Part shown: positions 1 to 64,000 of the stretch, piece after piece | Layout of the letters: every line of letters starts with the position of its first letter | Position numbering within the stretch: position 1 is the stretch's first letter | Assembly: GCA_963847185.1 (NCBI GenBank) | Contig: CAWJYV010000008.1 | Coordinates: 384,001 to 448,000, forward strand | DNA from: an uncultured Methanosarcinaceae archaeon | Lineage (GTDB): Archaea > Halobacteriota > Methanosarcinia > Methanosarcinales > Methanosarcinaceae | Length of the DNA: 64,000 nucleotides | Direction of reading: 5' to 3' | Notes under the pieces: generated by a model | Told to the model about the DNA's origin: nothing | Database searches by the model: none | What the model saw: only the letters and a program-made list of their open reading frames with translations | Translations under genes and position numbers: made by a program

Positions 1-1
1 G

Positions 2-277
2 GTCGTCAAAAGGGTAGAAAAGGTGAATGACGTGACTGAAGTAAGGGTTCGCTGGTTAGGGCACAGGCTTTATGCGGAAGTGAACATTGCAGTAAACCCC
101 GAGCTTTCTGTAAAAGAAGGTCATGAAATTGCAGTAGAAGTGCGGCACAGGATGCTGCATGGGCTAGGTTATCTCTCAAATGCAGTTGTGCATGTTGACC
201 CTTTAGGTTCATCTGGAGAAGTTTTTCATCGACTTTTGGAATCTGAACATGATAGTCTACATTCTCACTCCCACTAA
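2..277 (+). CDS. Cation diffusion facilitator (CDF) transporter, C-terminal part (5' end outside window)
   Basis: Frame open from window start; VRVRWLGHRLYAEVNIAV...HEIA...VVHVDP is the CDF cytoplasmic dimerisation domain; His-rich tail. Confidence 0.8.
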   Translation, partial: VVKRVEKVNDVTEVRVRWLGHRLYAEVNIAVNPELSVKEGHEIAVEVRHRMLHGLGYLSNAVVHVDPLGSSGEVFHRLLESEHDSLHSHSH

Positions 278-299
278 ATTTCAATATAAATTTTCAAGT

Positions 300-1256
300 T
301 CATACTCTTGAAATCTCTGCACCATTATTCTCTGCTCTGGTCAGCATGACAGTTCCGCCTACCGACTCATCAAGCATTTTCTGGATTTCCGCCTGAAGTT
401 GTCTGCCTTCTGCTTTATTGTCTACAAAAGAGTACACTACGGGTCCAAAAGAACTTACTCCGGCTCCGTAACTCCTACTGCGCATAAAGGATGCGATATC
501 TTTCACAAAATTGGGCCAGATAAGGCTCTCTCTTTTGTTAAATCCTACTTTCTGGACATGATTTACAGCAGCCCCAAAGCTTTCGATATCTTGTTCTATT
601 ATTGCAGGCATCATCTGCATGAGCACAACATGGGCAACTTCCCTGACTTCTTCTATCGGGAGGGGACAGAATTCCTTGAAAAGATTAATCTCTTCCTGGT
701 CATGAACTCCCTTCTCATCAGGAACTGCTACAACTATATCCCATTCTGGAAAATCTTCTCTGAAGAGCACCGGTCCAGGTGGAACCTTGCTGGCGGCAGA
801 GGGCATGAAAGCTCCCTTGTCTTTAAACCTGTGCCCCCCATCAACTATGAATCCACCCTTCTCGAAGGCAGTCACACCTATCCCGGAGGTCCCTCCTCTT
901 TTTACTGCGAATGCAAGTTCTCTAACACTTTTTCCAAGTCCGTACAGTTCGTTAACTGCTGCTGCAGCAGCCAGAGACGACTGAGTTCCTGACCCGAAAC
1001 CTGTATGTGAAGGAATAAGTTCTTCAACATTGATCCTTACACCTTCTCCTTCAGGAAGTAAGGCCTCTACAGCTCTTTTCATCCGATCGGCAAATCCCTG
1101 CAGACCAGAGATTCTGGTTTCTTCAGCTTTTTCTGCCGTGATTTTCACATTTGGAGAAGTAAGAGTTAGCCCTGCTCCCCCGTCCACTCTTCCGATCTCG
1201 GCATTCATGTCAATAAGGGTTATATGAAGCCGGCAAGGAGTAATTATTTTTATCAT
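300..1256 (-). CDS. mptG: Beta-ribofuranosylaminobenzene 5'-phosphate synthase (GHMP family, methanopterin biosynthesis)
   Basis: TPCRLHITLID, GRVDGGAG, HTGFGSGTQ, RGGTSGIG, GGFIVDGG and SSFGP motifs; start placed at MIKII (ORF extends to 1283). Confidence 0.88.
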   Translation of the reverse strand: MIKIITPCRLHITLIDMNAEIGRVDGGAGLTLTSPNVKITAEKAEETRISGLQGFADRMKRAVEALLPEGEGVRINVEELIPSHTGFGSGTQSSLAAAAAVNELYGLGKSVRELAFAVKRGGTSGIGVTAFEKGGFIVDGGHRFKDKGAFMPSAASKVPPGPVLFREDFPEWDIVVAVPDEKGVHDQEEINLFKEFCPLPIEEVREVAHVVLMQMMPAIIEQDIESFGAAVNHVQKVGFNKRESLIWPNFVKDIASFMRSRSYGAGVSSFGPVVYSFVDNKAEGRQLQAEIQKMLDESVGGTVMLTRAENNGAEISRV

Positions 1257-1685
1257 TTCTGTCAACCTCGGAGAAGGATTCAATTATTTTTGACTTTTTT
1301 ACTTATTCCATATTTTAATTTTGCTGCCGATACTTAATCTTGCAAAATATTTGCTTATTAAGCTTTAAATTTTATGAAAATATCGAAAGATGAAAACAGA
1401 ATCAAAATAATTTCAATGAAAATACAAAAAGAATATATTTCCAAAAAGGAGCATGATATTCCTTGAATACCATGCACAATACATGAAATTGCCTGCGGTT
1501 GGCAGAATTTTCATGATAAAACAGAACTAGTCTTAACCATTTAATTACTGGTCATTTATAAGTTAAGAATCAGTATACTGTAACATAGAAATACGAAAAT
1601 TATGTCAATAATTAAATTGTCATGAAACTAGTTAACTAAGTATTGAAGCTTCAAGTAATTTTTCTTCTTAATTTTTCCGTTTCAA

Positions 1686-3233
1686 TTACTCTTTTACAAT
1701 CAGTGATTCTCCTTTCATTTCTTCAGGTTTTTTTATGCCTAAAAGTTCCAGAAGAGTTGGTGAAAGATCGCACAGCTTTCCGTTTTTAAGAGCTTTCACC
1801 TCGCCATCTCCTACATAAATACATTTTACCGGATTTGAAGTATGTGCAGTATGTGGCTGACCTGTATTCGGGTCTTCCATTTGTTCGGCGTTTCCGTGGT
1901 CTGCAGTTATAAGTGCCACACCTCCTACTTTTGTCAAAGTTTCCACAATTCTGCCCACGCAGGTGTCAACAGCTTCTACTGCAGCAACTGCAGCCTCTAA
2001 AATGCCGGTATGCCCAACCATATCCATATTTGCAAAATTAAGAATTATTATGTCATATTTCCCGGATCCAATTCTTTTTATTACTTCATCCGTAACCTCA
2101 TAGGCGCTCATCTCAGGTTTCAGATCATAAGTTGCTATTTTTGGAGAGGGAATAAGGCAGCGATCTTCTCCTTCATAACATTTCTCTACTCCGCCGTTCA
2201 GGAAAAAGGTTACGTGAGCATATTTTTCTGTCTCGGCAATTCGGAGCTGGATAAGCCCATGCTTGCTCAGTATTTCTCCAAGTACATTTTCCAGTTTTTC
2301 TGGGGGGTAGGCAATGGGCAGATCCAGAGTTTCGTCGTACTGTGCCATACAAACATAGTGAACCTGTGGGTGTGCTTCTCTCTGAAAACCTTCAAAGTCT
2401 TTATTCATAAAAGCCCAGGTAAGCTGACGTGCTCTATCCGGTCTAAAGTTAAAAAATATCACGGAATCGTTGTCTTTTATGCTGGTTATCGGCTGTCCTT
2501 TGGAGTCAGTTACAATGGTTGGTTTTACAAATTCGTCAGTTTCTCCCCTGCTATACGCTTCAGAAACTGCGTCCACGGGATCCCCAACTGTAAATGGGGC
2601 AACTCCCAGAGTTAAGGCATCATAAGCAAGCTTTGTTCTCTCCCAGCGCTTATCTCTGTCCATAGCATAATAGCGCCCTGATACCGTCGCAATCTTAGAG
2701 TTACCTTCTTCCCTGCAGAAGGCTGCAAGTTCCCTGATATCTTCAAGGGCTGCTTTAGGTGGAACATCCCTACCATCAAGAAAAGCGTGTATGTACACTT
2801 TCTCCAGTCCCCTCTCTTGTGCAAGTTTGGTCAGGGCGTAAAGATGAGTCATATGGCTGTGAACGCCTCCATAAGAAACAAGCCCCATTAAATGCAAGCT
2901 TGAATTATGGGCTTTCGCGTTTGAAATGGCATCTAAAAAAGCAGGATTTTCGAAGAAGTCTCCGTTTCTTACGGAGAGATTGATCCTGGTAAGATCCTGA
3001 TACACTATTCTGCCGGCCCCGATATTAAGGTGCCCGACTTCTGAATTTCCCATCTGGCCTTCGGGAAGTCCTACAGCCTCGCCGGAAGCCTCCAAAAAAC
3101 AGGAAGGGTATTCTTTCTGCAGTCGGCTGAGATTTGGGGTTCTGGCCGCCAGGATAGCATTTCCTTCTTTTGCCTCTCTGTAGCCCCAGCCATCAAGGAT
3201 CATGAGCATAAGAGGTTTTCTTGCCTGAGTCAT
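1686..3233 (-). CDS. gpmI: 2,3-bisphosphoglycerate-independent phosphoglycerate mutase
   Basis: [48 protein letters not shown] motifs. Confidence 0.96.
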
Positions 3234-3462
3234 ATGAAGGAAATTCCTCACTTGCCAATAAATAGCTTGTTATGGAATTCAGAATTATTATTAATATATA
3301 TCTCAAAAATATATAAACAGTCCTCAAGTATAAGTATTAATAATTACATATTCCTGCAAAACGTAAAAAAGACGGCTCAAAAACGACTGAGAGTCTCAAA
3401 TATAATTCTTATTGGAAGTTCAGGCTAAATTTCCGGTTTAACTGGAAGGAGGATTGGATTTA

Positions 3463-4065
3463 ATGAGTCAAAGCATCAAAGATATTACAAACATTAGTAA
3501 TGTAAAAATAACAGATTTAACCGCGAACCCTGCCCCTCTGGGTTTGATGGGTTTCGGAATGACGACTGTGCTTTTGAATATACACAACGCAGGCTTCTAT
3601 CCGATGAACTCGATGATTCTTGCGATGGGTTTTTTCTATGGCGGATTAGCGCAGGTTATTGCCGGAATAATGGAATGGAAAAAAGGTAATACTTTTGGGA
3701 CTACCGCTTTTACCTCATATGGACTTTTCTGGCTGACCCTTGTAGGACTTGTCTTACTCCCTAAGTCTGAAGAATATGCAGGGTTTGCTACTGCATCATT
3801 TCCTTTTGCTGCTTACCTTTTCATGTGGGGACTTTTCACCCTTTATATGTTCATAGGTACACTAAAAGCAACAAGAGCTCTTCAAGTCGTTTTCCTGACC
3901 CTTACGATCCTATTCTTCCTGCTTGCAGCTGGAAACTATCTGGGCAGTGAGGAAATTCTTAAAATTGCTGGATATGAAGGGATTCTTACAGGGCTTTCAG
4001 CAATTTATGCTGCCATGGGTCAGGTATTGAACGAAATGTATGGAAAGAAAATGATCCCTCTCTAA
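3463..4065 (+). CDS. satP: Acetate uptake transporter, GPR1/FUN34/YaaH (SatP) family
   Basis: [11 protein letters not shown] signature, GNTFG, SYGLFW; six hydrophobic segments. Confidence 0.9.
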
Positions 4066-4182
4066 AGGATATTTCAGTCTTTATTATTCTTTTCTCGGGC
4101 CAGATGCCCGAAATTTTTATTATTTTTTTATGTCATCTATTCTATTTAATAGAGTAAACTCTTTTTCATTGGCCTTTTCTTA

Positions 4183-5042
4183 GGGTTCTAATTTATATGC
4201 TTGGTAGACAGTTTGTTGTTATGTAAAGTACGTTTATCAAAGTGACTTATCAAATGAACAATGGAAAATAATTAAGCCCCATCTCCCTACTACTCAAACT
4301 AATAGAGGTAAAAAGCGGATTCATCCTTATCGAGAGATCTTGAATGCCATCTTTTATTTGCTGCGTTCTGGTTGTGCATGGCGTATGTTACCCATGATTT
4401 TCCTCCATGGAAAACTGTCTACCATTATTTCCGTGTTTGGAGGAATGACGGAGTTTGGGAATGTATAAATGCTGCATTGAGAACTGATCTGAGAGTTGCA
4501 TGTGGCAGGAAATCAGAACCTAGTGCCGCTATTTTAGATAGCCAGTCAGTGAAAACAACAGAAACACCAGGAGTACGCGGCTATGATGCCGCCAAGAAAG
4601 TTAAAGGGAGAAAGCGTCACATTCTAGTGGATACAATAGGGCTATTGTTAATTGTTGTAGTTCATGCGGCTAATATTCAGGACAGAGATGGAGCTAAACT
4701 TGTTCTGGAGCAAGTTAAGGGTAAATTTTCTAGATTGGAGCTTATTTGGGCTGATGCTGGATATTCAGGTAAACTGATTGATTGGGTTAATTCAGTTTGT
4801 GGTTGGATATTGCAAATAGTAAAGCGCAGTGATGATATCAAGGGTTTTCAAGTTCTTCCAAGAAGATGGGTAGTAGAGCGTACATTTGGATGGTTGGGAA
4901 GATATCGACGTTTGAGTAAAGATTACGAAGGATTGACAGAATCAAGTCAAGCATTCATTTATGCTGCTATGATTATATTATGGTGAAAAGACTGGCTCAG
5001 ATAAAATCATAAAAATGAGAAAATGTAATTTTAAGACAGCTC
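4183..5042 (+). mobile_element. Decayed IS5-family (IS1031-like) insertion sequence
   Basis: Transposase remnant inside; right end ...TTAAGACAGCTC; degenerate left end GGGTTCTAATT; TTA on both flanks (4180-4182, 5043-5045) as a putative 3-bp target duplication. Confidence 0.7.
4223..5012 (+). pseudogene. IS5-family transposase pseudogene
   Basis: YQSDLSNEQW...REILNAIFYLLRSGCAWRML is in a different frame from HDFPPWKTVY...IL DSQSVK...DAGY...RWVVERTFGWL (frameshift ~4391); second shift ~4974 before MVKRLAQ; no in-frame start. Confidence 0.85.
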
Positions 5043-5998
5043 TTAGTTTGGATTTCTTATTTATTCTCAACATTCTTTTAATGCAGGTGAAGGATTTCAG
5101 TTTTTTCCAGCTTCATTAAGTATCGCTAATTATTATTTTTTTTGTATTGTCTCTTTTGATCAATTGTTTTTTATTTTCCCTGGAATATACCTCTGGAAAA
5201 TAGGTACGGGGTTGAGAAAACAGTTTTCGTGTGTCTCTTAATCTGCAGTCCAGTGTTCTCGACATTGGATCAAAACCACTTTAAAATCTCGATAAGGCTG
5301 TTGAGCACTCTAAGCCTCAGTATTCTGCTTTTTCCCCTGAAAAGGAGGAGATTCTAAGGTCCTATCTCAAGTACATGCTTGAGGAAAAATGGAGTGATTA
5401 TAGAAAATGGTTGGAGTAGAAGAGTGAAGTTGTGGTGGAACGTTTCTGCCTTTTGAGAGAATATGGCTTACATACAGTTCTTTTTCTCTGAATAGTTTAT
5501 CCTACAATTGCCTGTGTAGTATTATCTGTTTCTCGCAGTCTTTATATCTTCTTTTCTGATCATGGAAATATCTGGATAAGATTTCTTATTCGTTGACATG
5601 ACGGTTATAGACAAAAATCTATAGTTATCTTTATATATTAAATTCCTGTGCATATTGTTTTTATCTCTTTTTCTGGTGTCCAATTTAGATATACAATTAA
5701 TATCTCAGATCTTTCCTGAGATATTTCTATAACTTTTGGCAAAATTTATTCTGTATCTGTGTAAATTATTCAAGTACTACTTTTTCTCTAATTTACCCTT
5801 ATTTTTTCTACATTTATGGCTACTGATTCTTTTTCCTTGTGAATATCTAAAAATTCGTTATTTTCATAATATAACAGTAGTTCATTCTGCTAATCACTTG
5901 TCCAATCTTCTTTTCTTAGTTTATTCTTTATATCTTATACCACTCTTTGAAGATTCTATTAAATTAATAATATTAGGAAGTCAAATAGTTTTAGCTTC

Positions 5999-6922
5999 AT
6001 GAGCTCCAGTGTATTTTTCGGAAGTATAGGTCAATTTTTCAGGCACAGACGAACGAACACCTACGAATACCGGGAAAAAAACGCTACTCTTGAACTATTA
6101 AAAAGTTCTGTTTTGGTTGCATTTTCAGGTGCACTCAGGATTCATCTAGCTTTTCTATTACTTCAAGTCCAGTCCGATTTGTTTACCTGCATTGCGGGTG
6201 GGCTTGTTATCTATACTGTATACACACTTGACAGAGCTCTTGGCTCTGAAGAAGATTCTGTAAATCGTAAAGAACTAAATGGTTCAAAAAAAGAAATTGG
6301 TCTTGCTGTCTCTCTGATAGCTTTTCTCATTGGGGGTTTTATACTGGCAAAAGAGGGAATGCTTGTACTTGCATTCATACCATTTATAACAGGTTATCTC
6401 TACAGCAAAGGCCTTAAAATTGGGAAATTTTCTTTAAAACTCAAAGGTGGACTTGGAGTTAAAAATTTTATTGTGGGTCTTACATGGGGGATCTTCATTG
6501 CAGGGCTTGCAGGTTGTAAATGTGGGAACCTTATTCCTGTTATTATGGTTTTTACTTTCTTTGGAGTTAAACTCTTTGTCAATTCTGCTATTTATGATTT
6601 CAAAGACATCAAAGGAGACACTCTTGCAGGTATCAAAACTCTTCCAGTAAGTCTTGGAGCAAGGAATACTCGTAATCTTCTTGCTGGAATGCACCTTTTC
6701 TCTCACATGATTCTCGGAATTGCTTCAATTTATGGAATTATTGCTTTCGAGCCTCTTGTTATTTTCTACAGCTTCATATGCGGTCTGATCTGCATTCAGG
6801 GTCATACAAAATCTGATGATGAAGATCTTCCCTCCCGGAATTTAGAAAGGACTTTTCTTGTGGACGGAGAGTCAACTTCAATTCTTGGACTCCGAATGAT
6901 TGCAGGCTCTTTACTTGCATGA
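5999..6922 (+). CDS. UbiA-family membrane prenyltransferase
   Basis: YTLDR...EEDSVNR and YDFKDIKGD...GIKTLPV Asp-rich motifs; multiple TM helices. Confidence 0.85.
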   Translation: MSSSVFFGSIGQFFRHRRTNTYEYREKNATLELLKSSVLVAFSGALRIHLAFLLLQVQSDLFTCIAGGLVIYTVYTLDRALGSEEDSVNRKELNGSKKEIGLAVSLIAFLIGGFILAKEGMLVLAFIPFITGYLYSKGLKIGKFSLKLKGGLGVKNFIVGLTWGIFIAGLAGCKCGNLIPVIMVFTFFGVKLFVNSAIYDFKDIKGDTLAGIKTLPVSLGARNTRNLLAGMHLFSHMILGIASIYGIIAFEPLVIFYSFICGLICIQGHTKSDDEDLPSRNLERTFLVDGESTSILGLRMIAGSLLA

Positions 6923-7076
6923 AAGATATCTTTTCAGTTTAAATAAAAAATAGTATAGTCTGATAGATATCGGAAAACTATCAAATTCATCTTAACTTTA
7001 TAGGACTGAAGATACAGAACCCTCAATCCGTACTTTCCTATTTCATCTTCAATTTTTTCTTTAATCTCAGTATAAT

Positions 7077-7871
7077 TTACAAATTTTTTATCTCAATCGA
7101 GTTTTCTTTATAATGCTTAAAAAGATCTTCTCCCCACTTGACTGATAATGAATCAAAACCTATTAGATCATTTCTGGGGTCAAAGGTTCCATTTTTGAAA
7201 AAGAGCGAAAGGGATATGAAGCGGTCTGTTACCACAAAGGCTATTTTAGCATTGTCATACACATGAAAACTTGTATTCTTTAATTTAAGGAATTCTTCGA
7301 TTTCAGCGTTATGCTCACTTTTTATTTTAAAGAAAACATTTGGAGTAACGATAATGGAAACAGGAATATTCTTACGGGCCATTTCCAGGAACATGGTGGG
7401 GTGGCTTGGAAGGAAAATAGATGTAAATCCCATGAAGCGGTTAGAGGTTTGTACGTTGTCTATAAATGTCTTATGGGAATCATAAATATGTTCATGTTCA
7501 TCTCGTACAATCCTGCACTCTTTAAGTTCCTGAATCCTGGTCAATAAAGTCTCAGGAATTGCAACAAGATCATGGTCTCTCCAGAAATCTTCGTTTGCTT
7601 CTATGGCTGTGAGGGTATCCAGGAAGGGCTTGTAATATATGGCTGAAACTCTCCCAAGAGGGGTTAGATGATACATTCCATCCTGCCTGACAATCATATT
7701 TGCAGTTTCCATTTCTTTCAGGCGAGGCAGGATCTCAGGTGATCTTACATCGAAATAATCTTTGATGTCTGAAAGAGTTTTGGGACCCTCTTGAAGCTGG
7801 AATAAAATATCTTTTCGTTTTTCAGAAAAGGTGAGAATACTTAAAAGTCCTGTGGATTTCACTTTTATCAA
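7077..7871 (-). CDS. Winged-helix transcriptional regulator with C-terminal DUF1724-like domain
   Basis: SEKRKDILFQLQEGPKTLSDI...ILPRLKEM...YHLTPLG wHTH; FWRDHDL and WGEDLF typical of this Methanosarcinales family. Confidence 0.8.
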   Translation of the reverse strand: MIKVKSTGLLSILTFSEKRKDILFQLQEGPKTLSDIKDYFDVRSPEILPRLKEMETANMIVRQDGMYHLTPLGRVSAIYYKPFLDTLTAIEANEDFWRDHDLVAIPETLLTRIQELKECRIVRDEHEHIYDSHKTFIDNVQTSNRFMGFTSIFLPSHPTMFLEMARKNIPVSIIVTPNVFFKIKSEHNAEIEEFLKLKNTSFHVYDNAKIAFVVTDRFISLSLFFKNGTFDPRNDLIGFDSLSVKWGEDLFKHYKENSIEIKNL

Positions 7872-8633
7872 CCTGTTATTTTTTATGATTGTTCTGGAGA
7901 CAATTAAAATTTTCTAACTTCATTTTTAAGTTCATAAGTAGTTTCTCCGTTTCTGATTCACAGTAAATGAGATTTAATTTTTTGATTCTTCTCATTTTTT
8001 ATATTGAATGAAGGTGAAGCTCATATCTGAGTGATATAATATTGCTAGAATGGTATACGAATTCAAGATATATTATCTTTTTTAAGAGTAAACAATTTTA
8101 TTAATACTTCTTTCCATCATTCAAGTTTCTATGTATCTGTCTTCCGAAAAGTTGGAATGAGTGTCCAAATAAAGTTTCCTTGAATTTAAAAAAAGCCTGT
8201 ATGTTAATGGTATCTGATTATTTTACTGATATATAGCTTTGAGCCGGATATTTAGATAATAGAAAGAAAATCATAAACAAAAAATTGACATTTAGGATTT
8301 GTATTTTAGCAAATAATTATCAAATGTAAAAATACATAGACGAAAAATCCGTCTGATGTGGGTGCTAAATATATTGGAGTAAGTTGTTAGTAAATTGGTA
8401 CATTCTTTCTAAACATACTTAAACTCTATACGTTGAACTCCGTTTTATGCTCAGTTACAAAACATTTGAATAAATATGTAAAAATAGAGCGAGCTCTATG
8501 TAATTCTTTTTAAAAAAAGATTTTGTAAATTAATTTGCCCTGCCGTGAGATGGCAGGATTATTAGAATTTAAGTTTTGTTTATTCTTCATGCGCGTCTAT
8601 TCTTCATTACTTATTTATTTCTTGTTTATTCTC

Positions 8634-10250
8634 TCAATGGAGAAAATGACGCATACCTGTAAAAATCATGGCAACGGCAAGCCGGTTTGCAGTAGCAATA
8701 ACCTCACTGTCTCGGATTGATCCTCCTGGAGAAACTACATAGCGGATGTTGTTCTCTGCAGCGTAGACAATACTATCATCAAAGGGGAAGAAAGCATCCG
8801 AGGCCATTACACATTCCGACATGACCTTCTGACAGTATTCTTCGAAGGGGATGTCAGGCTGTTCTCTTGCATAGATGATCCTGAGATTTTCGACAGCTTT
8901 TGTAGCCGCAAGTTTGCGAATCGAGTCCACTCTGTTTGGCTGTCCTGCCCCCATAGCGAGCACCATGAAGAATCCTGGTTCGTACTCATGAGCAAGAATC
9001 ACTGCGTTGGATTTAGTTGCTTTACAGGCTTTTATACAGAATTCCGAAAGAGAGCGCTTCTCTTCAGGATAGGGAATATCTGTAACTGATTCCCACTTTT
9101 CATACACTCCTGTATCACGGCTTTGCTTGAGCATGCCTCCGATTACGTATTTATATGTGTACTCTGTCCCGAAAATTTCTCTGAGCTCAGGGAGTTTCAG
9201 AAGTCTCAGATTCTCACTTTTGTTTTTCAGGTATTCAAGGGCATCGTGCTTGAAGTCAGGAGCAAGAATAATTTCTACAAATTTTCCGTTCAGAAAAGTT
9301 GCCGCTTCAAGATCAAAGATTTCATTCGTGCAAATTATGCTTCCGTAAGCCGAAATAGGGTCCCCATCCCAGGCAGCTTGGAGAGCCTGCAAAAGTGTAT
9401 TTCCAGTAGCAAGTCCGCATGGGTTATTATGTTTTACAATTGCCACTGCAGGGGATGAGTTTCCAAGTTCTTTGACCGTCTGGAGGGCATTATCAGCGTC
9501 TATATAATTATTATATGAAAGTTCCTTCCCATGAAGCTGGATTGCTTTTGCCAGGCTAGGTCCTTTGATTTTGGGATCTTTATAGAAATTGGCTTCCTGG
9601 TGCCAGTTTTCTCCATAGCGAAGTTTCACTCCGTCAGTAAATTTCATATGGAGTATTTCTTCCCCTAGAAGAGTCCTGCTCAGGTAGGTATCGATAGCTG
9701 CGTCATAATCAGATGTGTGCCTGAAAGCCTTGACTGCAAGGGCAGCCCGAGTTGATTCAGCAATTGTCCCACTTGAACGCAGTTCTTTCAGAACATGCCC
9801 GTAATCCGCCGGGTCAGAGAGCACTACCACCGAACGGTAGTTTTTGGCTGCCGAACGGAGGAGAGTTGGGCCTCCTATATCTATATTCTCGATAGCTTCT
9901 TCGAGTTCCACGCCTTTTTTCGAAACCGTTATCTCAAAGGGATAAAGGTTCACAGCCACCAGATCAATGAGGGAAATATCTTCTTTTGCAGCTTCTTCCA
10001 TCTGTTCTTTACTGTCCCGCAGGCATAAGAGCCCACCATGAATTCTTGGATGGAGAGTTTTGACCCTTCCTCCCATCATCTCAGGAAAGCCTGTAACTTC
10101 CGAAACATCGGTAACTTCAATACCGGCATCACGAAGAATTTTCGCTGTCCCGCCTGTCGAGATTATCTTCACGCCAAGTGATTCAAGCCCGCGTGCGAAT
10201 TCTGCAATTCCTGTCTTATCTGAGACGCTGAGCAATGCCCTTTTTACCAA
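8634..10250 (-). CDS. purH: Bifunctional AICAR transformylase/IMP cyclohydrolase
   Basis: RALLSVSDKTG, GRVKTLHP, IDIGGPT, LRYGEN, KHNNPCG, ASDAFFPF, RHFLH. Confidence 0.96.
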   Translation of the reverse strand: MVKRALLSVSDKTGIAEFARGLESLGVKIISTGGTAKILRDAGIEVTDVSEVTGFPEMMGGRVKTLHPRIHGGLLCLRDSKEQMEEAAKEDISLIDLVAVNLYPFEITVSKKGVELEEAIENIDIGGPTLLRSAAKNYRSVVVLSDPADYGHVLKELRSSGTIAESTRAALAVKAFRHTSDYDAAIDTYLSRTLLGEEILHMKFTDGVKLRYGENWHQEANFYKDPKIKGPSLAKAIQLHGKELSYNNYIDADNALQTVKELGNSSPAVAIVKHNNPCGLATGNTLLQALQAAWDGDPISAYGSIICTNEIFDLEAATFLNGKFVEIILAPDFKHDALEYLKNKSENLRLLKLPELREIFGTEYTYKYVIGGMLKQSRDTGVYEKWESVTDIPYPEEKRSLSEFCIKACKATKSNAVILAHEYEPGFFMVLAMGAGQPNRVDSIRKLAATKAVENLRIIYAREQPDIPFEEYCQKVMSECVMASDAFFPFDDSIVYAAENNIRYVVSPGGSIRDSEVIATANRLAVAMIFTGMRHFLH

Positions 10251-10634
10251 AAAATCACCAATATACTTGGTTTAAAAATTATTAGCTATAAAACTTATGG
10301 TTTACATACTATTATTTTAGAAAGAAATATCTTTTTCTGGAAAATAGGATTTTGATACTTTCTAGCTAATATCTGTTAACTTTTGATCTTAACATCTGAT
10401 CTCTTCATATCCCAACATTTGATCTCCTTTAATATCTACTTTCAATTTTGTAAGGGTTTAATTCTTCAGGTCTTTGATTTTAATCTCATTTTCTATTTTT
10501 ATATCAGGAAATTCTCTCAGGAATAAAGTTTGGGCGAGTTACTTATCCTTTCTAGATAGATTAAGTAAAAGTGTACGTGAGTAGCCTTTTACAATCTTTT
10601 TTCAAGAGGTAGCGTATCAAAAGGGAGGAAAGTT

Positions 10635-11987
10635 ATGGAGAGGGACTATAATGTCATAATTGTCGGAACCGGTACCGCAGGCAGGACTCTTGCTGGCAAA
10701 ATCTCGCATTCAGGATTAAAAATTGCTATTGTTGACTCAAGGGAATATGGGGGTACCTGCCCTCTGAGAGGTTGCGATCCGAAAAAGGTGCTTACAGGTA
10801 CCGCCGAGATCACGGACTGGAATAATCGGTTGATAGGGAAAGGCGTGGGGGCACAAAATCCTTTAATTATTGACTGGCCCCCGCTTATCAAATTCAAGAG
10901 AACGTTTACGGAAGAATATTCCCGAAAAACTGAGAAGTATTTCATTGAAATAGGAATTGATACATATCACGGAAGAGCTTATTTTGAGAATCAAAACACA
11001 GTTGTTGTTGGGGAAGACAAAATTAAAGGGGAATATATTTTCCTTGCTACGGGTTCAAAGCCGAGAAAACTCAATGTTCCAGGAGAAGAGTATGTAGCTA
11101 CAAGTGAGAAGTTCATGGAAACCGAAAAACTTCCCGAAAGAATTGTTTTCATAGGAGGTGGTTATATCTCCTTTGAGTTCGCTCATGTAGCAAGAAGAGC
11201 CGGATCAGAGGTTACAATTTTGCACAGAAGTGAAAAACCCCTGGAACCCTTTGATTCTGATCTTGTGGATTTACTTTTAAAAGCGTCCGAATCCGCAGGA
11301 ATCAAAATCCTTACAAATAAACCAGTGGTTGCAGTAGAAAAAGAAGGCAAAGGCTTTCTGGTGAGGACTGAATTTAAATCCGGGAACAGAACCGAAGCTC
11401 AGAGTTTCCGTGCAGATATGGTGGTGCATGGAGCAGGCCGCGTTCCGGATATAGAAGATCTGCATCTTGAAAGGGCTGGGGTTGATACTGAAAAGGGTGG
11501 TATTGTAATTAATACGCGTATGCAGACTTCAAACCCTCGCATTTATGCAGGCGGGGACTGCACGGCAGAGGGTGTGCAGCTAACTCCCGTGGCAACCCTC
11601 CAGGGACAGGTTGCCGCATCTAACATTCTTAATGAAGATAGTGCTGAGGTGGACTATACAGGTATTCCGAGTGCAGTTTTTACCATTCCTGTCCTTGCTT
11701 CTGTTGGGGTAAGTGCTCCAAAAGATAGCAGTAAGTATAAAGTAATTTTCCGGGATCGAAGTGGCTGGAATACTACCTTGAGGGCAGGAATCGAGTTTGC
11801 AGCTTCAAAGGTAGTTATTGATGAAGCAAACGACAGGATACTAGGCGCTCATATCTTAGGTCCGAATGCAGAAGAAGCTATCAATATCTTCGCCACGGTA
11901 ATGCGATTGGGACTTAAGGCATCTGATATAAAAAAGTTGATATTTTCCTACCCTACCGTATGTTCGGATATTCCATATATGTTGTAA
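10635..11987 (+). CDS. Class I pyridine nucleotide-disulfide oxidoreductase (glutathione reductase-like)
   Basis: GTGTAG FAD motif, GGTCPLRGCDPKK redox disulfide, GGGYI NAD(P) motif, C-terminal dimerisation domain ending in YPT. Confidence 0.88.
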   Translation: MERDYNVIIVGTGTAGRTLAGKISHSGLKIAIVDSREYGGTCPLRGCDPKKVLTGTAEITDWNNRLIGKGVGAQNPLIIDWPPLIKFKRTFTEEYSRKTEKYFIEIGIDTYHGRAYFENQNTVVVGEDKIKGEYIFLATGSKPRKLNVPGEEYVATSEKFMETEKLPERIVFIGGGYISFEFAHVARRAGSEVTILHRSEKPLEPFDSDLVDLLLKASESAGIKILTNKPVVAVEKEGKGFLVRTEFKSGNRTEAQSFRADMVVHGAGRVPDIEDLHLERAGVDTEKGGIVINTRMQTSNPRIYAGGDCTAEGVQLTPVATLQGQVAASNILNEDSAEVDYTGIPSAVFTIPVLASVGVSAPKDSSKYKVIFRDRSGWNTTLRAGIEFAASKVVIDEANDRILGAHILGPNAEEAINIFATVMRLGLKASDIKKLIFSYPTVCSDIPYML

Positions 11988-12121
11988 ATCTTCCCGCAGT
12001 GCTCAAATGAGGTCCCTTTATTCCTTAATAATCCTGTTCCAGAAAATGTAAATAGAAATTCGTGTAAAAATTACATTTCTCGTCAAAAACTGAGAATAAA
12101 CCCGAATGCTTGGAGTTACTT

Positions 12122-12826
12122 ATGCCTGAAAAGAAACCAAAGAAATTAAATTTTCAGGACTTTCTACAGGAATATGACCTTCCTGACAACAGACATAATT
12201 TTGGCAGAATCTGGGCTCTCCTTAAGGAAGAGTATCCTGATGCAAAACCTTCTCTTAATTACAGTAATCCCCTGGAACTTCTTGTAGCAACCGTGCTTTC
12301 TGCCCAGTCTACAGATGTCCAGATTAACAGAGTAACCGAAAAATTATTTAAAAAATATAGAACTGCAGAAGATTACGCGAAAGCAGACCTCAGGGAACTT
12401 GAGAATGATGTTTATTCAACAGGCTTTTACAAAAATAAAGCAAAGAATATTCAGGCTGCTGCTCAATTGATTCTTGAGCGCTATAATGGAAAAGTTCCAC
12501 ATACTATGGAAGAACTGATTACTTTACCAGGAGTAGGAAGAAAGACTGCAAACATAGTGCTTTCCAGAGGATTTGGAGTAATAGAGGGTATTGCCGTAGA
12601 TACCCATGTGAAAAGAGTTTCAAGAAGAATGGGCTTAACAAAAAATGTCGATCCTGAGAGGATAGAACAGGATCTTATGGCACTTGCCCGAAAAGAAGAT
12701 CTGGATGTACTTTCCATGACACTAATATACCACGGGAGGAGGGTTTGCAGGGCGAGGCAACCCCGCTGTCCCTCATGTGTTGTGCGTCATCTCTGTCCTT
12801 CGAGTATTATATTTATGAATCCTTAA
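12122..12826 (+). CDS. nth: Endonuclease III
   Basis: LSAQSTD, HhH motif LPGVGRKTAN, VDTHV, and 4Fe-4S motif C-x6-C-x2-C-x5-C. Confidence 0.94.
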   Translation: MPEKKPKKLNFQDFLQEYDLPDNRHNFGRIWALLKEEYPDAKPSLNYSNPLELLVATVLSAQSTDVQINRVTEKLFKKYRTAEDYAKADLRELENDVYSTGFYKNKAKNIQAAAQLILERYNGKVPHTMEELITLPGVGRKTANIVLSRGFGVIEGIAVDTHVKRVSRRMGLTKNVDPERIEQDLMALARKEDLDVLSMTLIYHGRRVCRARQPRCPSCVVRHLCPSSIIFMNP

Positions 12827-12871
12827 TCTCTGTTTTTTCTGGAGGAAAATAGAAACTTTAATTCGAGAATC

Positions 12872-13177
12872 TCAGGCTTTTTTCTTGAATACTTTTCCAA
12901 AGCCTAAGCTGATTACCAGTACTGCAAGTGCTCCTACTCCAATTGCTAGGACTTCTCCGCTCTTCCCCATACCTTCAATTGAATAGTCAGGCATTGGAGA
13001 ACCTACTACAGGTTCCATCTCTTCAATCTGGGACATTTTTGATTCTTCAACTACTCCTCCAGCAGCACTTTCAAGCCCATCAGGATCTGGTGAGGCGAGA
13101 AATGGAGCTAGAACTGCGAGCAAAAGCGCAATTGCAATTCCAACATAAAAGAATTTCACGTTTGAATTCTTGCTCAT
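12872..13177 (-). CDS. PDGLE-domain ECF transporter component (NikN/CbiN-like)
   Basis: ASPDPDGLE motif, MPDY, two TM helices; overlaps the M-component stop by 4 nt. Confidence 0.88.
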   Translation of the reverse strand: MSKNSNVKFFYVGIAIALLLAVLAPFLASPDPDGLESAAGGVVEESKMSQIEEMEPVVGSPMPDYSIEGMGKSGEVLAIGVGALAVLVISLGFGKVFKKKA

Positions 13178-13839
13178 GCCCGCACCTCTTTTTTGGATTT
13201 CTCCGGTCTCGCACTGAAATCATCTTCAAGGAGGTCAGGACGGGATTTTGCAATAGCTGTGATTACAACTGTCGTGATCAGTCCTTCTCCGATAAAACCA
13301 ATTATCAGGTGATAGGTGCCCATGGCAACAAGGCCGGGAACAAGGGGAAAGGTTCCTGCAACCCACATCTGAATCGCGCAGACTATAGCTGAGGTTGAGA
13401 GCCCGAGCCAGGCGCCTCCGAAAGCTGCAATACTTGTGCCTACCATCTTTCGAAGGGATGCATAGGTATAATATCCTATAAATCCGGAAACAATCCCCAT
13501 ATTCAGGATATTTGCTCCCATGGTAGTGATTCCACCATCTCCAAAGGCAAACCCCTGCACAAGCAGCACCAGAGTCAGTACAAGAACTCCAGCCCACGGG
13601 CTTCCGAAAACGATAGCTACAAGAGTAGCTCCTACCATATGCCCGCTTGTTCCCATCCCTATAGGAATATTCATTGCCTGTATTGCAAAAATGCCAGCTG
13701 CAAGGGCTGCAAGAACAGGCACTTTCATCTCATCAAGCTCATTTTTTGCCCATCTCATTGACATTATTATAAATGGAAGAGCAATTGCCCAATAGATAAT
13801 CGCCTGTGTTATCGGTATAAATGAATCAGGTATATGCAT
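13174..13839 (-). CDS. cbiM: Ni/Co ECF transporter substrate component (NikM/CbiM)
   Basis: N-terminal MHIPD metal-binding motif, GTSGH, GDGGIT. Confidence 0.9.
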   Translation of the reverse strand: MHIPDSFIPITQAIIYWAIALPFIIMSMRWAKNELDEMKVPVLAALAAGIFAIQAMNIPIGMGTSGHMVGATLVAIVFGSPWAGVLVLTLVLLVQGFAFGDGGITTMGANILNMGIVSGFIGYYTYASLRKMVGTSIAAFGGAWLGLSTSAIVCAIQMWVAGTFPLVPGLVAMGTYHLIIGFIGEGLITTVVITAIAKSRPDLLEDDFSARPEKSKKEVRA

Positions 13840-14076
13840 TTTTTGTCTTCCTCTTTCCCTTTTTACACCCTATCTTTAGTCTTCACGTTTTTACTTTGAA
13901 CATTTAATTTACTATATTTTAGAGCATTCGTGAATGGATAAAATAACCTAAACCCAAAAATTATTGAGTGGTATTAATTTGCTTAAAATTCAGTTTATTA
14001 AGCAATTAACACTGTCCCTAATGTGCATTTTTGAACATATTTCTGAAAGATTCTCTGTATAATCTTAGATATTTCA

Positions 14077-14104
14077 GTATTACATATATACATTTTGGTA
14101 TTAC
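14077..14104. promoter_or_regulatory. Candidate NikR-type operator
   Basis: GTATTA-N16-TATTAC (two GTATTAC half-sites) upstream of the M component; same geometry as the NikR box GTATGA-N16-TCATAC. Confidence 0.5.
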
Positions 14105-14391
14105 TTTTTTCGAGTATTTTTTTTATTTGTATTTAATTCGCTATCCAGAATTCTATTTTTCAATCAAAAGAAATATTCTCATATTTCTCTCTAAGTCGAA
14201 TATCTCTTCACATCAGATTAATTGGTATTAACTCACAGAAATAATCATTTGATTTTCAAAGCCTGCTCCGCGTTCCCAAAATTTTTCTTTTTATTTTCAA
14301 ATAGGGAGATTTTTCACAAAATACGCTTAAATAATAAAATAGTTTCAAAAACTATATCTCTCAGTTCTTGAGGGTTCAGGCATCGGATATT

Positions 14392-15198
14392 TCAGATATA
14401 AAGATGGATATATAATATACAGCCCAAACTAATGAGCAAGAAAAAAACATCTGGAATCCTTATTTTTGTCCTATAATATGTTTTCTCGTGCCCACTCCCA
14501 TAGCCTCTGCAAAGCATGCTGATATATGTCCTCTCTCCCTGCTCGTATGAACGTATGAAAATTGCGCTCATGCTATTGCCTACCTGCTCAATGACCCATC
14601 GGCGGGGGACATTTTTATTCCATATATTGAAGAGCCTGGTCTGCTGCGCAATTCTTATCCTTTTGAGGACGGCCCAGAAAAGGAAAAGATAGCGTACCAT
14701 CATGCTGAGTAGAAGAGTGAATTCCCTGGGGATACCTATCCTGCCTGCTGCTGCAACCATATCTCTAAGGCGAGTAGTGGAAGAGAGGAGAATAACGGTT
14801 GTTATACATACAAGGAATTTCGCAAGCAGTGTGCTCCCGAAGGCAAGTCCTTCATATGTTATACTGAGCCCTAAAGGCAGATCCAGGGGGTAAGGAGTAA
14901 AATTTTCAATAAAGGAAGGCCTCAGGAAAGGCTGAATAAGGGCAATTCCAAGCCCGAAAGGCAAAATTGCAAGAATTCTAAGGAAAAAATATCTTAAATC
15001 CAGTCCGGCAGCGAGCACAAGAAACAGTAAATAAGCTTCTATGGAAAAAAGGCGAATCATGTTTTTTTCGTGAATTCTGGGAAGGCTCACTACATAAATG
15101 ATTATTGCAAGCGAAAAGAGCAATTTTACTCTGGGATCAAGCCGGTGTATGGGGCTGTTTTTGTATGACTCGCGTTCAATGTCTGTGAGGGTTACCAT
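14392..15198 (-). CDS. cbiQ: Ni/Co ECF transporter transmembrane component Q
   Basis: SPIHRLDPRVK, MVRY, FIRSYEQGER, MLCRGY. Confidence 0.9.
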   Translation of the reverse strand: MVTLTDIERESYKNSPIHRLDPRVKLLFSLAIIIYVVSLPRIHEKNMIRLFSIEAYLLFLVLAAGLDLRYFFLRILAILPFGLGIALIQPFLRPSFIENFTPYPLDLPLGLSITYEGLAFGSTLLAKFLVCITTVILLSSTTRLRDMVAAAGRIGIPREFTLLLSMMVRYLFLFWAVLKRIRIAQQTRLFNIWNKNVPRRWVIEQVGNSMSAIFIRSYEQGERTYISMLCRGYGSGHEKTYYRTKIRIPDVFFLLISLGCILYIHLYI

Positions 15199-15232
15199 TT
15201 AATGTTCTCCTGTCAGGAGCCTTCTTTCCGGC

Positions 15233-16216
15233 TTACTCAGTCCCTGCTTTTTGCTGTCTGGAGCTTATAAGCCTCAGGATTTCATCTCTGGCTGTTTCCG
15301 CTGTTATCTGTATGTTTACATCAAGCCCTTCCTGCTGGAGCATTTCGAATACTTCTGCCACTCTTGGAAGTCTAAGGTGAGCTTTCCTGAGAAGCTCGGG
15401 GTCATTGAAAATTTCATCTGGACTTCCATCAGCTTCAAGTCTTCCGTGGTGGAGCACAAAAACTCTTTCCGCAAAATAAGGAACAACATCAACATCATGT
15501 GTTGAAAGAAGCAGAGTGATTCCAAGTTCTCTGTTCATTTTCATAATAAGCTCCAGGATACGGACAGAACTCAGAGGATCGAGGCCTGCTGTTGGCTCGT
15601 CAAGCACGATAACTTCAGGACGCATGGCAAGGATACCTGCAATTGCCACAAGTTTCTTCTGTCCTCCACTCAGGTGGTGAGGGGCTCTTTCTTCAAAACC
15701 AGTGAGTCCTACCATTTCAAGAGCTTCTTTAACTCTTGTTTCGACTTCTTTTCTGGATAAGCCCATGTTTATAGGCCCAAAAGCGATATCTTCTTCTACG
15801 CTGGGGGCAAGTACTTGATCATCAGGATCTTGAAAGACAATTCCAACCGTTTCCCTGCAGGTCCTGATGTTTTTTTTAGTGATGGTTTCTCCCTTTACTA
15901 CAACTTCCCCTGAATGAGGCCGCAGGATTCCATTAAGATGCTTAAATAAAGTAGATTTTCCAGCCCCATTAGCTCCAAGAACCGCAACTCTTTCTCCTTT
16001 GAACACTTTCAGATTGATTTTGTCCAGAGCGTTTGAATCAAGGTGAGGATATCTATAGCAAAGGTCTTTGACTTCAACGATAGGGATGCTATTTCTTTCA
16101 GAGGCTCTGTCTGCTTCTTCAAAGCTAAGCTCTGTCTTAAGGCTATTCTTGCCCGTTATTTCTTTCTGGATATTTGTTGATTCTTTAGAGTTATGTGGGG
16201 GATTTGATATACTCAT
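15233..16216 (-). CDS. cbiO: Ni/Co ECF transporter ATPase
   Basis: GANGAGKST, FQDPDDQ, LSGGQ, LDEPTAGLD; start uncertain (ORF extends to 16255). Confidence 0.9.
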   Translation of the reverse strand: MSISNPPHNSKESTNIQKEITGKNSLKTELSFEEADRASERNSIPIVEVKDLCYRYPHLDSNALDKINLKVFKGERVAVLGANGAGKSTLFKHLNGILRPHSGEVVVKGETITKKNIRTCRETVGIVFQDPDDQVLAPSVEEDIAFGPINMGLSRKEVETRVKEALEMVGLTGFEERAPHHLSGGQKKLVAIAGILAMRPEVIVLDEPTAGLDPLSSVRILELIMKMNRELGITLLLSTHDVDVVPYFAERVFVLHHGRLEADGSPDEIFNDPELLRKAHLRLPRVAEVFEMLQQEGLDVNIQITAETARDEILRLISSRQQKAGTE

Positions 16217-16465
16217 ACTTGAAAACGTCCTGCATGAAGGTCCGTGTTTAAACACTGAATACTATTTTTTTCAAAAACAGTGTTACACCTAATGAAGTTA
16301 TCTGTTTTATGTGTTATGGTTTTTGTTTTATATTTTTTACATTCTATCTAAGTGATTCAAATTTTCGGTTCGTTTATTCTCTATGCTTTCACTTTTATTG
16401 TTCCAGAGTTTGAGAAATAATGTTTGAGAGATAATTATACAAATCTTCCCGACCTATTTTTTTTG

Positions 16466-17563
16466 ATGCAGCGTGTTGTCCTCCATGTAGATATGGATTA
16501 TTTTTTTGCAGCTATCGAAGAGAGGGAAAATCCGGACCTTAAGGGAAAAGCAGTCGTTGTCTGCATGCTCTCTGGAAGAAGTGAGCTCAGCGGCGCTGTA
16601 AGCAGCTGCAACTATGTAGCGCGAGAATTTGGTATAAGGTCGGGTATGCCCTGTACGAGGGCAAAAAAGCTGAATCGTGAGGCTGTCTTCTTGCCTGTCA
16701 GGAAGGGTTTTTACACTCCAATCTCGAACAGGATCATGGAAATTCTTCGGAGTTATTCGGATGTTGGGGAAAACGGGGACGCTTTTGAGCAGGTCAGCAT
16801 TGATGAAGCATTTGTGGAAATTACCGAGAAGGCAGATGGAGACTTTAATCTGGCTTTTGAACTTGGGATGCAGATCAAGGAGGAAATAAAGGAAAAAGAA
16901 AAATTGACGTGCTCTGTTGGAATAGGGCCTAACAAACTTATTTCCAAGATGGCTTCCTCTGTCAAGAAACCAGATGGGATTACAATCATAAGCCCGAGTG
17001 AGCTTGAAAACTTTCTCTGGCCACTTAAAGTGTCCAAACTCTGGGGAATAGGGGACGTAACTGCAGGAAAACTACAGGAAATGGGCATAGTTACAGTAAA
17101 AGATCTTGCCGAACATGATGTAATTGACCTTGTTTCCACATTCGGAAAAGCTCGAGGCATCTGGCTCAAGAATGCGGCAGCAGGAGTCGACGAATCCCCC
17201 ATAAAAGAAAGAGAAGGTTCCGAACAGATAGGAAGGATCGCAACATTGCCTGAGGATACCCTTGACATTGAGCTTATTTCTCCGTTACTTGAAAGGCTGG
17301 CCGAAGACGTAATCTCAAAACTGAATTCGAGAGAGCTTTCCTTCAAAAACGTAACTATCACGGCCATAAATTCAAACTTCAGGATGTATACTAAAAGCCG
17401 TAAATTAAACCATCCCGTTTATTCAAAGGAAATTCTCCTGGATGTCGCTCATGAAATTATGAACGAATTCCTCTCCGAGGCCAAGATGAATTTCCGGCGG
17501 ATAGGAGTTAGGGTAGGAGAGCTTCAGATAAGAAAAGGTCAGAAAAGCCTTTTTGATTATTGA
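16466..17563 (+). CDS. dinB: Y-family DNA polymerase IV
   Basis: LHVDMDYFFAAIE, NYVAREFGI, SIDEAF, KKPDG; C-terminal PIP-like QKSLFDY. Confidence 0.94.
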   Translation: MQRVVLHVDMDYFFAAIEERENPDLKGKAVVVCMLSGRSELSGAVSSCNYVAREFGIRSGMPCTRAKKLNREAVFLPVRKGFYTPISNRIMEILRSYSDVGENGDAFEQVSIDEAFVEITEKADGDFNLAFELGMQIKEEIKEKEKLTCSVGIGPNKLISKMASSVKKPDGITIISPSELENFLWPLKVSKLWGIGDVTAGKLQEMGIVTVKDLAEHDVIDLVSTFGKARGIWLKNAAAGVDESPIKEREGSEQIGRIATLPEDTLDIELISPLLERLAEDVISKLNSRELSFKNVTITAINSNFRMYTKSRKLNHPVYSKEILLDVAHEIMNEFLSEAKMNFRRIGVRVGELQIRKGQKSLFDY

Positions 17564-17623
17564 ATCTGACCTACTTCTAATCATATTATAGATAGACTGT
17601 AATACTTTTAGAAAAGAAAATGG

Positions 17624-19527
17624 TTAAATAAATTTAACAAGCGGACATACTTCTATACATGCTCCGCAGTGAATGCAGTTTTCTTTGATCCTTACCTTCT
17701 TTTCTTTCATTTCAATAGCACTATGCTCACAGTGACCTACACAAATCCCGCATCCCTGGCAGAGCAGAGCCCTTCTAACTGAGAATTCAACCATTCTCAT
17801 GAGCTTTTTCAGCACCTTTTCGTTTTCACTTCTTCCATTCACATTTCCTGATGCAAAAATCTGAGCTCTGGACTCTCCGAAGGAAACAGATGCAGCTCCT
17901 TCTATAAAAGAGACCTTTCCTATCGAGTAAAGCATTCCGCTTTCTTCCAAAGTTTCTATATCTATTGCCTGGCCGAAACTTCCGTCTGCAGATATCCCTC
18001 CTGCTTTACAGGGCCTGTATCCAGTTGCGACTTCAAAATGAAGCTCCTTTGGAGCTTCTTGATTCGGAAGCAGGGAAATTCCTTTTTTCTCCGCAAGTTC
18101 CTGAAGTACTTTTGGATATCGTTTATATCGCCATAAGCCGTACTTTACCCACTCAGGAGAAAGCCCCATTTTTTCTGCGTAGGCAAGTAAATGATTATTG
18201 AGCTTTTTCGCAAGTTCAGGATGACTTTCCTCAAGCTGGAAAAAGTCGGCAAGGGAGGAAGAAGGGCAGAGCCAGCATCCCATCCGATCATATCCTTTCT
18301 CATAAGCCGGATTGTAAGGAGTTTTTGTCCTGAAAAGGTAGAGCCAGATATGAAGTGCGGTCCATTCCTGTATAGGGGAAGCCCCTACCTGATTTCCTAC
18401 CCAGGGGTTTTTCCATACCTTTTTGCTGATTGAGCGGGCATGGGATTCGTACTGACGCTGTCCTATGAAACTCAGACAGCCCCCTTCGTAGTTTTCATCA
18501 ATTAAACGGGTAATTGGTCCGAGTTTGCAGATCTTGCAACACCAGCGGGTATCCATGGTCGGAGGGCCAAAAACGCCTATGGATTCCCAGAAAGAATCTC
18601 CTGAACTTGAAATTTTTACTTTTTTCCCATAATATTCGGCAACATTTTTGACATTTTCAAGAGTCTCAGGGAATTCAAGCCCGGTATCGGCAAACATTAT
18701 CTCGTAATCCTCCAGAGTTTCATCAACCAGCTGGAGCACTGCAAGGCTGTCTTTTCCCCCTGAATATGATACGCTTACCTTCATGTCCATGCTGTCTGCG
18801 ACATTTTTAATGAACATATGGGAGTTTTCTATCATTCTATTCAGGATTTGCTCGTTGGCTTTTACGGCATCATCCCAGCTCTGTCCTCCACTCTGGGTTT
18901 TTGAGGCTTCGGCTCTCCACTCCAGCGGGGTTTTACTGCATTCCCTCGCTGTTCTTCACACATTTCCTTTCCTGTCATGCGGGCACGGCCGCAGCAGATT
19001 ACTTCTCCGACAGGATTCAGGACAACAACTTCGTCTTCTTTCTGGATGGCTGGGTCTGCTTCAAGAATGCCTGGGGCCAGAACACTTGCTCCTTTTTTAA
19101 TTATGAAAGGTACGACTGCCTCCTCAATAACAACCCATTTCTTCAGGTCCTTTCTGTCTCTGCCCTGGAAAATTCTTCTTGCCCCTTCGAGCCTTGGGAG
19201 CAGGACCCATTCACAACTCTCTATTTCGAATCTGAGAGATGCAAGGACTTCCCCATCAACTATAATCTCATCCATCCTGTCTTCATATGGGGCTTTATTC
19301 AGTACTACAAGGTGCCCATCGGGTATGAGGGAAGCATTAAACTGTTTTTGAGAAACAGAATTTATGCGCTTTATGTCATAGTCAAAAGCAGGGCGAATAT
19401 CCCCTGGAGGAGTAACCTCTACTTTTCTTGTATTTTTTCCGCATCCGCACTGTTTTCCAAGCACAGGCACATTACAGGCCTCGCACCAGTGCAGGTGCAT
19501 TTTGCCAAGGTATGCTGGTCTGGACAT
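17624..19527 (-). pseudogene. Zn-ribbon/PUA + PAPS-reductase-like + 4Fe-4S dicluster protein, split by one frameshift (real pseudogene or sequence error)
   Basis: ORF 18862-19527 (CxxC, PUA) joins ORF 17624-18835 (SYSGGKDS, RWCC, RMGCWLCP, two CxxCxxCxxxC) if one A is added to the A5 run at 18898-18902, giving KTQSGGQSWDDAVKANEQILNRMIENS. Confidence 0.82.
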
Positions 19528-19730
19528 GTCACGCAGATTGAGAGATGTTCACCTTTAAAAGGGTTTGGCTTTTCCTCAGCTTTTTCTGACTCCCCTAAAT
19601 AAGTATCTGAGTACACGTGCCCTATAACCGCTTCTCTTTAAAGCACCTCCCGATCTTCAAGACACCTCTTGAAATCAATAATAACATAATTATATAAGCT
19701 AAAATTCAAAATATCAGTTGGGGGAATTTC

Positions 19731-20018
19731 ATGGTAGTCATAAAAGAAATCGACTCCGCTGGATTTGGAAAAATCCTTACAATCCTTTACGGGACAATGG
19801 GTTTCGTTTTCGGATTTTTTACAACAATCGCTGCTCTTATGGGGATCTCGATACCAAATAGGTTCGGGATCTTTTCCTTGATTTTCGGAAAATGGGCTGT
19901 ATTGAGCCTTCCTGTATTTTATGGAGTTTCGGGTTACATCATAGGACGTATCGCAGCTAGCCTGTATAATGTAGCAGTGGGCTCAAAAAAAGGTCTCAGA
20001 GTAGAGACTTTGCGCTGA
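19731..20018 (+). CDS. Small two-TM membrane protein (DUF3566-like)
   Basis: GGGGG RBS-like site upstream, two hydrophobic helices, LYN...GLRVE tail. Confidence 0.65.
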   Translation: MVVIKEIDSAGFGKILTILYGTMGFVFGFFTTIAALMGISIPNRFGIFSLIFGKWAVLSLPVFYGVSGYIIGRIAASLYNVAVGSKKGLRVETLR

Positions 20019-20033
20019 TTTCAGTTTGCCGAT

Positions 20034-20852
20034 TCACAGAAACTTTGACAAAAGAGATGGTTCTGAAATACACTGTTCTGAAAAGTTACATTCTTTACAG
20101 AATTTCTCTTCTTTTTTTTCGGGCATGAGTCCAGATTTTATTTTTTCCACGCGTCTGCAGATCTGGAGGACTTCTCGTCTATCTGAACTTCGAATAATTA
20201 CTCTCCTGAGCAGGCCGAAACTTACATACTCCACAAAGGCAAATGGGACTTCTTTTCCACTTTCGGCTTCAAGAAGAAGAACAAGGGCCGCGGCATGCAA
20301 CCTATCCGAAGCCCAGACCCCCTGTTCAGGACACTTTCCGGGTTTCAAAATTGAGGGAACTTGTACACCTTCGAAACAAACAAGTTTGGATGGAACACCT
20401 TTCAGGTTAAGTCTTTTTGAAGAAAGAAAAGGCTCGGTTTTGATAGGGGTGAGTGCGGCAAGTATAGGTTCTTTCCCATATTCTTCAACTGCTTTGAGAA
20501 GGTTAGATGTTATTTCGGGAATTTTAGCTCTTGCCCGCGCCTCAGCTTCATCATATATTTCCTTTCCAATACTGGCAAATACTGCAGGAAACAGAATCGG
20601 AAGGTCTATACACCTCTGGACAAGGGAAGCTTCAAGCTCTTTAAAGAGGTTATCGGCATTTAACGAACACACTTTCACGATTTCAGGGTATGTCAGGGAG
20701 AGTTCTTTCAGGACTATGCTTTCGAGTCTTTGTTCATTTATTTCTGGAAACAGTTCAAATCCTCTGCTAACAAAATATACCTTTCTCGGGCACTTGATAT
20801 AGAGAAGGAGATCTGAAACATTTACTTCGGGATTCTGTGACTCAGCAGACAT
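20034..20852 (-). CDS. Solo Cas4/Dna2-like Fe-S protein
   Basis: VSDLLLYIKCPRKVYF N-terminal Cys plus C-terminal CKECNFSEQC (split four-Cys Fe-S site); no cas genes or array nearby. Confidence 0.8.
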   Translation of the reverse strand: MSAESQNPEVNVSDLLLYIKCPRKVYFVSRGFELFPEINEQRLESIVLKELSLTYPEIVKVCSLNADNLFKELEASLVQRCIDLPILFPAVFASIGKEIYDEAEARARAKIPEITSNLLKAVEEYGKEPILAALTPIKTEPFLSSKRLNLKGVPSKLVCFEGVQVPSILKPGKCPEQGVWASDRLHAAALVLLLEAESGKEVPFAFVEYVSFGLLRRVIIRSSDRREVLQICRRVEKIKSGLMPEKKEEKFCKECNFSEQCISEPSLLSKFL

Positions 20853-20991
20853 TTGATACTAATTTCTTTTGCAAAGTTTATAAATTTTTTCCAGATGATT
20901 TCGATGTAACTCGATATTACTATTCTGCGACAATTGCCGAACTCGCATTCGTTAAATATATATGTGAATATTTCATCTTAGAGTACAGGTC

Positions 20992-21732
20992 ATGACATCC
21001 GATGAATCATCAGAAAATCTGCGCAACCGCCTGGCGGAAAAAATGGCTGGAGATATCACCCTTTCGGAAAAACCGGGAGAGTCACTTAAAAAGTGGAGGT
21101 TAAACTTCGAGATATCCCAGACAGATATTGCAAATTACCTGAAAGTTTCCCCTTCCGTTATCAGTGATTATGAAAGTGGGAGACGAAAGTCTCCAGGAAC
21201 TTTGATTATCAAGAAGATTGTGGAATCTCTTCTTGAAATTGATATAGAGCGGGGAAGCAAGAAAATTCACGCTTACGAGTCAATACTTAACGCCGAAAGT
21301 AGTACAAAGTCCATCTACTCAACATACGAGTATACACTCCCCATACAGATTGCAAAATTGGTCAATCTTATCGATGGAGAAATTGTTTACAAAGGAGTTG
21401 AAAAGCCTCTTTATGGCTTCTCTATAGTGGATAGCCAGAGAGCGATTCTGGAACTTTCCTCCCACGAGTTTCAGAAACTCTACGGCTGGAGCACAGACAG
21501 GGCCATGATCTTTACGAAGGTAAGTACCGGAAAATCCCCCCTGGTAGCCATCAGGGTTACCAATCTTAAACCCGGGGCCGTGGTGTTGCACGGGCTTCGA
21601 AAAGAAGAGGTCGAACCTGTTGCAGTCAAGATGGCGGAAGTTGACCGTATACCCCTGGTCGCGACTACAATGGACCTCGACCAGATTGTCCAGCTACTGA
21701 GAAAATACAGTCAATACTATGCAAGGGAATAA
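20992..21732 (+). CDS. Cro/C1-type HTH transcriptional regulator (conserved archaeal)
   Basis: [16 protein letters not shown]...[20 protein letters not shown]; [17 protein letters not shown]-domain. Confidence 0.85.
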
Positions 21733-21778
21733 TCTTCTGGAAACTGATGCCCTGAAACTATTAAAAACAGGTGAAAAT

Positions 21779-22828
21779 ATGACTATTGGAATAGTATCTT
21801 ACGGTGCTTATGTTCCGAAGTACCGTATAAAAATTGAGGAAATCGCCAAGCTCTGGGGTGACGACGCAGAAGCTCTTAAGAATGGCCTTATGGTGTATGA
21901 GAAATCCGTTCCTGACGTCGATGAAGACGCAGCAACCATAGCTGTGGAGGCAGCAAGATCTGCAATGGTAAGAAGCGGGGTAGACCCCCGAAGAATCGGG
22001 GCAGTATATACTGGTTCGGAGAGTCATCCTTATGCTGTAAAGCCAACAAGTACGATTGTCGCTCAGGCAATTGGAGCAACCCCCGAAATGACTGCAGCGG
22101 ACTTTGAGTTTGCCTGCAAGGCCGGAACAGCTGCAGTTCAGGCCTGCATGGGATTGGTGGGTTCAGGGATGGTCGATCTAGGTCTGGCCATAGGAGCAGA
22201 TGTTTCCCAGGGAGCTCCAAGTGACGCTCTTGAGTATACTGCGGCTGCAGGCGGAGTTGCTTGCCTTATCGGAAGAAAAGAATCCGAGCTTGCCGCAATC
22301 ATTGAGGACACTTATTCTTTTACGACTGATACCCCTGATTTCTGGAGAAGGGAGGGAATGCCCTATCCTGAGCATGGAGGCCGCTTTACTGGAGAGCCAG
22401 GCTACTTCAAACACGTAACCCATGGTGCAAAAGGTCTTCTGAAGAAACTCGGGACAAAGCCTGAAGATTATGATTATGCGGTTTTCCACCAGCCAAACGG
22501 AAAATTCCCAAGCAAAGTTGCAAAAATGCTAGGTTTCACCAAAGCGCAGATTACTCCCGGGCTTGTGGTTCCTAAGATAGGGAATACCTATTCAGGGTCC
22601 TGCCTTATGGGGATTGCTGCAACCCTGGATCAGGCAAAGCCAGGAGACAGGATCTTCGCAACTGCCTTCGGGTCAGGAGCAGGGGCTGATGCTTTCAGCA
22701 TAACAGTTACAGACAGGATCGAGGAAATCCGAAACAAGGCTCCGACGGTTTCCGAATTAATCAAAGATCCTGTATTTATCGACTACGCAAAGTATGCCAG
22801 GCATAAAGGCAAAATCCGTCTGGCCTGA
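21779..22828 (+). CDS. Archaeal hydroxymethylglutaryl-CoA synthase
   Basis: [18 protein letters not shown] catalytic Cys, [16 protein letters not shown]; GGTGA RBS. Confidence 0.95.
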
Positions 22829-22844
22829 AAACGGGGTGAATATA

Positions 22845-24017
22845 ATGAGAGACGTAGCAATTATCGGAGTAAAGAATACCAAGTTCGGAGAACTCTGGGA
22901 AAAATCCCTGAGGGACATAGTCGTAGAAGCCGGAATAGGTGCAATCGAAGATGCAGGTGTTAGCGGAAAAGAAATAAATGCTCTCTATGTAGGGAACATG
23001 AGTGGAGGCCGCTTTGTTGAGCAGGAACATATAGGAGCTCTTATCGCAGATTATTCCGGGCTTTCCAGAAATCTTCACATTCCGGCTACCAGAGTAGAGG
23101 CTGCCTGTGCATCTGGCGGGCTTGCTCTTCGCCAGGCCATTATGTCTGTAGCATCTGGTTATACTGACATCGTGGTTGCGGCCGGGGCAGAGAAGATGAC
23201 CGATGTCGGGTCTGAAGAAGCATCTGCAGCTCTTGCGGCAGCAGCCGACAGGGAATGGGAAGGCATGGCAGGGGCAACTTTCCCTGGCCTTTATGCAATG
23301 ATTGCGAAATTGCATATGCACAAATATGGAACCACAAGCGAACAGCTTGCAGAAGTTGCCGTAAAAAACCATAAAAACGGTTCTTTCAACCCTATAGCTC
23401 AATATAAAAACACAATTACTGTGGAAGATGTCTTGAAATCCATAATGGTAGCAGATCCTCTGCATATTTTCGACTGCTCTCCAATAACGGATGGAGCTTC
23501 AGCCCTTGTGCTTGCTCCTGCTGATATCGCCCACAAATATACCGATACCCCCATTTATATCAAGGCAACAGCCCAGGCAAGTGATACGATTGCGCTTCAT
23601 GATAGAAGGGATATAACGACTCTGGATGCAACTGTAATGGCTGCAAAGCGAGCCTATGATATGGCAAAGTTGAAGCCTGAAAATATTGACCTTGTGGAAG
23701 TTCACGACTGCTTTACTATTGCGGAAATATGTGCTATTGAAGATCTCGGCTTTGCAGAAAAAGGTAAAGGCGGAATTGTCACCGCAAACGGAGAAACTTC
23801 AATAGGAGGAAGAATTCCTGTCAACACATCTGGCGGCCTTAAAGCCTGCGGACATCCTGTAGGAGCAACGGGCATAAAGCAAGCAGTAGAAGTTGTGACC
23901 CAGCTGCGCGGAGAGGCAGGCAAACGCCAGGTAGCAGGTGCAAAGTATGGAATGACCCACAATGTAGGAGGGTCAGGAGCAACAGCAGTAGTACACATCT
24001 TCTCGAGGGAGAGGTGA
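22845..24017 (+). CDS. Acetoacetyl-CoA thiolase (archaeal)
   Basis: [30 protein letters not shown]. Confidence 0.94.
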
Positions 24018-24022
24018 TATAG

Positions 24023-24421
24023 ATGTCTTCCGTTCCAAGATTCTGGAGAAATCTCGACAGCCGGTATAATCTTGTAGGTACCCGCTGCAAAGAATGTGGA
24101 AATTTTTTCTATCCACCACGTAATTTCTGCGTAAACTGCAGGCGTACAGGTCAGATTGAGACCTACAAGTTTAAAGGTACAGGCGAAATAGTAAGCTACA
24201 CATTAATTCATACAGCTGCAGAGGGTTTTGAAAACCAGGCTCCCTATACACTTGCAATAATTCAGCTTGATGAGGGTCCCCGTCTTACTTCTCAGGTAGT
24301 TGGTGACCCTGAAAAGATGCATATCGGAATGAGGGTAAGATCCATTTTCCGTAAGCTCGGGGAAGATGGTGAACGCGGTATGATTTACTACGGTACCAAA
24401 TTCACCCCTGCAGACGCATAA
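24023..24421 (+). CDS. DUF35 Zn-ribbon/OB-fold scaffold of the thiolase/HMG-CoA synthase complex
   Basis: CKECG...PPRNFCVNC zinc ribbon plus OB fold ending YGTKF; directly follows the thiolase. Confidence 0.92.
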   Translation: MSSVPRFWRNLDSRYNLVGTRCKECGNFFYPPRNFCVNCRRTGQIETYKFKGTGEIVSYTLIHTAAEGFENQAPYTLAIIQLDEGPRLTSQVVGDPEKMHIGMRVRSIFRKLGEDGERGMIYYGTKFTPADA

Positions 24422-24461
24422 CAGGATCCGGGCTTTCCGGATTCTATATTTAAATTAAGTT

Positions 24462-24529
24462 TAAACACACCACCACTAAACACACCACCATTAAACACAC
24501 CACCATTAAACACACACCAAAACACCACA
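24462..24529. repeat. 15-bp tandem repeat, 3 full copies plus degenerate copies
   Basis: TAAACACACCACCA(C/T) x3, then TAAACACACACCAAAACACCAC. Confidence 0.85.
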
Positions 24530-24794
24530 TTTCTTCACCAATCTTCAAAAATAAGTACGGAAAGCGGGAATGCAAGTAAATATTGCACCCGTGTTTCCTT
24601 TCTTCTATATTTTCTCATTTTTGATTATCGTAATTTTTGGGAAATTTCTCCTAACTGCCAATTTCCTAGCTGTCGATTTTTTGTTCCTGATTTTGGACTA
24701 AAGTTTTAAGTGCATTTGCTGTATTATTCAAGTTCAGAACTATTTTGAAGACTTTCCGGAATTTTTCCGGGTAGAATTGGAGATGTTTGTAAAT

Positions 24795-25328
24795 ATGATT
24801 GAAATAGAAGTCAAGGTCAGAGCTGATCATTCAAAAGTTCGCTCCGTCCTTAAGAATATAGGGGCAACGAAAGTTGGGGTTGAAAATCAGTCAGATTCTT
24901 ATTTTGCAGCCCCACACCGAGATTTTGCAAAAACCGACGAAGCTCTCAGAATTCGTTCTCTGGAAGGTCAGGCTGTCCTGACTTATAAAGGTCCTAAGAT
25001 TGATAAAGTCTCTAAAACCAGGGAAGAACTTGAAACTCCTGTAGATGAAGCCGCTACCACAAAAATACTCCATGCTCTTGGCTTCTCGGATGCGGGAATA
25101 GTTCGAAAAAAAAGGGAAGTATTCAGCGCAGGAGAGATAACTGTCTGCCTTGATGCAGTTGAAGGTCTCGGAGAATTTCTTGAAGTCGAAATTGTTGCTG
25201 AAAACGAAAAAGAACTCGATACTACAAGGGAAAAGCTGTTTGAATTCTTAAAACAATTTGGCGCCGGAGAAAAGGACTCTATCAGAACTTCTTACCTTGA
25301 AATGGTACTAGAGAAAAAAAGTCATTAA
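24795..25328 (+). CDS. cyaB: CYTH-domain protein (class IV adenylate cyclase-like)
   Basis: IEIEVK (ExExK), LRIR, LTYKGPK, REELE, FLEVE, SYLE. Confidence 0.9.
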   Translation: MIEIEVKVRADHSKVRSVLKNIGATKVGVENQSDSYFAAPHRDFAKTDEALRIRSLEGQAVLTYKGPKIDKVSKTREELETPVDEAATTKILHALGFSDAGIVRKKREVFSAGEITVCLDAVEGLGEFLEVEIVAENEKELDTTREKLFEFLKQFGAGEKDSIRTSYLEMVLEKKSH

Positions 25329-25469
25329 TCTACCCTATATTTGGAATTTGCTTCTTTAATCAATATTTTGAGTGGTAATATAAAAAGAAGATCCTGATAA
25401 CTTATGTTTAATTATTTACTCTTTCAAGAAGTAATGTATTTCTAAATTAGGGTATATACAAATGAAAAA

Positions 25470-27414
25470 AATAAACTCTTCCTAAAGAATCTCCAGCAAC
25501 AATAATATTTTCGTCCTTTAAAATATCAATAGCTGTAAACGGGACATCTCCTGTAAAACAAGAGACTTCAGTACTGATTTCTAAATCCCAAACTTTTAGG
25601 GTTTTATCCGTCGAACCTGAAACAACGTACCTTGGATTAGAGGTGACTGCGACTAAACCGGCAGAATCTGTGTGTCCTTTAAGTGACTTTTTAGCTACTT
25701 TTTTTTCCATGTCCAGAACTTTAATTGTTCTATCGTATGAAGTCGAAACTGCATATTTTCCATCAGGTGTAATCACAATTTTTACTGGTAAAGAGTTATG
25801 TCCTTCCAATGTCACAATTTCGTCTCCTCTTCCCAAACTCCAAATCTTGTGGGTACCATCTCCTGAAGCTGAAACAGCATACTTACCATCTGAAGTTATC
25901 GCTACTGAACCTATGGATCCTGAATGACCCACAAGATTTACTATCTCTATTCCTTTCTCTAAATCCCACACTTTAAGAATTTCATCATGTGAACATGATA
26001 CGACATACTTTGTATTGGGTATGATAGAAATAGTGGACACATAGTCTTTGTGCCCTTTCAATGTTGTTTTTTCTCTCCCTTTTTCCAAATCCCAAACTTT
26101 AAGTGTTTTATCGTCTGAACCTGAAATAGCATACTTTCCATCTGAGGTAATTGCTACTGAAGTCACTCCATCCTTATGCCCTCTTAAAGTCATTTGTTCG
26201 TTTTCTTTTTCCAAGTCCCAAACCCTTAAGGTTTTATCACTTGAACCTGAAACAACATAATTCCCATTAGGGGTTATCGCAAAATCAGTTACTGATTCAA
26301 AATGCCCTTTTAAAGTTGTTTTCTCTTCCCTTTTTCTCAAGTCCCAAACCTTTAGGGTTCCATCGTATGAACCTGAAACAGCATATTTTCCGTCAGGAGT
26401 GATCACTATTTTATTTACTGGTTTTGAATGTCCTTTAGATATTGCTTTGTCATCTCGTTTTCTCAAATCCCAAACTTTTAGAGTTTTATCACTTGAACCT
26501 GAAACAGCATATCTTCCATTAGGAGTAATCGCGATTTTATTTACTGAGTCTGAGTGTCCTATCAAAGTCGAAATTTCTTCCCTTTTTCCCAAGTCCCAAA
26601 CCTTTAGGGTTCCATCGTATGACCCTGAAACGACATGCTTTCCATCAGGTGTGATTATAATTTCAGTTACTGGCTCTGAATGCCCTTTTAAAGTTGCTTT
26701 TTCTTCTCCGGTCTCTAAGTCCCAAACCTTTAGGGTTCCATCAGATGAACCCGAAACAACAAGTTTCCCATCAGAAGGTATCGCAAAATCAGTTACTGGC
26801 TCTGAATGCCCTTTTAAAGTTGTTTTTTCTTCTCCTGTTTCCAAGTCCCAAACCTTTAGGGTTCCATCGTGTGAACCTGAAACAACATGTCTTCCATTAG
26901 AAGTGATTGCAATTGAAAATACCTTCTCGTGCCCTCTCAAAGTTGCTATTTCTTCCCCTTTTTCCAAATCCCAGACTTTAATGATATTATCTCCTGGAAT
27001 TTCATGTAGTGAATTCTCTAAATGGTCAAAAGCGGAAGAAGAAGTAGAAATTACGTATTTTCCATTGGGAGTTATTACAACTTTATTTATCGGCCCTTCA
27101 TGTCCTACTAATGTTGTTTTCTCTCTTCCTGTTCCCAAATCCCAAATTTTAATAGTTTTATCAAGTGAGCCCGAAACGACATATTTTCCGTCTGGAGTGA
27201 TAGCAACTGTTTGAACCCAATGTGTGTGTCCTTTAAGAGTCGTTTTTTCTTCTATTTTTTCCAAATCCCAAATCTTGATATTCTTATCTCCAAACAAGCA
27301 CATTATGTGGTAAGAACAAGAAGCGGCATATTTTCCGTCCAATGATACCGCAATTGCAGTTACAGGAGTGGAATGTCCCTGCAACGTCCCTTTTTCTACC
27401 CATTCATTCAAATC
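25470..27414 (-). repeat. WD40 repeat array, 126-bp period, several units highly similar in DNA
   Basis: AAGTCCCAAACCTTTAGGGTTCCATC identical at 26339, 26591, 26717 and 26843. Confidence 0.9.
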
Positions 27415-27422
27415 CCAAATTT

Positions 27423-28162
27423 GGCATTGGTATCTAAATACTGATATATATTATGAGAACTTATACCTCTTGATGAACTGTCCAAGATGTAAGAGTCTCG
27501 ATCATAATAAGAATGGTAAAGTTAATGGCCGTCAACGCTACAAATGCTCTGATTGTGGGTATAATTATTCAGTAGAGCTAAAATCAACTGCTAGCTCCCC
27601 TTCTGTTAAGAGACAGGCTTTACAACTCTATCTTGAAGGATTAGGATTTCGGTCAATAGGGCGTTTTTTGGGAGTAAGTCATGTTTCTATCCAAAAATGG
27701 ATAAAGAAATTTGGTCAGGAGTTAGAAGAACTAAAAAGCGAAAATGAGATCTCTATTGTTGAAATGGATGAGATGCACACTTACATCGGTAACAAAAAAA
27801 ATATTGCTGGATCTGGATTGCTGTTGATAGAGTTGGGAAAAAGTTCATCAACTGCTCTTTTGGCAGCAGAGGGACAGAAACTGGACAAAATCTCTGGGAA
27901 AAGTTAAAGGAAAAAGAGATTGAAAAAGTGATGACTGATCACTGGAGGGCATATGCAGAGTTCGTTCCAGATAAAATTCATACTCAATCAAAAGCAGAAA
28001 CGTATACTGTTGAAGGATATAACAGCATATTTAGACACTTTCTGGCAAGATTGAGAAGAAAGACAAAATGTTATACTAAGAGTCTTGAAATGCTAAAGTA
28101 TTCAGTTCTTCTCTTAATGAAATACAGAAATAATGAGTTAACTATATTTAGTTAACAATGCC
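27423..28162 (+). mobile_element. IS1-family insertion sequence, 740 bp, apparently intact
   Basis: Terminal IRs GGCATTGGTATCTAAATA / TATTTAGTTAACAATGCC (16/18 match); 8-bp TSD CCAAATTT at 27415-27422 and 28163-28170. Confidence 0.95.
27473..28155 (+). CDS. IS1 transposase (InsA/InsB, programmed -1 frameshift)
   Basis: MNCPRC...GRQRYKCSDC zinc finger and HTH; DEMHT, then A8 run at 27794-27801 shifts to YCWIWIAVDR...MTDHW...VEGYNS..RHFLARLRRKT. Confidence 0.9.
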
Positions 28163-31100
28163 CCAAATTTTAATAGTTTTGTCCGTTGAAGCAGAAATTG
28201 CATATTTTCCATTGGATGTGATAACAACATCGTTTATCGGATATGTGTGTGCTTCAAAAGTTCTTTTCAGCGAGCCACCGGGTGGTTTTAGGCAAGGTTG
28301 AAGAGGTATTATTTTGACACCGTTTTCTTTCCATTCAGTAGCTTGATCCAACAGTAGTCGTATCCCTTCATTTTGATTGAAAACGTGCAGTCGTCCAATA
28401 AGTTGTCCAGAAAATTGAGCTTCACCTTTAACTATAACGTCAAAAGAAAGCTGGATTGCTCCTTTCACAAGTTCAATTTCTGGTTCATTAGAGATAGATT
28501 CGTAATCATGAAGTAGGGAATTTAAATCAGGTATTCCTTTTCCGTCTTTTTCCTGCATTAAACGAACACATTTGATCTTTTTGCACATCCATTCAAAATT
28601 CAAAAGAAGCTTGCGAAGCTCTTCTCTTTTTCCTGCTTCTTTCATATGATATGCAAGATGTCTGTAAAAATAGCCATCTTCAGGACCTGAACTCCATTTA
28701 TTGTCACATTCCTTCCCATATGCTTCCAGTATATTGTTATGGAGGTTGGGAAAATCGCCTGCTTTTGCTCTCAGGTAGTCGAACTGAAGGTCATGTAAAG
28801 ATATAAGACGATTAGGGGCTTCACCATCAAGCCGCAAAAGAGATCTGTCTTTTAATTTAGTAAGCAGCTTTTCAACGTTACGTCTTTTCAGATTTCCAGT
28901 ATGTCCCCATAGAGTTGTAATCGTAGCTTCAGGCACTAATTCATCTTCAGGGAAGATCACTAATTCCTGATAACGCAGTACAGCATTAGGGTCTTCGTGT
29001 GAGAGAAAATCAACACTAACTTTCAATGCTCTTCCTACATTGGGATCTGGATAATTTGGTAAATGAGCTTCAATGAATTCAAGATCAGCTTCTTGTAAAG
29101 CTTCAAGGATATACATCCATGATATTCCACTTTTGGCCATAGCACCACATATGGATAGAGCAAGTGGTAGGTATCCGCATTCTCTGGCAATCTCTGCAGC
29201 GTGAGATGGCAATGAATTAACTTCCTCTTCGCACCAGTTTGCCAGAAGTTTCAAAGCGTCAGGTTCGCTTAGTACTTCGATTTTATGTTCTTGAGCTCCA
29301 AGAGAAGTGACCACATCATTATTTCGTGTGGTAATAAGTAGCCTGCAGCGTGAACCTAAAGCATTGACGAAAGGTGTAGCTTGTGGAACTTTCCATATGT
29401 CATCAAGTACAATGAGGCATATCTTTTCAGAAAGTACATTTGAAAGACTTGCTTCAGCTTCTCTTTTGCTTCTATAATTTGCAGGGTCATCTCCAAATTT
29501 TGTCCCAATCAATCTCATGTACTCAATAAGATCAGAATCCGATGTATCCAATCCAACAGTTACCCAGAATATCCCATCACAAAAAGCTCTACGAGTTTCC
29601 ACAGCGCGGGCAAAAGCTGTTGATAGTACAGATTTTCCCATTCCCCCCATACCTTGAAGGGCGGTAATCTTCTTTGAGGATGTGATTACCACAGGTTTAA
29701 CAGTGTCAGCTAATATTATTTCTTTAATTATATTGAGGTCATCTTTTCTAGGTAAGTAGTTAGGGGGTAGTGAGGGAACTCCAATTAAAGGACCAAGTGG
29801 AGGGATAGGCTCTTTTATAAGCCGGATCAGTTCTTCGAGCGCTTCGTCATAAGGACGCGTTTCTCGGAAATCCGGGCAATGTAGTTTCGACATTTCAGGG
29901 AGAAGTAATTTATAATCCCCCATACGCAAAATTGGAATTACACCTTTACTAAAAAGAAGGGCGTGTTCCCATTCATACCTAACAGAATCGGATTCTAATG
30001 CTTTAGGTCCGATAACGGCAATTAACAGGTCTGAGTCCTCAATTGCATCTCGTATTTCCTGTAGAAAAGTTCTGCCGCGATTTTTCATAGCGGCTCTGTC
30101 CCACCAGATCTTAAAACTTTTCTCTTTAAGATCTTTATAGAGTTTTTCTACAAATGGTTCGTCATCTTCTCGGGCATATGAAATAAATAAGGATGGTAGT
30201 TTTTCAACTGGACTTTCTTTTTCTTCAATTCCTATGGAGCTATCGCTTATAAGCTTTTTAATATCGTTAAATCCGTTTGCTACTTCTTTTTTTATATCGA
30301 AGTGCCGACGGTTGGCGAGGGCATTAGAAGCACCTGAAGATCCCTCATTTGCTGCTCTGTTTAGAGAAACTTGAATTCCTTCGTCCAGTACCTCAAATAC
30401 CTTAAATAAAAAAGAATTTCTTTCCTCGGTTTCCAGATCTCTTCTTCCATTCTCTATCCTTATTGTCTTGGGAAACAATGATACAAAATTTTTCTTGATA
30501 TCGTCAAGGTTTTTATTCATACCACTTTGAAACACATACAATTGCTTGATTATTGATTCGATATCCTCAGATTCGTATAAAATCTCACAAATAGCCTTTA
30601 TATCCTCTTGATATATCAGAGGAAACTCTTCTAATTCTGTTTTCGCTATAATTATTTTTTCAAAATCAGCTTCTCTAATTGCTGTTTTCTCAATCGGCTC
30701 CCTTTCAAAAATATAGCTTTTTACTTTATTATATAGGTAGACCCCTACGCTGCTTATCCCTCCACTTATTAAATCTTCAGCAGTAGGTTTCATGGTGTAC
30801 CCTTGGAATTTTAGTCTCATGTTTCGAGGAATTATTTCCCAATTAAACCTTTCGTTTTTGTTTATTTGGGATCTTTTTTAAGTTTTTACAAGTAAAAAAG
30901 TTCCTTCCCATTTTATTAGGTAGTTATGTTGATATTTGGTAAAACAAAACAATGATTATCTACAAGTTCTTTTTCTGATCCTTCCCTCGTAATCAGCCTT
31001 CTTACGCTGTTTTTGTCACGCTCGCTTGCGAGCGGCTTTTCTTATGAAATATAAAAAGGATATATTACTCCAAGAATACATTCTTTAAAAGAAGGAGCAA

Positions 31101-31789
31101 TTACTCAGAACCTGATTCCATTTTATTTCTATTTTCCCCATATCATTAAGGGTTATTGAGTCTCATTTAATAAATTAAGTGTAACTTCAGATATTTCTAA
31201 AAAAAAATATATTGTAATAGGATTATTTGCTATTCAAAGGGATAAAAAATTTTAATTTTTGGTTTCAAATATCTTTAATCCTTATTTTGGATTTTTTATT
31301 TAGTATACTAAATAAAAAAGCTGGATGCCGTAATTGAAAATAATTATAATTTGTCAATATATTAAGGTTTTATTCAACTTTATTACTCCTTTTAACGATT
31401 AATAAAATTTATTTTTCCGCATATCTGTCTATTATTATCTATTTTGATATAAGAGATTGCTTTATTAGCTTATTGTCAAAATAAACAATTTAAATCATTT
31501 ATTTTATACTCTCTTTTTAAAGAAACCTATTATTGCATCTTTATGAACATTTATCTGCATTTTTCCTATTTCGATTATCAACACACTATTAATATTTATT
31601 TTAGCTTTCAGTAGCTATATATCTTTAACTTAATATGATATTATCTAATGAATGTTCTTTCAATAGTAAAAAAGAATATTCATAGTAAAACTAGAACTTA
31701 AATAATCAATCTAACTAAGGGAATCAAATTGAAAGTACACCAGTTTAAGAATTGTGTTAAATCTGGAGAATAGTGGGGAATCAAGACAA

Positions 31790-33399
31790 ATGCCAAAACA
31801 AGTCTTTGACGTCATAAAAAAGGCAGGTTATCTTTTCATGGTAACCTTAATGTTATTAACACCTGCAGCTGCAGAGAGCAACGCAGGAAGCAAAAGCATT
31901 ACATATAACAATGGGACGAGTTCAGGGAACTCATTTGAAGATGTCTCATTGGAAAATGTCGAATTTAACAATGTGACATTTATCAATGTTACATTTATCA
32001 ATGTTTCAATTAACACTCTCACAATTAACAATCTCACAACAGTTAGCAATGGACTGGATGCAAATGGGCAGGATGCAGGAAGTGCCGAAAATAGCGCCGA
32101 AAATTGCACCGATACCAAAGTTGTCCGTAAATTATCGGGTTCCAAGCACTCTAGTCACAGTAATGCGGCCACAGCAGCAAGTACCGCAGCAGCGAGTGCT
32201 ACAGCAGCAAGTACCGCAGCAGCGAGTACTACACCAAGCAGTACCATAAATAGTGGAGATTATGCAGGGAGCAGATCATATAATGGAACTGATGCAGGAA
32301 ATACCGTAAATAATGGTACTTACGCAGCAGCAACCTTTAATAATGGTACTTACGCAGGAGCAATCTTCAACTATGGAGTATACGCAGGCTCCAGATTTTA
32401 TGGTGATGAGGCAGGAAACACTGAAAACAGTGGGGAATCTGCAGCAAGCACCTATAATGATGCAGATGGGTCAGGAAGCACCTATAATGATGGTGAGAAT
32501 GCAGGCTCCAGAGCTTACGAGGGGTCAGGAGCAGGAAGCACCATAAATAACGGTGATGATGCAGGCGCCTACCACAATATTGGGGATGAATCATACGCCT
32601 ACGTCAATTACGGGGATGAATCAGGTGCCAAAAATTATGTTGGGGATGAAGCAGGAAACTTCGAAAATAACGGTGAAAATGCAGGAAGCAGCTATAATGA
32701 GGGTGGTACAGCAGGTGGCTACCTCAATAACGGTGAGGAATCAGGCTCCAGAAATTATGCTGAGGATTCAGGAAACACCATTAATAATGGGGGAGCTGCA
32801 GGAAGCACCTATAACAGTGGTGGTGTAGCAGGCGGTAACCTTAATAACGGAGATGGATCAGGTTCCAGAAATTATGCTGGATCAGGAGCAGGAAGCACCG
32901 TAAATAATGGTGATGGAGCAGGAAGCACCATTAATAATGGGGGAGCTGCAGGAAGCACTGTAAACAATGGAGCGATAGCAGGTTCCAGAAATTATGGTGA
33001 GAATCAGGAAACACCTATAATAATGGAGTTGTAGCAGGAAGCACTGTAAATAATGGTATTGTAGCAGGAAGCACCGTAAATAATGCTGAGGATGCAGGCT
33101 CCAGAAATTATGAGGAGAATGGAGGAAACACCGTAAATATTGGTGAGAATTCTGGAAGCACCATCAATAATGGTGATAATGCAGGAAGCACCAACAATAA
33201 TGCGGAAGATGCAGGCTCCAGAAATTATGAGGAGAATGGAGGAAACACCGAAAATAACGGGGAGAATGCAGGAAGCACCAACAATAATGGTGAGAATGCA
33301 GGAAAAACCGAAAATGAAGGTGAGAATTCAGGAAGCAGAACATATAATGGGGATAATTCAGGAAATACCATAACCAATAATTATAACACAACCGTATAA
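31790..33399 (+). CDS. Secreted Asn/Gly/Ala-rich decapeptide-repeat protein (frameshift at ~33004)
   Basis: Signal peptide ending TPAAA; NVTFI pentapeptide tract; Ala/Ser/Thr linker; 30-bp repeats AGSTxNNGxx. The repeat continues in the -1 frame after 33004 to TAA at 33397-33399. Confidence 0.8.
32240..33390 (+). repeat. ~38 imperfect 30-bp coding repeats
   Basis: Recurrent GCAGGAAGCACC...AATAATGG and GCAGGCTCCAGAAATTAT units. Confidence 0.88.
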
Positions 33400-33608
33400 T
33401 GAGCAGAACTAAATACAAAACGTAAGTATTCAACCTGAGAAAAACGAGATCAATAGCAATCTAAATTAAGATGCAATCAGCAAATTTCAGTGGGCTGGTT
33501 CTCTTTAATTATGAGCTATTGATCTTTTTTTTGGTTTTTAATTTCTCTCTCTTTTTTCTATGGGATACTATGAAGGGATTAAGGTTAACAACACTTGCTA
33601 GTTCCCTC

Positions 33609-33678
33609 TAAAGAATATCAAAAGAATATCAAAAGAATATCAAAGAGAATGTCAAGAGAATGTCAAGAGAATGTCAAA
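33609..33678. repeat. 11-bp tandem repeat with two unit variants
   Basis: (A)AAAGAATATC x3 followed by AAGAGAATGTC x3. Confidence 0.85.
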
Positions 33679-33856
33679 AATTTTTTTCATTGAGTGTGGT
33701 CCAGGATAATTCACTCTAAATTCATCGCGTGACGTTCCTGACAATATTTATAAAATTCTGTTAATAGTACTGTTTTTATTCATATGTATTTTCATAAAAA
33801 TTGTTTGTTTATTCATTCATTACAAAATATGTAGAAATGAAAGTAATTTGGTCGAC

Positions 33857-34190
33857 ATTTACTTAATTCTACTTTTTGGGAGGCTCCGCCAGATATACTG
33901 GCGGGGGTACTCTATAATGTGTAAATTAAAAACAGTTCTGAGTCAATAGAAATATTCCTAATCTCGCAGGTTTTCAGCGTATTCCGGAACCTGCTTTATC
34001 CCTTATTTTATCTCTTTGTCTGGCATCAGGGCTGCTACAATCTCTGCACAATCATTGGCGCATCATGCCGTTTGATTCGACTCCGCAGAGTTGTCGAGTT
34101 TTACAAAGTCCGCCTACTTCATCAAGGGAAGGATTTCTTTTTATTCGGTCTCTTCAGCTTTTGCTTTTTCTGATTATTTTCCAGTTAGGT
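33857..34190 (-). pseudogene. Decayed duplicate of the metG 3' end and its downstream hairpin
   Basis: Matches 40814-41470 in blocks: CCGCCAGATAT/AACTGGCGG hairpin, TTTCAGCGTATTC stop region, TATCTCTTTGTCnGGCATCAGGGCTGCTAC, GCATCATGCCGTTTGATTCGACTCCnCAGAGTT, TCTTCAGCTTTTGCTTTTTC; has internal deletions. Confidence 0.88.
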
Positions 34191-34250
34191 ACCGAAAATT
34201 TTAGCTTGTACGTTTAGTGTCTTATGCAATCAAAGCAAAAGCTTTAATTG

Positions 34251-34297
34251 TATTTGAGTACTTATTCATAAGTACATATGAGCAGATGTTCATATAT
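34251..34297. promoter_or_regulatory. ArsR/SmtB (CadC-type) operator pair
   Basis: Inverted repeat ACATATGAGCAGATGTTCATATAT (34274-34297) and a second imperfect copy TTTGAGTACTTATTCATA, just downstream of a TTTAAT box and upstream of the arsR-family gene. Confidence 0.7.
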
Positions 34298-34335
34298 CAA
34301 TATGTTTAAAATTTACTTATATTGGAGAATTAGCT

Positions 34336-34689
34336 GTGGTTGAACTGGATAGGTGTGAGATCAATTGTATACACGATGAGGCGGTAAAAGCAGTACGTGA
34401 GGCTCTATTTAGTGAAGATATAGCTATTTCGCTGGCAGAACTTTTCAAGGCCCTGGGAGACCCGACAAGAGTGAAAATCTTGTTTTCCTTAATGACCAGA
34501 GAACTTTGTGTTTGTGACCTTTCAGCTGTCATAGGTGTTTCTGACTCGGCAGTATCTCACCAGCTTAAAATTCTCAGGACTTTACGTCTTGTCAAGTTCC
34601 GGAGAGAAGGCAAGATCCTGTATTATTCACTGGCTGACGATCATGTTGAGAAACTGTTTGCTCAGGGACTGGAGCATGTTACCGAATAA
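34336..34689 (+). CDS. ArsR/SmtB-family metal-sensing repressor (CadC/SmtB-like)
   Basis: N-terminal CEINCIH, FKALGDPTR, ELCVCDL, SAVSHQL, DDHV...LEH. Confidence 0.92.
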   Translation: MVELDRCEINCIHDEAVKAVREALFSEDIAISLAELFKALGDPTRVKILFSLMTRELCVCDLSAVIGVSDSAVSHQLKILRTLRLVKFRREGKILYYSLADDHVEKLFAQGLEHVTE

Positions 34690-34735
34690 AGCCGAAAAGA
34701 ACGAAGAATAATTTATGGCCGAGGGGGCATAAAGA

Positions 34736-37090
34736 ACGGAACCAACAGTATCATCTAAATTTCTCGTAACAGGCCTGGATTGTGCGGATTGCGCGGCCAA
34801 AGTGGAAAAAGCCGTTAAACGTATCCCTGGAGTTATTAATGCTTCAATCGTTTTCCCCGCTGGAAGACTCGACGTAGATTATGATCCTCAACAAACTGGT
34901 ACTACTCAAGTGATAGACAAAGTTAAAAAATTAGGTTACGAGGCACAGGAAGATAGGGAAAAAATATCAGATGTTTCTCAAACCACTGATTTTTGCATCA
35001 TAGGAATGGATTGTGCGGACTGTGCAGCTAAGCTGGAAAAACGTATTTCCAGAGTCCCTGGAGTCGAGATCGCGCAAGTAAATTTTGGCGCTTCTAAAAT
35101 GACAGTAACTCATAGTGGGCCAGTGGCAGAAATCCTGTCAACAATTGAAAAAATGGGTTACTCAGGGAAAGTGGATGAAGATCTTCGGATAAAGAATGAA
35201 CCAACCAGTTTTTGGAAATCAAATCAGTACGTCAAGCCCACAGTGATTTCTTTAATTATGCTGGTCTCCGGGCTTATTGCTGGGAGGCTGGAAGCACAGG
35301 AATTGATAGTCAATGGATTCTTTCTGACCGGGATTTTCCTAGGTGGTTTTCTACCAGCTAAGAACGGCATTTCCGTGCTAGTTAATGCCCGAGAATTTGA
35401 CATGAATTTCCTGATGACCATAGCAGTACTCGGTGCATCAGTACTCGGCACGTTTGAAGAAGCTGCAACGGTTGTATTTCTTTTCTCTTTCGGAAACGCT
35501 CTTCAGGGCTATACCCTCGATAAAACGAGGAATTCCATTAGGGCTTTAATGGAAATCACACCAAATGAGGCTTTAGTCAGGCGAGGAACGACTGAAATAA
35601 AGTTGCCTGTAAAAGAAATCGTAATCGGAGACATTATTATCGTTCTCCCGGGTGAAAGAATTGCTATGGATGGTGAAGTATCTACTGGTTATTCTACTGT
35701 AAATGAGGCCCCAATCACAGGAGAGTCTATCCCTGTGGAGAAACAAGCTGGGGATGAGATATATGCGGGAACGATCAACGAACGCGGTTCGCTTGAGATC
35801 AAAGTTACCAAACTAGCCAAGGATAATACAATATCCAGAATTATTCATATGGTAGAGGAAGCTCAGGGACAGAGGGCGCCATCTCAGCAATTTGTTGATA
35901 AGTTTGCGAAATATTATACTCCTCTTGTCATAGTTCTGGCTGTTCTGGTTGCTGCGGTGCCCCCATTGATTTTCGGACAACCTTTCGAGAAGTGGTTTTA
36001 CGAGGCAATGGCTATGCTTTTGGTAGCGTGCCCTTGCGCATTGGTAATCTCCACACCTGTATCTATCGTATCCGCAATCGGTAACGCAGCAAAAAACGGT
36101 GTACTCATTAAAGGGGGTGTGTACCTGGAAGAAGCCGGGGCTTTGTCAGTTATTGCCTTTGACAAAACCGGTACTCTTACAGAGGGAAAACCACAGGTAA
36201 CTGATATCATTCCTATTGATGGCATCCCGGATAAGGAATTCTTATCAATAGCATCAGCAATTGAAAGTCGGTCAGAACATCCTCTGGCTGATGCAATTGT
36301 CAAATCCGCTAAAGAACACGGAGCCGAAATATCTATCATATCTGCATTTGAGGCGATTCCTGGCAAAGGGGCCAGAGCAATAGTTCAGGGTAAGACTTAT
36401 CAGATCGGAAATTCGAGGCTCTTTACAGAGCAGGGAATAGATCTGAATCATGTGGGGGATGAAGTTTCACGTCTTCAGAATGAAGGGAAAACTGTAATGA
36501 TACTCGGAGATGACAAACGAATTCTGGGCCTCATTGCTGTGGCTGATATATTGCGGGAAAATTCCGGACAGGCTATCAATAAGCTGAAAAAGGCAGGTAT
36601 TAAAAAAGTCATTATGCTCACTGGAGATAATGAAAGCACAGCTCGTGCTATTGCCACAAAATCAGGAGTCGATGATTTCCGAGCAGACCTATTACCTGAA
36701 GACAAGGTAGATGCAATTAAGAGCCTTCTTGCTGAGCATGGCAAGGTAGCTATGGTGGGAGATGGTGTCAATGATGCACCTGCTATGGCAATATCCACAG
36801 TCGGCATTGCAATGGGAGCTGCAGGCACTGACACCGCACTTGAAACTGCAGATATTGCCTTGATGGCAGACGATCTTACAAAACTGACCGACACAATCCG
36901 ACTGAGCAGGAAAACGCTGGGCATCATCAAACAAAACATTGCTTTTGCGTTGATAATCAAAGGATTAATTCTTCTGCTGGTCATTCCAGGATGGCTAACT
37001 ATGTGGATGGCTGTAATAGGAGATATGGGCAGCTCACTTCTGGTTACTCTGAATGCAATGAGATTATTGAGAGTAAAACACGAGGACTAA
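34736..37090 (+). CDS. cadA: Heavy-metal (Cd/Zn/Co) P1B-type ATPase with two N-terminal HMA domains
   Basis: GLDCADC (upstream of the called GTG at 34802) and GMDCADC; TGES, CPC, DKTGTLT, SEHP, GDGVNDAP; frame open from ACG 34736 behind a GAGGGGG RBS. Confidence 0.9.
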   Translation, partial: TEPTVSSKFLVTGLDCADCAAKVEKAVKRIPGVINASIVFPAGRLDVDYDPQQTGTTQVIDKVKKLGYEAQEDREKISDVSQTTDFCIIGMDCADCAAKLEKRISRVPGVEIAQVNFGASKMTVTHSGPVAEILSTIEKMGYSGKVDEDLRIKNEPTSFWKSNQYVKPTVISLIMLVSGLIAGRLEAQELIVNGFFLTGIFLGGFLPAKNGISVLVNAREFDMNFLMTIAVLGASVLGTFEEAATVVFLFSFGNALQGYTLDKTRNSIRALMEITPNEALVRRGTTEIKLPVKEIVIGDIIIVLPGERIAMDGEVSTGYSTVNEAPITGESIPVEKQAGDEIYAGTINERGSLEIKVTKLAKDNTISRIIHMVEEAQGQRAPSQQFVDKFAKYYTPLVIVLAVLVAAVPPLIFGQPFEKWFYEAMAMLLVACPCALVISTPVSIVSAIGNAAKNGVLIKGGVYLEEAGALSVIAFDKTGTLTEGKPQVTDIIPIDGIPDKEFLSIASAIESRSEHPLADAIVKSAKEHGAEISIISAFEAIPGKGARAIVQGKTYQIGNSRLFTEQGIDLNHVGDEVSRLQNEGKTVMILGDDKRILGLIAVADILRENSGQAINKLKKAGIKKVIMLTGDNESTARAIATKSGVDDFRADLLPEDKVDAIKSLLAEHGKVAMVGDGVNDAPAMAISTVGIAMGAAGTDTALETADIALMADDLTKLTDTIRLSRKTLGIIKQNIAFALIIKGLILLLVIPGWLTMWMAVIGDMGSSLLVTLNAMRLLRVKHED

Positions 37091-37132
37091 ACCTGAATCT
37101 ACGATCTAAAGAATAAAAAAGGAGTAAGAAAG

Positions 37133-37333
37133 ATGGAAACTTTAAAGGTATTAGGTGTGGACTGCAACAACTGTGCAGCGAATGTGCGTAAAGCCCTGGA
37201 GGGCATTAATGGCATCGAAAAGCTTGACATAAGGCTTTCAGATAAAATAGCGGTGGTGACCTTTGATCCTGACAAGGTTGGCAGGCAGGAAATTACTGAA
37301 AATGTGGAAGATTTCGGCTTCGAAGTGGAATAA
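37133..37333 (+). CDS. CopZ-like HMA metallochaperone
   Basis: GVDCNNC motif, 66 aa, GF near C-terminus; AAGGAG RBS. Confidence 0.85.
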   Translation: METLKVLGVDCNNCAANVRKALEGINGIEKLDIRLSDKIAVVTFDPDKVGRQEITENVEDFGFEVE

Positions 37334-37452
37334 ACAGCATATACATTTGTGGTTCTGGTAACTCCATCCCTCAATATTTTTAATTATTTGACAAGTTAAT
37401 TAATTAAATCCCCACCCCTCTTGAGATTTGAGCTTTTTCATTTTTCAATTTG

Positions 37453-39030
37453 TTACTTTTTGACTACTATATATCCCGACATAGTTTTAGCATTGCTGCC
37501 AGCTTTATTAGTTGATGTCAGGGTAACAGTATATTTCCCAACTTTACTGTAAATGTGAGAAGGATTCTTAGATGTTGAATAAGTTCCATCTCCAAAGCTC
37601 CATTTCCATGAAGTTGGACTGTTAGTGCTTCTGTCAGTGAACTGTACTTTCAATGGAGCTTTTCCTGATACAGGAGATGCAGTGAATGCGGCTAAAGGAG
37701 CTTTTACAGGAGCCGCTTTTACAGTTATGTAATTTGTTTTTATTTCTGTGTCCTTGCCTGCTGCATTACTTACGGTCTCTTTCACCGTATAAGTTCCAGG
37801 TTTTGTATAGGTATATGTTGGATTATACTGAGTTACCAGAGCAGATCCATCTCCAAAGCTCCATTTCCATGCGGTTGGTGATCCTGTACTTTTGTCAGTA
37901 AATGTTACTTTCAAAGGGGCATTTCCTGAAGTAGTGGAAGCATAAAAATCAGCAGTCGGGAGGCTTGAACCATAACTAAGGGTGCCCATGTAAATATCAT
38001 AGCTTCCTTTATATCCATCTGCCCAGACTATTCTATTATTGTAGATAGCTGGATTCACCTGATATGGATCACTTGCCTCATAGTCTGGATCATCCCCATG
38101 ATAGTCTTCCCAAGGGGTGATTAAGGTTTCCTCATGAGTGGAAAGATTATACATGAAGATATCCGTGTTGCCTGATGCATCATCACGGTTGTCCTGATAC
38201 ACTATCCTGTCACCGTAAATATCAGGCTCACATGCATATCCGCTGGTGGTTATTTGAATCTCCTTCTGAGTGGATAGGTCGTACATGTAGATATCGTGGC
38301 TATCGTAGTTTCCATTGCGATCATCTTCCCACACTATCTTATTATTGTAGATAGCAGGCCTGTATGCAAATCCGCTGGTAGTTATTTGAGTCTCCTTCTG
38401 AGTGGATAGGTCGTACATGTAGATATTCCCGCCCCAAGGCGAATCTTGCCACACTATCCGGTTACCAAAGATGTCTGGACAGATTGCAGGTCCACTGGTG
38501 ATGATCCGAATCTCCTTCTTAGTGGAAAGATCATACATGTAGAGATTCCAGTTTTCAATATAATTACCATTTTCATCTAGTGTTCCTCCATTGCGTCCAT
38601 CTTCCCACACTATTTTGGTACCATAAATTACAGGAGAACACTGATTTGAATTATTGGTGGTGATCCGAGTTTGCTTTTTAGTGGAGATGTCTTGCATATA
38701 GATATCGCTATTTCCATTGCGCTTATCTTCCCATACCACAGTGTTCCCGTAGATATCAGGATGTGTCTGATCTGATAAATTGGTGGTGCAGGTTTCCTTG
38801 TGAGTTGAAAGATTGTATATGTAGATATCCCAATTTTCATTGCGCTTATCCTGCCACACTATGTTGTTACCGTAGATAACAGGATTATCTGAATCAAACG
38901 GATTGGTGGTGATCCGAGTTTCAGTAATCGCGGGTGAAGCTGCAGATGCCGTAGATGAAACAAGAATCAAAAATAAAATCAGGGCTGTGGATGCTAAAGC
39001 TATTGAATATAATTTCTTCCTATTTCCCAT
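37453..39030 (-). CDS. Cell-surface protein: signal peptide, Methanosarcina beta-propeller repeats, 2 PKD domains
   Basis: Repeated P(A/D)IYG..IVW.D.RNG..DIY.YDLST; WKWSFGDG twice. Confidence 0.9.
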   Translation of the reverse strand: MGNRKKLYSIALASTALILFLILVSSTASAASPAITETRITTNPFDSDNPVIYGNNIVWQDKRNENWDIYIYNLSTHKETCTTNLSDQTHPDIYGNTVVWEDKRNGNSDIYMQDISTKKQTRITTNNSNQCSPVIYGTKIVWEDGRNGGTLDENGNYIENWNLYMYDLSTKKEIRIITSGPAICPDIFGNRIVWQDSPWGGNIYMYDLSTQKETQITTSGFAYRPAIYNNKIVWEDDRNGNYDSHDIYMYDLSTQKEIQITTSGYACEPDIYGDRIVYQDNRDDASGNTDIFMYNLSTHEETLITPWEDYHGDDPDYEASDPYQVNPAIYNNRIVWADGYKGSYDIYMGTLSYGSSLPTADFYASTTSGNAPLKVTFTDKSTGSPTAWKWSFGDGSALVTQYNPTYTYTKPGTYTVKETVSNAAGKDTEIKTNYITVKAAPVKAPLAAFTASPVSGKAPLKVQFTDRSTNSPTSWKWSFGDGTYSTSKNPSHIYSKVGKYTVTLTSTNKAGSNAKTMSGYIVVKK

Positions 39031-39153
39031 TTTATTCCTCCTTCCATATTCTCATCAACAAATTTAATACTTATATTCAGGCTTTATACACAAGCTTAAA
39101 CCTTTTTTTTTACTGTGAAATTTTTAAAAGTTCTCTAAACGTAATCATTATAT

Positions 39154-39283
39154 GAGCTGATCCCAAAACTCTAAATTGCGTCTCAAAATCCTGTATTCCG
39201 AGTAATCAATTGAGTTTTATATCACGAAAAACAATTCTAATTATTTAATTATTTGAGACTAAAATTTATTTTGGGATGAGCTC
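39154..39283. mobile_element. MITE, 130 bp, non-coding
   Basis: Terminal IR GAGCTGATCCCAAAA / TTTTGGGATGAGCTC (14/15), plus inner GTCTCAAA/TTTGAGAC; no clear TSD. Confidence 0.75.
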
Positions 39284-39718
39284 GTTACGAATGTGTCTTT
39301 CTTTGTTGGTTTATTAGTAAGAAAGATAGTTTCCAAAAAAATGTATTAATTTTAAATTTTGGAACGTACTAACTTTGAACTAATTTTTTAATTTTGGTTT
39401 TCAATCACTGCTGCCACATCAAACCAAATTCCAAATGTTACAACTCTTACATTTTTATTTAACTTTTGTGACCAAAGTCTCTAACCATCAGTAGCTTAAT
39501 AATTTTCATAAAGTGATGTGCCGAAAGTTCTGTAAAATTGTTCCTCTCTTAAGGCTCTTTTATTCTGGTTCAAATCCTACAGAATATATAAGTGCTGAAT
39601 CGTTTTTTCATTAAATATACACGATAAAAAGTGCAATTATTACTCTTTCAATTATCTTTTGGAACTGAGTCTTAATAGGTACTTGGTATTTTATCAATAT
39701 TAAAAAGGTGGTTTACTA

Positions 39719-40567
39719 ATGGAACAGCGATACGTTAGGATTGTTGATGGACGATATGAAGCAGATATTGATATTACTGTGGAAGAATGGAAATCAATGC
39801 TTAAAAATCCTAAGATCTTTGGTGAAAAATATTTAGATATGATTTTGAAATGGTATAACGAAATTGACCATCAGGCTACAACACAAGCAGTAATGGAAAA
39901 GTATCCTTCTAATTTGAAAGGGTCTCCATATAATGGATATGTTATTGGTTTGACGAATCGAATTCTAAAATATCTAAATCGATTTGAAGTAATCTATACT
40001 GAAGGGACTCCTGAAGAGGGGAAATCAAAATTCATCGTACCATTTGAAGGGTGGCATGAAAAACACAAAAAAGGGAAGAAAAGTCATTTTATGTGGAAAC
40101 TAAGAGATGAATTAGTTCAGGCATTAGAAGAACTTGATATGGTAGGTGAACAGGTTTTATCATCTGAAGAAGATTTTCTTAAAAAAGAGAGCGAAAATTT
40201 TGAAAAAGCATTACAATTGTCTGATGAAGAATTGCTAGAAAAGATAAAACAAATAGAAGCTAGAAAAGAAAAGAAAAAACCTAAACAAGTAACGTCACAA
40301 AGACAGGATAGGAACGGTTACATCGCAGCATATGCAGTAAGACGAGCGAATGGATTATGCCAACTATGTGGCAATTTAGCTCCTTTTATTAAACCAAGCG
40401 GATATCCGTGTCTAGAAGTTCATCACATTCAATGGTTGTCAAAGGGAGGATTGGACGTTTCTGAAAACACTGTTGCTTTATGTCCAAATTGTCATCGTAA
40501 GATGCATTTTTTGAATTTGAAAGAAAACAGAGATTTTCTGAAGCATTCCGTACAAAAAAATCATTGA
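39719..40567 (+). CDS. HNH endonuclease (McrA-like C-terminal domain)
   Basis: CQLC...LEVHHIQWLSKGG...NTVALCPNCHRKMH; AT-rich codon usage. Confidence 0.88.
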   Translation: MEQRYVRIVDGRYEADIDITVEEWKSMLKNPKIFGEKYLDMILKWYNEIDHQATTQAVMEKYPSNLKGSPYNGYVIGLTNRILKYLNRFEVIYTEGTPEEGKSKFIVPFEGWHEKHKKGKKSHFMWKLRDELVQALEELDMVGEQVLSSEEDFLKKESENFEKALQLSDEELLEKIKQIEARKEKKKPKQVTSQRQDRNGYIAAYAVRRANGLCQLCGNLAPFIKPSGYPCLEVHHIQWLSKGGLDVSENTVALCPNCHRKMHFLNLKENRDFLKHSVQKNH

Positions 40568-40936
40568 CTGAGTGTCAAGTCATCACTCACTTAATTATTC
40601 AGGCCTGCTTAATCTGCATGTTTGTGAACTAATGTTAGTACAGATACTATAGGAATAGTTCGTTTCTATCTGCATGTGTATTATGAAATGCAATAAAAGA
40701 AGAGTAATATATAGAGATACTAAAAAGCAATAGCAAAAGGCTTAATTTAATGCATTGCTATTTTAACTTTTTTCAAGTAGTTAGTACTCCCAATAATTCC
40801 AAAAATAACCAAAATTTACTTACTTCTACTTTTTTGGAAGGCGCCGCCAGATAAACTGGCGGAGGCATCCTATATGCGTAGATTCAAAAAGACTTCTGGA
40901 TAAGAAGTCTTTTTCGTCAAGACGGTTGTAGTTGTT

Positions 40937-43075
40937 TCAGCGTATTCTTGAACCCGGCTTTATCTCTTTGTCCGGCATCAGGGCTGCTACGATATCTGCA
41001 CCGTTGTCGGCTGCAAGCATCATGCCGTTTGATTCGACTCCACAGAGTTTGGCAGGTTTCAGATTTGCAAGGACAATTATGTATTTTCCTACAAGCTCTT
41101 CAGGTGTGTAATACGAAGACATACCTGCAACAAGCTGTCTTGGCTTTTCCTCACCGATATCCACTTCAACCCTAAGGAGTTTTTTGGACTTTTTCACGGG
41201 CTCGGCGTGTAGAACTTTTCCTACTCTGATGTCGAGTTTTGCAAAATCATCGTACTCGATCAGAGGAAGGGTTACCTTTTGTTCTACTTCTTTTTGTCCA
41301 GCTTCTTCAGCTTTTGCTTTTTCCGGTTTTGCGGCTTCTTCTCCAGAGCCCATCCCTTCGGATTTTGAGGGTACTTTATTGTTTCCCTTTGCTGCAGCTT
41401 TCTTTGCATTAGCGGCTTGCACTCTCTGGTTTGCGATCTCTTCCATTTCCCCGATTCTGTCGTCTTCCAGTTTGGTGAAAAGGATCTCGGGTTTTGCTAA
41501 TTTTGTGCCTGGGCTTAGGGGTACAAGAGCTTCATCATACAGGATTGTATGCAGGTCTCCTTCCTGCCCGAGTTCTTTCCAGGCATTTTCCATGGTTTGT
41601 GGGATCACGGGCTCAAAGATGAGACTGAGGGCTTTTGCCAGGTGGAGACAGTTGTAGAGTACTTTTCCACAGGCTTCTTTATCCTGTTTTATGAGGCTCC
41701 AGGGTTCATGGGACTGGAAATAGGTGTTTCCAAAAGAGGCAAGGGCCATTGCAGAATCAACAGCTTTTTTGAACTCGTACTCAGCCATTGCTGCTTTTAC
41801 TTCTTTCAGAGCCTTTTCTATTTCCTTTTTCACTTCGGGTTCAAGTTCTCCTTCAGGAACTTCTCCGTAGTTTTTGAAGGCAAAGAGCATTGTCCTGTAC
41901 AGGAAATTGCCAAGGACAGCTACCAGTTCAGTGTTGATCTTTTCCTGAAGCACACGCCAGGAGAAGTTCAGTTCCTTTGTATGGGAGGTGTAGCTCGCCA
42001 GGTAGTACCTCAGAAGATCCGGATGGAAACCGTGGTCAAGATAATCTTCTCCTACCCAGACTACATAGCCTCTGGTCTTGGAAAACTTTTTGTCTTCGAT
42101 TTTTACCATTCCTGAAGCTACAACAGCAGTCGGGACCGAGTAGTCTGTCCCTTTAAGCATGGCGGGCCAGAAGATGCAATGATGATAAGTTATGTCTCCT
42201 CCTATGAAATGGACAATCTCTCCATCATTTTTCCAGTACTTCTCCCAGGAATCTCCTGCCTGAGCAGCCCATTCTTCGGTAAAAGCAATGTAACCTATGG
42301 GAGCATCAACCCATACATAGACCACAAGGTCATCATGTCCAGGGAATTTTACTCCCCATTCCAGATTTCTTGTAATGCACCAGTCTGTGAGCCCCTGCTT
42401 TACCCATCCCAGAGCGTAATTTCTGGCATTGATAGTTCCCCCAAGGTCATTTGAAAGATAGTCCATCAGGTAATCACTGAACTCGGAAAGCTTGAAAAAG
42501 AAATGTTCCTGCTGGCGGTATTCGGCAGGGCCTCCGCAGATTGTACAGACAGGATTCTGAAGTTCTCCTGGTTCCAGATGTTTTCCGCATCCCTGGTCAC
42601 ATTCGTCTCCTCTTGCTGTTTCTCCACAGTGAGGGCAGGCTCCTTCAACATAACGGTCAGGGAGGAAGCGGTTACAGCTGGGGCAGTAAGCTATCTCTAT
42701 GATTTTTGGATATACGTACCCCTTTTCAATCAGCTTGTTAACAATATCAAGAGTCCTGTTATGATTTTCAGGATCGTCTGTTGTCCCGAAAGCATCAAAG
42801 TAAACACCCAGACTCTTGAAAGTCTCATCAAAATGTTTATGGTAGATCTCTACAAGTTCTTTAGGAGTGATCCCTAGTTCCTCGGCGTTCACGACAATAG
42901 GTGTGCCGTGAGTATCTGAGCCACACACAAAAGTAACTTCCCTCCCTTCTTTCTTCAGGGAGCGGGCAAAAATATCCGCGGGTACGTAGGTGCGGAGATG
43001 CCCTATATGGGCCTTACCGTTCGCATAAGGCAGGCCGCAGGTGATAAGTACGGGTTTAGTGGATGATTCTGGCAT
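40937..43075 (-). CDS. metG: Methionyl-tRNA synthetase with C-terminal tRNA-binding domain
   Basis: LPYANG..HIGH, zinc knuckles, YVWVDA, KFSKT, OB-fold (LDIRVG...ESNGM). Confidence 0.97.
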
Positions 43076-43446
43076 TATTATCCCCATCTATTTTTTGTGA
43101 ATATATGTTCTTTCGATGACTGCAATTTTGAAATATGTTTCGCTTATTGTGTTTTTTACAAGGTAATCTATCTGAGGGATTGTTAATAATCTTATATATA
43201 GAAGGGTAGAATGTAGAGAAATATTTATAATAGCTCCTACATTTCAAACTGTCACGTAGATTTTATTAATCTGCAGGTAATCAACCTGCAAATGTGTGCG
43301 CAGTTATCTGCAAATAACTAATCTGTAGGTTATCTGTCTTGCAGTTACCTGCTCAGTATTAAAATGTCTGGAGTTTTCATTAAAGTTATTAACGGGGCAT
43401 GATCGGAGTTTAAAACGAAAAATCCACATATGCGGTCCTGTAAGAT

Positions 43447-44655
43447 ATGAACGATAAAATTATTAATTCAGAAGGCACGAGTCCAGAAGAGATATCTGGA
43501 GATGAGATCGTAAAAAATAGTGCATATGATGAGAAAGAGAGTCCGATCTCTAGTATGGGTATTTCCAACACTGGAGAAAAATCTTATGATTATGGTCCTT
43601 CCTCGAGTGCCCCAAGTTCCGGGGAAATGGTTTCCCAGGAATCTCCCTCAGGAGTTCCCGAAAGAAATAACGAAGCTCTTATACAGAGAAATGAGAGTGG
43701 AAATCCGAGCATTAATCCGGCCTCTTCTCCACACAAGAAAAAGAACAGCTTGCCTTACGTGCTGGTTATATTAGGTTTACTTGCTGTTATACTTGCCAGT
43801 ACCGCTGCAATTTTCTACGGTTTTGGTTTTGGAAGGGATATCGGGAGTCATGATAAGGTAGCTATCATCTATGTCCAGGGAACTATCCTTACAGGAAATG
43901 TTCCTGAAGGGCTTGGCTATGCAACTTCAGAAGAAATTTCAGAAAACCTCCGCAGTGCTGTAGCGGATAAAAACGTTAAAGCGATTGTTCTTCGGGTCAA
44001 TAGTCCGGGCGGGTCTCCTGCTGGAGCTCAGGAAATTGTGGAAGAAATTAAAAGAGCCCAGAAGCATGGGGTTCCTATTGTTATATCCATGGGAGATCTT
44101 GCGACCAGTGCAGGGTATTATATTTCTGCTCCTGCAGATTATATTATTGCAAATCCCTCTACAAATACCGGATCTATAGGAGTTATCTGGACTTTTCAGA
44201 ATGCGTCTGCTTACAACAAGCAACAAGGTATAGATTATTATGTTTCAAAATCCGGGGAATTTAAAGATATGGGAAGTACCTCAAGAGGGCTCACGGATGA
44301 TGAAAAAGAATATGCTGACTCTTTAGTTATGGAAGTTTATGAAAACTTTGTAACCACGGTTTCCGAAGGAAGGAATCTGAGCAGAAGCGATGTAAAAGCC
44401 ATTGCAGACGGTCGTATATATACTGGAATCACAGCAAAGGAGCTTGGTCTTGTAGACGATATTGGGAATCTTTATGATTCAATTGACAAGGCTGCAGAGC
44501 TTGGGGGAATTGCAGGAGAGCCTAAAGTCATTTACATGAATAGGGTAAGTATCTCAAAGCTGCTTCTAGGCTCAGATTCCGGGGGATCTAACGAGACGGT
44601 CAGGCAATTTGTCAGTTATTTCGAAGAAAGCCAATATGGAAAACTCCTCGTTTAA
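43447..44655 (+). CDS. sppA: Signal peptide peptidase SppA (S49)
   Basis: RVNSPGGS, ATSAGYY, TGSIGV, SGEFKD; TM anchor after an acidic disordered N-terminus. Confidence 0.9.
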   Translation: MNDKIINSEGTSPEEISGDEIVKNSAYDEKESPISSMGISNTGEKSYDYGPSSSAPSSGEMVSQESPSGVPERNNEALIQRNESGNPSINPASSPHKKKNSLPYVLVILGLLAVILASTAAIFYGFGFGRDIGSHDKVAIIYVQGTILTGNVPEGLGYATSEEISENLRSAVADKNVKAIVLRVNSPGGSPAGAQEIVEEIKRAQKHGVPIVISMGDLATSAGYYISAPADYIIANPSTNTGSIGVIWTFQNASAYNKQQGIDYYVSKSGEFKDMGSTSRGLTDDEKEYADSLVMEVYENFVTTVSEGRNLSRSDVKAIADGRIYTGITAKELGLVDDIGNLYDSIDKAAELGGIAGEPKVIYMNRVSISKLLLGSDSGGSNETVRQFVSYFEESQYGKLLV

Positions 44656-44838
44656 AACACTTAGGCAAATGTCAATAAAAACGATAATATTCTTTTCCAA
44701 TTGTAACCAATTGAGAAACTCCTTTTTTCAACTCTTTTTTCAACTCTTTTTAACTTCATATTTTTACTTTCTATTTTTATCCCCTTAAATTGGATCTCAA
44801 TCAGTTTTGTTGGGGATCTGCATAAATTTGCAGTTTAG

Positions 44839-46155
<1,317 letters not shown>

Positions 46156-46231
46156 GTTTGTAGATTACTTCGATATCTCTAATATCTTCTTTTAATTTTA
46201 TTTTATTTTATTTTTTAATTTTCTTTTCCTC

Positions 46232-48217
46232 TCAGCTTTCTTCAGTTGAATTCCCTACCTTTCTCCTGCAGAGTTTGTCCAGAAGCAGAATATTGTCAAG
46301 CATCAGGGATGCGCTCCATCCTAATGGAATTGCCCAGGCAGGTTTGCCTGTGGATTTATCCACCTGTTCAGGGAGGAGTCCTGTACTGGTTGCCCCGGCA
46401 AGGGCCCATTTAAGGCAGTTAATTCCTTCACTTGTCAATCTTTTTACATTTTCTTCATACTTTCCCTCTTTCTCGGGGGGAAGATCAAGGGCAAGGGCAA
46501 ACATTGCTTCCGAAAGCCAGAGAGTAGCTACTATCCATGGGTTTCCATCAATGTAACTATCGTTTTCGTACCTTTTGATTCCGTAACCCTGATTAACAGG
46601 CATTGAGAGCTTCTTCTGGATATTTTCTATCATAAATAGGATTATATCCTTTTCTACAGGATCTTTCGGGGACAGCATTCCAAAGGGAATATAAGTACCC
46701 AGAATGCTTATATCCATGACTTTGTCCAGTTTCTCGTTAATTATTCCTTTTGCAAAATAACCTTCCGGAAGCCAGAAACGATCAATTGTAGCCTGTTTGA
46801 TAAATTCAGCTCTTTTTTTCCAGCGCCTTGCCATTCCAGCTTCTTCATTTTCTTCAGCTAAATGGGAGGCGCCCATGAGCCCGGCATAGATTGAGGCATT
46901 TGTATATGTGAAAATTCCATAATAAGTTTCCCACAGGTCCATACAGCTTTCGTGAAGCCCGGATTTAGTCCGTTTCATTAGATATTCGGCACCCCTGAGT
47001 ACGGAAACCCATACCTCTTCCAGAAACTCAACTTTGTTCAGGCCTTCAAGAATCCTGTAGTAGACGTCCATGGCATAAAGAGTGGATCCAGTTTCGTCTA
47101 TCTGAGTCGAGTAATCAAAATTACCCCATGAAGGAGCTATATCCCCATTGAGCCAGTAACGCTGAAACCAGGAGCCGTCAGGAAGCTGAGTTCTTATGCA
47201 CCATTTGAAAAATCTATCGCAATACTCCGGATATCCAGAGTGTTTGAGTGCGAGTACAATCTCCGATGTATCTCTGTTCCAGCAAAATCCGTACCCTCCG
47301 CATTTCTCAAAATTGGAGTCAAACTCCGGAGCAGCTACAAAGGATCCGTATTCCCGGTCATTAAGAAGGTAAAGCATGAGAAGAGCTCGATTGTAGGCAC
47401 CCAAAAGCTCCTGTCGCAGGTTATTTTGTCCTTCTATCGCTGGCATTTTGAGCACCTGCTTTTTAGCAAGCCACATAACCCAGTGTTCTCGTGTTTTTTC
47501 GAAAATATGTTCCAGAGACAGTTTGGAGAGTTCGTGCATTCTTTTATAAAGAAGACTCCGGGAAGAAGCAGCCCCTATCAGGATTACAAACTCATTTGCT
47601 CCGTCAGCTTCCAGTTCAAGATCCCAGCCGGCAACGTTGTTAATATTTCCAATATCTTCCTTATTCTTCTGTAATTTCCCATCTTCCATATCATATTTGG
47701 AGTTTGTCCACCATATGGTGTCCATAGCCTTTCCAATCTGCCACTCTGTAAATTCCGGTAGAGAATGAAGTCCTATGTAATAGTTTTGCCAGTATTGAAC
47801 AAGCAGGCGAGCACTCACATCGCAAAATCCTGAATTTTTCTTAGAAGTTTCCCCTACGTTGAAGTTCGAGTAGTAGAAGAACTTCCCTGAAATCTTTTTC
47901 TGGGACTGTATCTTAAATCTGCGGATAAGGACTGGCACGTCGGGATGCACAAGGTCAAGAATCGAAATTCGAATCCCAGAATCGTGATAGAGCTTCGTGG
48001 ATACTATGTTGGTGTCCTCTATATAATTTTGAATGGAATGCCAGTCATTTTCATTTGTCCAGTGAAGTTTTTCTCCTGTGTGAATGCAGGCAAGGGATTC
48101 TTCAACATGCTGTGCATGGTCTCTTCGGGGATAAAAATAGCCTAGTATCTCTCCTTTCCTTCCCATTGTTACAAGCAGTTCGTCATTTCCAAGAATGACG
48201 TTTGGTTGTCTAATCAC
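46232..48217 (-). CDS. GH15 glucoamylase-family glycosidase
   Basis: YGFCWNRD, QIDETG, DLWE, RYENDSY, LPEQ, PLGWS. Confidence 0.9.
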   Translation of the reverse strand: MIRQPNVILGNDELLVTMGRKGEILGYFYPRRDHAQHVEESLACIHTGEKLHWTNENDWHSIQNYIEDTNIVSTKLYHDSGIRISILDLVHPDVPVLIRRFKIQSQKKISGKFFYYSNFNVGETSKKNSGFCDVSARLLVQYWQNYYIGLHSLPEFTEWQIGKAMDTIWWTNSKYDMEDGKLQKNKEDIGNINNVAGWDLELEADGANEFVILIGAASSRSLLYKRMHELSKLSLEHIFEKTREHWVMWLAKKQVLKMPAIEGQNNLRQELLGAYNRALLMLYLLNDREYGSFVAAPEFDSNFEKCGGYGFCWNRDTSEIVLALKHSGYPEYCDRFFKWCIRTQLPDGSWFQRYWLNGDIAPSWGNFDYSTQIDETGSTLYAMDVYYRILEGLNKVEFLEEVWVSVLRGAEYLMKRTKSGLHESCMDLWETYYGIFTYTNASIYAGLMGASHLAEENEEAGMARRWKKRAEFIKQATIDRFWLPEGYFAKGIINEKLDKVMDISILGTYIPFGMLSPKDPVEKDIILFMIENIQKKLSMPVNQGYGIKRYENDSYIDGNPWIVATLWLSEAMFALALDLPPEKEGKYEENVKRLTSEGINCLKWALAGATSTGLLPEQVDKSTGKPAWAIPLGWSASLMLDNILLLDKLCRRKVGNSTEES

Positions 48218-49032
48218 TGGGGCTCCCCTCTGGTCTGATATTCCTGACTTGTACCGCCTGAAGGAGCTGGTGAGATTATATGCTCGCAGAACTTCTTTCC
48301 AGTAGCCTTACAACTGACTTCCCTCACACTTATGTTCTTCCCGAAATATTCGGTCAGGTAACCTGCAAAATAGCCACTCATGAAGGCGCAAACCGGCTGG
48401 TCCGAAGCTCCGTAAACATCGGCTATAAAAGAATCTTTAACAATGATTTTTCCTTCATAAGTCTTGAGATCACATTCGATTTCCAGTATTCCCCAGCCTA
48501 CGCCCCTGTATAATTCCGCAATCATATTTGCGAAATTGCTGTCATTTAGAGGCATAATACTCTTAAAATATTTTGCTGCATGAATCCCTCCTTTAAGTCC
48601 CGAAAGGGTCAGAAGTCCCTCTGCATGCGGCACACTTTCGTTAAGAGTTTTCATAATGTCAACAATTGTGAGCGCTCTTGCTATGACCCCCCTGACCCCT
48701 ATGACATTAAGGGGAAAATCCACAGAATGAATCATCCCATATTCTGAAGTCCCCCACTCTACTTCGCTTACTATTTCCAAGTCCTTTATTTTTTGAGCTA
48801 GGGTCTCAGGATCAGTATCTTTTTTAAGTTCGGTGAATATTGAATATTCTCCTGTATTTTGTGTAAGGTTATCCAGGTGCCCAAATAGAACGGATACATT
48901 TTCTTTTTCAAGAAAATCAGATATTAAGGATAAAGATCCACGCTCTTTCGAATAGATAATCTTGAACCATACAATCTGCGAATCTTCATTGAAGCCTGCA
49001 AACGTGAATAAATCTTTAACCATGTGACTCAA
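48214..49032 (-). CDS. ACT-like + V4R (4VR) domain protein
   Basis: N-terminal ACT-like (ERGSLSLIS); C-terminal GWG...PVCAFMSGYFAG...EVSCKATG..FCEH V4R signature. Confidence 0.8.
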   Translation of the reverse strand: MSHMVKDLFTFAGFNEDSQIVWFKIIYSKERGSLSLISDFLEKENVSVLFGHLDNLTQNTGEYSIFTELKKDTDPETLAQKIKDLEIVSEVEWGTSEYGMIHSVDFPLNVIGVRGVIARALTIVDIMKTLNESVPHAEGLLTLSGLKGGIHAAKYFKSIMPLNDSNFANMIAELYRGVGWGILEIECDLKTYEGKIIVKDSFIADVYGASDQPVCAFMSGYFAGYLTEYFGKNISVREVSCKATGKKFCEHIISPAPSGGTSQEYQTRGEPQ

Positions 49033-49061
49033 ACTCCCTTAATTAATATGTATACATTTCA

Positions 49062-50258
49062 TTAAGCTATTGCGCTAAGTTTTCTGAATACCTGAGCTTT
49101 GAAATCCATAAGCACAGCCATGAAATTGACTGCTGCTTCGAAGGGTGTGGAGTGGACACTGAAATAAGAATGCACATCTCCGTCCCCGAGCCACTTTGTG
49201 CACATATAGTAATAGTGATCCGAGGTAAGCAGGTGTTTCCATATGCGTAGAATTTCAGGGTCTTTAGTTTTTTTCACAAAAGGTTCAAGTAATTTTATTT
49301 CTTCAAAACAGCGTCTTTGCATGTCATTTCCAAGCCATGCACTTGTGTCACGTTCCATATCAGCCCAGGAAATGGTGGAAAAATCTCCTATATCTATCTC
49401 AGCTACAGGTGAAAGTTTCTCTATAATTTCAAGGGGTGTACTGAAACTCAGGTTAGTCTTGAGGACTTCTCCAGGGAGCTTTTGCAGGAAGTCAAAAATT
49501 CCTGTTTCTTTCCACTGGTGCTCTCCAAAGGTCTCATAATCCATAAAAATATTAATACACTCCCCTTTTACCCCAGAAGCCCAGGATGCCCATTTTTCCG
49601 CAGTCAGAGGGTATTCTTCCCACCACCTTGATGAAAAACGATATCCAATGTCATCACTAAGCTTGTAGTTCCTGAAGATAATAGGAAGTCCTGAACCCGT
49701 TGCCCTGTAAAGGGTGTTAGGGGACCTCCCATCAAGTATGTGGTCCGCACCTTCAGCGAGGATTGCCTTATATCCGAGATCAGATGCAATCTTTGCTATT
49801 GTGTTATTGTAAAGCAGTTCGGTATTTCGGAATACCTGAGGTTTAACCCCGAGAAGGTCATTCATGGCTTCTGTATGTTCTTTTATCTCTTCCACAAACT
49901 CCGTTTTGTCTTCAAAAAGGCTTGAAAGGGAATGATAGAAAGTCTCGTCTAGAAATTCCACAGCTCCTGTTTCCGCCATCTGTTGAAAGCCTTCAAGCAC
50001 TTCTTTCCCCCAGAGTTCACATTGTTCGAGCAGGGTTCCTGTAAGAGAAAGAGCAAACCTGAATTCTCCTCGATGCTCGTCAATAGAATCAAGGAGAGAA
50101 TTATTGGCAGGAATATAGCACTTCTTAGCTACTCTTTCAAAGATTTCCCTGTTGCTTCTCTTATCAAAATAGCGGAAAAAACCTGATTTGTCGTCAGGCC
50201 AGAATCTGCGCAGTCTAAAGGGCTGATGCACCTGGAAATACATGCAGACTGATGTCAT
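49062..50258 (-). CDS. GH57 alpha-amylase-family glycosidase
   Basis: FQVHQP, FRNTEL (nucleophile Glu), MDYETFGEH (acid/base Asp), TSDHYYY. Confidence 0.92.
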   Translation of the reverse strand: MTSVCMYFQVHQPFRLRRFWPDDKSGFFRYFDKRSNREIFERVAKKCYIPANNSLLDSIDEHRGEFRFALSLTGTLLEQCELWGKEVLEGFQQMAETGAVEFLDETFYHSLSSLFEDKTEFVEEIKEHTEAMNDLLGVKPQVFRNTELLYNNTIAKIASDLGYKAILAEGADHILDGRSPNTLYRATGSGLPIIFRNYKLSDDIGYRFSSRWWEEYPLTAEKWASWASGVKGECINIFMDYETFGEHQWKETGIFDFLQKLPGEVLKTNLSFSTPLEIIEKLSPVAEIDIGDFSTISWADMERDTSAWLGNDMQRRCFEEIKLLEPFVKKTKDPEILRIWKHLLTSDHYYYMCTKWLGDGDVHSYFSVHSTPFEAAVNFMAVLMDFKAQVFRKLSAIA

Positions 50259-51391
50259 GCTTTCTCCTCCAGGACTGCTCTCCTGAGATCAGAGAGGATA
50301 GAAAAATAGTTTACAGCTCTTTCATACCCTTCCCTAGTATTCCCAGGGTTCATAGAAAAGAATATCTCACTCTGCTGAAGGTAACCGTACACATTTTTTA
50401 ATTTCAAGTAATTTTCACTTTTCTTAATTTCTGAAAGTTCCTCTCCGACTCTTATCAATTCGCGCAGATAGAGTTGTTGAGCGTGATTCCCAAGTGCATT
50501 GTGCATTCCGTAACGAATTGTCTTCTCGGTCCCAAGAGTAGGAAGCCTTAAAGGTTTAAATTTCTCTACAGCTTCGTAAGGAGTGAGCATTTCAATGCCT
50601 CGGATTTTAAGAGCTTCTGGAAAATCTCTTATAAAATCGGCTATCATACTCTTATTTTTGTAGTGAAGGCAGAGATTTGTATAGTTTAAATAAAGGGTCA
50701 GGACATCTCCTTCCATACTGGTTATCCAGTCTGCAAACTTTTCCGGAATAAGAGGATAGCCTTCCCATTTTTTCTCTGAAAAACGCAGCTCAAGATCCTC
50801 GCTAAGATTTATATGCCTTAGTAAAGTAGGAATTCGATTTTCAAAGAGATTTAGAGGGTCACGCCCATCCAGAAGATTTCTGGATCCTTCCGCAATAAGA
50901 CAGCTGAAACCCAGGTCGGAAATAACACTCTCCACTCTTTCAATGTAGAGAAGTTCGGTATTTACGAAGGTTCTGGGAACAACTCCTAATAATTCCCTGA
51001 TCATCTCCCTGTGAACGAGTACTTCTTCCTTAAACTGGGAAAGGTCTGGATACAGGGAACTCAGGGAATGGTGACTGCAGCTGCCTGTAAACTCTACGCT
51101 GCCGCTCTCCCCGAGTTCGTGGAAAGATTCGAGAAGTTCCGGATCCCATCTGCATTGTTCAAGGAAAGGTCCGGATAAATCAAAGGAATATTTTCCCCCT
51201 CTTTCTATAGATTCCATAAATATTTCGTTAAGGCGCAGAATCTGTCTGCTTGCATTTAAAAACTTTAGAAAAATATTGTTCCAGTCAAAATACCGGTCCA
51301 TCTCAGGCACCCCGGAAAAACCCTCTACAGGCCAGTACCACTTTGGACTGTAAGGCAGATGCACTCCCATACAGATGCATACAGCTTTCAT
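50255..51391 (-). CDS. GH57-like protein, probably catalytically degenerate
   Basis: GVHLP, HHSLS and FVNTEL are retained, but the DYETFGEH region reads NYTNLCLH. Confidence 0.82.
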   Translation of the reverse strand: MKAVCICMGVHLPYSPKWYWPVEGFSGVPEMDRYFDWNNIFLKFLNASRQILRLNEIFMESIERGGKYSFDLSGPFLEQCRWDPELLESFHELGESGSVEFTGSCSHHSLSSLYPDLSQFKEEVLVHREMIRELLGVVPRTFVNTELLYIERVESVISDLGFSCLIAEGSRNLLDGRDPLNLFENRIPTLLRHINLSEDLELRFSEKKWEGYPLIPEKFADWITSMEGDVLTLYLNYTNLCLHYKNKSMIADFIRDFPEALKIRGIEMLTPYEAVEKFKPLRLPTLGTEKTIRYGMHNALGNHAQQLYLRELIRVGEELSEIKKSENYLKLKNVYGYLQQSEIFFSMNPGNTREGYERAVNYFSILSDLRRAVLEEKA

Positions 51392-51572
51392 AACAAAGTA
51401 ATCTAGTGCGGAAATATACTAAAAACTATTGTTTGGCTCCTTTTCTAGTATTCGAGTTGAAGTCTTAAAACACAGGAAGATTGTTAAATGCAGAGTTAAA
51501 TAGGATTTATTCTTTAAAAACTCAGGTTAGGAATTGATTTACTAAAAAAGAGAAAGTTAAAATTAGATGGGA

Positions 51573-53723
51573 TTATCCCATCATAAATCTTGTAAGGCTG
51601 CCGTATGCTTCCGAAATTTCCTTCAGGGAAAGGGAAATCTCGAAATCTTTTCCTTTGATCTCCAGGGTATTGCCTTTTACCTTACCGATAACTTTGTGCG
51701 GGACATCTTTGAGGATTTCTTTTACAGACTCGGGTTCGGCTGTAGCAAGCAGGGCCCTTGCGGGAGCTTCTGAGAATAAAAGCTCTTCAGCTTGCATTTC
51801 TGTAATTTCACTCAGGTCTATTTTTGCACCTGAGTTCCTGCACATTCTTGCAAGTCCCGCGCCAATTCCTCCAAGGGAAAGATCATGAGCCGAACTGAGT
51901 TTTCCACTCGTTACAGCTTCGATTATGGCTTTTATAATTGCTGGAGCATTTTTCGGAACCTGAGGCACTTTTCCGGCATTTTGAGCTCCTGAACAGGCAT
52001 AATATTCGGAACCTCCCATCTCCTCAGTTGTTTCCCCTATCAGGAGAATGGTATCTCCGGATTTTGCAAAGAAGCCTGAAGGAAGAAGAGTCTCAAGGTC
52101 TACTTTCCCTATCATTCCTATTGAGGGAGTTGGGAGAATTGCAGTTTTGAATTCGTCACTTTCGTTATACAGAGAGACATTTCCTCCTACTACCGGGATG
52201 GAAAGCTCTCTGGCTGCATCTCCAAGGCCAAGTACGGCATTTTTAAACTGCCAGTAAATCTCCGGCTTATCAGGGTTTCCAAAGTTCAGGCAGTTCACAA
52301 TAGCCAGAGCTTCTGCACCTTTTACAGCAAGATTCATAGCGTTCTCAATAATTGCAGTCTTTCCTCCAGAGTAAGGGTCAAGAAGGGTTATTCTTGGCTG
52401 GCAGCCGCAGGAAAGTGCAATTCCTTTCTTGTCGGTAATTCTGAGTACACCTGAGTCTTCTCCGGGCTTGACGACAGTCCTTAGCTGAACTTCATGGTCG
52501 TATTGTCTGTAAATCCATTCTTTCGAGGCAATATTGTATGAAGACAGGACTTTCAGGAAGCTTTCTTTCAGGTCTTCAGGCGTTTCAGGTTTTTTACCTT
52601 CTTCCCCTTCACGTGGAGCAGGGGCTACCGACGGCTTTTCACAGGTAGGGGCTCCTCCTGTCAGGAAACCTATTGGAATATCCGCAACAATTTCTCCTCC
52701 GAACTCAACGGTATAATTTGGCTCGTCTGTCAAATAGCCAACTACAGCCCCATTAAGATCATATTTTTCTACCAGAGCAAGTACGGCATCAACATTTTCT
52801 GGGGCCACTTCGAAAAGCATGCGTTCCTGAGATTCAGCAAGCAGAATTTCATAAGCATTCATGTTGGGTTCGCGCTGAGGAACGACATCTGTAATAATAC
52901 GGGCTCCGAGCTCTCCCTTTGCGGCAAGTTCAGAGCTTGCTCCTGCCAGCCCTGCGGCTCCAAGATCTTTACAGGATTTGATATAGCCTTTTTCTATGGC
53001 TTCCAGAGTCATTTCTATTACGAGCTTTTCGGTATAAGGATCTCCCACCTGGACGCTTGGTCGGTCTTCGGCTTCGGCTGATTCGGACAGGTCCCTTGAT
53101 GCAAAAGAAGCCCCTCCAAGCCCGTCTTTCCCGGTGCTTGAGCCAGCAAGTATTAGCTTGTTCCCTGCTTTCTGAGAGCGGGCAGTCATTATATTTTCTT
53201 CCCGACAGAGCCCTACTGCGACCACGTTTACCAGTGGGTTCCCACTATATTTTCTGTCAAAGAATGTCTCACCATTGACTACAGGCACTCCTATGCAGTT
53301 TCCATACCCTGCAATTCCTTTAATGATCTGTTCGAAAAGGAAGAGATTTTTCGGAGTGTCAAGAGGTCCGAAGTAAAGAGGGTCCATCAGGGCTATAGGA
53401 CGGGCTCCCATGGAGATTATATCTCTTATTATACCTCCTACTCCGGTAGCAGCTCCGTTGTAAGGATCTACATATGAAGGGTGGTTGTGGCTTTCCATGC
53501 CTATTGCAAGCACGTATCCGTCTTCGAATTTAATTACTGCAGCATCGTCTCCGGGTCCGATAATTACATTTTCACCCGTAGTAGTAAAGGTTTTCAGAAG
53601 AGGAGCACTTGAACGATAAGAACAGTGTTCGCTCCACAAATTTAAAAAACAGCCCTGCTCTACCAGGGTAGGCTCTCTCCCGAGCTCTTTCCTAACTATT
53701 TTCAGATCTTCTTCAGGTAACAT
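51573..53723 (-). CDS. purL: Phosphoribosylformylglycinamidine synthase subunit PurL
   Basis: [45 protein letters not shown]. Confidence 0.97.
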
Positions 53724-53869
53724 TGCCTTGCCTCTGATTCTTCAAGCCTCTTTTGAATACCGAAGCTCCGGTTTTTTGATATTATTACTTCTTCCTTAAT
53801 TTCAGGATTTTTAGTATAGTGTTAATAGAATATGCGGATAAAGGGGTAGGGGTTAAATAAATATTTCTC

Positions 53870-54210
53870 ACCCGAGTTGCGCCTCGGGAGTACGCTGTCC
53901 TTTTCGCTTCGCTCAAGAGAACTAATTTGGCTTAGAACTCCAAGTTTCTCTTCAGGAGCACGGGGTCTGTTTCGCTATGCTCAAGCAGACTAATTTCTGG
54001 TTTCAGAGTCCCGAATTGCGATTCTGGGTCACAGGGAATCGAAGATTTCCTGGGAGTTGCACTGCAAATGCAATAGCCCACTGCCTGTTTCGCTCACTTC
54101 GCTCGTTCAAGCAGATTAACTTATGGGTTAGGTGTTATTTCTCAAAGAGAACTCATTTATTAAGTTATATCTTTTTCATCCTGAACTGCGCTCGTGAGGA
54201 CTAATAACTG
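53870..54210. repeat. REP-like hairpin repeats interspersed with other stem-loops
   Basis: GTCCTTTTCGCTTCGCTCAAGAGAACTAA, GTCTGTTTCGCTATGCTCAAGCAGACTAA, GCCTGTTTCGCTCACTTCGCTCGTTCAAGCAGATTAA, and a degenerate CGCTCGTGAGGACTAA. Confidence 0.65.
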
Positions 54211-54274
54211 GATAAAAAGAAAAAGAAGTGAATGAGGTAAAAAGTTTATATTGTTAAAATAAGTGGATAAAAAA

Positions 54275-54514
54275 TCAGATTTGCTGGATCATTTTTTCCA
54301 CTTTTACTCCGGTTTCGCTGAGGGAGTACATTTCTTCTTTTTTTGTGATTAATTCTTTTTCCCCGAGTTCTTCGAGGGTTTTTGCAATGGTTGGGTATAC
54401 GATTCTTAGAGTTTTTGCAATTCTTTTTCCATCCATCTCCCCTTTTGAAGAAAGTAGGGAGAGCACTTTTTGCCTTACGTTATTTCCATTCACAAAACCT
54501 ATTAACTCGTTCAT
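54275..54514 (-). CDS. Small winged-helix DNA-binding protein
   Basis: RQKVLSLL...IAKTL...TIAKTLEEL..KELI....YSLSETG wHTH pattern. Confidence 0.78.
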   Translation of the reverse strand: MNELIGFVNGNNVRQKVLSLLSSKGEMDGKRIAKTLRIVYPTIAKTLEELGEKELITKKEEMYSLSETGVKVEKMIQQI

Positions 54515-55057
54515 CAGGTACCCCCGGTATGTGTTTCATTTAGCGATCAATTTTATACTGGTATATTTATATATTTGAAGTGCATATAATATGCTTCTGT
54601 AGGTTATAGAGAAAGATGGAATTCAAAATATATCTAACTTTTTGCTGGCTAAGAAATGCTTTGTCCGGCAAAAGCGGAGATTTTCAAGGTTTTTCAGGTT
54701 GAGTCTGACATTTTGAGACTTTTAGTCTGGAATAACATAGCATCATGACTCAGTTTTTTCTATGAGATCTGTGTCTTTTACGCAATTTCCGTATGGATAT
54801 TCATTACATTCTATTCACTATACCTCTTTAAACATAAAAATCTAATAAAATCGAAAAAAATTGGAAAAATATAAAGCTTTGGATGGCTTATTATTCTTTT
54901 CAGACTCTTTATCTGTGATCCGAAATTCAGCATAAAGTGCCTGAAAAATACCATTAGGCTTTAATACCTTCATTGATTAGTACTTTATATCTATTCAGTT
55001 ATTTTTGGATGTAAATTACATATACAATGATTACAAATTCGGAGGACATACCAACAA

Positions 55058-55366
55058 ATGAGCAGCGGAATGTGCCCGGTATGCGGGCTTCCAAAAGAAC
55101 TTTGCATATGCGAAGAGGTAGCAAAAGAGCAACAGAGAATTACTGTAAAAGTCAACAGAAGAAGATACGGAAAAGAAGTTACTGTTGTAGAAGGCTTTGA
55201 TGCTAGTGAAATTGATCTTCACGAACTTTCAACTTATCTTAAATCAAAATTTGCATGCGGAGGTACAGTAAAAGGAAATACTGTAGAACTTCAGGGCAAT
55301 CACCTGAGCCGCATGAAAGAAGTCCTCATGGAAAAGGGTTTCTCTGCTGAACAAATTAAAAACTAA
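55058..55366 (+). CDS. Translation initiation factor aIF1 (SUI1/YciH)
   Basis: [33 protein letters not shown]. Confidence 0.94.
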
Positions 55367-55632
55367 ATTCTAACCAGCTTCTCCAGAGATAAACCGGGCC
55401 TGGAAATTTAAAGTAGCATTTTCAGGTTCGGACTCATTCTCCTGTCAGTTTTCTGATAGCATGCGTTTTCTATGCGGTACATTAAGAGAGAACTGGTCCT
55501 TGAGACATAGTTCTTACTAAAAATTTTCTTCACAAAAACCGTTGTCAATTTATATATTTCATAGGTCGATAAACAGATTTCGTAAATGGTTTAATTTATA
55601 ATCATTAATTTATTTATCCAAGTTGGTCTCTA

Positions 55633-55992
55633 ATGAAAACAACATGTGAAGTTATGGTACAGAAAGTCTTGCCTGCTATCAGGGCTGAGCTTGCCCGGAC
55701 AATGATTTGTGATCATGGATGTACCCAGCAGGACGTAGCGGAGATACTTGAATTGTCAAGAGCTGCCGTATCCCAGTACGTGAGCGAAAAACGTGGGGCT
55801 GAAGTCGATTTCTCTGAAGAGACCCAAAAAGAAATCCGAAAATTCGCATTAGTGCTTCTAGATAAAGACTTATCTTCTCAGGAAAAGGTAAAACACATGT
55901 GCAGTATATGCTGTTTTGTCCAGAAATCAGGCTGGCTGTACAGAAATGCTCCTGAAGTCAAAACCTGCGTCATTTGCAAGGATATGAATTAA
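55633..55992 (+). CDS. HTH transcriptional regulator
   Basis: TCE...LPAIR, TQQDVAEILELSRAAVSQYVSEKRG HTH; Cys-rich C-terminus. Confidence 0.85.
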   Translation: MKTTCEVMVQKVLPAIRAELARTMICDHGCTQQDVAEILELSRAAVSQYVSEKRGAEVDFSEETQKEIRKFALVLLDKDLSSQEKVKHMCSICCFVQKSGWLYRNAPEVKTCVICKDMN

Positions 55993-55994
55993 AA

Positions 55995-57221
55995 GTGAAA
56001 GAGACACTATGTATCAAATGCAAAGGGAAAGGACTTTGTGGGCGCCCTCGCTGCCCAATCCTTGAGAAATTTAAATCGTTGCAGTCAATTTCTCCTGCAA
56101 TATCAGGTGATTCTATTTTTGGGGCTTCTCCCCCGGCTCTTTTTGTTGGAAGTTATGGTTATCCCAGGGTTTCTGCAGGTCCCCTTATCCCTCCATTAGT
56201 ACAGGAAAATGAAGCCGCCAGTTTTGAAGAGCCTTCAGCCTGGGCAAATATGCAGATTGAGGATATAATCTCAATGCGTTCCCGCATGGTCAGGGCAAAT
56301 ACGAATCTGCATATAAAAGATGCGCGCAGCAAAGATAATCCCCTTCTTGTTAAGGCTCAGGAACTTGCCCTCTCCAAAAAACCGGTAGATACTGAAGCCT
56401 GGTTTTTTAAAGCTCCAAAACAGGAACTCAAGTTTGATGCCGTTCTCACACCTATGGGCCCCTCAGGCCTGGTAAAAAACTTTGAGCTAGCTGAAAATCC
56501 GAGTGTCCCGAAAAAAGTGGATTACCTGGTCTATGACACTGATGCTCTGGCAAAGGATGCTATTAATGAACTAATAAAAAGTGATGTCTCAAATGAACAT
56601 ATTACACGTTTATTTTCCATAGGTCTGCTAGGGAAAGAACGGAAAATTGTGCCTACCCGCTGGTCAATAACTGCTGTGGACGATCTGGCCGGAAAGGAAC
56701 TTGCAAATCGAATAAAAGACTTTTCCTGGGTTTCTGAAATTCAGCTTTTCAGCGGGACTCATTTCGGGAACCATTTTGAAGTTCTCATCCTTCCCAGAGC
56801 TTATTCTTTCGAACTGATTGAAATCTGGCTCCCCAAAACAGTCTGGTCTGGAGAATCAAGCTGGATTGGAGAAGATAGTGAAGGTTTGGATGGGAAAAAG
56901 GGTTATTCGCCTCTTGCAGGAGGTTATTATGCAGCAAGACTTCCCTTACTTGAGTACCTTGCAGAAATAAAAAAACAGGCTTCCGTTTTCGTGCTCAGGG
57001 AAATATCTCCTGACTACTGGGCTCCTCTTGGAGTCTGGGTTGTTCGAGAGGGCATGAGAAATGCTCTCCGAAATCCTCCGCGAAAATTTGATTCTCTCGA
57101 ATCAGCAGTTTCAGATCTTGCAGGCAGGATAAGCACTCCTAAAACAGAATGGATTCAACAGGCAAAGATGCTTTCCGAATTCCGCTTTCAAACCACTCTG
57201 GATTTCTTTTTTAAAACGTAA
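55995..57221 (+). CDS. nreA: Archaeal DNA repair protein NreA
   Basis: CIKCKG..LCGRPRCP, SPPALFVG..GYP, VPTRWSITAVD, GGYYAARL, C-terminal PIP box QTTLDFF; start uncertain (55974 or 55995). Confidence 0.9.
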   Translation: MKETLCIKCKGKGLCGRPRCPILEKFKSLQSISPAISGDSIFGASPPALFVGSYGYPRVSAGPLIPPLVQENEAASFEEPSAWANMQIEDIISMRSRMVRANTNLHIKDARSKDNPLLVKAQELALSKKPVDTEAWFFKAPKQELKFDAVLTPMGPSGLVKNFELAENPSVPKKVDYLVYDTDALAKDAINELIKSDVSNEHITRLFSIGLLGKERKIVPTRWSITAVDDLAGKELANRIKDFSWVSEIQLFSGTHFGNHFEVLILPRAYSFELIEIWLPKTVWSGESSWIGEDSEGLDGKKGYSPLAGGYYAARLPLLEYLAEIKKQASVFVLREISPDYWAPLGVWVVREGMRNALRNPPRKFDSLESAVSDLAGRISTPKTEWIQQAKMLSEFRFQTTLDFFFKT

Positions 57222-57265
57222 TAAAGTTAAAATTAAAAAAGAGTAAGTAAAAAAACTTACCGCGT

Positions 57266-57979
57266 TTATTCAAATAACTCGGGCACAATGCGCCGGGCGA
57301 CTTCTTCATAAGCTTTAGAAATGTCGCCTTTGTCAAACCTGAATACATCTTTATCCATTGATTGCCCGGTTTTCTTGTCCCAGAACCTGCAGGTATCACA
57401 GGAAATCTCGTCCGCAAGGACAATTTCTCCGTTTATCCTCCCGAATTCCAGCTTAAAATCAGGAAGTACGATCCCCTTTTCATCCAGGTAAGGTATGAGC
57501 AGTTCGTTAATTCTCAGGGCAAATTTCCGGAGTATGGCGAGTTCTTCCTTTGTTGCTATCCCAAGTGCAAGAGCAATATCGTCATTGAGCATGGGGTCTC
57601 CGTACTCGTCGCTTTTAAAATCAAAAACAAGTACAGGAGTTTCGAAAATAGTACCCTCTTTCAATGGATATCTTTTTGTAATTGAGCCTGCGGCAATGTT
57701 CCTGACAATGACTTCAATTTTTATAATATCGACTTTTTTCACAAGCATCTCGATGTCAGAAAGCATTTTGATGAAGTGGGTCTTTATTCCCTCGGCCTCA
57801 AGCATCTCAAACAGCTTTTTTGAGATATGGGCGTTGTAATACCCTTTCCTTTCCATTTCCCCTTTTTTCTCTCCGTTAAATGCAGTGAGACTGTTTCGGA
57901 ATTCGGCAATAAGGGTGTCAGGATCATCTGTCTTATAGATAGTTTTTGCTTTCCCTGAATAGAGCTGTTCTCTTGTCAT
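57266..57979 (-). CDS. purC: SAICAR synthase
   Basis: [40 protein letters not shown]; start at MTREQ. Confidence 0.96.
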
Positions 57980-58460
57980 GCAATGGTCCTCTTTAGGGAT
58001 AATTTGGAATTCCTCAGATGTAGGTATCTTTGGAATGATAGTTTTAATATAGGAGTTACGATAATGCAGAAGTTTTGGTGACGCCATTGTATTTCAGAAT
58101 AGATCGAATGGGTCAATGTTTTTCCGAAAAGAGCATTCACTTTACGGAGACTTTTCGATCATCTCTAAAACCCATGACCGCTCTCTGGAAAATTGAGATC
58201 TTTCTCGGCATTGGCTGAAGCTTTTTCCGAAAACGTCCTCTTAATCCCGGAGAGATAGATTAGATGATAACGCCTTCTGCTAGATAAAGTTATCATCTCT
58301 GTTTGGCTTCCTATTTTCACTGTCGACTGTTTCGCAAATTTTATCATTGAAGAAAGTGAATTATTAGGTTCAGCAACTTAAAAAAAGATTTAAGAACTTG
58401 CCGCATTTGAGTGCCCTACACTTGATAATGGACTAATTAAGCACGCAACGGGTAAAAAAC

Positions 58461-59738
58461 ATGTCAGGCACTATACTAGACATCGTAGAACTTCTGCTTA
58501 CCGCAGAGATCTATAACCGCTATCCTGTACTGGATGTAAACGACCTCCCTAAAAACATTCGGAAAAACTACTGGAGCAGCACAGAAAAAACAGTTCCCAA
58601 ACCCATTACAGCTACATTTATCAGGATTGAAAAACTGTATGGTATGACGGACATCGAAAAAGTCGTAAGGAATGTCCCATTCATAGTTATTGACAAGTCC
58701 CATTTCGAACTTCGCCTGAGCGCTTTCGAACTTGCCGCAGAATGGTTTGAAAAGCAGGAAGGATCTGAGGAAAGGATCGAAAATAATCCTGTCCTGGCCT
58801 ATTACTTTGGAGAAATAAAAAAAGCTCAGGATGCCAATTATGCGCTTGCAAAAGCGAAAATAAGGCCTAAAGAAGTTGATAGAGAGTGGATAGAGTCCCT
58901 TATAGCTGAGATCAAGAAGGAAGACAAAAGCGAAGAAATGCTCAAGCTCGTTATCATTATCGCTCCTGAAGACGTAAAACAGAAAGTAAAGGATCTTGTG
59001 CTAACCAAGGAGCAGGAAAGTGAAGTTGAAAAAATTATGAAGGCAATCAAGCACAGGGAATACCTCCGGGAGATTGGCCTGCATGATATAGGAAAACTTC
59101 TTTTCGTCGGGCCGCCTGGTACTGGAAAAACCTCTGTTGCCCGCGCACTTTCAGAGCAGCTCTCCATCCCCTTTGTTGAAGTCAAGCTCTCCATGATAAC
59201 AGATCAATATCTTGGTGAGACTGCAAAAAACATTGATAGAGTATTCCTGCTTGCAAAGAAATTGAACCCCTGCATACTTTTCATAGATGAACTGGATTTC
59301 GTTGCAAAGGCAAGGACATCTGACGAAAATGCTGCTATCAAGAGGGCAGTCAATACCCTCCTTAAAGCAATAGATGAAATCAGCCTTGTGGAGCATGGGG
59401 TTCTCCTGATTGCAGCAACAAATCATCCCCGTATGCTCGACAGCGCAGCATGGAGGCGTTTTGATGAAATCGTCCACTTCCCTCTTCCTGACATTGAAAT
59501 GCGTAAAAGTATCCTTGATATTGTAACTAAACACATAGAAGGAGATTTTGATACCGCGGAAATTGCGGAACTAACCGACGGTTATTCGGGTTCGGACCTT
59601 CGCATAGTTATCAGAGAAGCTGTCCTGAGCGCTCTTCTGGAAGAACGCAAAGTACTTACCCAGCAGGACCTTCTTGAGGCTGTAAAATCTTTTGATGAAA
59701 GATCTGATCTCAAATCCGAAGAGTACGAGAGGAAGTAA
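58461..59738 (+). CDS. AAA+ ATPase (single AAA module, uncharacterised N-domain)
   Basis: GPPGTGKT, FIDELD, ATNHP..LD.A.WRRFD, GYSGSD. Confidence 0.9.
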   Translation: MSGTILDIVELLLTAEIYNRYPVLDVNDLPKNIRKNYWSSTEKTVPKPITATFIRIEKLYGMTDIEKVVRNVPFIVIDKSHFELRLSAFELAAEWFEKQEGSEERIENNPVLAYYFGEIKKAQDANYALAKAKIRPKEVDREWIESLIAEIKKEDKSEEMLKLVIIIAPEDVKQKVKDLVLTKEQESEVEKIMKAIKHREYLREIGLHDIGKLLFVGPPGTGKTSVARALSEQLSIPFVEVKLSMITDQYLGETAKNIDRVFLLAKKLNPCILFIDELDFVAKARTSDENAAIKRAVNTLLKAIDEISLVEHGVLLIAATNHPRMLDSAAWRRFDEIVHFPLPDIEMRKSILDIVTKHIEGDFDTAEIAELTDGYSGSDLRIVIREAVLSALLEERKVLTQQDLLEAVKSFDERSDLKSEEYERK

Positions 59739-59743
59739 TAAGC

Positions 59744-60484
59744 ATGAAGTTGACACTGCTCGGGACAGGTGATGCTGTCGGAACCCCTAAAATAGGATGC
59801 ACCTGCCCGACCTGTGAGGACGCCCGGATGGGTGGAAAAAGCCAGCGTCTTCGCTTCTCTATCCTCGTGGAATCCGATAAAGGTAAAATCCTTATTGACA
59901 CTAGCCCGGATCTCAGACAGCAGTTCCTCAGGCAAAACCTTTCCTGCATAGATGGAGTTATCTGGACCCATGGGCATTACGACCATTACTCCGGATTCGG
60001 GGAGTTCTACAGGGTTCAAAATAAAGTTGACGTCTATGGCATTCCCGAAAACCTTGACTATATTAACCAGTATGTTTCTTTCCTTAAACCCAGGTATCAT
60101 TATGTAAAACTCTATGAGCCATTCGAGCTCGTCGGGTTGCAGTTTACTTTATTTAAGGTCGACCATCCTCCTGTGGAAGTTCCTACAGGAGTCATTATTC
60201 GGGAAGGGAATACAAAAGTGGTGGTTACCGGAGACACAAGTCCGGAAATTCCGAAAGCTAGCCTGGAGCTGATGAAAGATCCCGACCTTCTCATTGCCGA
60301 TGCCATAGTCCCGCCTCATATCCATATAAAAAAGCACATGAATTCAAAAGAGGCTATTGAACTTGCAAAGAAACTCAATGCAAAAGAAACAGTTTTAATC
60401 CATCTCAGCCATCTGTTCCGTCCTCATCATATTGAGTCTATATTTTTGCCTCTCGGATATGACGGGCAGGTCTTTGAATTATAA
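59744..60484 (+). CDS. Metallo-beta-lactamase-fold hydrolase (PhnP-like)
   Basis: LLGTG, GCTCPTC, THGHYDH, TGDT, HLSH. Confidence 0.9.
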   Translation: MKLTLLGTGDAVGTPKIGCTCPTCEDARMGGKSQRLRFSILVESDKGKILIDTSPDLRQQFLRQNLSCIDGVIWTHGHYDHYSGFGEFYRVQNKVDVYGIPENLDYINQYVSFLKPRYHYVKLYEPFELVGLQFTLFKVDHPPVEVPTGVIIREGNTKVVVTGDTSPEIPKASLELMKDPDLLIADAIVPPHIHIKKHMNSKEAIELAKKLNAKETVLIHLSHLFRPHHIESIFLPLGYDGQVFEL

Positions 60485-60649
60485 TACCTATAATACCTTC
60501 TCATGACAGTGAGTATGAGAAGGTCATATGGCACTAATAGATCGGCTTCAACTTTGAATAAGTTAACATGTCAATCTGCTCAAATTTGATAGCAGTTTGT
60601 CTCACTATTTTAGTTCTTGACTTATTTATTTTTTTCAGACTTTTGTTTT

Positions 60650-63600
60650 TCACGTGACTGTTATATATCTAGAGGCGGTTTTAGTGCTGCTTCCATTTGC
60701 GTTTCTTACAGTTAAGGTAACTGTAAATCTTCCTTTTTTAGTATATGTGTGTGAAGCATTTTTGGTTGATAAAGTAACTCCATCTCCAAAATTCCAGACC
60801 CAGGAAGTTGGTGATCCCCTACTATTTTCAGTAAATGCCACCTTTAATGGCGCTTTTCCTGATGTTGGAAATCCTGAGAAAGCAGCAATCGGCCTTTGTG
60901 AAGCAGTCGTTGCTGCCACTTTTATATAACCGGATTTTGTCGCCGTACTGCTACCTGCGGCATTAGTTGCTGTAAGTGTAACCGCATAGGCTCCTGCTGA
61001 AGAATATCTATGTGTTGGATTCTTTACTGTTGAATTTGCTGTGCCGTCTCCGAAATTCCAGTTCCAGGCAGTCGGTGTACCTGTACTTGCGTCAGTAAAT
61101 GTTACACTAAAAGGTGCGGTTCCTGATGCAACATTACTGTTGAAATTTGCAACAGGTTTTTGTGCATCTACTCTAACATAACTGGACTTTCTGACTGCAC
61201 CACTTCCCGCAGAGTTACTTGCTGTGAGTGTTACCGTATAAGTCCCTGCTGATGAATATCTATGTGTTGGATTCTTCACTGTCGAATTTGCTGTGCCGTC
61301 TCCGAAACTCCATCTCCATGAGGTAGGAGAACCTGTACTTGTGTCGCTGAAAGCGACGTTTAATGGCACCGTTCCTGAAGTGGTATTACTACTAAAGTTT
61401 GCAACCGGTCTTTGCACAGGTGCCACTTTTATATAATTGGATTTTGTCGCTGTACTTCTACCTGCAGTATTACTTGCTGTAAGTGTTACCGTGTAATTTC
61501 CTGCTGACGAATATTGATGTGTTGGATTCTTTACTGTTGAATTTGAAGTTCTATCTCCAAAATTCCAGTTCCAGGTAGTTGGCGTGCCTGTACTTGTATC
61601 AGTAAATGTTACACTCAAAGGCACAGTTCCCGAGATCACATTACTGCTGAAGTTTGCAACAGGTTTTTGTGCAGCCACCCTAATATAACTGGACTTTCTG
61701 ACTGCACTACTTCCTGCAGAGTTACTTGCTGTGAGTGTTACTGTGTAACTCCCCACTTTTGAATAGGTATGGGTTGGATTTTTTATTGTTGAGTTTGCAG
61801 TTCCGTCTCCAAAACTCCATTTCCATGAGGTAGGAGAATTTGTACTTGTGTCATTGAAAACAACGTTTAACGGCACTGTTCCTGAAGTTACGTTACTGGT
61901 GAAGCTTGCAACAGGTCTTTGAACTGCTGCAACCCTTATATAACTGGATTTTGACGTTGTATTGCTACCTGCAGAGTTACTTACTGTAAGTATTATTGTG
62001 TAACTTCCTACTTTTGAGTAAGTGTGCGTTGGATTCTTAACTGTTGAATTTACTGTTCCGTCTCCAAAGCTCCATTTCCATGCTGTTGGAGAACCTGTAC
62101 TTGTATCATTAAATGCGACAATTAGTGGTACAGTCCCTGAACTCACATTACTGGCGAAGTTTGCAACAGGTTTCACTGCTGTTACTTTAATGTAATTGTT
62201 TTTTGCTGTTGTATTATTACCTGCAGCATTGCTTACTGTAAGTGCTACTGTATAGTTTCCCGGAATTGAGTAATTATGCGTTGCATTCTTTACTGTCGAA
62301 TTTGTCGTTCCGTCTCCAAATCTCCAATTCCAAGAAGTAGGGGAACCTGTACTGCTATCAATAAATGCTACATTCAGTGGCGATGTTCCTGAGGTAACAT
62401 TACTGCTAAAATTTGCAACAGGTAATTGTGGTTTCTGTTCTTTTGCTGAGACATTGCAAACGTATATGTCGGAGTTTCCATTCCGCCCATCATTCCACAC
62501 TACTCTGTCTTCATAGATTGCAGGATCTCCCTGCCATGATTCATTTGTTGTTGACTGAGTTTCATTAGTGGAAATATTGTAAATGCAGATATCGGCATTT
62601 CCATTACGGTTATCTTTCCATACTATCCTGTCTTCGTAGATGGCAGGATAGTACTGATCGGAGTCATTTGTGGTAATGCGGGTTTCTAGGGATGTAGATA
62701 GATTGTACATGTAGATGTCGAAATTTCCATTTCGGGAGTCCTGCCACACAATTCTATCCTTGTAAATGGCAGGAAGGATCTGATCCGATTTAATTGAGGT
62801 TATCCGCGTTTCATTTGAAGTTATGAGATCGTAAATATAAATGTCCCAGTTTCCATTTCGTTCGTCCTGCCACACAACCCTGTCCCTGTAGATAGCAGGT
62901 TCCACCTGGTCCGATTCATCTGTTGTTATTTCTGTTTCATTTGAAGTTAAGAGATCGTACATATATATGTCAGAGTTTCCATTTCGGTTATCATCCCAGA
63001 TTATTCTGTCCCCGTAGATGGCAGGACTGGATGCCCATGATTCATTTGTGGTAATCTGAGTCTCGCTCGAAGTTGCGAGATTATACACATAGATGTCGGA
63101 GTGCCCATTACGTCCGTCCTGCCACACTATCTTATCGCCGAAAATAGCAGGACTGGATGCCCATGATTCGTTTGTGGTGATTAGGGCTTCTTTGGAAGTT
63201 AAGAAGTTGTACATGTAAACGTCTGTATTTCCATTACGGTTGTCACTCCAGACGATCCTATCTCCGTAGATCGCGGAATCGCACTGATCGGATTCATCGT
63301 TTGTTATCTGGATTTCCGTGAAATTAGGAGCCTGAACGTTATTATTTGTCCGATTTCCGGATTTGGAAGCATAAATTGTGTTTCCATATGCTCCTATGTT
63401 AATTCTGTCTCCGTTGTTTTCCGGTTCTGAAGAGTAATCTGAGAACTTATACCCTGTGTCAATACAGGAGGAACTTATGCTGTCTTTTATCCAGCTGCTT
63501 CCGTTCCAGCGTCCTGCTTTTGACTTTAAATGGTAATCGTTCTTGCTTCGATCTGCATATTCGGGATAAACTTCTATATTTGAAGGTGAGGCCTGAGTGC

Positions 63601-64000
63601 CTTCATAGTTGCTGCCAGTGTTATTATAGAGACAGTTATTCTGCAGGACAAAAGAGTGTGTGCCTGTAAGTAAATTATAAACTCCGTATGCCCCTCCTCC
63701 TGCTGAAGAGAACCTGGTATTTGTTATAATGTTATTTCTTGCCGTAATTATATATCCTGAACCAGGTACTGTTGAATAAGTTTCTTTCTGGGAGATAGCC
63801 GAGCCATAACAGCCATCAAATACGTTATTTTCAGCAAGGACATTAAATCCGCTGGAAACTATTCCTCCTGTTATAGGGCTACTTGTTTTTGTCCCTGTAT
63901 TGTAAATCTGGTTATGGTGAATACTGACATTAGCTGAAGAAAGAGAATAAGAAGGTCCTGATCCGAAAATCCAGATTCCTGCAAGTGCAGTCCTGTATAT
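60650..64000 (-). CDS. Large cell-surface protein: disaggregatase-associated beta-helix region, beta-propeller, 7 PKD domains (5' end outside window)
   Basis: Frame stays open from 64000 (IHHNQIY, ENNVFDG, RNNII, DYHLKSKAGRWNG, RINIGAYG) through the called ORF; IVWQD.RNG repeats; seven PVA(N/S)F/PIAAF...W.FGD units. Confidence 0.9.
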   Translation of the reverse strand: MYRTALAGIWIFGSGPSYSLSSANVSIHHNQIYNTGTKTSSPITGGIVSSGFNVLAENNVFDGCYGSAISQKETYSTVPGSGYIITARNNIITNTRFSSAGGGAYGVYNLLTGTHSFVLQNNCLYNNTGSNYEGTQASPSNIEVYPEYADRSKNDYHLKSKAGRWNGSSWIKDSISSSCIDTGYKFSDYSSEPENNGDRINIGAYGNTIYASKSGNRTNNNVQAPNFTEIQITNDESDQCDSAIYGDRIVWSDNRNGNTDVYMYNFLTSKEALITTNESWASSPAIFGDKIVWQDGRNGHSDIYVYNLATSSETQITTNESWASSPAIYGDRIIWDDNRNGNSDIYMYDLLTSNETEITTDESDQVEPAIYRDRVVWQDERNGNWDIYIYDLITSNETRITSIKSDQILPAIYKDRIVWQDSRNGNFDIYMYNLSTSLETRITTNDSDQYYPAIYEDRIVWKDNRNGNADICIYNISTNETQSTTNESWQGDPAIYEDRVVWNDGRNGNSDIYVCNVSAKEQKPQLPVANFSSNVTSGTSPLNVAFIDSSTGSPTSWNWRFGDGTTNSTVKNATHNYSIPGNYTVALTVSNAAGNNTTAKNNYIKVTAVKPVANFASNVSSGTVPLIVAFNDTSTGSPTAWKWSFGDGTVNSTVKNPTHTYSKVGSYTIILTVSNSAGSNTTSKSSYIRVAAVQRPVASFTSNVTSGTVPLNVVFNDTSTNSPTSWKWSFGDGTANSTIKNPTHTYSKVGSYTVTLTASNSAGSSAVRKSSYIRVAAQKPVANFSSNVISGTVPLSVTFTDTSTGTPTTWNWNFGDRTSNSTVKNPTHQYSSAGNYTVTLTASNTAGRSTATKSNYIKVAPVQRPVANFSSNTTSGTVPLNVAFSDTSTGSPTSWRWSFGDGTANSTVKNPTHRYSSAGTYTVTLTASNSAGSGAVRKSSYVRVDAQKPVANFNSNVASGTAPFSVTFTDASTGTPTAWNWNFGDGTANSTVKNPTHRYSSAGAYAVTLTATNAAGSSTATKSGYIKVAATTASQRPIAAFSGFPTSGKAPLKVAFTENSRGSPTSWVWNFGDGVTLSTKNASHTYTKKGRFTVTLTVRNANGSSTKTASRYITVT

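Follow-up and report, generated by a model that had tools for sequence, protein, structure and literature searches.

The window, a 64,000-nucleotide stretch of DNA from an uncultured Methanosarcinaceae archaeon, carries a gene that is split by an IS1-family insertion sequence (IS). Judged by its sequence, the encoded protein is best explained as a single-polypeptide NLR/Apaf-1-type STAND sensor (NB-ARC clade) of a Methanosarcina species. When intact, it was probably an NLR-like defence sensor encoded by a single gene and cleaving NAD+ once activated; here it is inactivated. The gene and the element dividing it are located as follows.

28148..30820, minus strand: upstream open reading frame (ORF) piece, 890 aa
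25447..27411, minus strand: downstream ORF piece, 654 aa
27423..28161, plus strand: IS1-family insertion sequence, 739 bp, delimited by boundaries, inverted repeats and duplication
27414-27422 and 28162-28170: 9-bp target-site duplication CCCAAATTT, direct copies flanking the IS

The initial annotation took the two ORFs for one gene of ~1540 aa, and this is confirmed. In silico removal of the IS together with one copy of the duplication yields an allele of 4626 nt that is in frame and encodes 1541 aa, one residue off that estimate, with a single, terminal stop codon (junction ...KTIKIW/DLNEW..., the slash marking the join). The frame comprises, in order, a ~190-aa N-terminal module (N-dom), a TIR domain, an NB-ARC domain, an Apaf-1-type winged helix domain (WHD) and helical domain, and 16 WD40 repeats. 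Comparison with homologues, most of which start at the equivalent position, suggests that M10 (30793) may be the true start, giving 1532 aa. In the 969-aa Methanosarcina barkeri homologue P0027, the same stretch is uninterrupted at the insertion site. A 678-nt metagenome contig (run X5, ~93% identical) is also continuous over this site: it joins 27413 to 28162, and the 748 bases skipped are exactly the IS plus one duplication copy.

The IS cuts the gene inside the first WD40 blade. It resembles the IS1 family in its length of 739 bp, its terminal inverted repeats (imperfect, starting GGCATTG) and its 9-bp target duplication. The transposase is likewise distributed over two frames, a zinc-ribbon/HTH InsA-like frame and a DDE InsB-like frame, with an A-run between them, and matches both NCBIfam IS1 (NF033558; 127 bits, cut-off 100) and Pfam DDE_Tnp_IS1. 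It differs in being an archaeal member, and has 11 near-full-length copies in this genome (90-100% identity, this one counted), in addition to 9 partial matches. The inactivation is best explained as recent and due to insertion of an IS1-family element that is active. As this genome holds the gene only as a pseudogene, no "system" operates here, and the initial ranking as the best candidate system in the window overstates the case.

It is very improbable that the IS-truncated 890-aa product, which comprises N-dom, TIR, NB-ARC and HD2 with the greater part of one blade, is made and functional. Such a product could be a sensor-less, constitutively primed or dominant-negative form, and its ORF is intact from the start to a stop codon 4 codons into the IS. 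Truncated homologues are frequent in databases (969, 952, 827, 813 and 756 aa); for the 969-, 827- and 756-aa forms the longest recorded contigs measure 86 kb or more, and for the 952- and 813-aa forms the recorded contigs of 6.4 and 14.6 kb mean that a contig end may explain the truncation. However, Apaf-1 becomes constitutively active once its WD40 region is taken away, and an active, unrestrained TIR NADase would be expected to be toxic; the 890-aa product is therefore more likely silent or inactive. The RNA-library contigs found are ~91% identical and therefore derive from another organism, not from this genome.

The domains and motifs are placed as follows.

30236..30793, minus strand: N-dom, aa ~10-195, a portable domain without annotation whose first helix is moderately hydrophobic
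29825..30187, minus strand: TIR, aa 212-332 (Pfam TIR_2 E 3.9e-22, profile positions 2-122 of 122)
29972..29974, minus strand: codon of the putative catalytic Glu E283, the Glu of "SDSVRYEW"
29012..29677, minus strand: NB-ARC, aa 382-603 (Pfam NB-ARC E 2.6e-28), with Walker A at aa 390-397, Walker B at 469-476, TTR at 497-499 and GxLPLAL at 549-555
28559..28972, minus strand: Apaf-1-type winged helix (aa 617-683) and HD2 (aa 691-754), from Pfam
28171..28300, minus strand: first part of the WD40 region, with blade 1 as far as the point where the IS inserted (Pfam WD40 aa 850-886)
25447..27422, minus strand: remainder of the WD40 region, with the last part of blade 1, all of blades 2-16 and the stop codon

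All descriptive statements of the initial annotation on the sequence were borne out. HMM searches matched TIR_2, NB-ARC, APAF1_C and WD40, and the proposed Apaf-1-like domain order held, with Apaf-1 as the best match among solved structures for aa 347-751 (NB-ARC to HD2, E 5.6e-32). The NB-ARC motif set is full and its ATPase motifs are intact: all 133 sequences compared share G390, G393, G395, K396, D473 and R499, while 127 have D474 and 132 have H676, the His of the LHD motif, which leaves the Walker A Lys, Walker B Asp, sensor Arg and LHD His conserved in 127-133 of 133. The APAF-1-like WHD scores 26.4 bits, just below the cut-off of 27, and the helical domain named as APAF1-type matches APAF1_C with E 1.1e-12.

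The TIR domain retains a Glu at the catalytic position, as had been noted. E283 is invariant in 126/126 aligned family TIRs and W284 in 125/126. Among solved structures, the closest relative of the TIR is the enzymatically active bacterial NAD+ hydrolase AbTIR (E 3.8e-6 and 8.4e-6). The direct HMMER alignment with AbTIR, displaced by 4 residues, places L289, not E283, on the AbTIR Glu; E283 is equated with this Glu on the strength of its alignments without gaps to 7uxr and 7ylf and of the same distance from strand C. The E208A mutant of AbTir is described as NADase-dead (PMC10641520). According to a 2026 preprint, three TIR-like domains from prokaryotes (TeTIR) lacked NADase activity when assayed on their own, and therefore the presence of the Glu is no guarantee of activity. 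In the PADLOC scan, matches are confined to the TIR part and no Avs or bNACHT-type model matched, a point against the defence reading. It is improbable that the TIR does not deplete NAD+ but either supplies an effector encoded elsewhere with a nucleotide signal such as a cADPR isomer, in a Thoeris-like manner, or acts as a scaffold only. PMC10641520 reports cADPR variants made by bacterial and archaeal TIRs, and the TIR region does yield weak matches to ThsB and Thoeris-type models. These matches all lie far below the family cut-offs, however, and a conserved partner gene was not seen, the neighbours differing among the window, the locus of a homologue in genome G033 and the corresponding sites of relatives.

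The estimate of ~16 WD40 repeats agrees with the 16 units counted by eye and regex in the IS-free reading; Pfam scores one stretch before the IS and 14 after it (E 1.4e-144). At the DNA level, the part of the region beyond the IS repeats in tandem every 126 bp (7.4 copies, 73% matches). The repeats are alike internally, with a mean pairwise identity of 55% among eleven 42-aa units and variable sites at repeat positions 13-18 and 33. Compared with its closest homologues, the protein is mostly 81-92% identical in TIR and NB-ARC (67% in the TIR for P0031). Over the full WD40 region, identity drops to 49-54% for the six homologues reaching beyond the third blade; for the truncated P0027 it is 88% over 138 aligned residues. 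Homologue lengths vary from 1379 to 1522 aa. These alignments show faster evolution in the WD40 sensor than elsewhere in the protein, and conserved TIR/NB-ARC beside diverged WD40 is a pattern typical of immune receptors.

The least ordinary part of the protein turned out to be N-dom. The N-terminal region of ~200 aa, initially listed as unknown, is present and has no Pfam match even at E 0.1, and a 9-member N-dom profile gave no credible match in PDB and Pfam. Only 13 representatives were found among 1.84 billion at E<=1e-3, and the members found are confined to Methanosarcinales. N-dom also heads NACHT, NACHT-HEAT, TPR-GreAB_C-PIN and NB-ARC-WD40 proteins, and occurs as stand-alone proteins of 181-194 aa. 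Bell/HeLo/MLKL/CC-type N-terminal domains are presented as cell-death execution domains in a preprint (Dyrka 2020). Like these, N-dom is located at the extreme N-terminus of NLR-like proteins and also exists in short stand-alone form. Further similarities to Bell-type domains are the moderately hydrophobic first helix (best 17-aa Kyte-Doolittle mean 0.7-1.85, a modest value), the M-D or M-E start of several members and the restriction to Methanosarcinales, the order for which archaeal Bell domains are reported. Compared with Bell-type domains by description, N-dom is longer (~180 aa against ~100-140 aa). We infer that any role of N-dom would be that of a portable accessory domain, serving as a second, possibly membrane-directed, effector or as a homotypic adaptor.

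The gene is located in a variable block between two conserved genes.

24777..25328: conserved CYTH gene, block edge
25329..40936: variable (accessory) block, 15.6 kb, between the CYTH and MetRS genes
40937..43087: conserved MetRS gene, block edge

The flanking order HTH-HMGS-thiolase-DUF35-CYTH-[gap]-MetRS-S49-SerRS is kept in three relatives, where the CYTH-MetRS gap spans 263 bp, 3.75 kb and 4.2 kb instead of 15.6 kb. At this site, relatives carry a phosphoribosyltransferase gene, unknown genes and an IS110. The accessory location initially proposed is thereby supported. Besides the split gene, the block includes a repeat of 2.4 kb in three copies with a 426-aa ORF, genes for a P-type metal ATPase and a PKD-domain protein, and an HNH gene whose product matches a type IV restriction model. 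As the HNH gene is the only other defence-like gene and stands beside those for the metal ATPase and the PKD protein, the block does not qualify as a clear defence island. The split gene is not a core gene. It is the sole NB-ARC match in this genome; the organism lives without an intact copy. Among 24 same-genus genomes searched, there was no close orthologue and none with an intact TIR-to-HD2 match, the only such match (G019, 55% identical) containing 4 in-frame stops. The best intact match in this search, 56% identical, is from G033, which represents another family of the order. The gene is thus accessory and patchy in the genus. As the neighbours of the G033 homologue are housekeeping genes only, and the CYTH gene is conserved with or without an adjoining STAND gene, the STAND gene is considered self-contained. 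A large number of homologues (41-67% identity) begin with the TIR; those with a source name stem from other Methanosarcinales-type archaea and from bacteria, e.g., Ignavibacteriales, Omnitrophica, Phycisphaerae and Desulfuromonadales.

Instead of acting against viruses, the same machine could discriminate kin or non-self, or mediate developmentally programmed death of cells, within the multicellular aggregates of Methanosarcina, in parallel to the fungal HNWD/HET-E allorecognition NLRs, although this is unlikely. Fungal HNWD genes reportedly combine similar WD repeats with variation at few positions, and the repeats here are also alike (mean 55%) and vary at few positions. In two papers (Dyrka 2020 preprint; Kaur 2020 eLife PMC7159879), prokaryotic NLR-like architectures and related conflict systems are linked to multicellular or aggregate-forming lineages, with Methanosarcina named. 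On the other hand, the gene is very patchy in the genus and repeatedly inactivated (by the IS here and by 4 stops in G019), which suits dispensable defence cargo better than a role in development. A further point against this reading is the restriction-like HNH of the block.

For the preferred defence sensor, we infer trigger, oligomerisation, NADase activity and outcome from knowledge of the family. The 16-blade WD40 region, sufficient for two beta-propellers, would bind a foreign, most likely viral, protein, and ligand binding would release autoinhibition. The NB-ARC module would then exchange or bind nucleotide and oligomerise into an apoptosome- or resistosome-like ring, on which clustered TIRs could form active NADase sites around the invariant Glu283. 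The resulting NAD+ cleavage would arrest or kill the infected cell, i.e. abortive infection.

The initial designation as an uncharacterised system goes too far: the architecture is known as a kind, being already described for prokaryotes including Methanosarcina, and close homologues in M. mazei and M. barkeri are annotated as "NB-ARC/TIR domain-containing protein". N-dom is the extra, so far unnamed part. NLR-like proteins combining NB-ARC/NACHT with WD/TPR are reported to be abundant in Methanosarcina (preprint, Dyrka et al. 2020), and a further study (Nature 2026, PMC13581612) lists prokaryotic orthologues of Apaf-1 that carry WD40 sensors with the defence-associated STANDs. The literature searched yielded no experiments on the TIR-Apaf-1-like family or on any archaeal TIR-STAND, and as far as searched, the TIR/NB-ARC-WD40 STAND family is defined in silico only.

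The protein shares with Apaf-1 (PDB 3sfz, 1z6t, 5juy) the NB-ARC NBD, HD1, WHD with LHD motif and HD2, and both end in a long WD40 region. The protein differs in its N-terminal effector, TIR plus the unnamed module instead of CARD, and there is no sign of cytochrome c or caspase partners. It also has 16 WD repeats, whereas Apaf-1 has 15.

Prokaryotic TIR/NB-ARC (AP-ATPase) STAND proteins are said to have been covered by Koonin & Aravind 2002 and Leipe 2004. Those with WD40/TPR sensors show the same TIR-NB-ARC-WD40 order, and their descriptions include "bacterial Apaf-1 orthologues" among defence-associated STANDs (Kaur 2020 PMC7159879; Nature 2026 PMC13581612). Unlike the others, the Methanosarcina clade adds a ~190-aa module before the TIR.

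Plant TNLs (e.g. RPP1/ROQ1 resistosomes; cf. the TeTIR preprint) likewise combine an N-terminal TIR with catalytic Glu, an NB-ARC and a repeat sensor. Their activation is modelled as induced TIR proximity on an oligomeric NOD ring. The protein described here differs in having a WD40 instead of an LRR sensor, in lacking an EDS1-type pathway and in being encoded by a single archaeal gene. Fungal HNWD/NWD NLRs (HET-E, HET-D, HET-R; cited in Dyrka 2020) similarly have a STAND NTPase followed by highly similar 42-aa WD40 repeats, few variable surface positions and repeat-number variation between alleles. They use NACHT rather than NB-ARC, together with HET or other N-terminal domains, and act in allorecognition, unlike the defence role proposed here.

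The candidate immune receptor gene, called the STAND gene here, is located on the reverse strand (25447..30820) and is split by an insertion sequence (IS). The parts of the locus are:

28148..30820, reverse strand: upstream half of the STAND gene, ORF of 890 aa
27423..28161, forward strand: IS1-family element of 739 bp, with imperfect terminal inverted repeats starting GGCATTG
25447..27411, reverse strand: downstream half of the STAND gene, ORF of 654 aa

The gap between the two ORFs comprises 736 bases, and the IS fills it together with a few bases on each side. A 9-bp direct duplication, CCCAAATTT, flanks the IS at 27414-27422 and 28162-28170. The two ORFs of the element, which lie in overlapping frames, match the zinc ribbon and HTH of InsA and the DDE domain of IS1 (Pfam), and the transposase scores 127 bits against the NCBIfam IS1 model NF033558 (cut-off 100). 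The element thus possesses everything by which the IS1 family is recognised, namely an IS1-type transposase, terminal inverted repeats, and a target duplication of 8-9 bp. Its own genome contains 20 matches to it, 11 of which, the window copy counted, are near full length with 90-100% identity. Three near-full-length copies are 99% identical to the window copy, and because of these multiple near-identical copies the element is considered active now or recently.

The IS-free reading called for in the initial annotation was obtained by deleting the IS and one copy of the duplication in silico. It spans 4626 nt in one frame of 1541 codons, giving a product of 1541 aa with a single terminal stop, and the reconstructed junction joins ...KTIKIW to DLNEW.... 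Two independent observations identify this uninterrupted frame as the ancestral state. The database homologue P0027 (969 aa, 82% identical; source name Methanosarcina barkeri str. Wiesmoor) continues across the site as ...KTIRIWDLNEWIEKG..., and a 678-nt contig of ~93% identity from the groundwater metagenome run X5 joins 27413 directly to 28162. The contig omits exactly 748 bases (739 + 9), with the nine bases fitting either side of the joint. Together with the reconstructed frame, these unbroken sequences confirm the earlier proposal that the two ORFs are one gene. Neither half carries a stop or frameshift besides the IS, therefore the inactivation is recent. In most homologues the start is the equivalent of M10 (30793), from which a product of 1532 aa would result. 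In its own genome, IS1 insertion has recently disabled the gene within a variable block, and the annotation should show one disrupted gene instead of two proteins.

On the coding strand, the IS1 target reads AAATTTGGG, codons for K-I-W-(D/G) that occur repeatedly in blades 1-3 of the STAND gene; WD40 genes with such codon usage may therefore be repeated IS targets. P0027 (MSBRW_0460), the closest named homologue, stops abruptly inside WD blade 3 with ...DKTIK and three other residues, despite its record being a 4.87-Mb contig. The truncation suggests that P0027 was disrupted in a separate event, independent of the one in the window, at a K-I-W-D codon run similar to that of the IS site described here.

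Each of the four Pfam families proposed for checking the domain order (TIR_2, NB-ARC, APAF1_C, and WD40) is matched. TIR_2 covers aa 212-332 over the whole profile (E 3.9e-22, 79.4 bits, cut-off 28), and the TIR fold is found with AbTIR, 7uxr, and TLR TIRs as relatives in the PDB. The initial annotation had placed the Glu of SDSVRYEW at the catalytic position. This residue, E283, lies in the alpha-C region like the catalytic Glu and is conserved in 126 of 126 TIRs, and W284 in 125 of 126, in an alignment of the query and 125 homologues (of the 132 that matched, the seven partial ones are not included). Without gaps, E283 falls on the Glu of YE(L) in 7uxr, a bacterial TIR, and in 7ylf, a TLR TIR. 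AbTIR is the best TIR match in the PDB (E 3.8e-6), in a HMMER alignment that is locally off by four residues. Despite this shift, E283 is taken as the equivalent of the AbTIR Glu, because the spacing from strand C to the Glu is 11 residues in both. In SARM1, the equivalent catalytic Glu is E642. The exchange E208A in AbTir abolishes NAD+ hydrolysis according to PMC10641520, from which the Glu of the AbTIR motif is presumably E208.

The NB-ARC domain (Pfam) spans aa 382-603 (E 2.6e-28, 99.4 bits, cut-off 23.5) and contains the following motifs:

aa 390-397: Walker A, GMGGMGKS
aa 469-476: Walker B, LIVLDDIW
aa 549-555: GYLPLAL, with P552 kept in 128 of 133 sequences

Conservation was assessed in 133 sequences, comprising the query and 132 of 137 BLAST-matching homologues; five with partial cover were left out. 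G390, G393, G395, K396, D473, and R499 are unchanged in all 133. W476 is present in 132, as is H676, the His of LHD, and D474 in 127. The domain carries the Walker A (GxxGxGK[ST]) and Walker B (hhhhDD) signatures of a STAND NB-ARC/AP-ATPase P-loop, and also the sensor-1 Arg R499 (TTR) and the GxP/GLPL motif, and the MHD-type His H676 is present in the winged helix. An Apaf-1-like winged helix at aa 617-683 scores 26.4 bits, just under the cut-off of 27, and is followed by APAF1_C (HD2) at aa 691-754 (E 1.1e-12, 48.5 bits, cut-off 22.8). For aa 347-751, Apaf-1 is the best match among solved structures (E 5.6e-32), with the alignment passing through its LHD. Pfam scores 15 WD40 stretches, one before the IS and 14 after it, and counting of the repeats gives 16 units, of which eleven measure exactly 42 aa. 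The order of an APAF1_C helical domain and WD40 beta-propeller repeats places the protein in the Apaf-1-like subfamily. The NB-ARC motif set, APAF1-type helical domain, and ~16 WD40 repeats of the initial annotation are all recovered by Pfam, the 133-sequence alignment, and the repeat count.

PADLOC-DB v2 yields five partial matches, all within aa 177-336 and hence in the TIR: PDC-S66, SAVED-TIR, Aga-TIR (twice), and ThsB. No Avs/bNACHT or other PADLOC-DB v2 model matches the NOD, and HEAT-ARM_XIII is the only model matched by the WD part. All matches of the STAND protein to NCBIfam models are far under the cut-offs. PADLOC and NCBIfam are without a model for the STAND protein beyond its TIR.

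The STAND gene is the sole NB-ARC match in its own 4.04-Mb genome. A search of 41 genomes of the order with the 890-aa part gave some match in 14, its own included, and TIR-to-HD2 cover outside its own genome in two only. The first of these, in G033 from another family of the order, is intact, 1006 aa long, and 56% identical. The second, in G019 from the same genus (G019:C39:4220-6131, locus L004), is 55% identical and has four in-frame stops. The other matches in this search are NB-ARC paralogues with 30-34% identity or single-domain matches. The genome of the STAND gene also contains a 56-aa open frame within which a stretch of 38 residues (G000:C7:830244-830357) matches aa 491-528 of the NB-ARC domain with 66% identity. 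The G019 homologue and this stretch are further decayed relatives. Of 8000 proteins scored in the protein database search, 221 have E<=1e-3. Closer relatives with 68-82% identity and 99-100% cover are found in Methanosarcina mazei, M. barkeri, Methanosarcina sp., and metagenomes. With identities of 41-67%, many homologues start at the TIR, and the source names given for these are Ca. Argoarchaeum, a Ca. Methanoperedens plasmid, Ignavibacteriales, Omnitrophica, Phycisphaerae, and Desulfuromonadales. Judged from these sequences, the STAND family is evidently widespread, patchy, and exchanged between archaea and bacteria.

At most 28% of the words sampled from 26900-28700 are found in any sequencing run. 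In the four runs compared, deep cover is confined to the IS, so that they are uninformative about habitat and expression. Contigs of X20, an RNA-seq library of the isolate 'organism A', are ~91% identical and cover 26908-27133 and 28325-28572 only. They hint at transcription of a related gene in another organism, or may be DNA carry-over.

The STAND gene is part of a variable block (25329..40936) bordered by the conserved CYTH and MetRS genes. Further contents of the block are:

31175-33575: repeat unit of ~2.4 kb, three copies in the genome with 93-100% identity; ORF 31754..33034 of 426 aa
34802..37090, forward strand: P-type heavy-metal ATPase (HMA + E1-E2 ATPase), accessory cargo
39719..40567, forward strand: HNH protein, 282 aa
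within the block: PKD-domain protein

Three complete relatives share the order HTH-HMGS-thiolase-DUF35-CYTH-gap-MetRS-S49-SerRS. Their CYTH-MetRS gaps measure 263 bp, 3.75 kb, and 4.2 kb, compared with 15.6 kb here. The two relatives with inserts have a phosphoribosyltransferase gene and unknown ORFs in the gap, and one of them an IS110 transposase. The variable gap and the patchy distribution uphold the location in an accessory block that was suggested initially. As possible borders of the block, no tRNA was found in 20000-46000 and no integrase in the Pfam scans. CYTH was considered as a functional partner and rejected, as it is found at E<=1e-20 in 29 of the 31 genus genomes searched (its own included), with or without the STAND gene. 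The 2.4-kb unit matches nothing in Pfam, NCBIfam, or PADLOC, and its other two copies contain an open frame of 564 aa; the unit may represent a mobile element of unclassified type, or else a gene that was duplicated recently. Relatives of the metal ATPase in five complete genus genomes are just 38-43% identical.

Association with a defence island, on which the defence role had been made to depend, is weakly indicated. [quoted passage not shown] The remaining cargo is not defence-related, and the G033 homologue is surrounded by housekeeping genes. The block points weakly to a defence island. A solitary gene for a Cas4-like nuclease (20034..20852, reverse strand) adjoins an HTH gene. Among three relatives for which the compared locus extends as far as this gene, two keep it in synteny (68-76% identity), and no CRISPR-cas locus is found beside it within the window.

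The domains of the STAND protein differ in their identity to the seven closest homologues.

Identity of the STAND protein to its seven closest homologues, by domain
N-terminal module: 72-81%
TIR: 88-92%; 67% in the homologue P0031
NB-ARC: 81-91%
WHD-HD2: 61-84%
WD40 region: 49-54%; 88% over 138 aligned residues of the truncated P0027

Complete homologues vary in length (1379, 1480, 1484, 1520, and 1522 aa); the one of 1480 aa is P0026 from M. mazei. Within the STAND protein, the eleven 42-aa repeats have a mean identity of 55%, with entropy peaks at positions 13-18, right after the GH dipeptide, and 33, and lesser peaks at positions 4 and 7 in the inter-blade linker. The WD40 DNA has a period of 126 bp, with 7.4 copies and 73% matches. 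A conserved enzyme and switch combined with a fast-changing repeat sensor is the pattern that would be expected of an arms-race receptor, the opponent being left unspecified.

The mechanism proposed for the intact protein is modelled on Apaf-1, plant TNLs, and Avs proteins of bacteria, in part after Kaur 2020 and the TeTIR preprint. At rest, the protein would be an autoinhibited monomer. Binding of a ligand to the WD40 propellers would open it, whereupon the NB-ARC module would oligomerise in a nucleotide-dependent manner and bring the TIR domains together for NAD+ cleavage. In its intact form the protein would probably be a self-contained NAD+-depleting abortive-infection device. This is likelier than a generator of signals for a separate effector, because no conserved neighbour exists. 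The same machine might instead serve self/non-self or developmental cell death in aggregates, which is judged improbable. According to one preprint, isolated prokaryotic TeTIR domains are inactive, so NAD+ cleavage by the putative TIR NADase cannot be assumed; a signalling or scaffold TIR, or an active-fragment variant, jointly accounts for the likelihood left by the other two readings. None of these mechanisms is at work in the genome of the STAND gene, because the gene is broken.

The TIR is preceded by an N-terminal module (residues ~10-195) that has no Pfam match at E<=0.1. A phmmer search with the module against 1.84 billion representatives returned 13 proteins only at E<=1e-3, and it occurs in 4 of 151 genomes of the order, its own included. 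The earlier 890-aa search detected it in three further genomes of the same genus, a scan of genome contigs with the single module added one locus in a Methanosarcina sp. MAG, and no second copy is present in its own genome. Against the PDB, the untrimmed profile gave WD40 matches from long rows only, and the trimmed profile nothing credible (best E 0.071). Pfam at E<=10 gave five unrelated one-off matches among nine module members. Complex prediction with two copies of the module gave no answer (score 0.00, mark 0.42) and is evidence neither way. The module is found in these contexts:

TIR-NB-ARC-WD40: the STAND clade here, and locus L018 in genome G162
NB-ARC-WD40 without TIR: protein P0035
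NACHT: loci L012 and L013, protein P0142
NACHT-HEAT: locus L019, same genome as L018
TPR + GreA/B C-terminal + PIN: L014:1592-5482 (G007:C63), 1296 aa, PF20698 'PIN-TPR-GreABC', E 2.7e-25
unknown C-terminal domain: proteins P0143 and P0150
480-aa protein: P0144
stand-alone: proteins P0152 (181 aa) and P0147 (194 aa)

The modules of L018 and L019 are 62-64% identical to the query. The L014 architecture makes the module common to STANDs and a non-STAND conflict-type system. Its identity with TeTIR is unlikely, because it precedes a canonical TIR. A role as homotypic adaptor, like the 'effector-associated domain' of the Aravind group, would fit the architectures as well as that of an execution domain. 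The latter has been proposed, as a HeLo/MLKL/CC-like function, for the Bell domain, whose archaeal cases are from Methanosarcinales only according to Dyrka et al. (10.1101/2020.01.06.895854). As a lead, the module recalls Bell in occurring both in NLR heads and stand-alone, in its restriction to Methanosarcinales, and in an acidic residue 2 in several members (several divergent ones start M-D or M-E). The Bell/HeLo pattern comprises a helical bundle of ~100-140 aa and a hydrophobic N-terminal helix with an acidic residue at position 2-3, which the module fits loosely in length and hydrophobicity; its first helix is moderately hydrophobic, with a best 17-residue Kyte-Doolittle mean of 0.7-1.85 in nine members, which is not decisive. 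Possibly, although this is held with rather low confidence, it represents a new Methanosarcinales-restricted family of NLR heads, a Bell/HeLo/CC- or Death-like executioner or adaptor on at least five receptor chassis and stand-alone. If so, the STAND protein would be a two-effector archaeal NLR, combining a membrane or adaptor head with a TIR NADase, and a tractable archaeal model for the exchange of NLR effector domains.

Methanosarcina is genetically tractable, thus an intact orthologue could serve to test whether archaea already combine the TIR-on-STAND-ring principle of plant TNLs with WD40 sensing as in Apaf-1. The STAND gene is ordinary in its class and dead here, yet it offers a good way into the biology of archaeal NLRs, and the module common to several receptor types is a concrete new domain family.

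According to Dyrka 2020, Methanosarcina has abundant proteins of the 'NLR-like' type with NB-ARC/NACHT and WD/TPR, other genera of archaea have few or none, and TIR is one of the domains often found at the N-terminus of prokaryotic NLRs. Fusions of TIR to AP-ATPases are noted by Kaur 2020 (PMC7159879). Furthermore, a 2026 survey based on structural models and genomic association reports that defence-associated STAND clades include orthologues of Apaf-1 from bacteria, whose beta-propeller sensors are similar in structure (PMC13581612). In the full-text literature searched, which covers few subscription journals, no experimental study of an NLR-like or TIR-STAND protein from archaea was found. 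The architecture class of the STAND protein is already known, and its new feature is the additional, unnamed, and shuffled N-terminal module.
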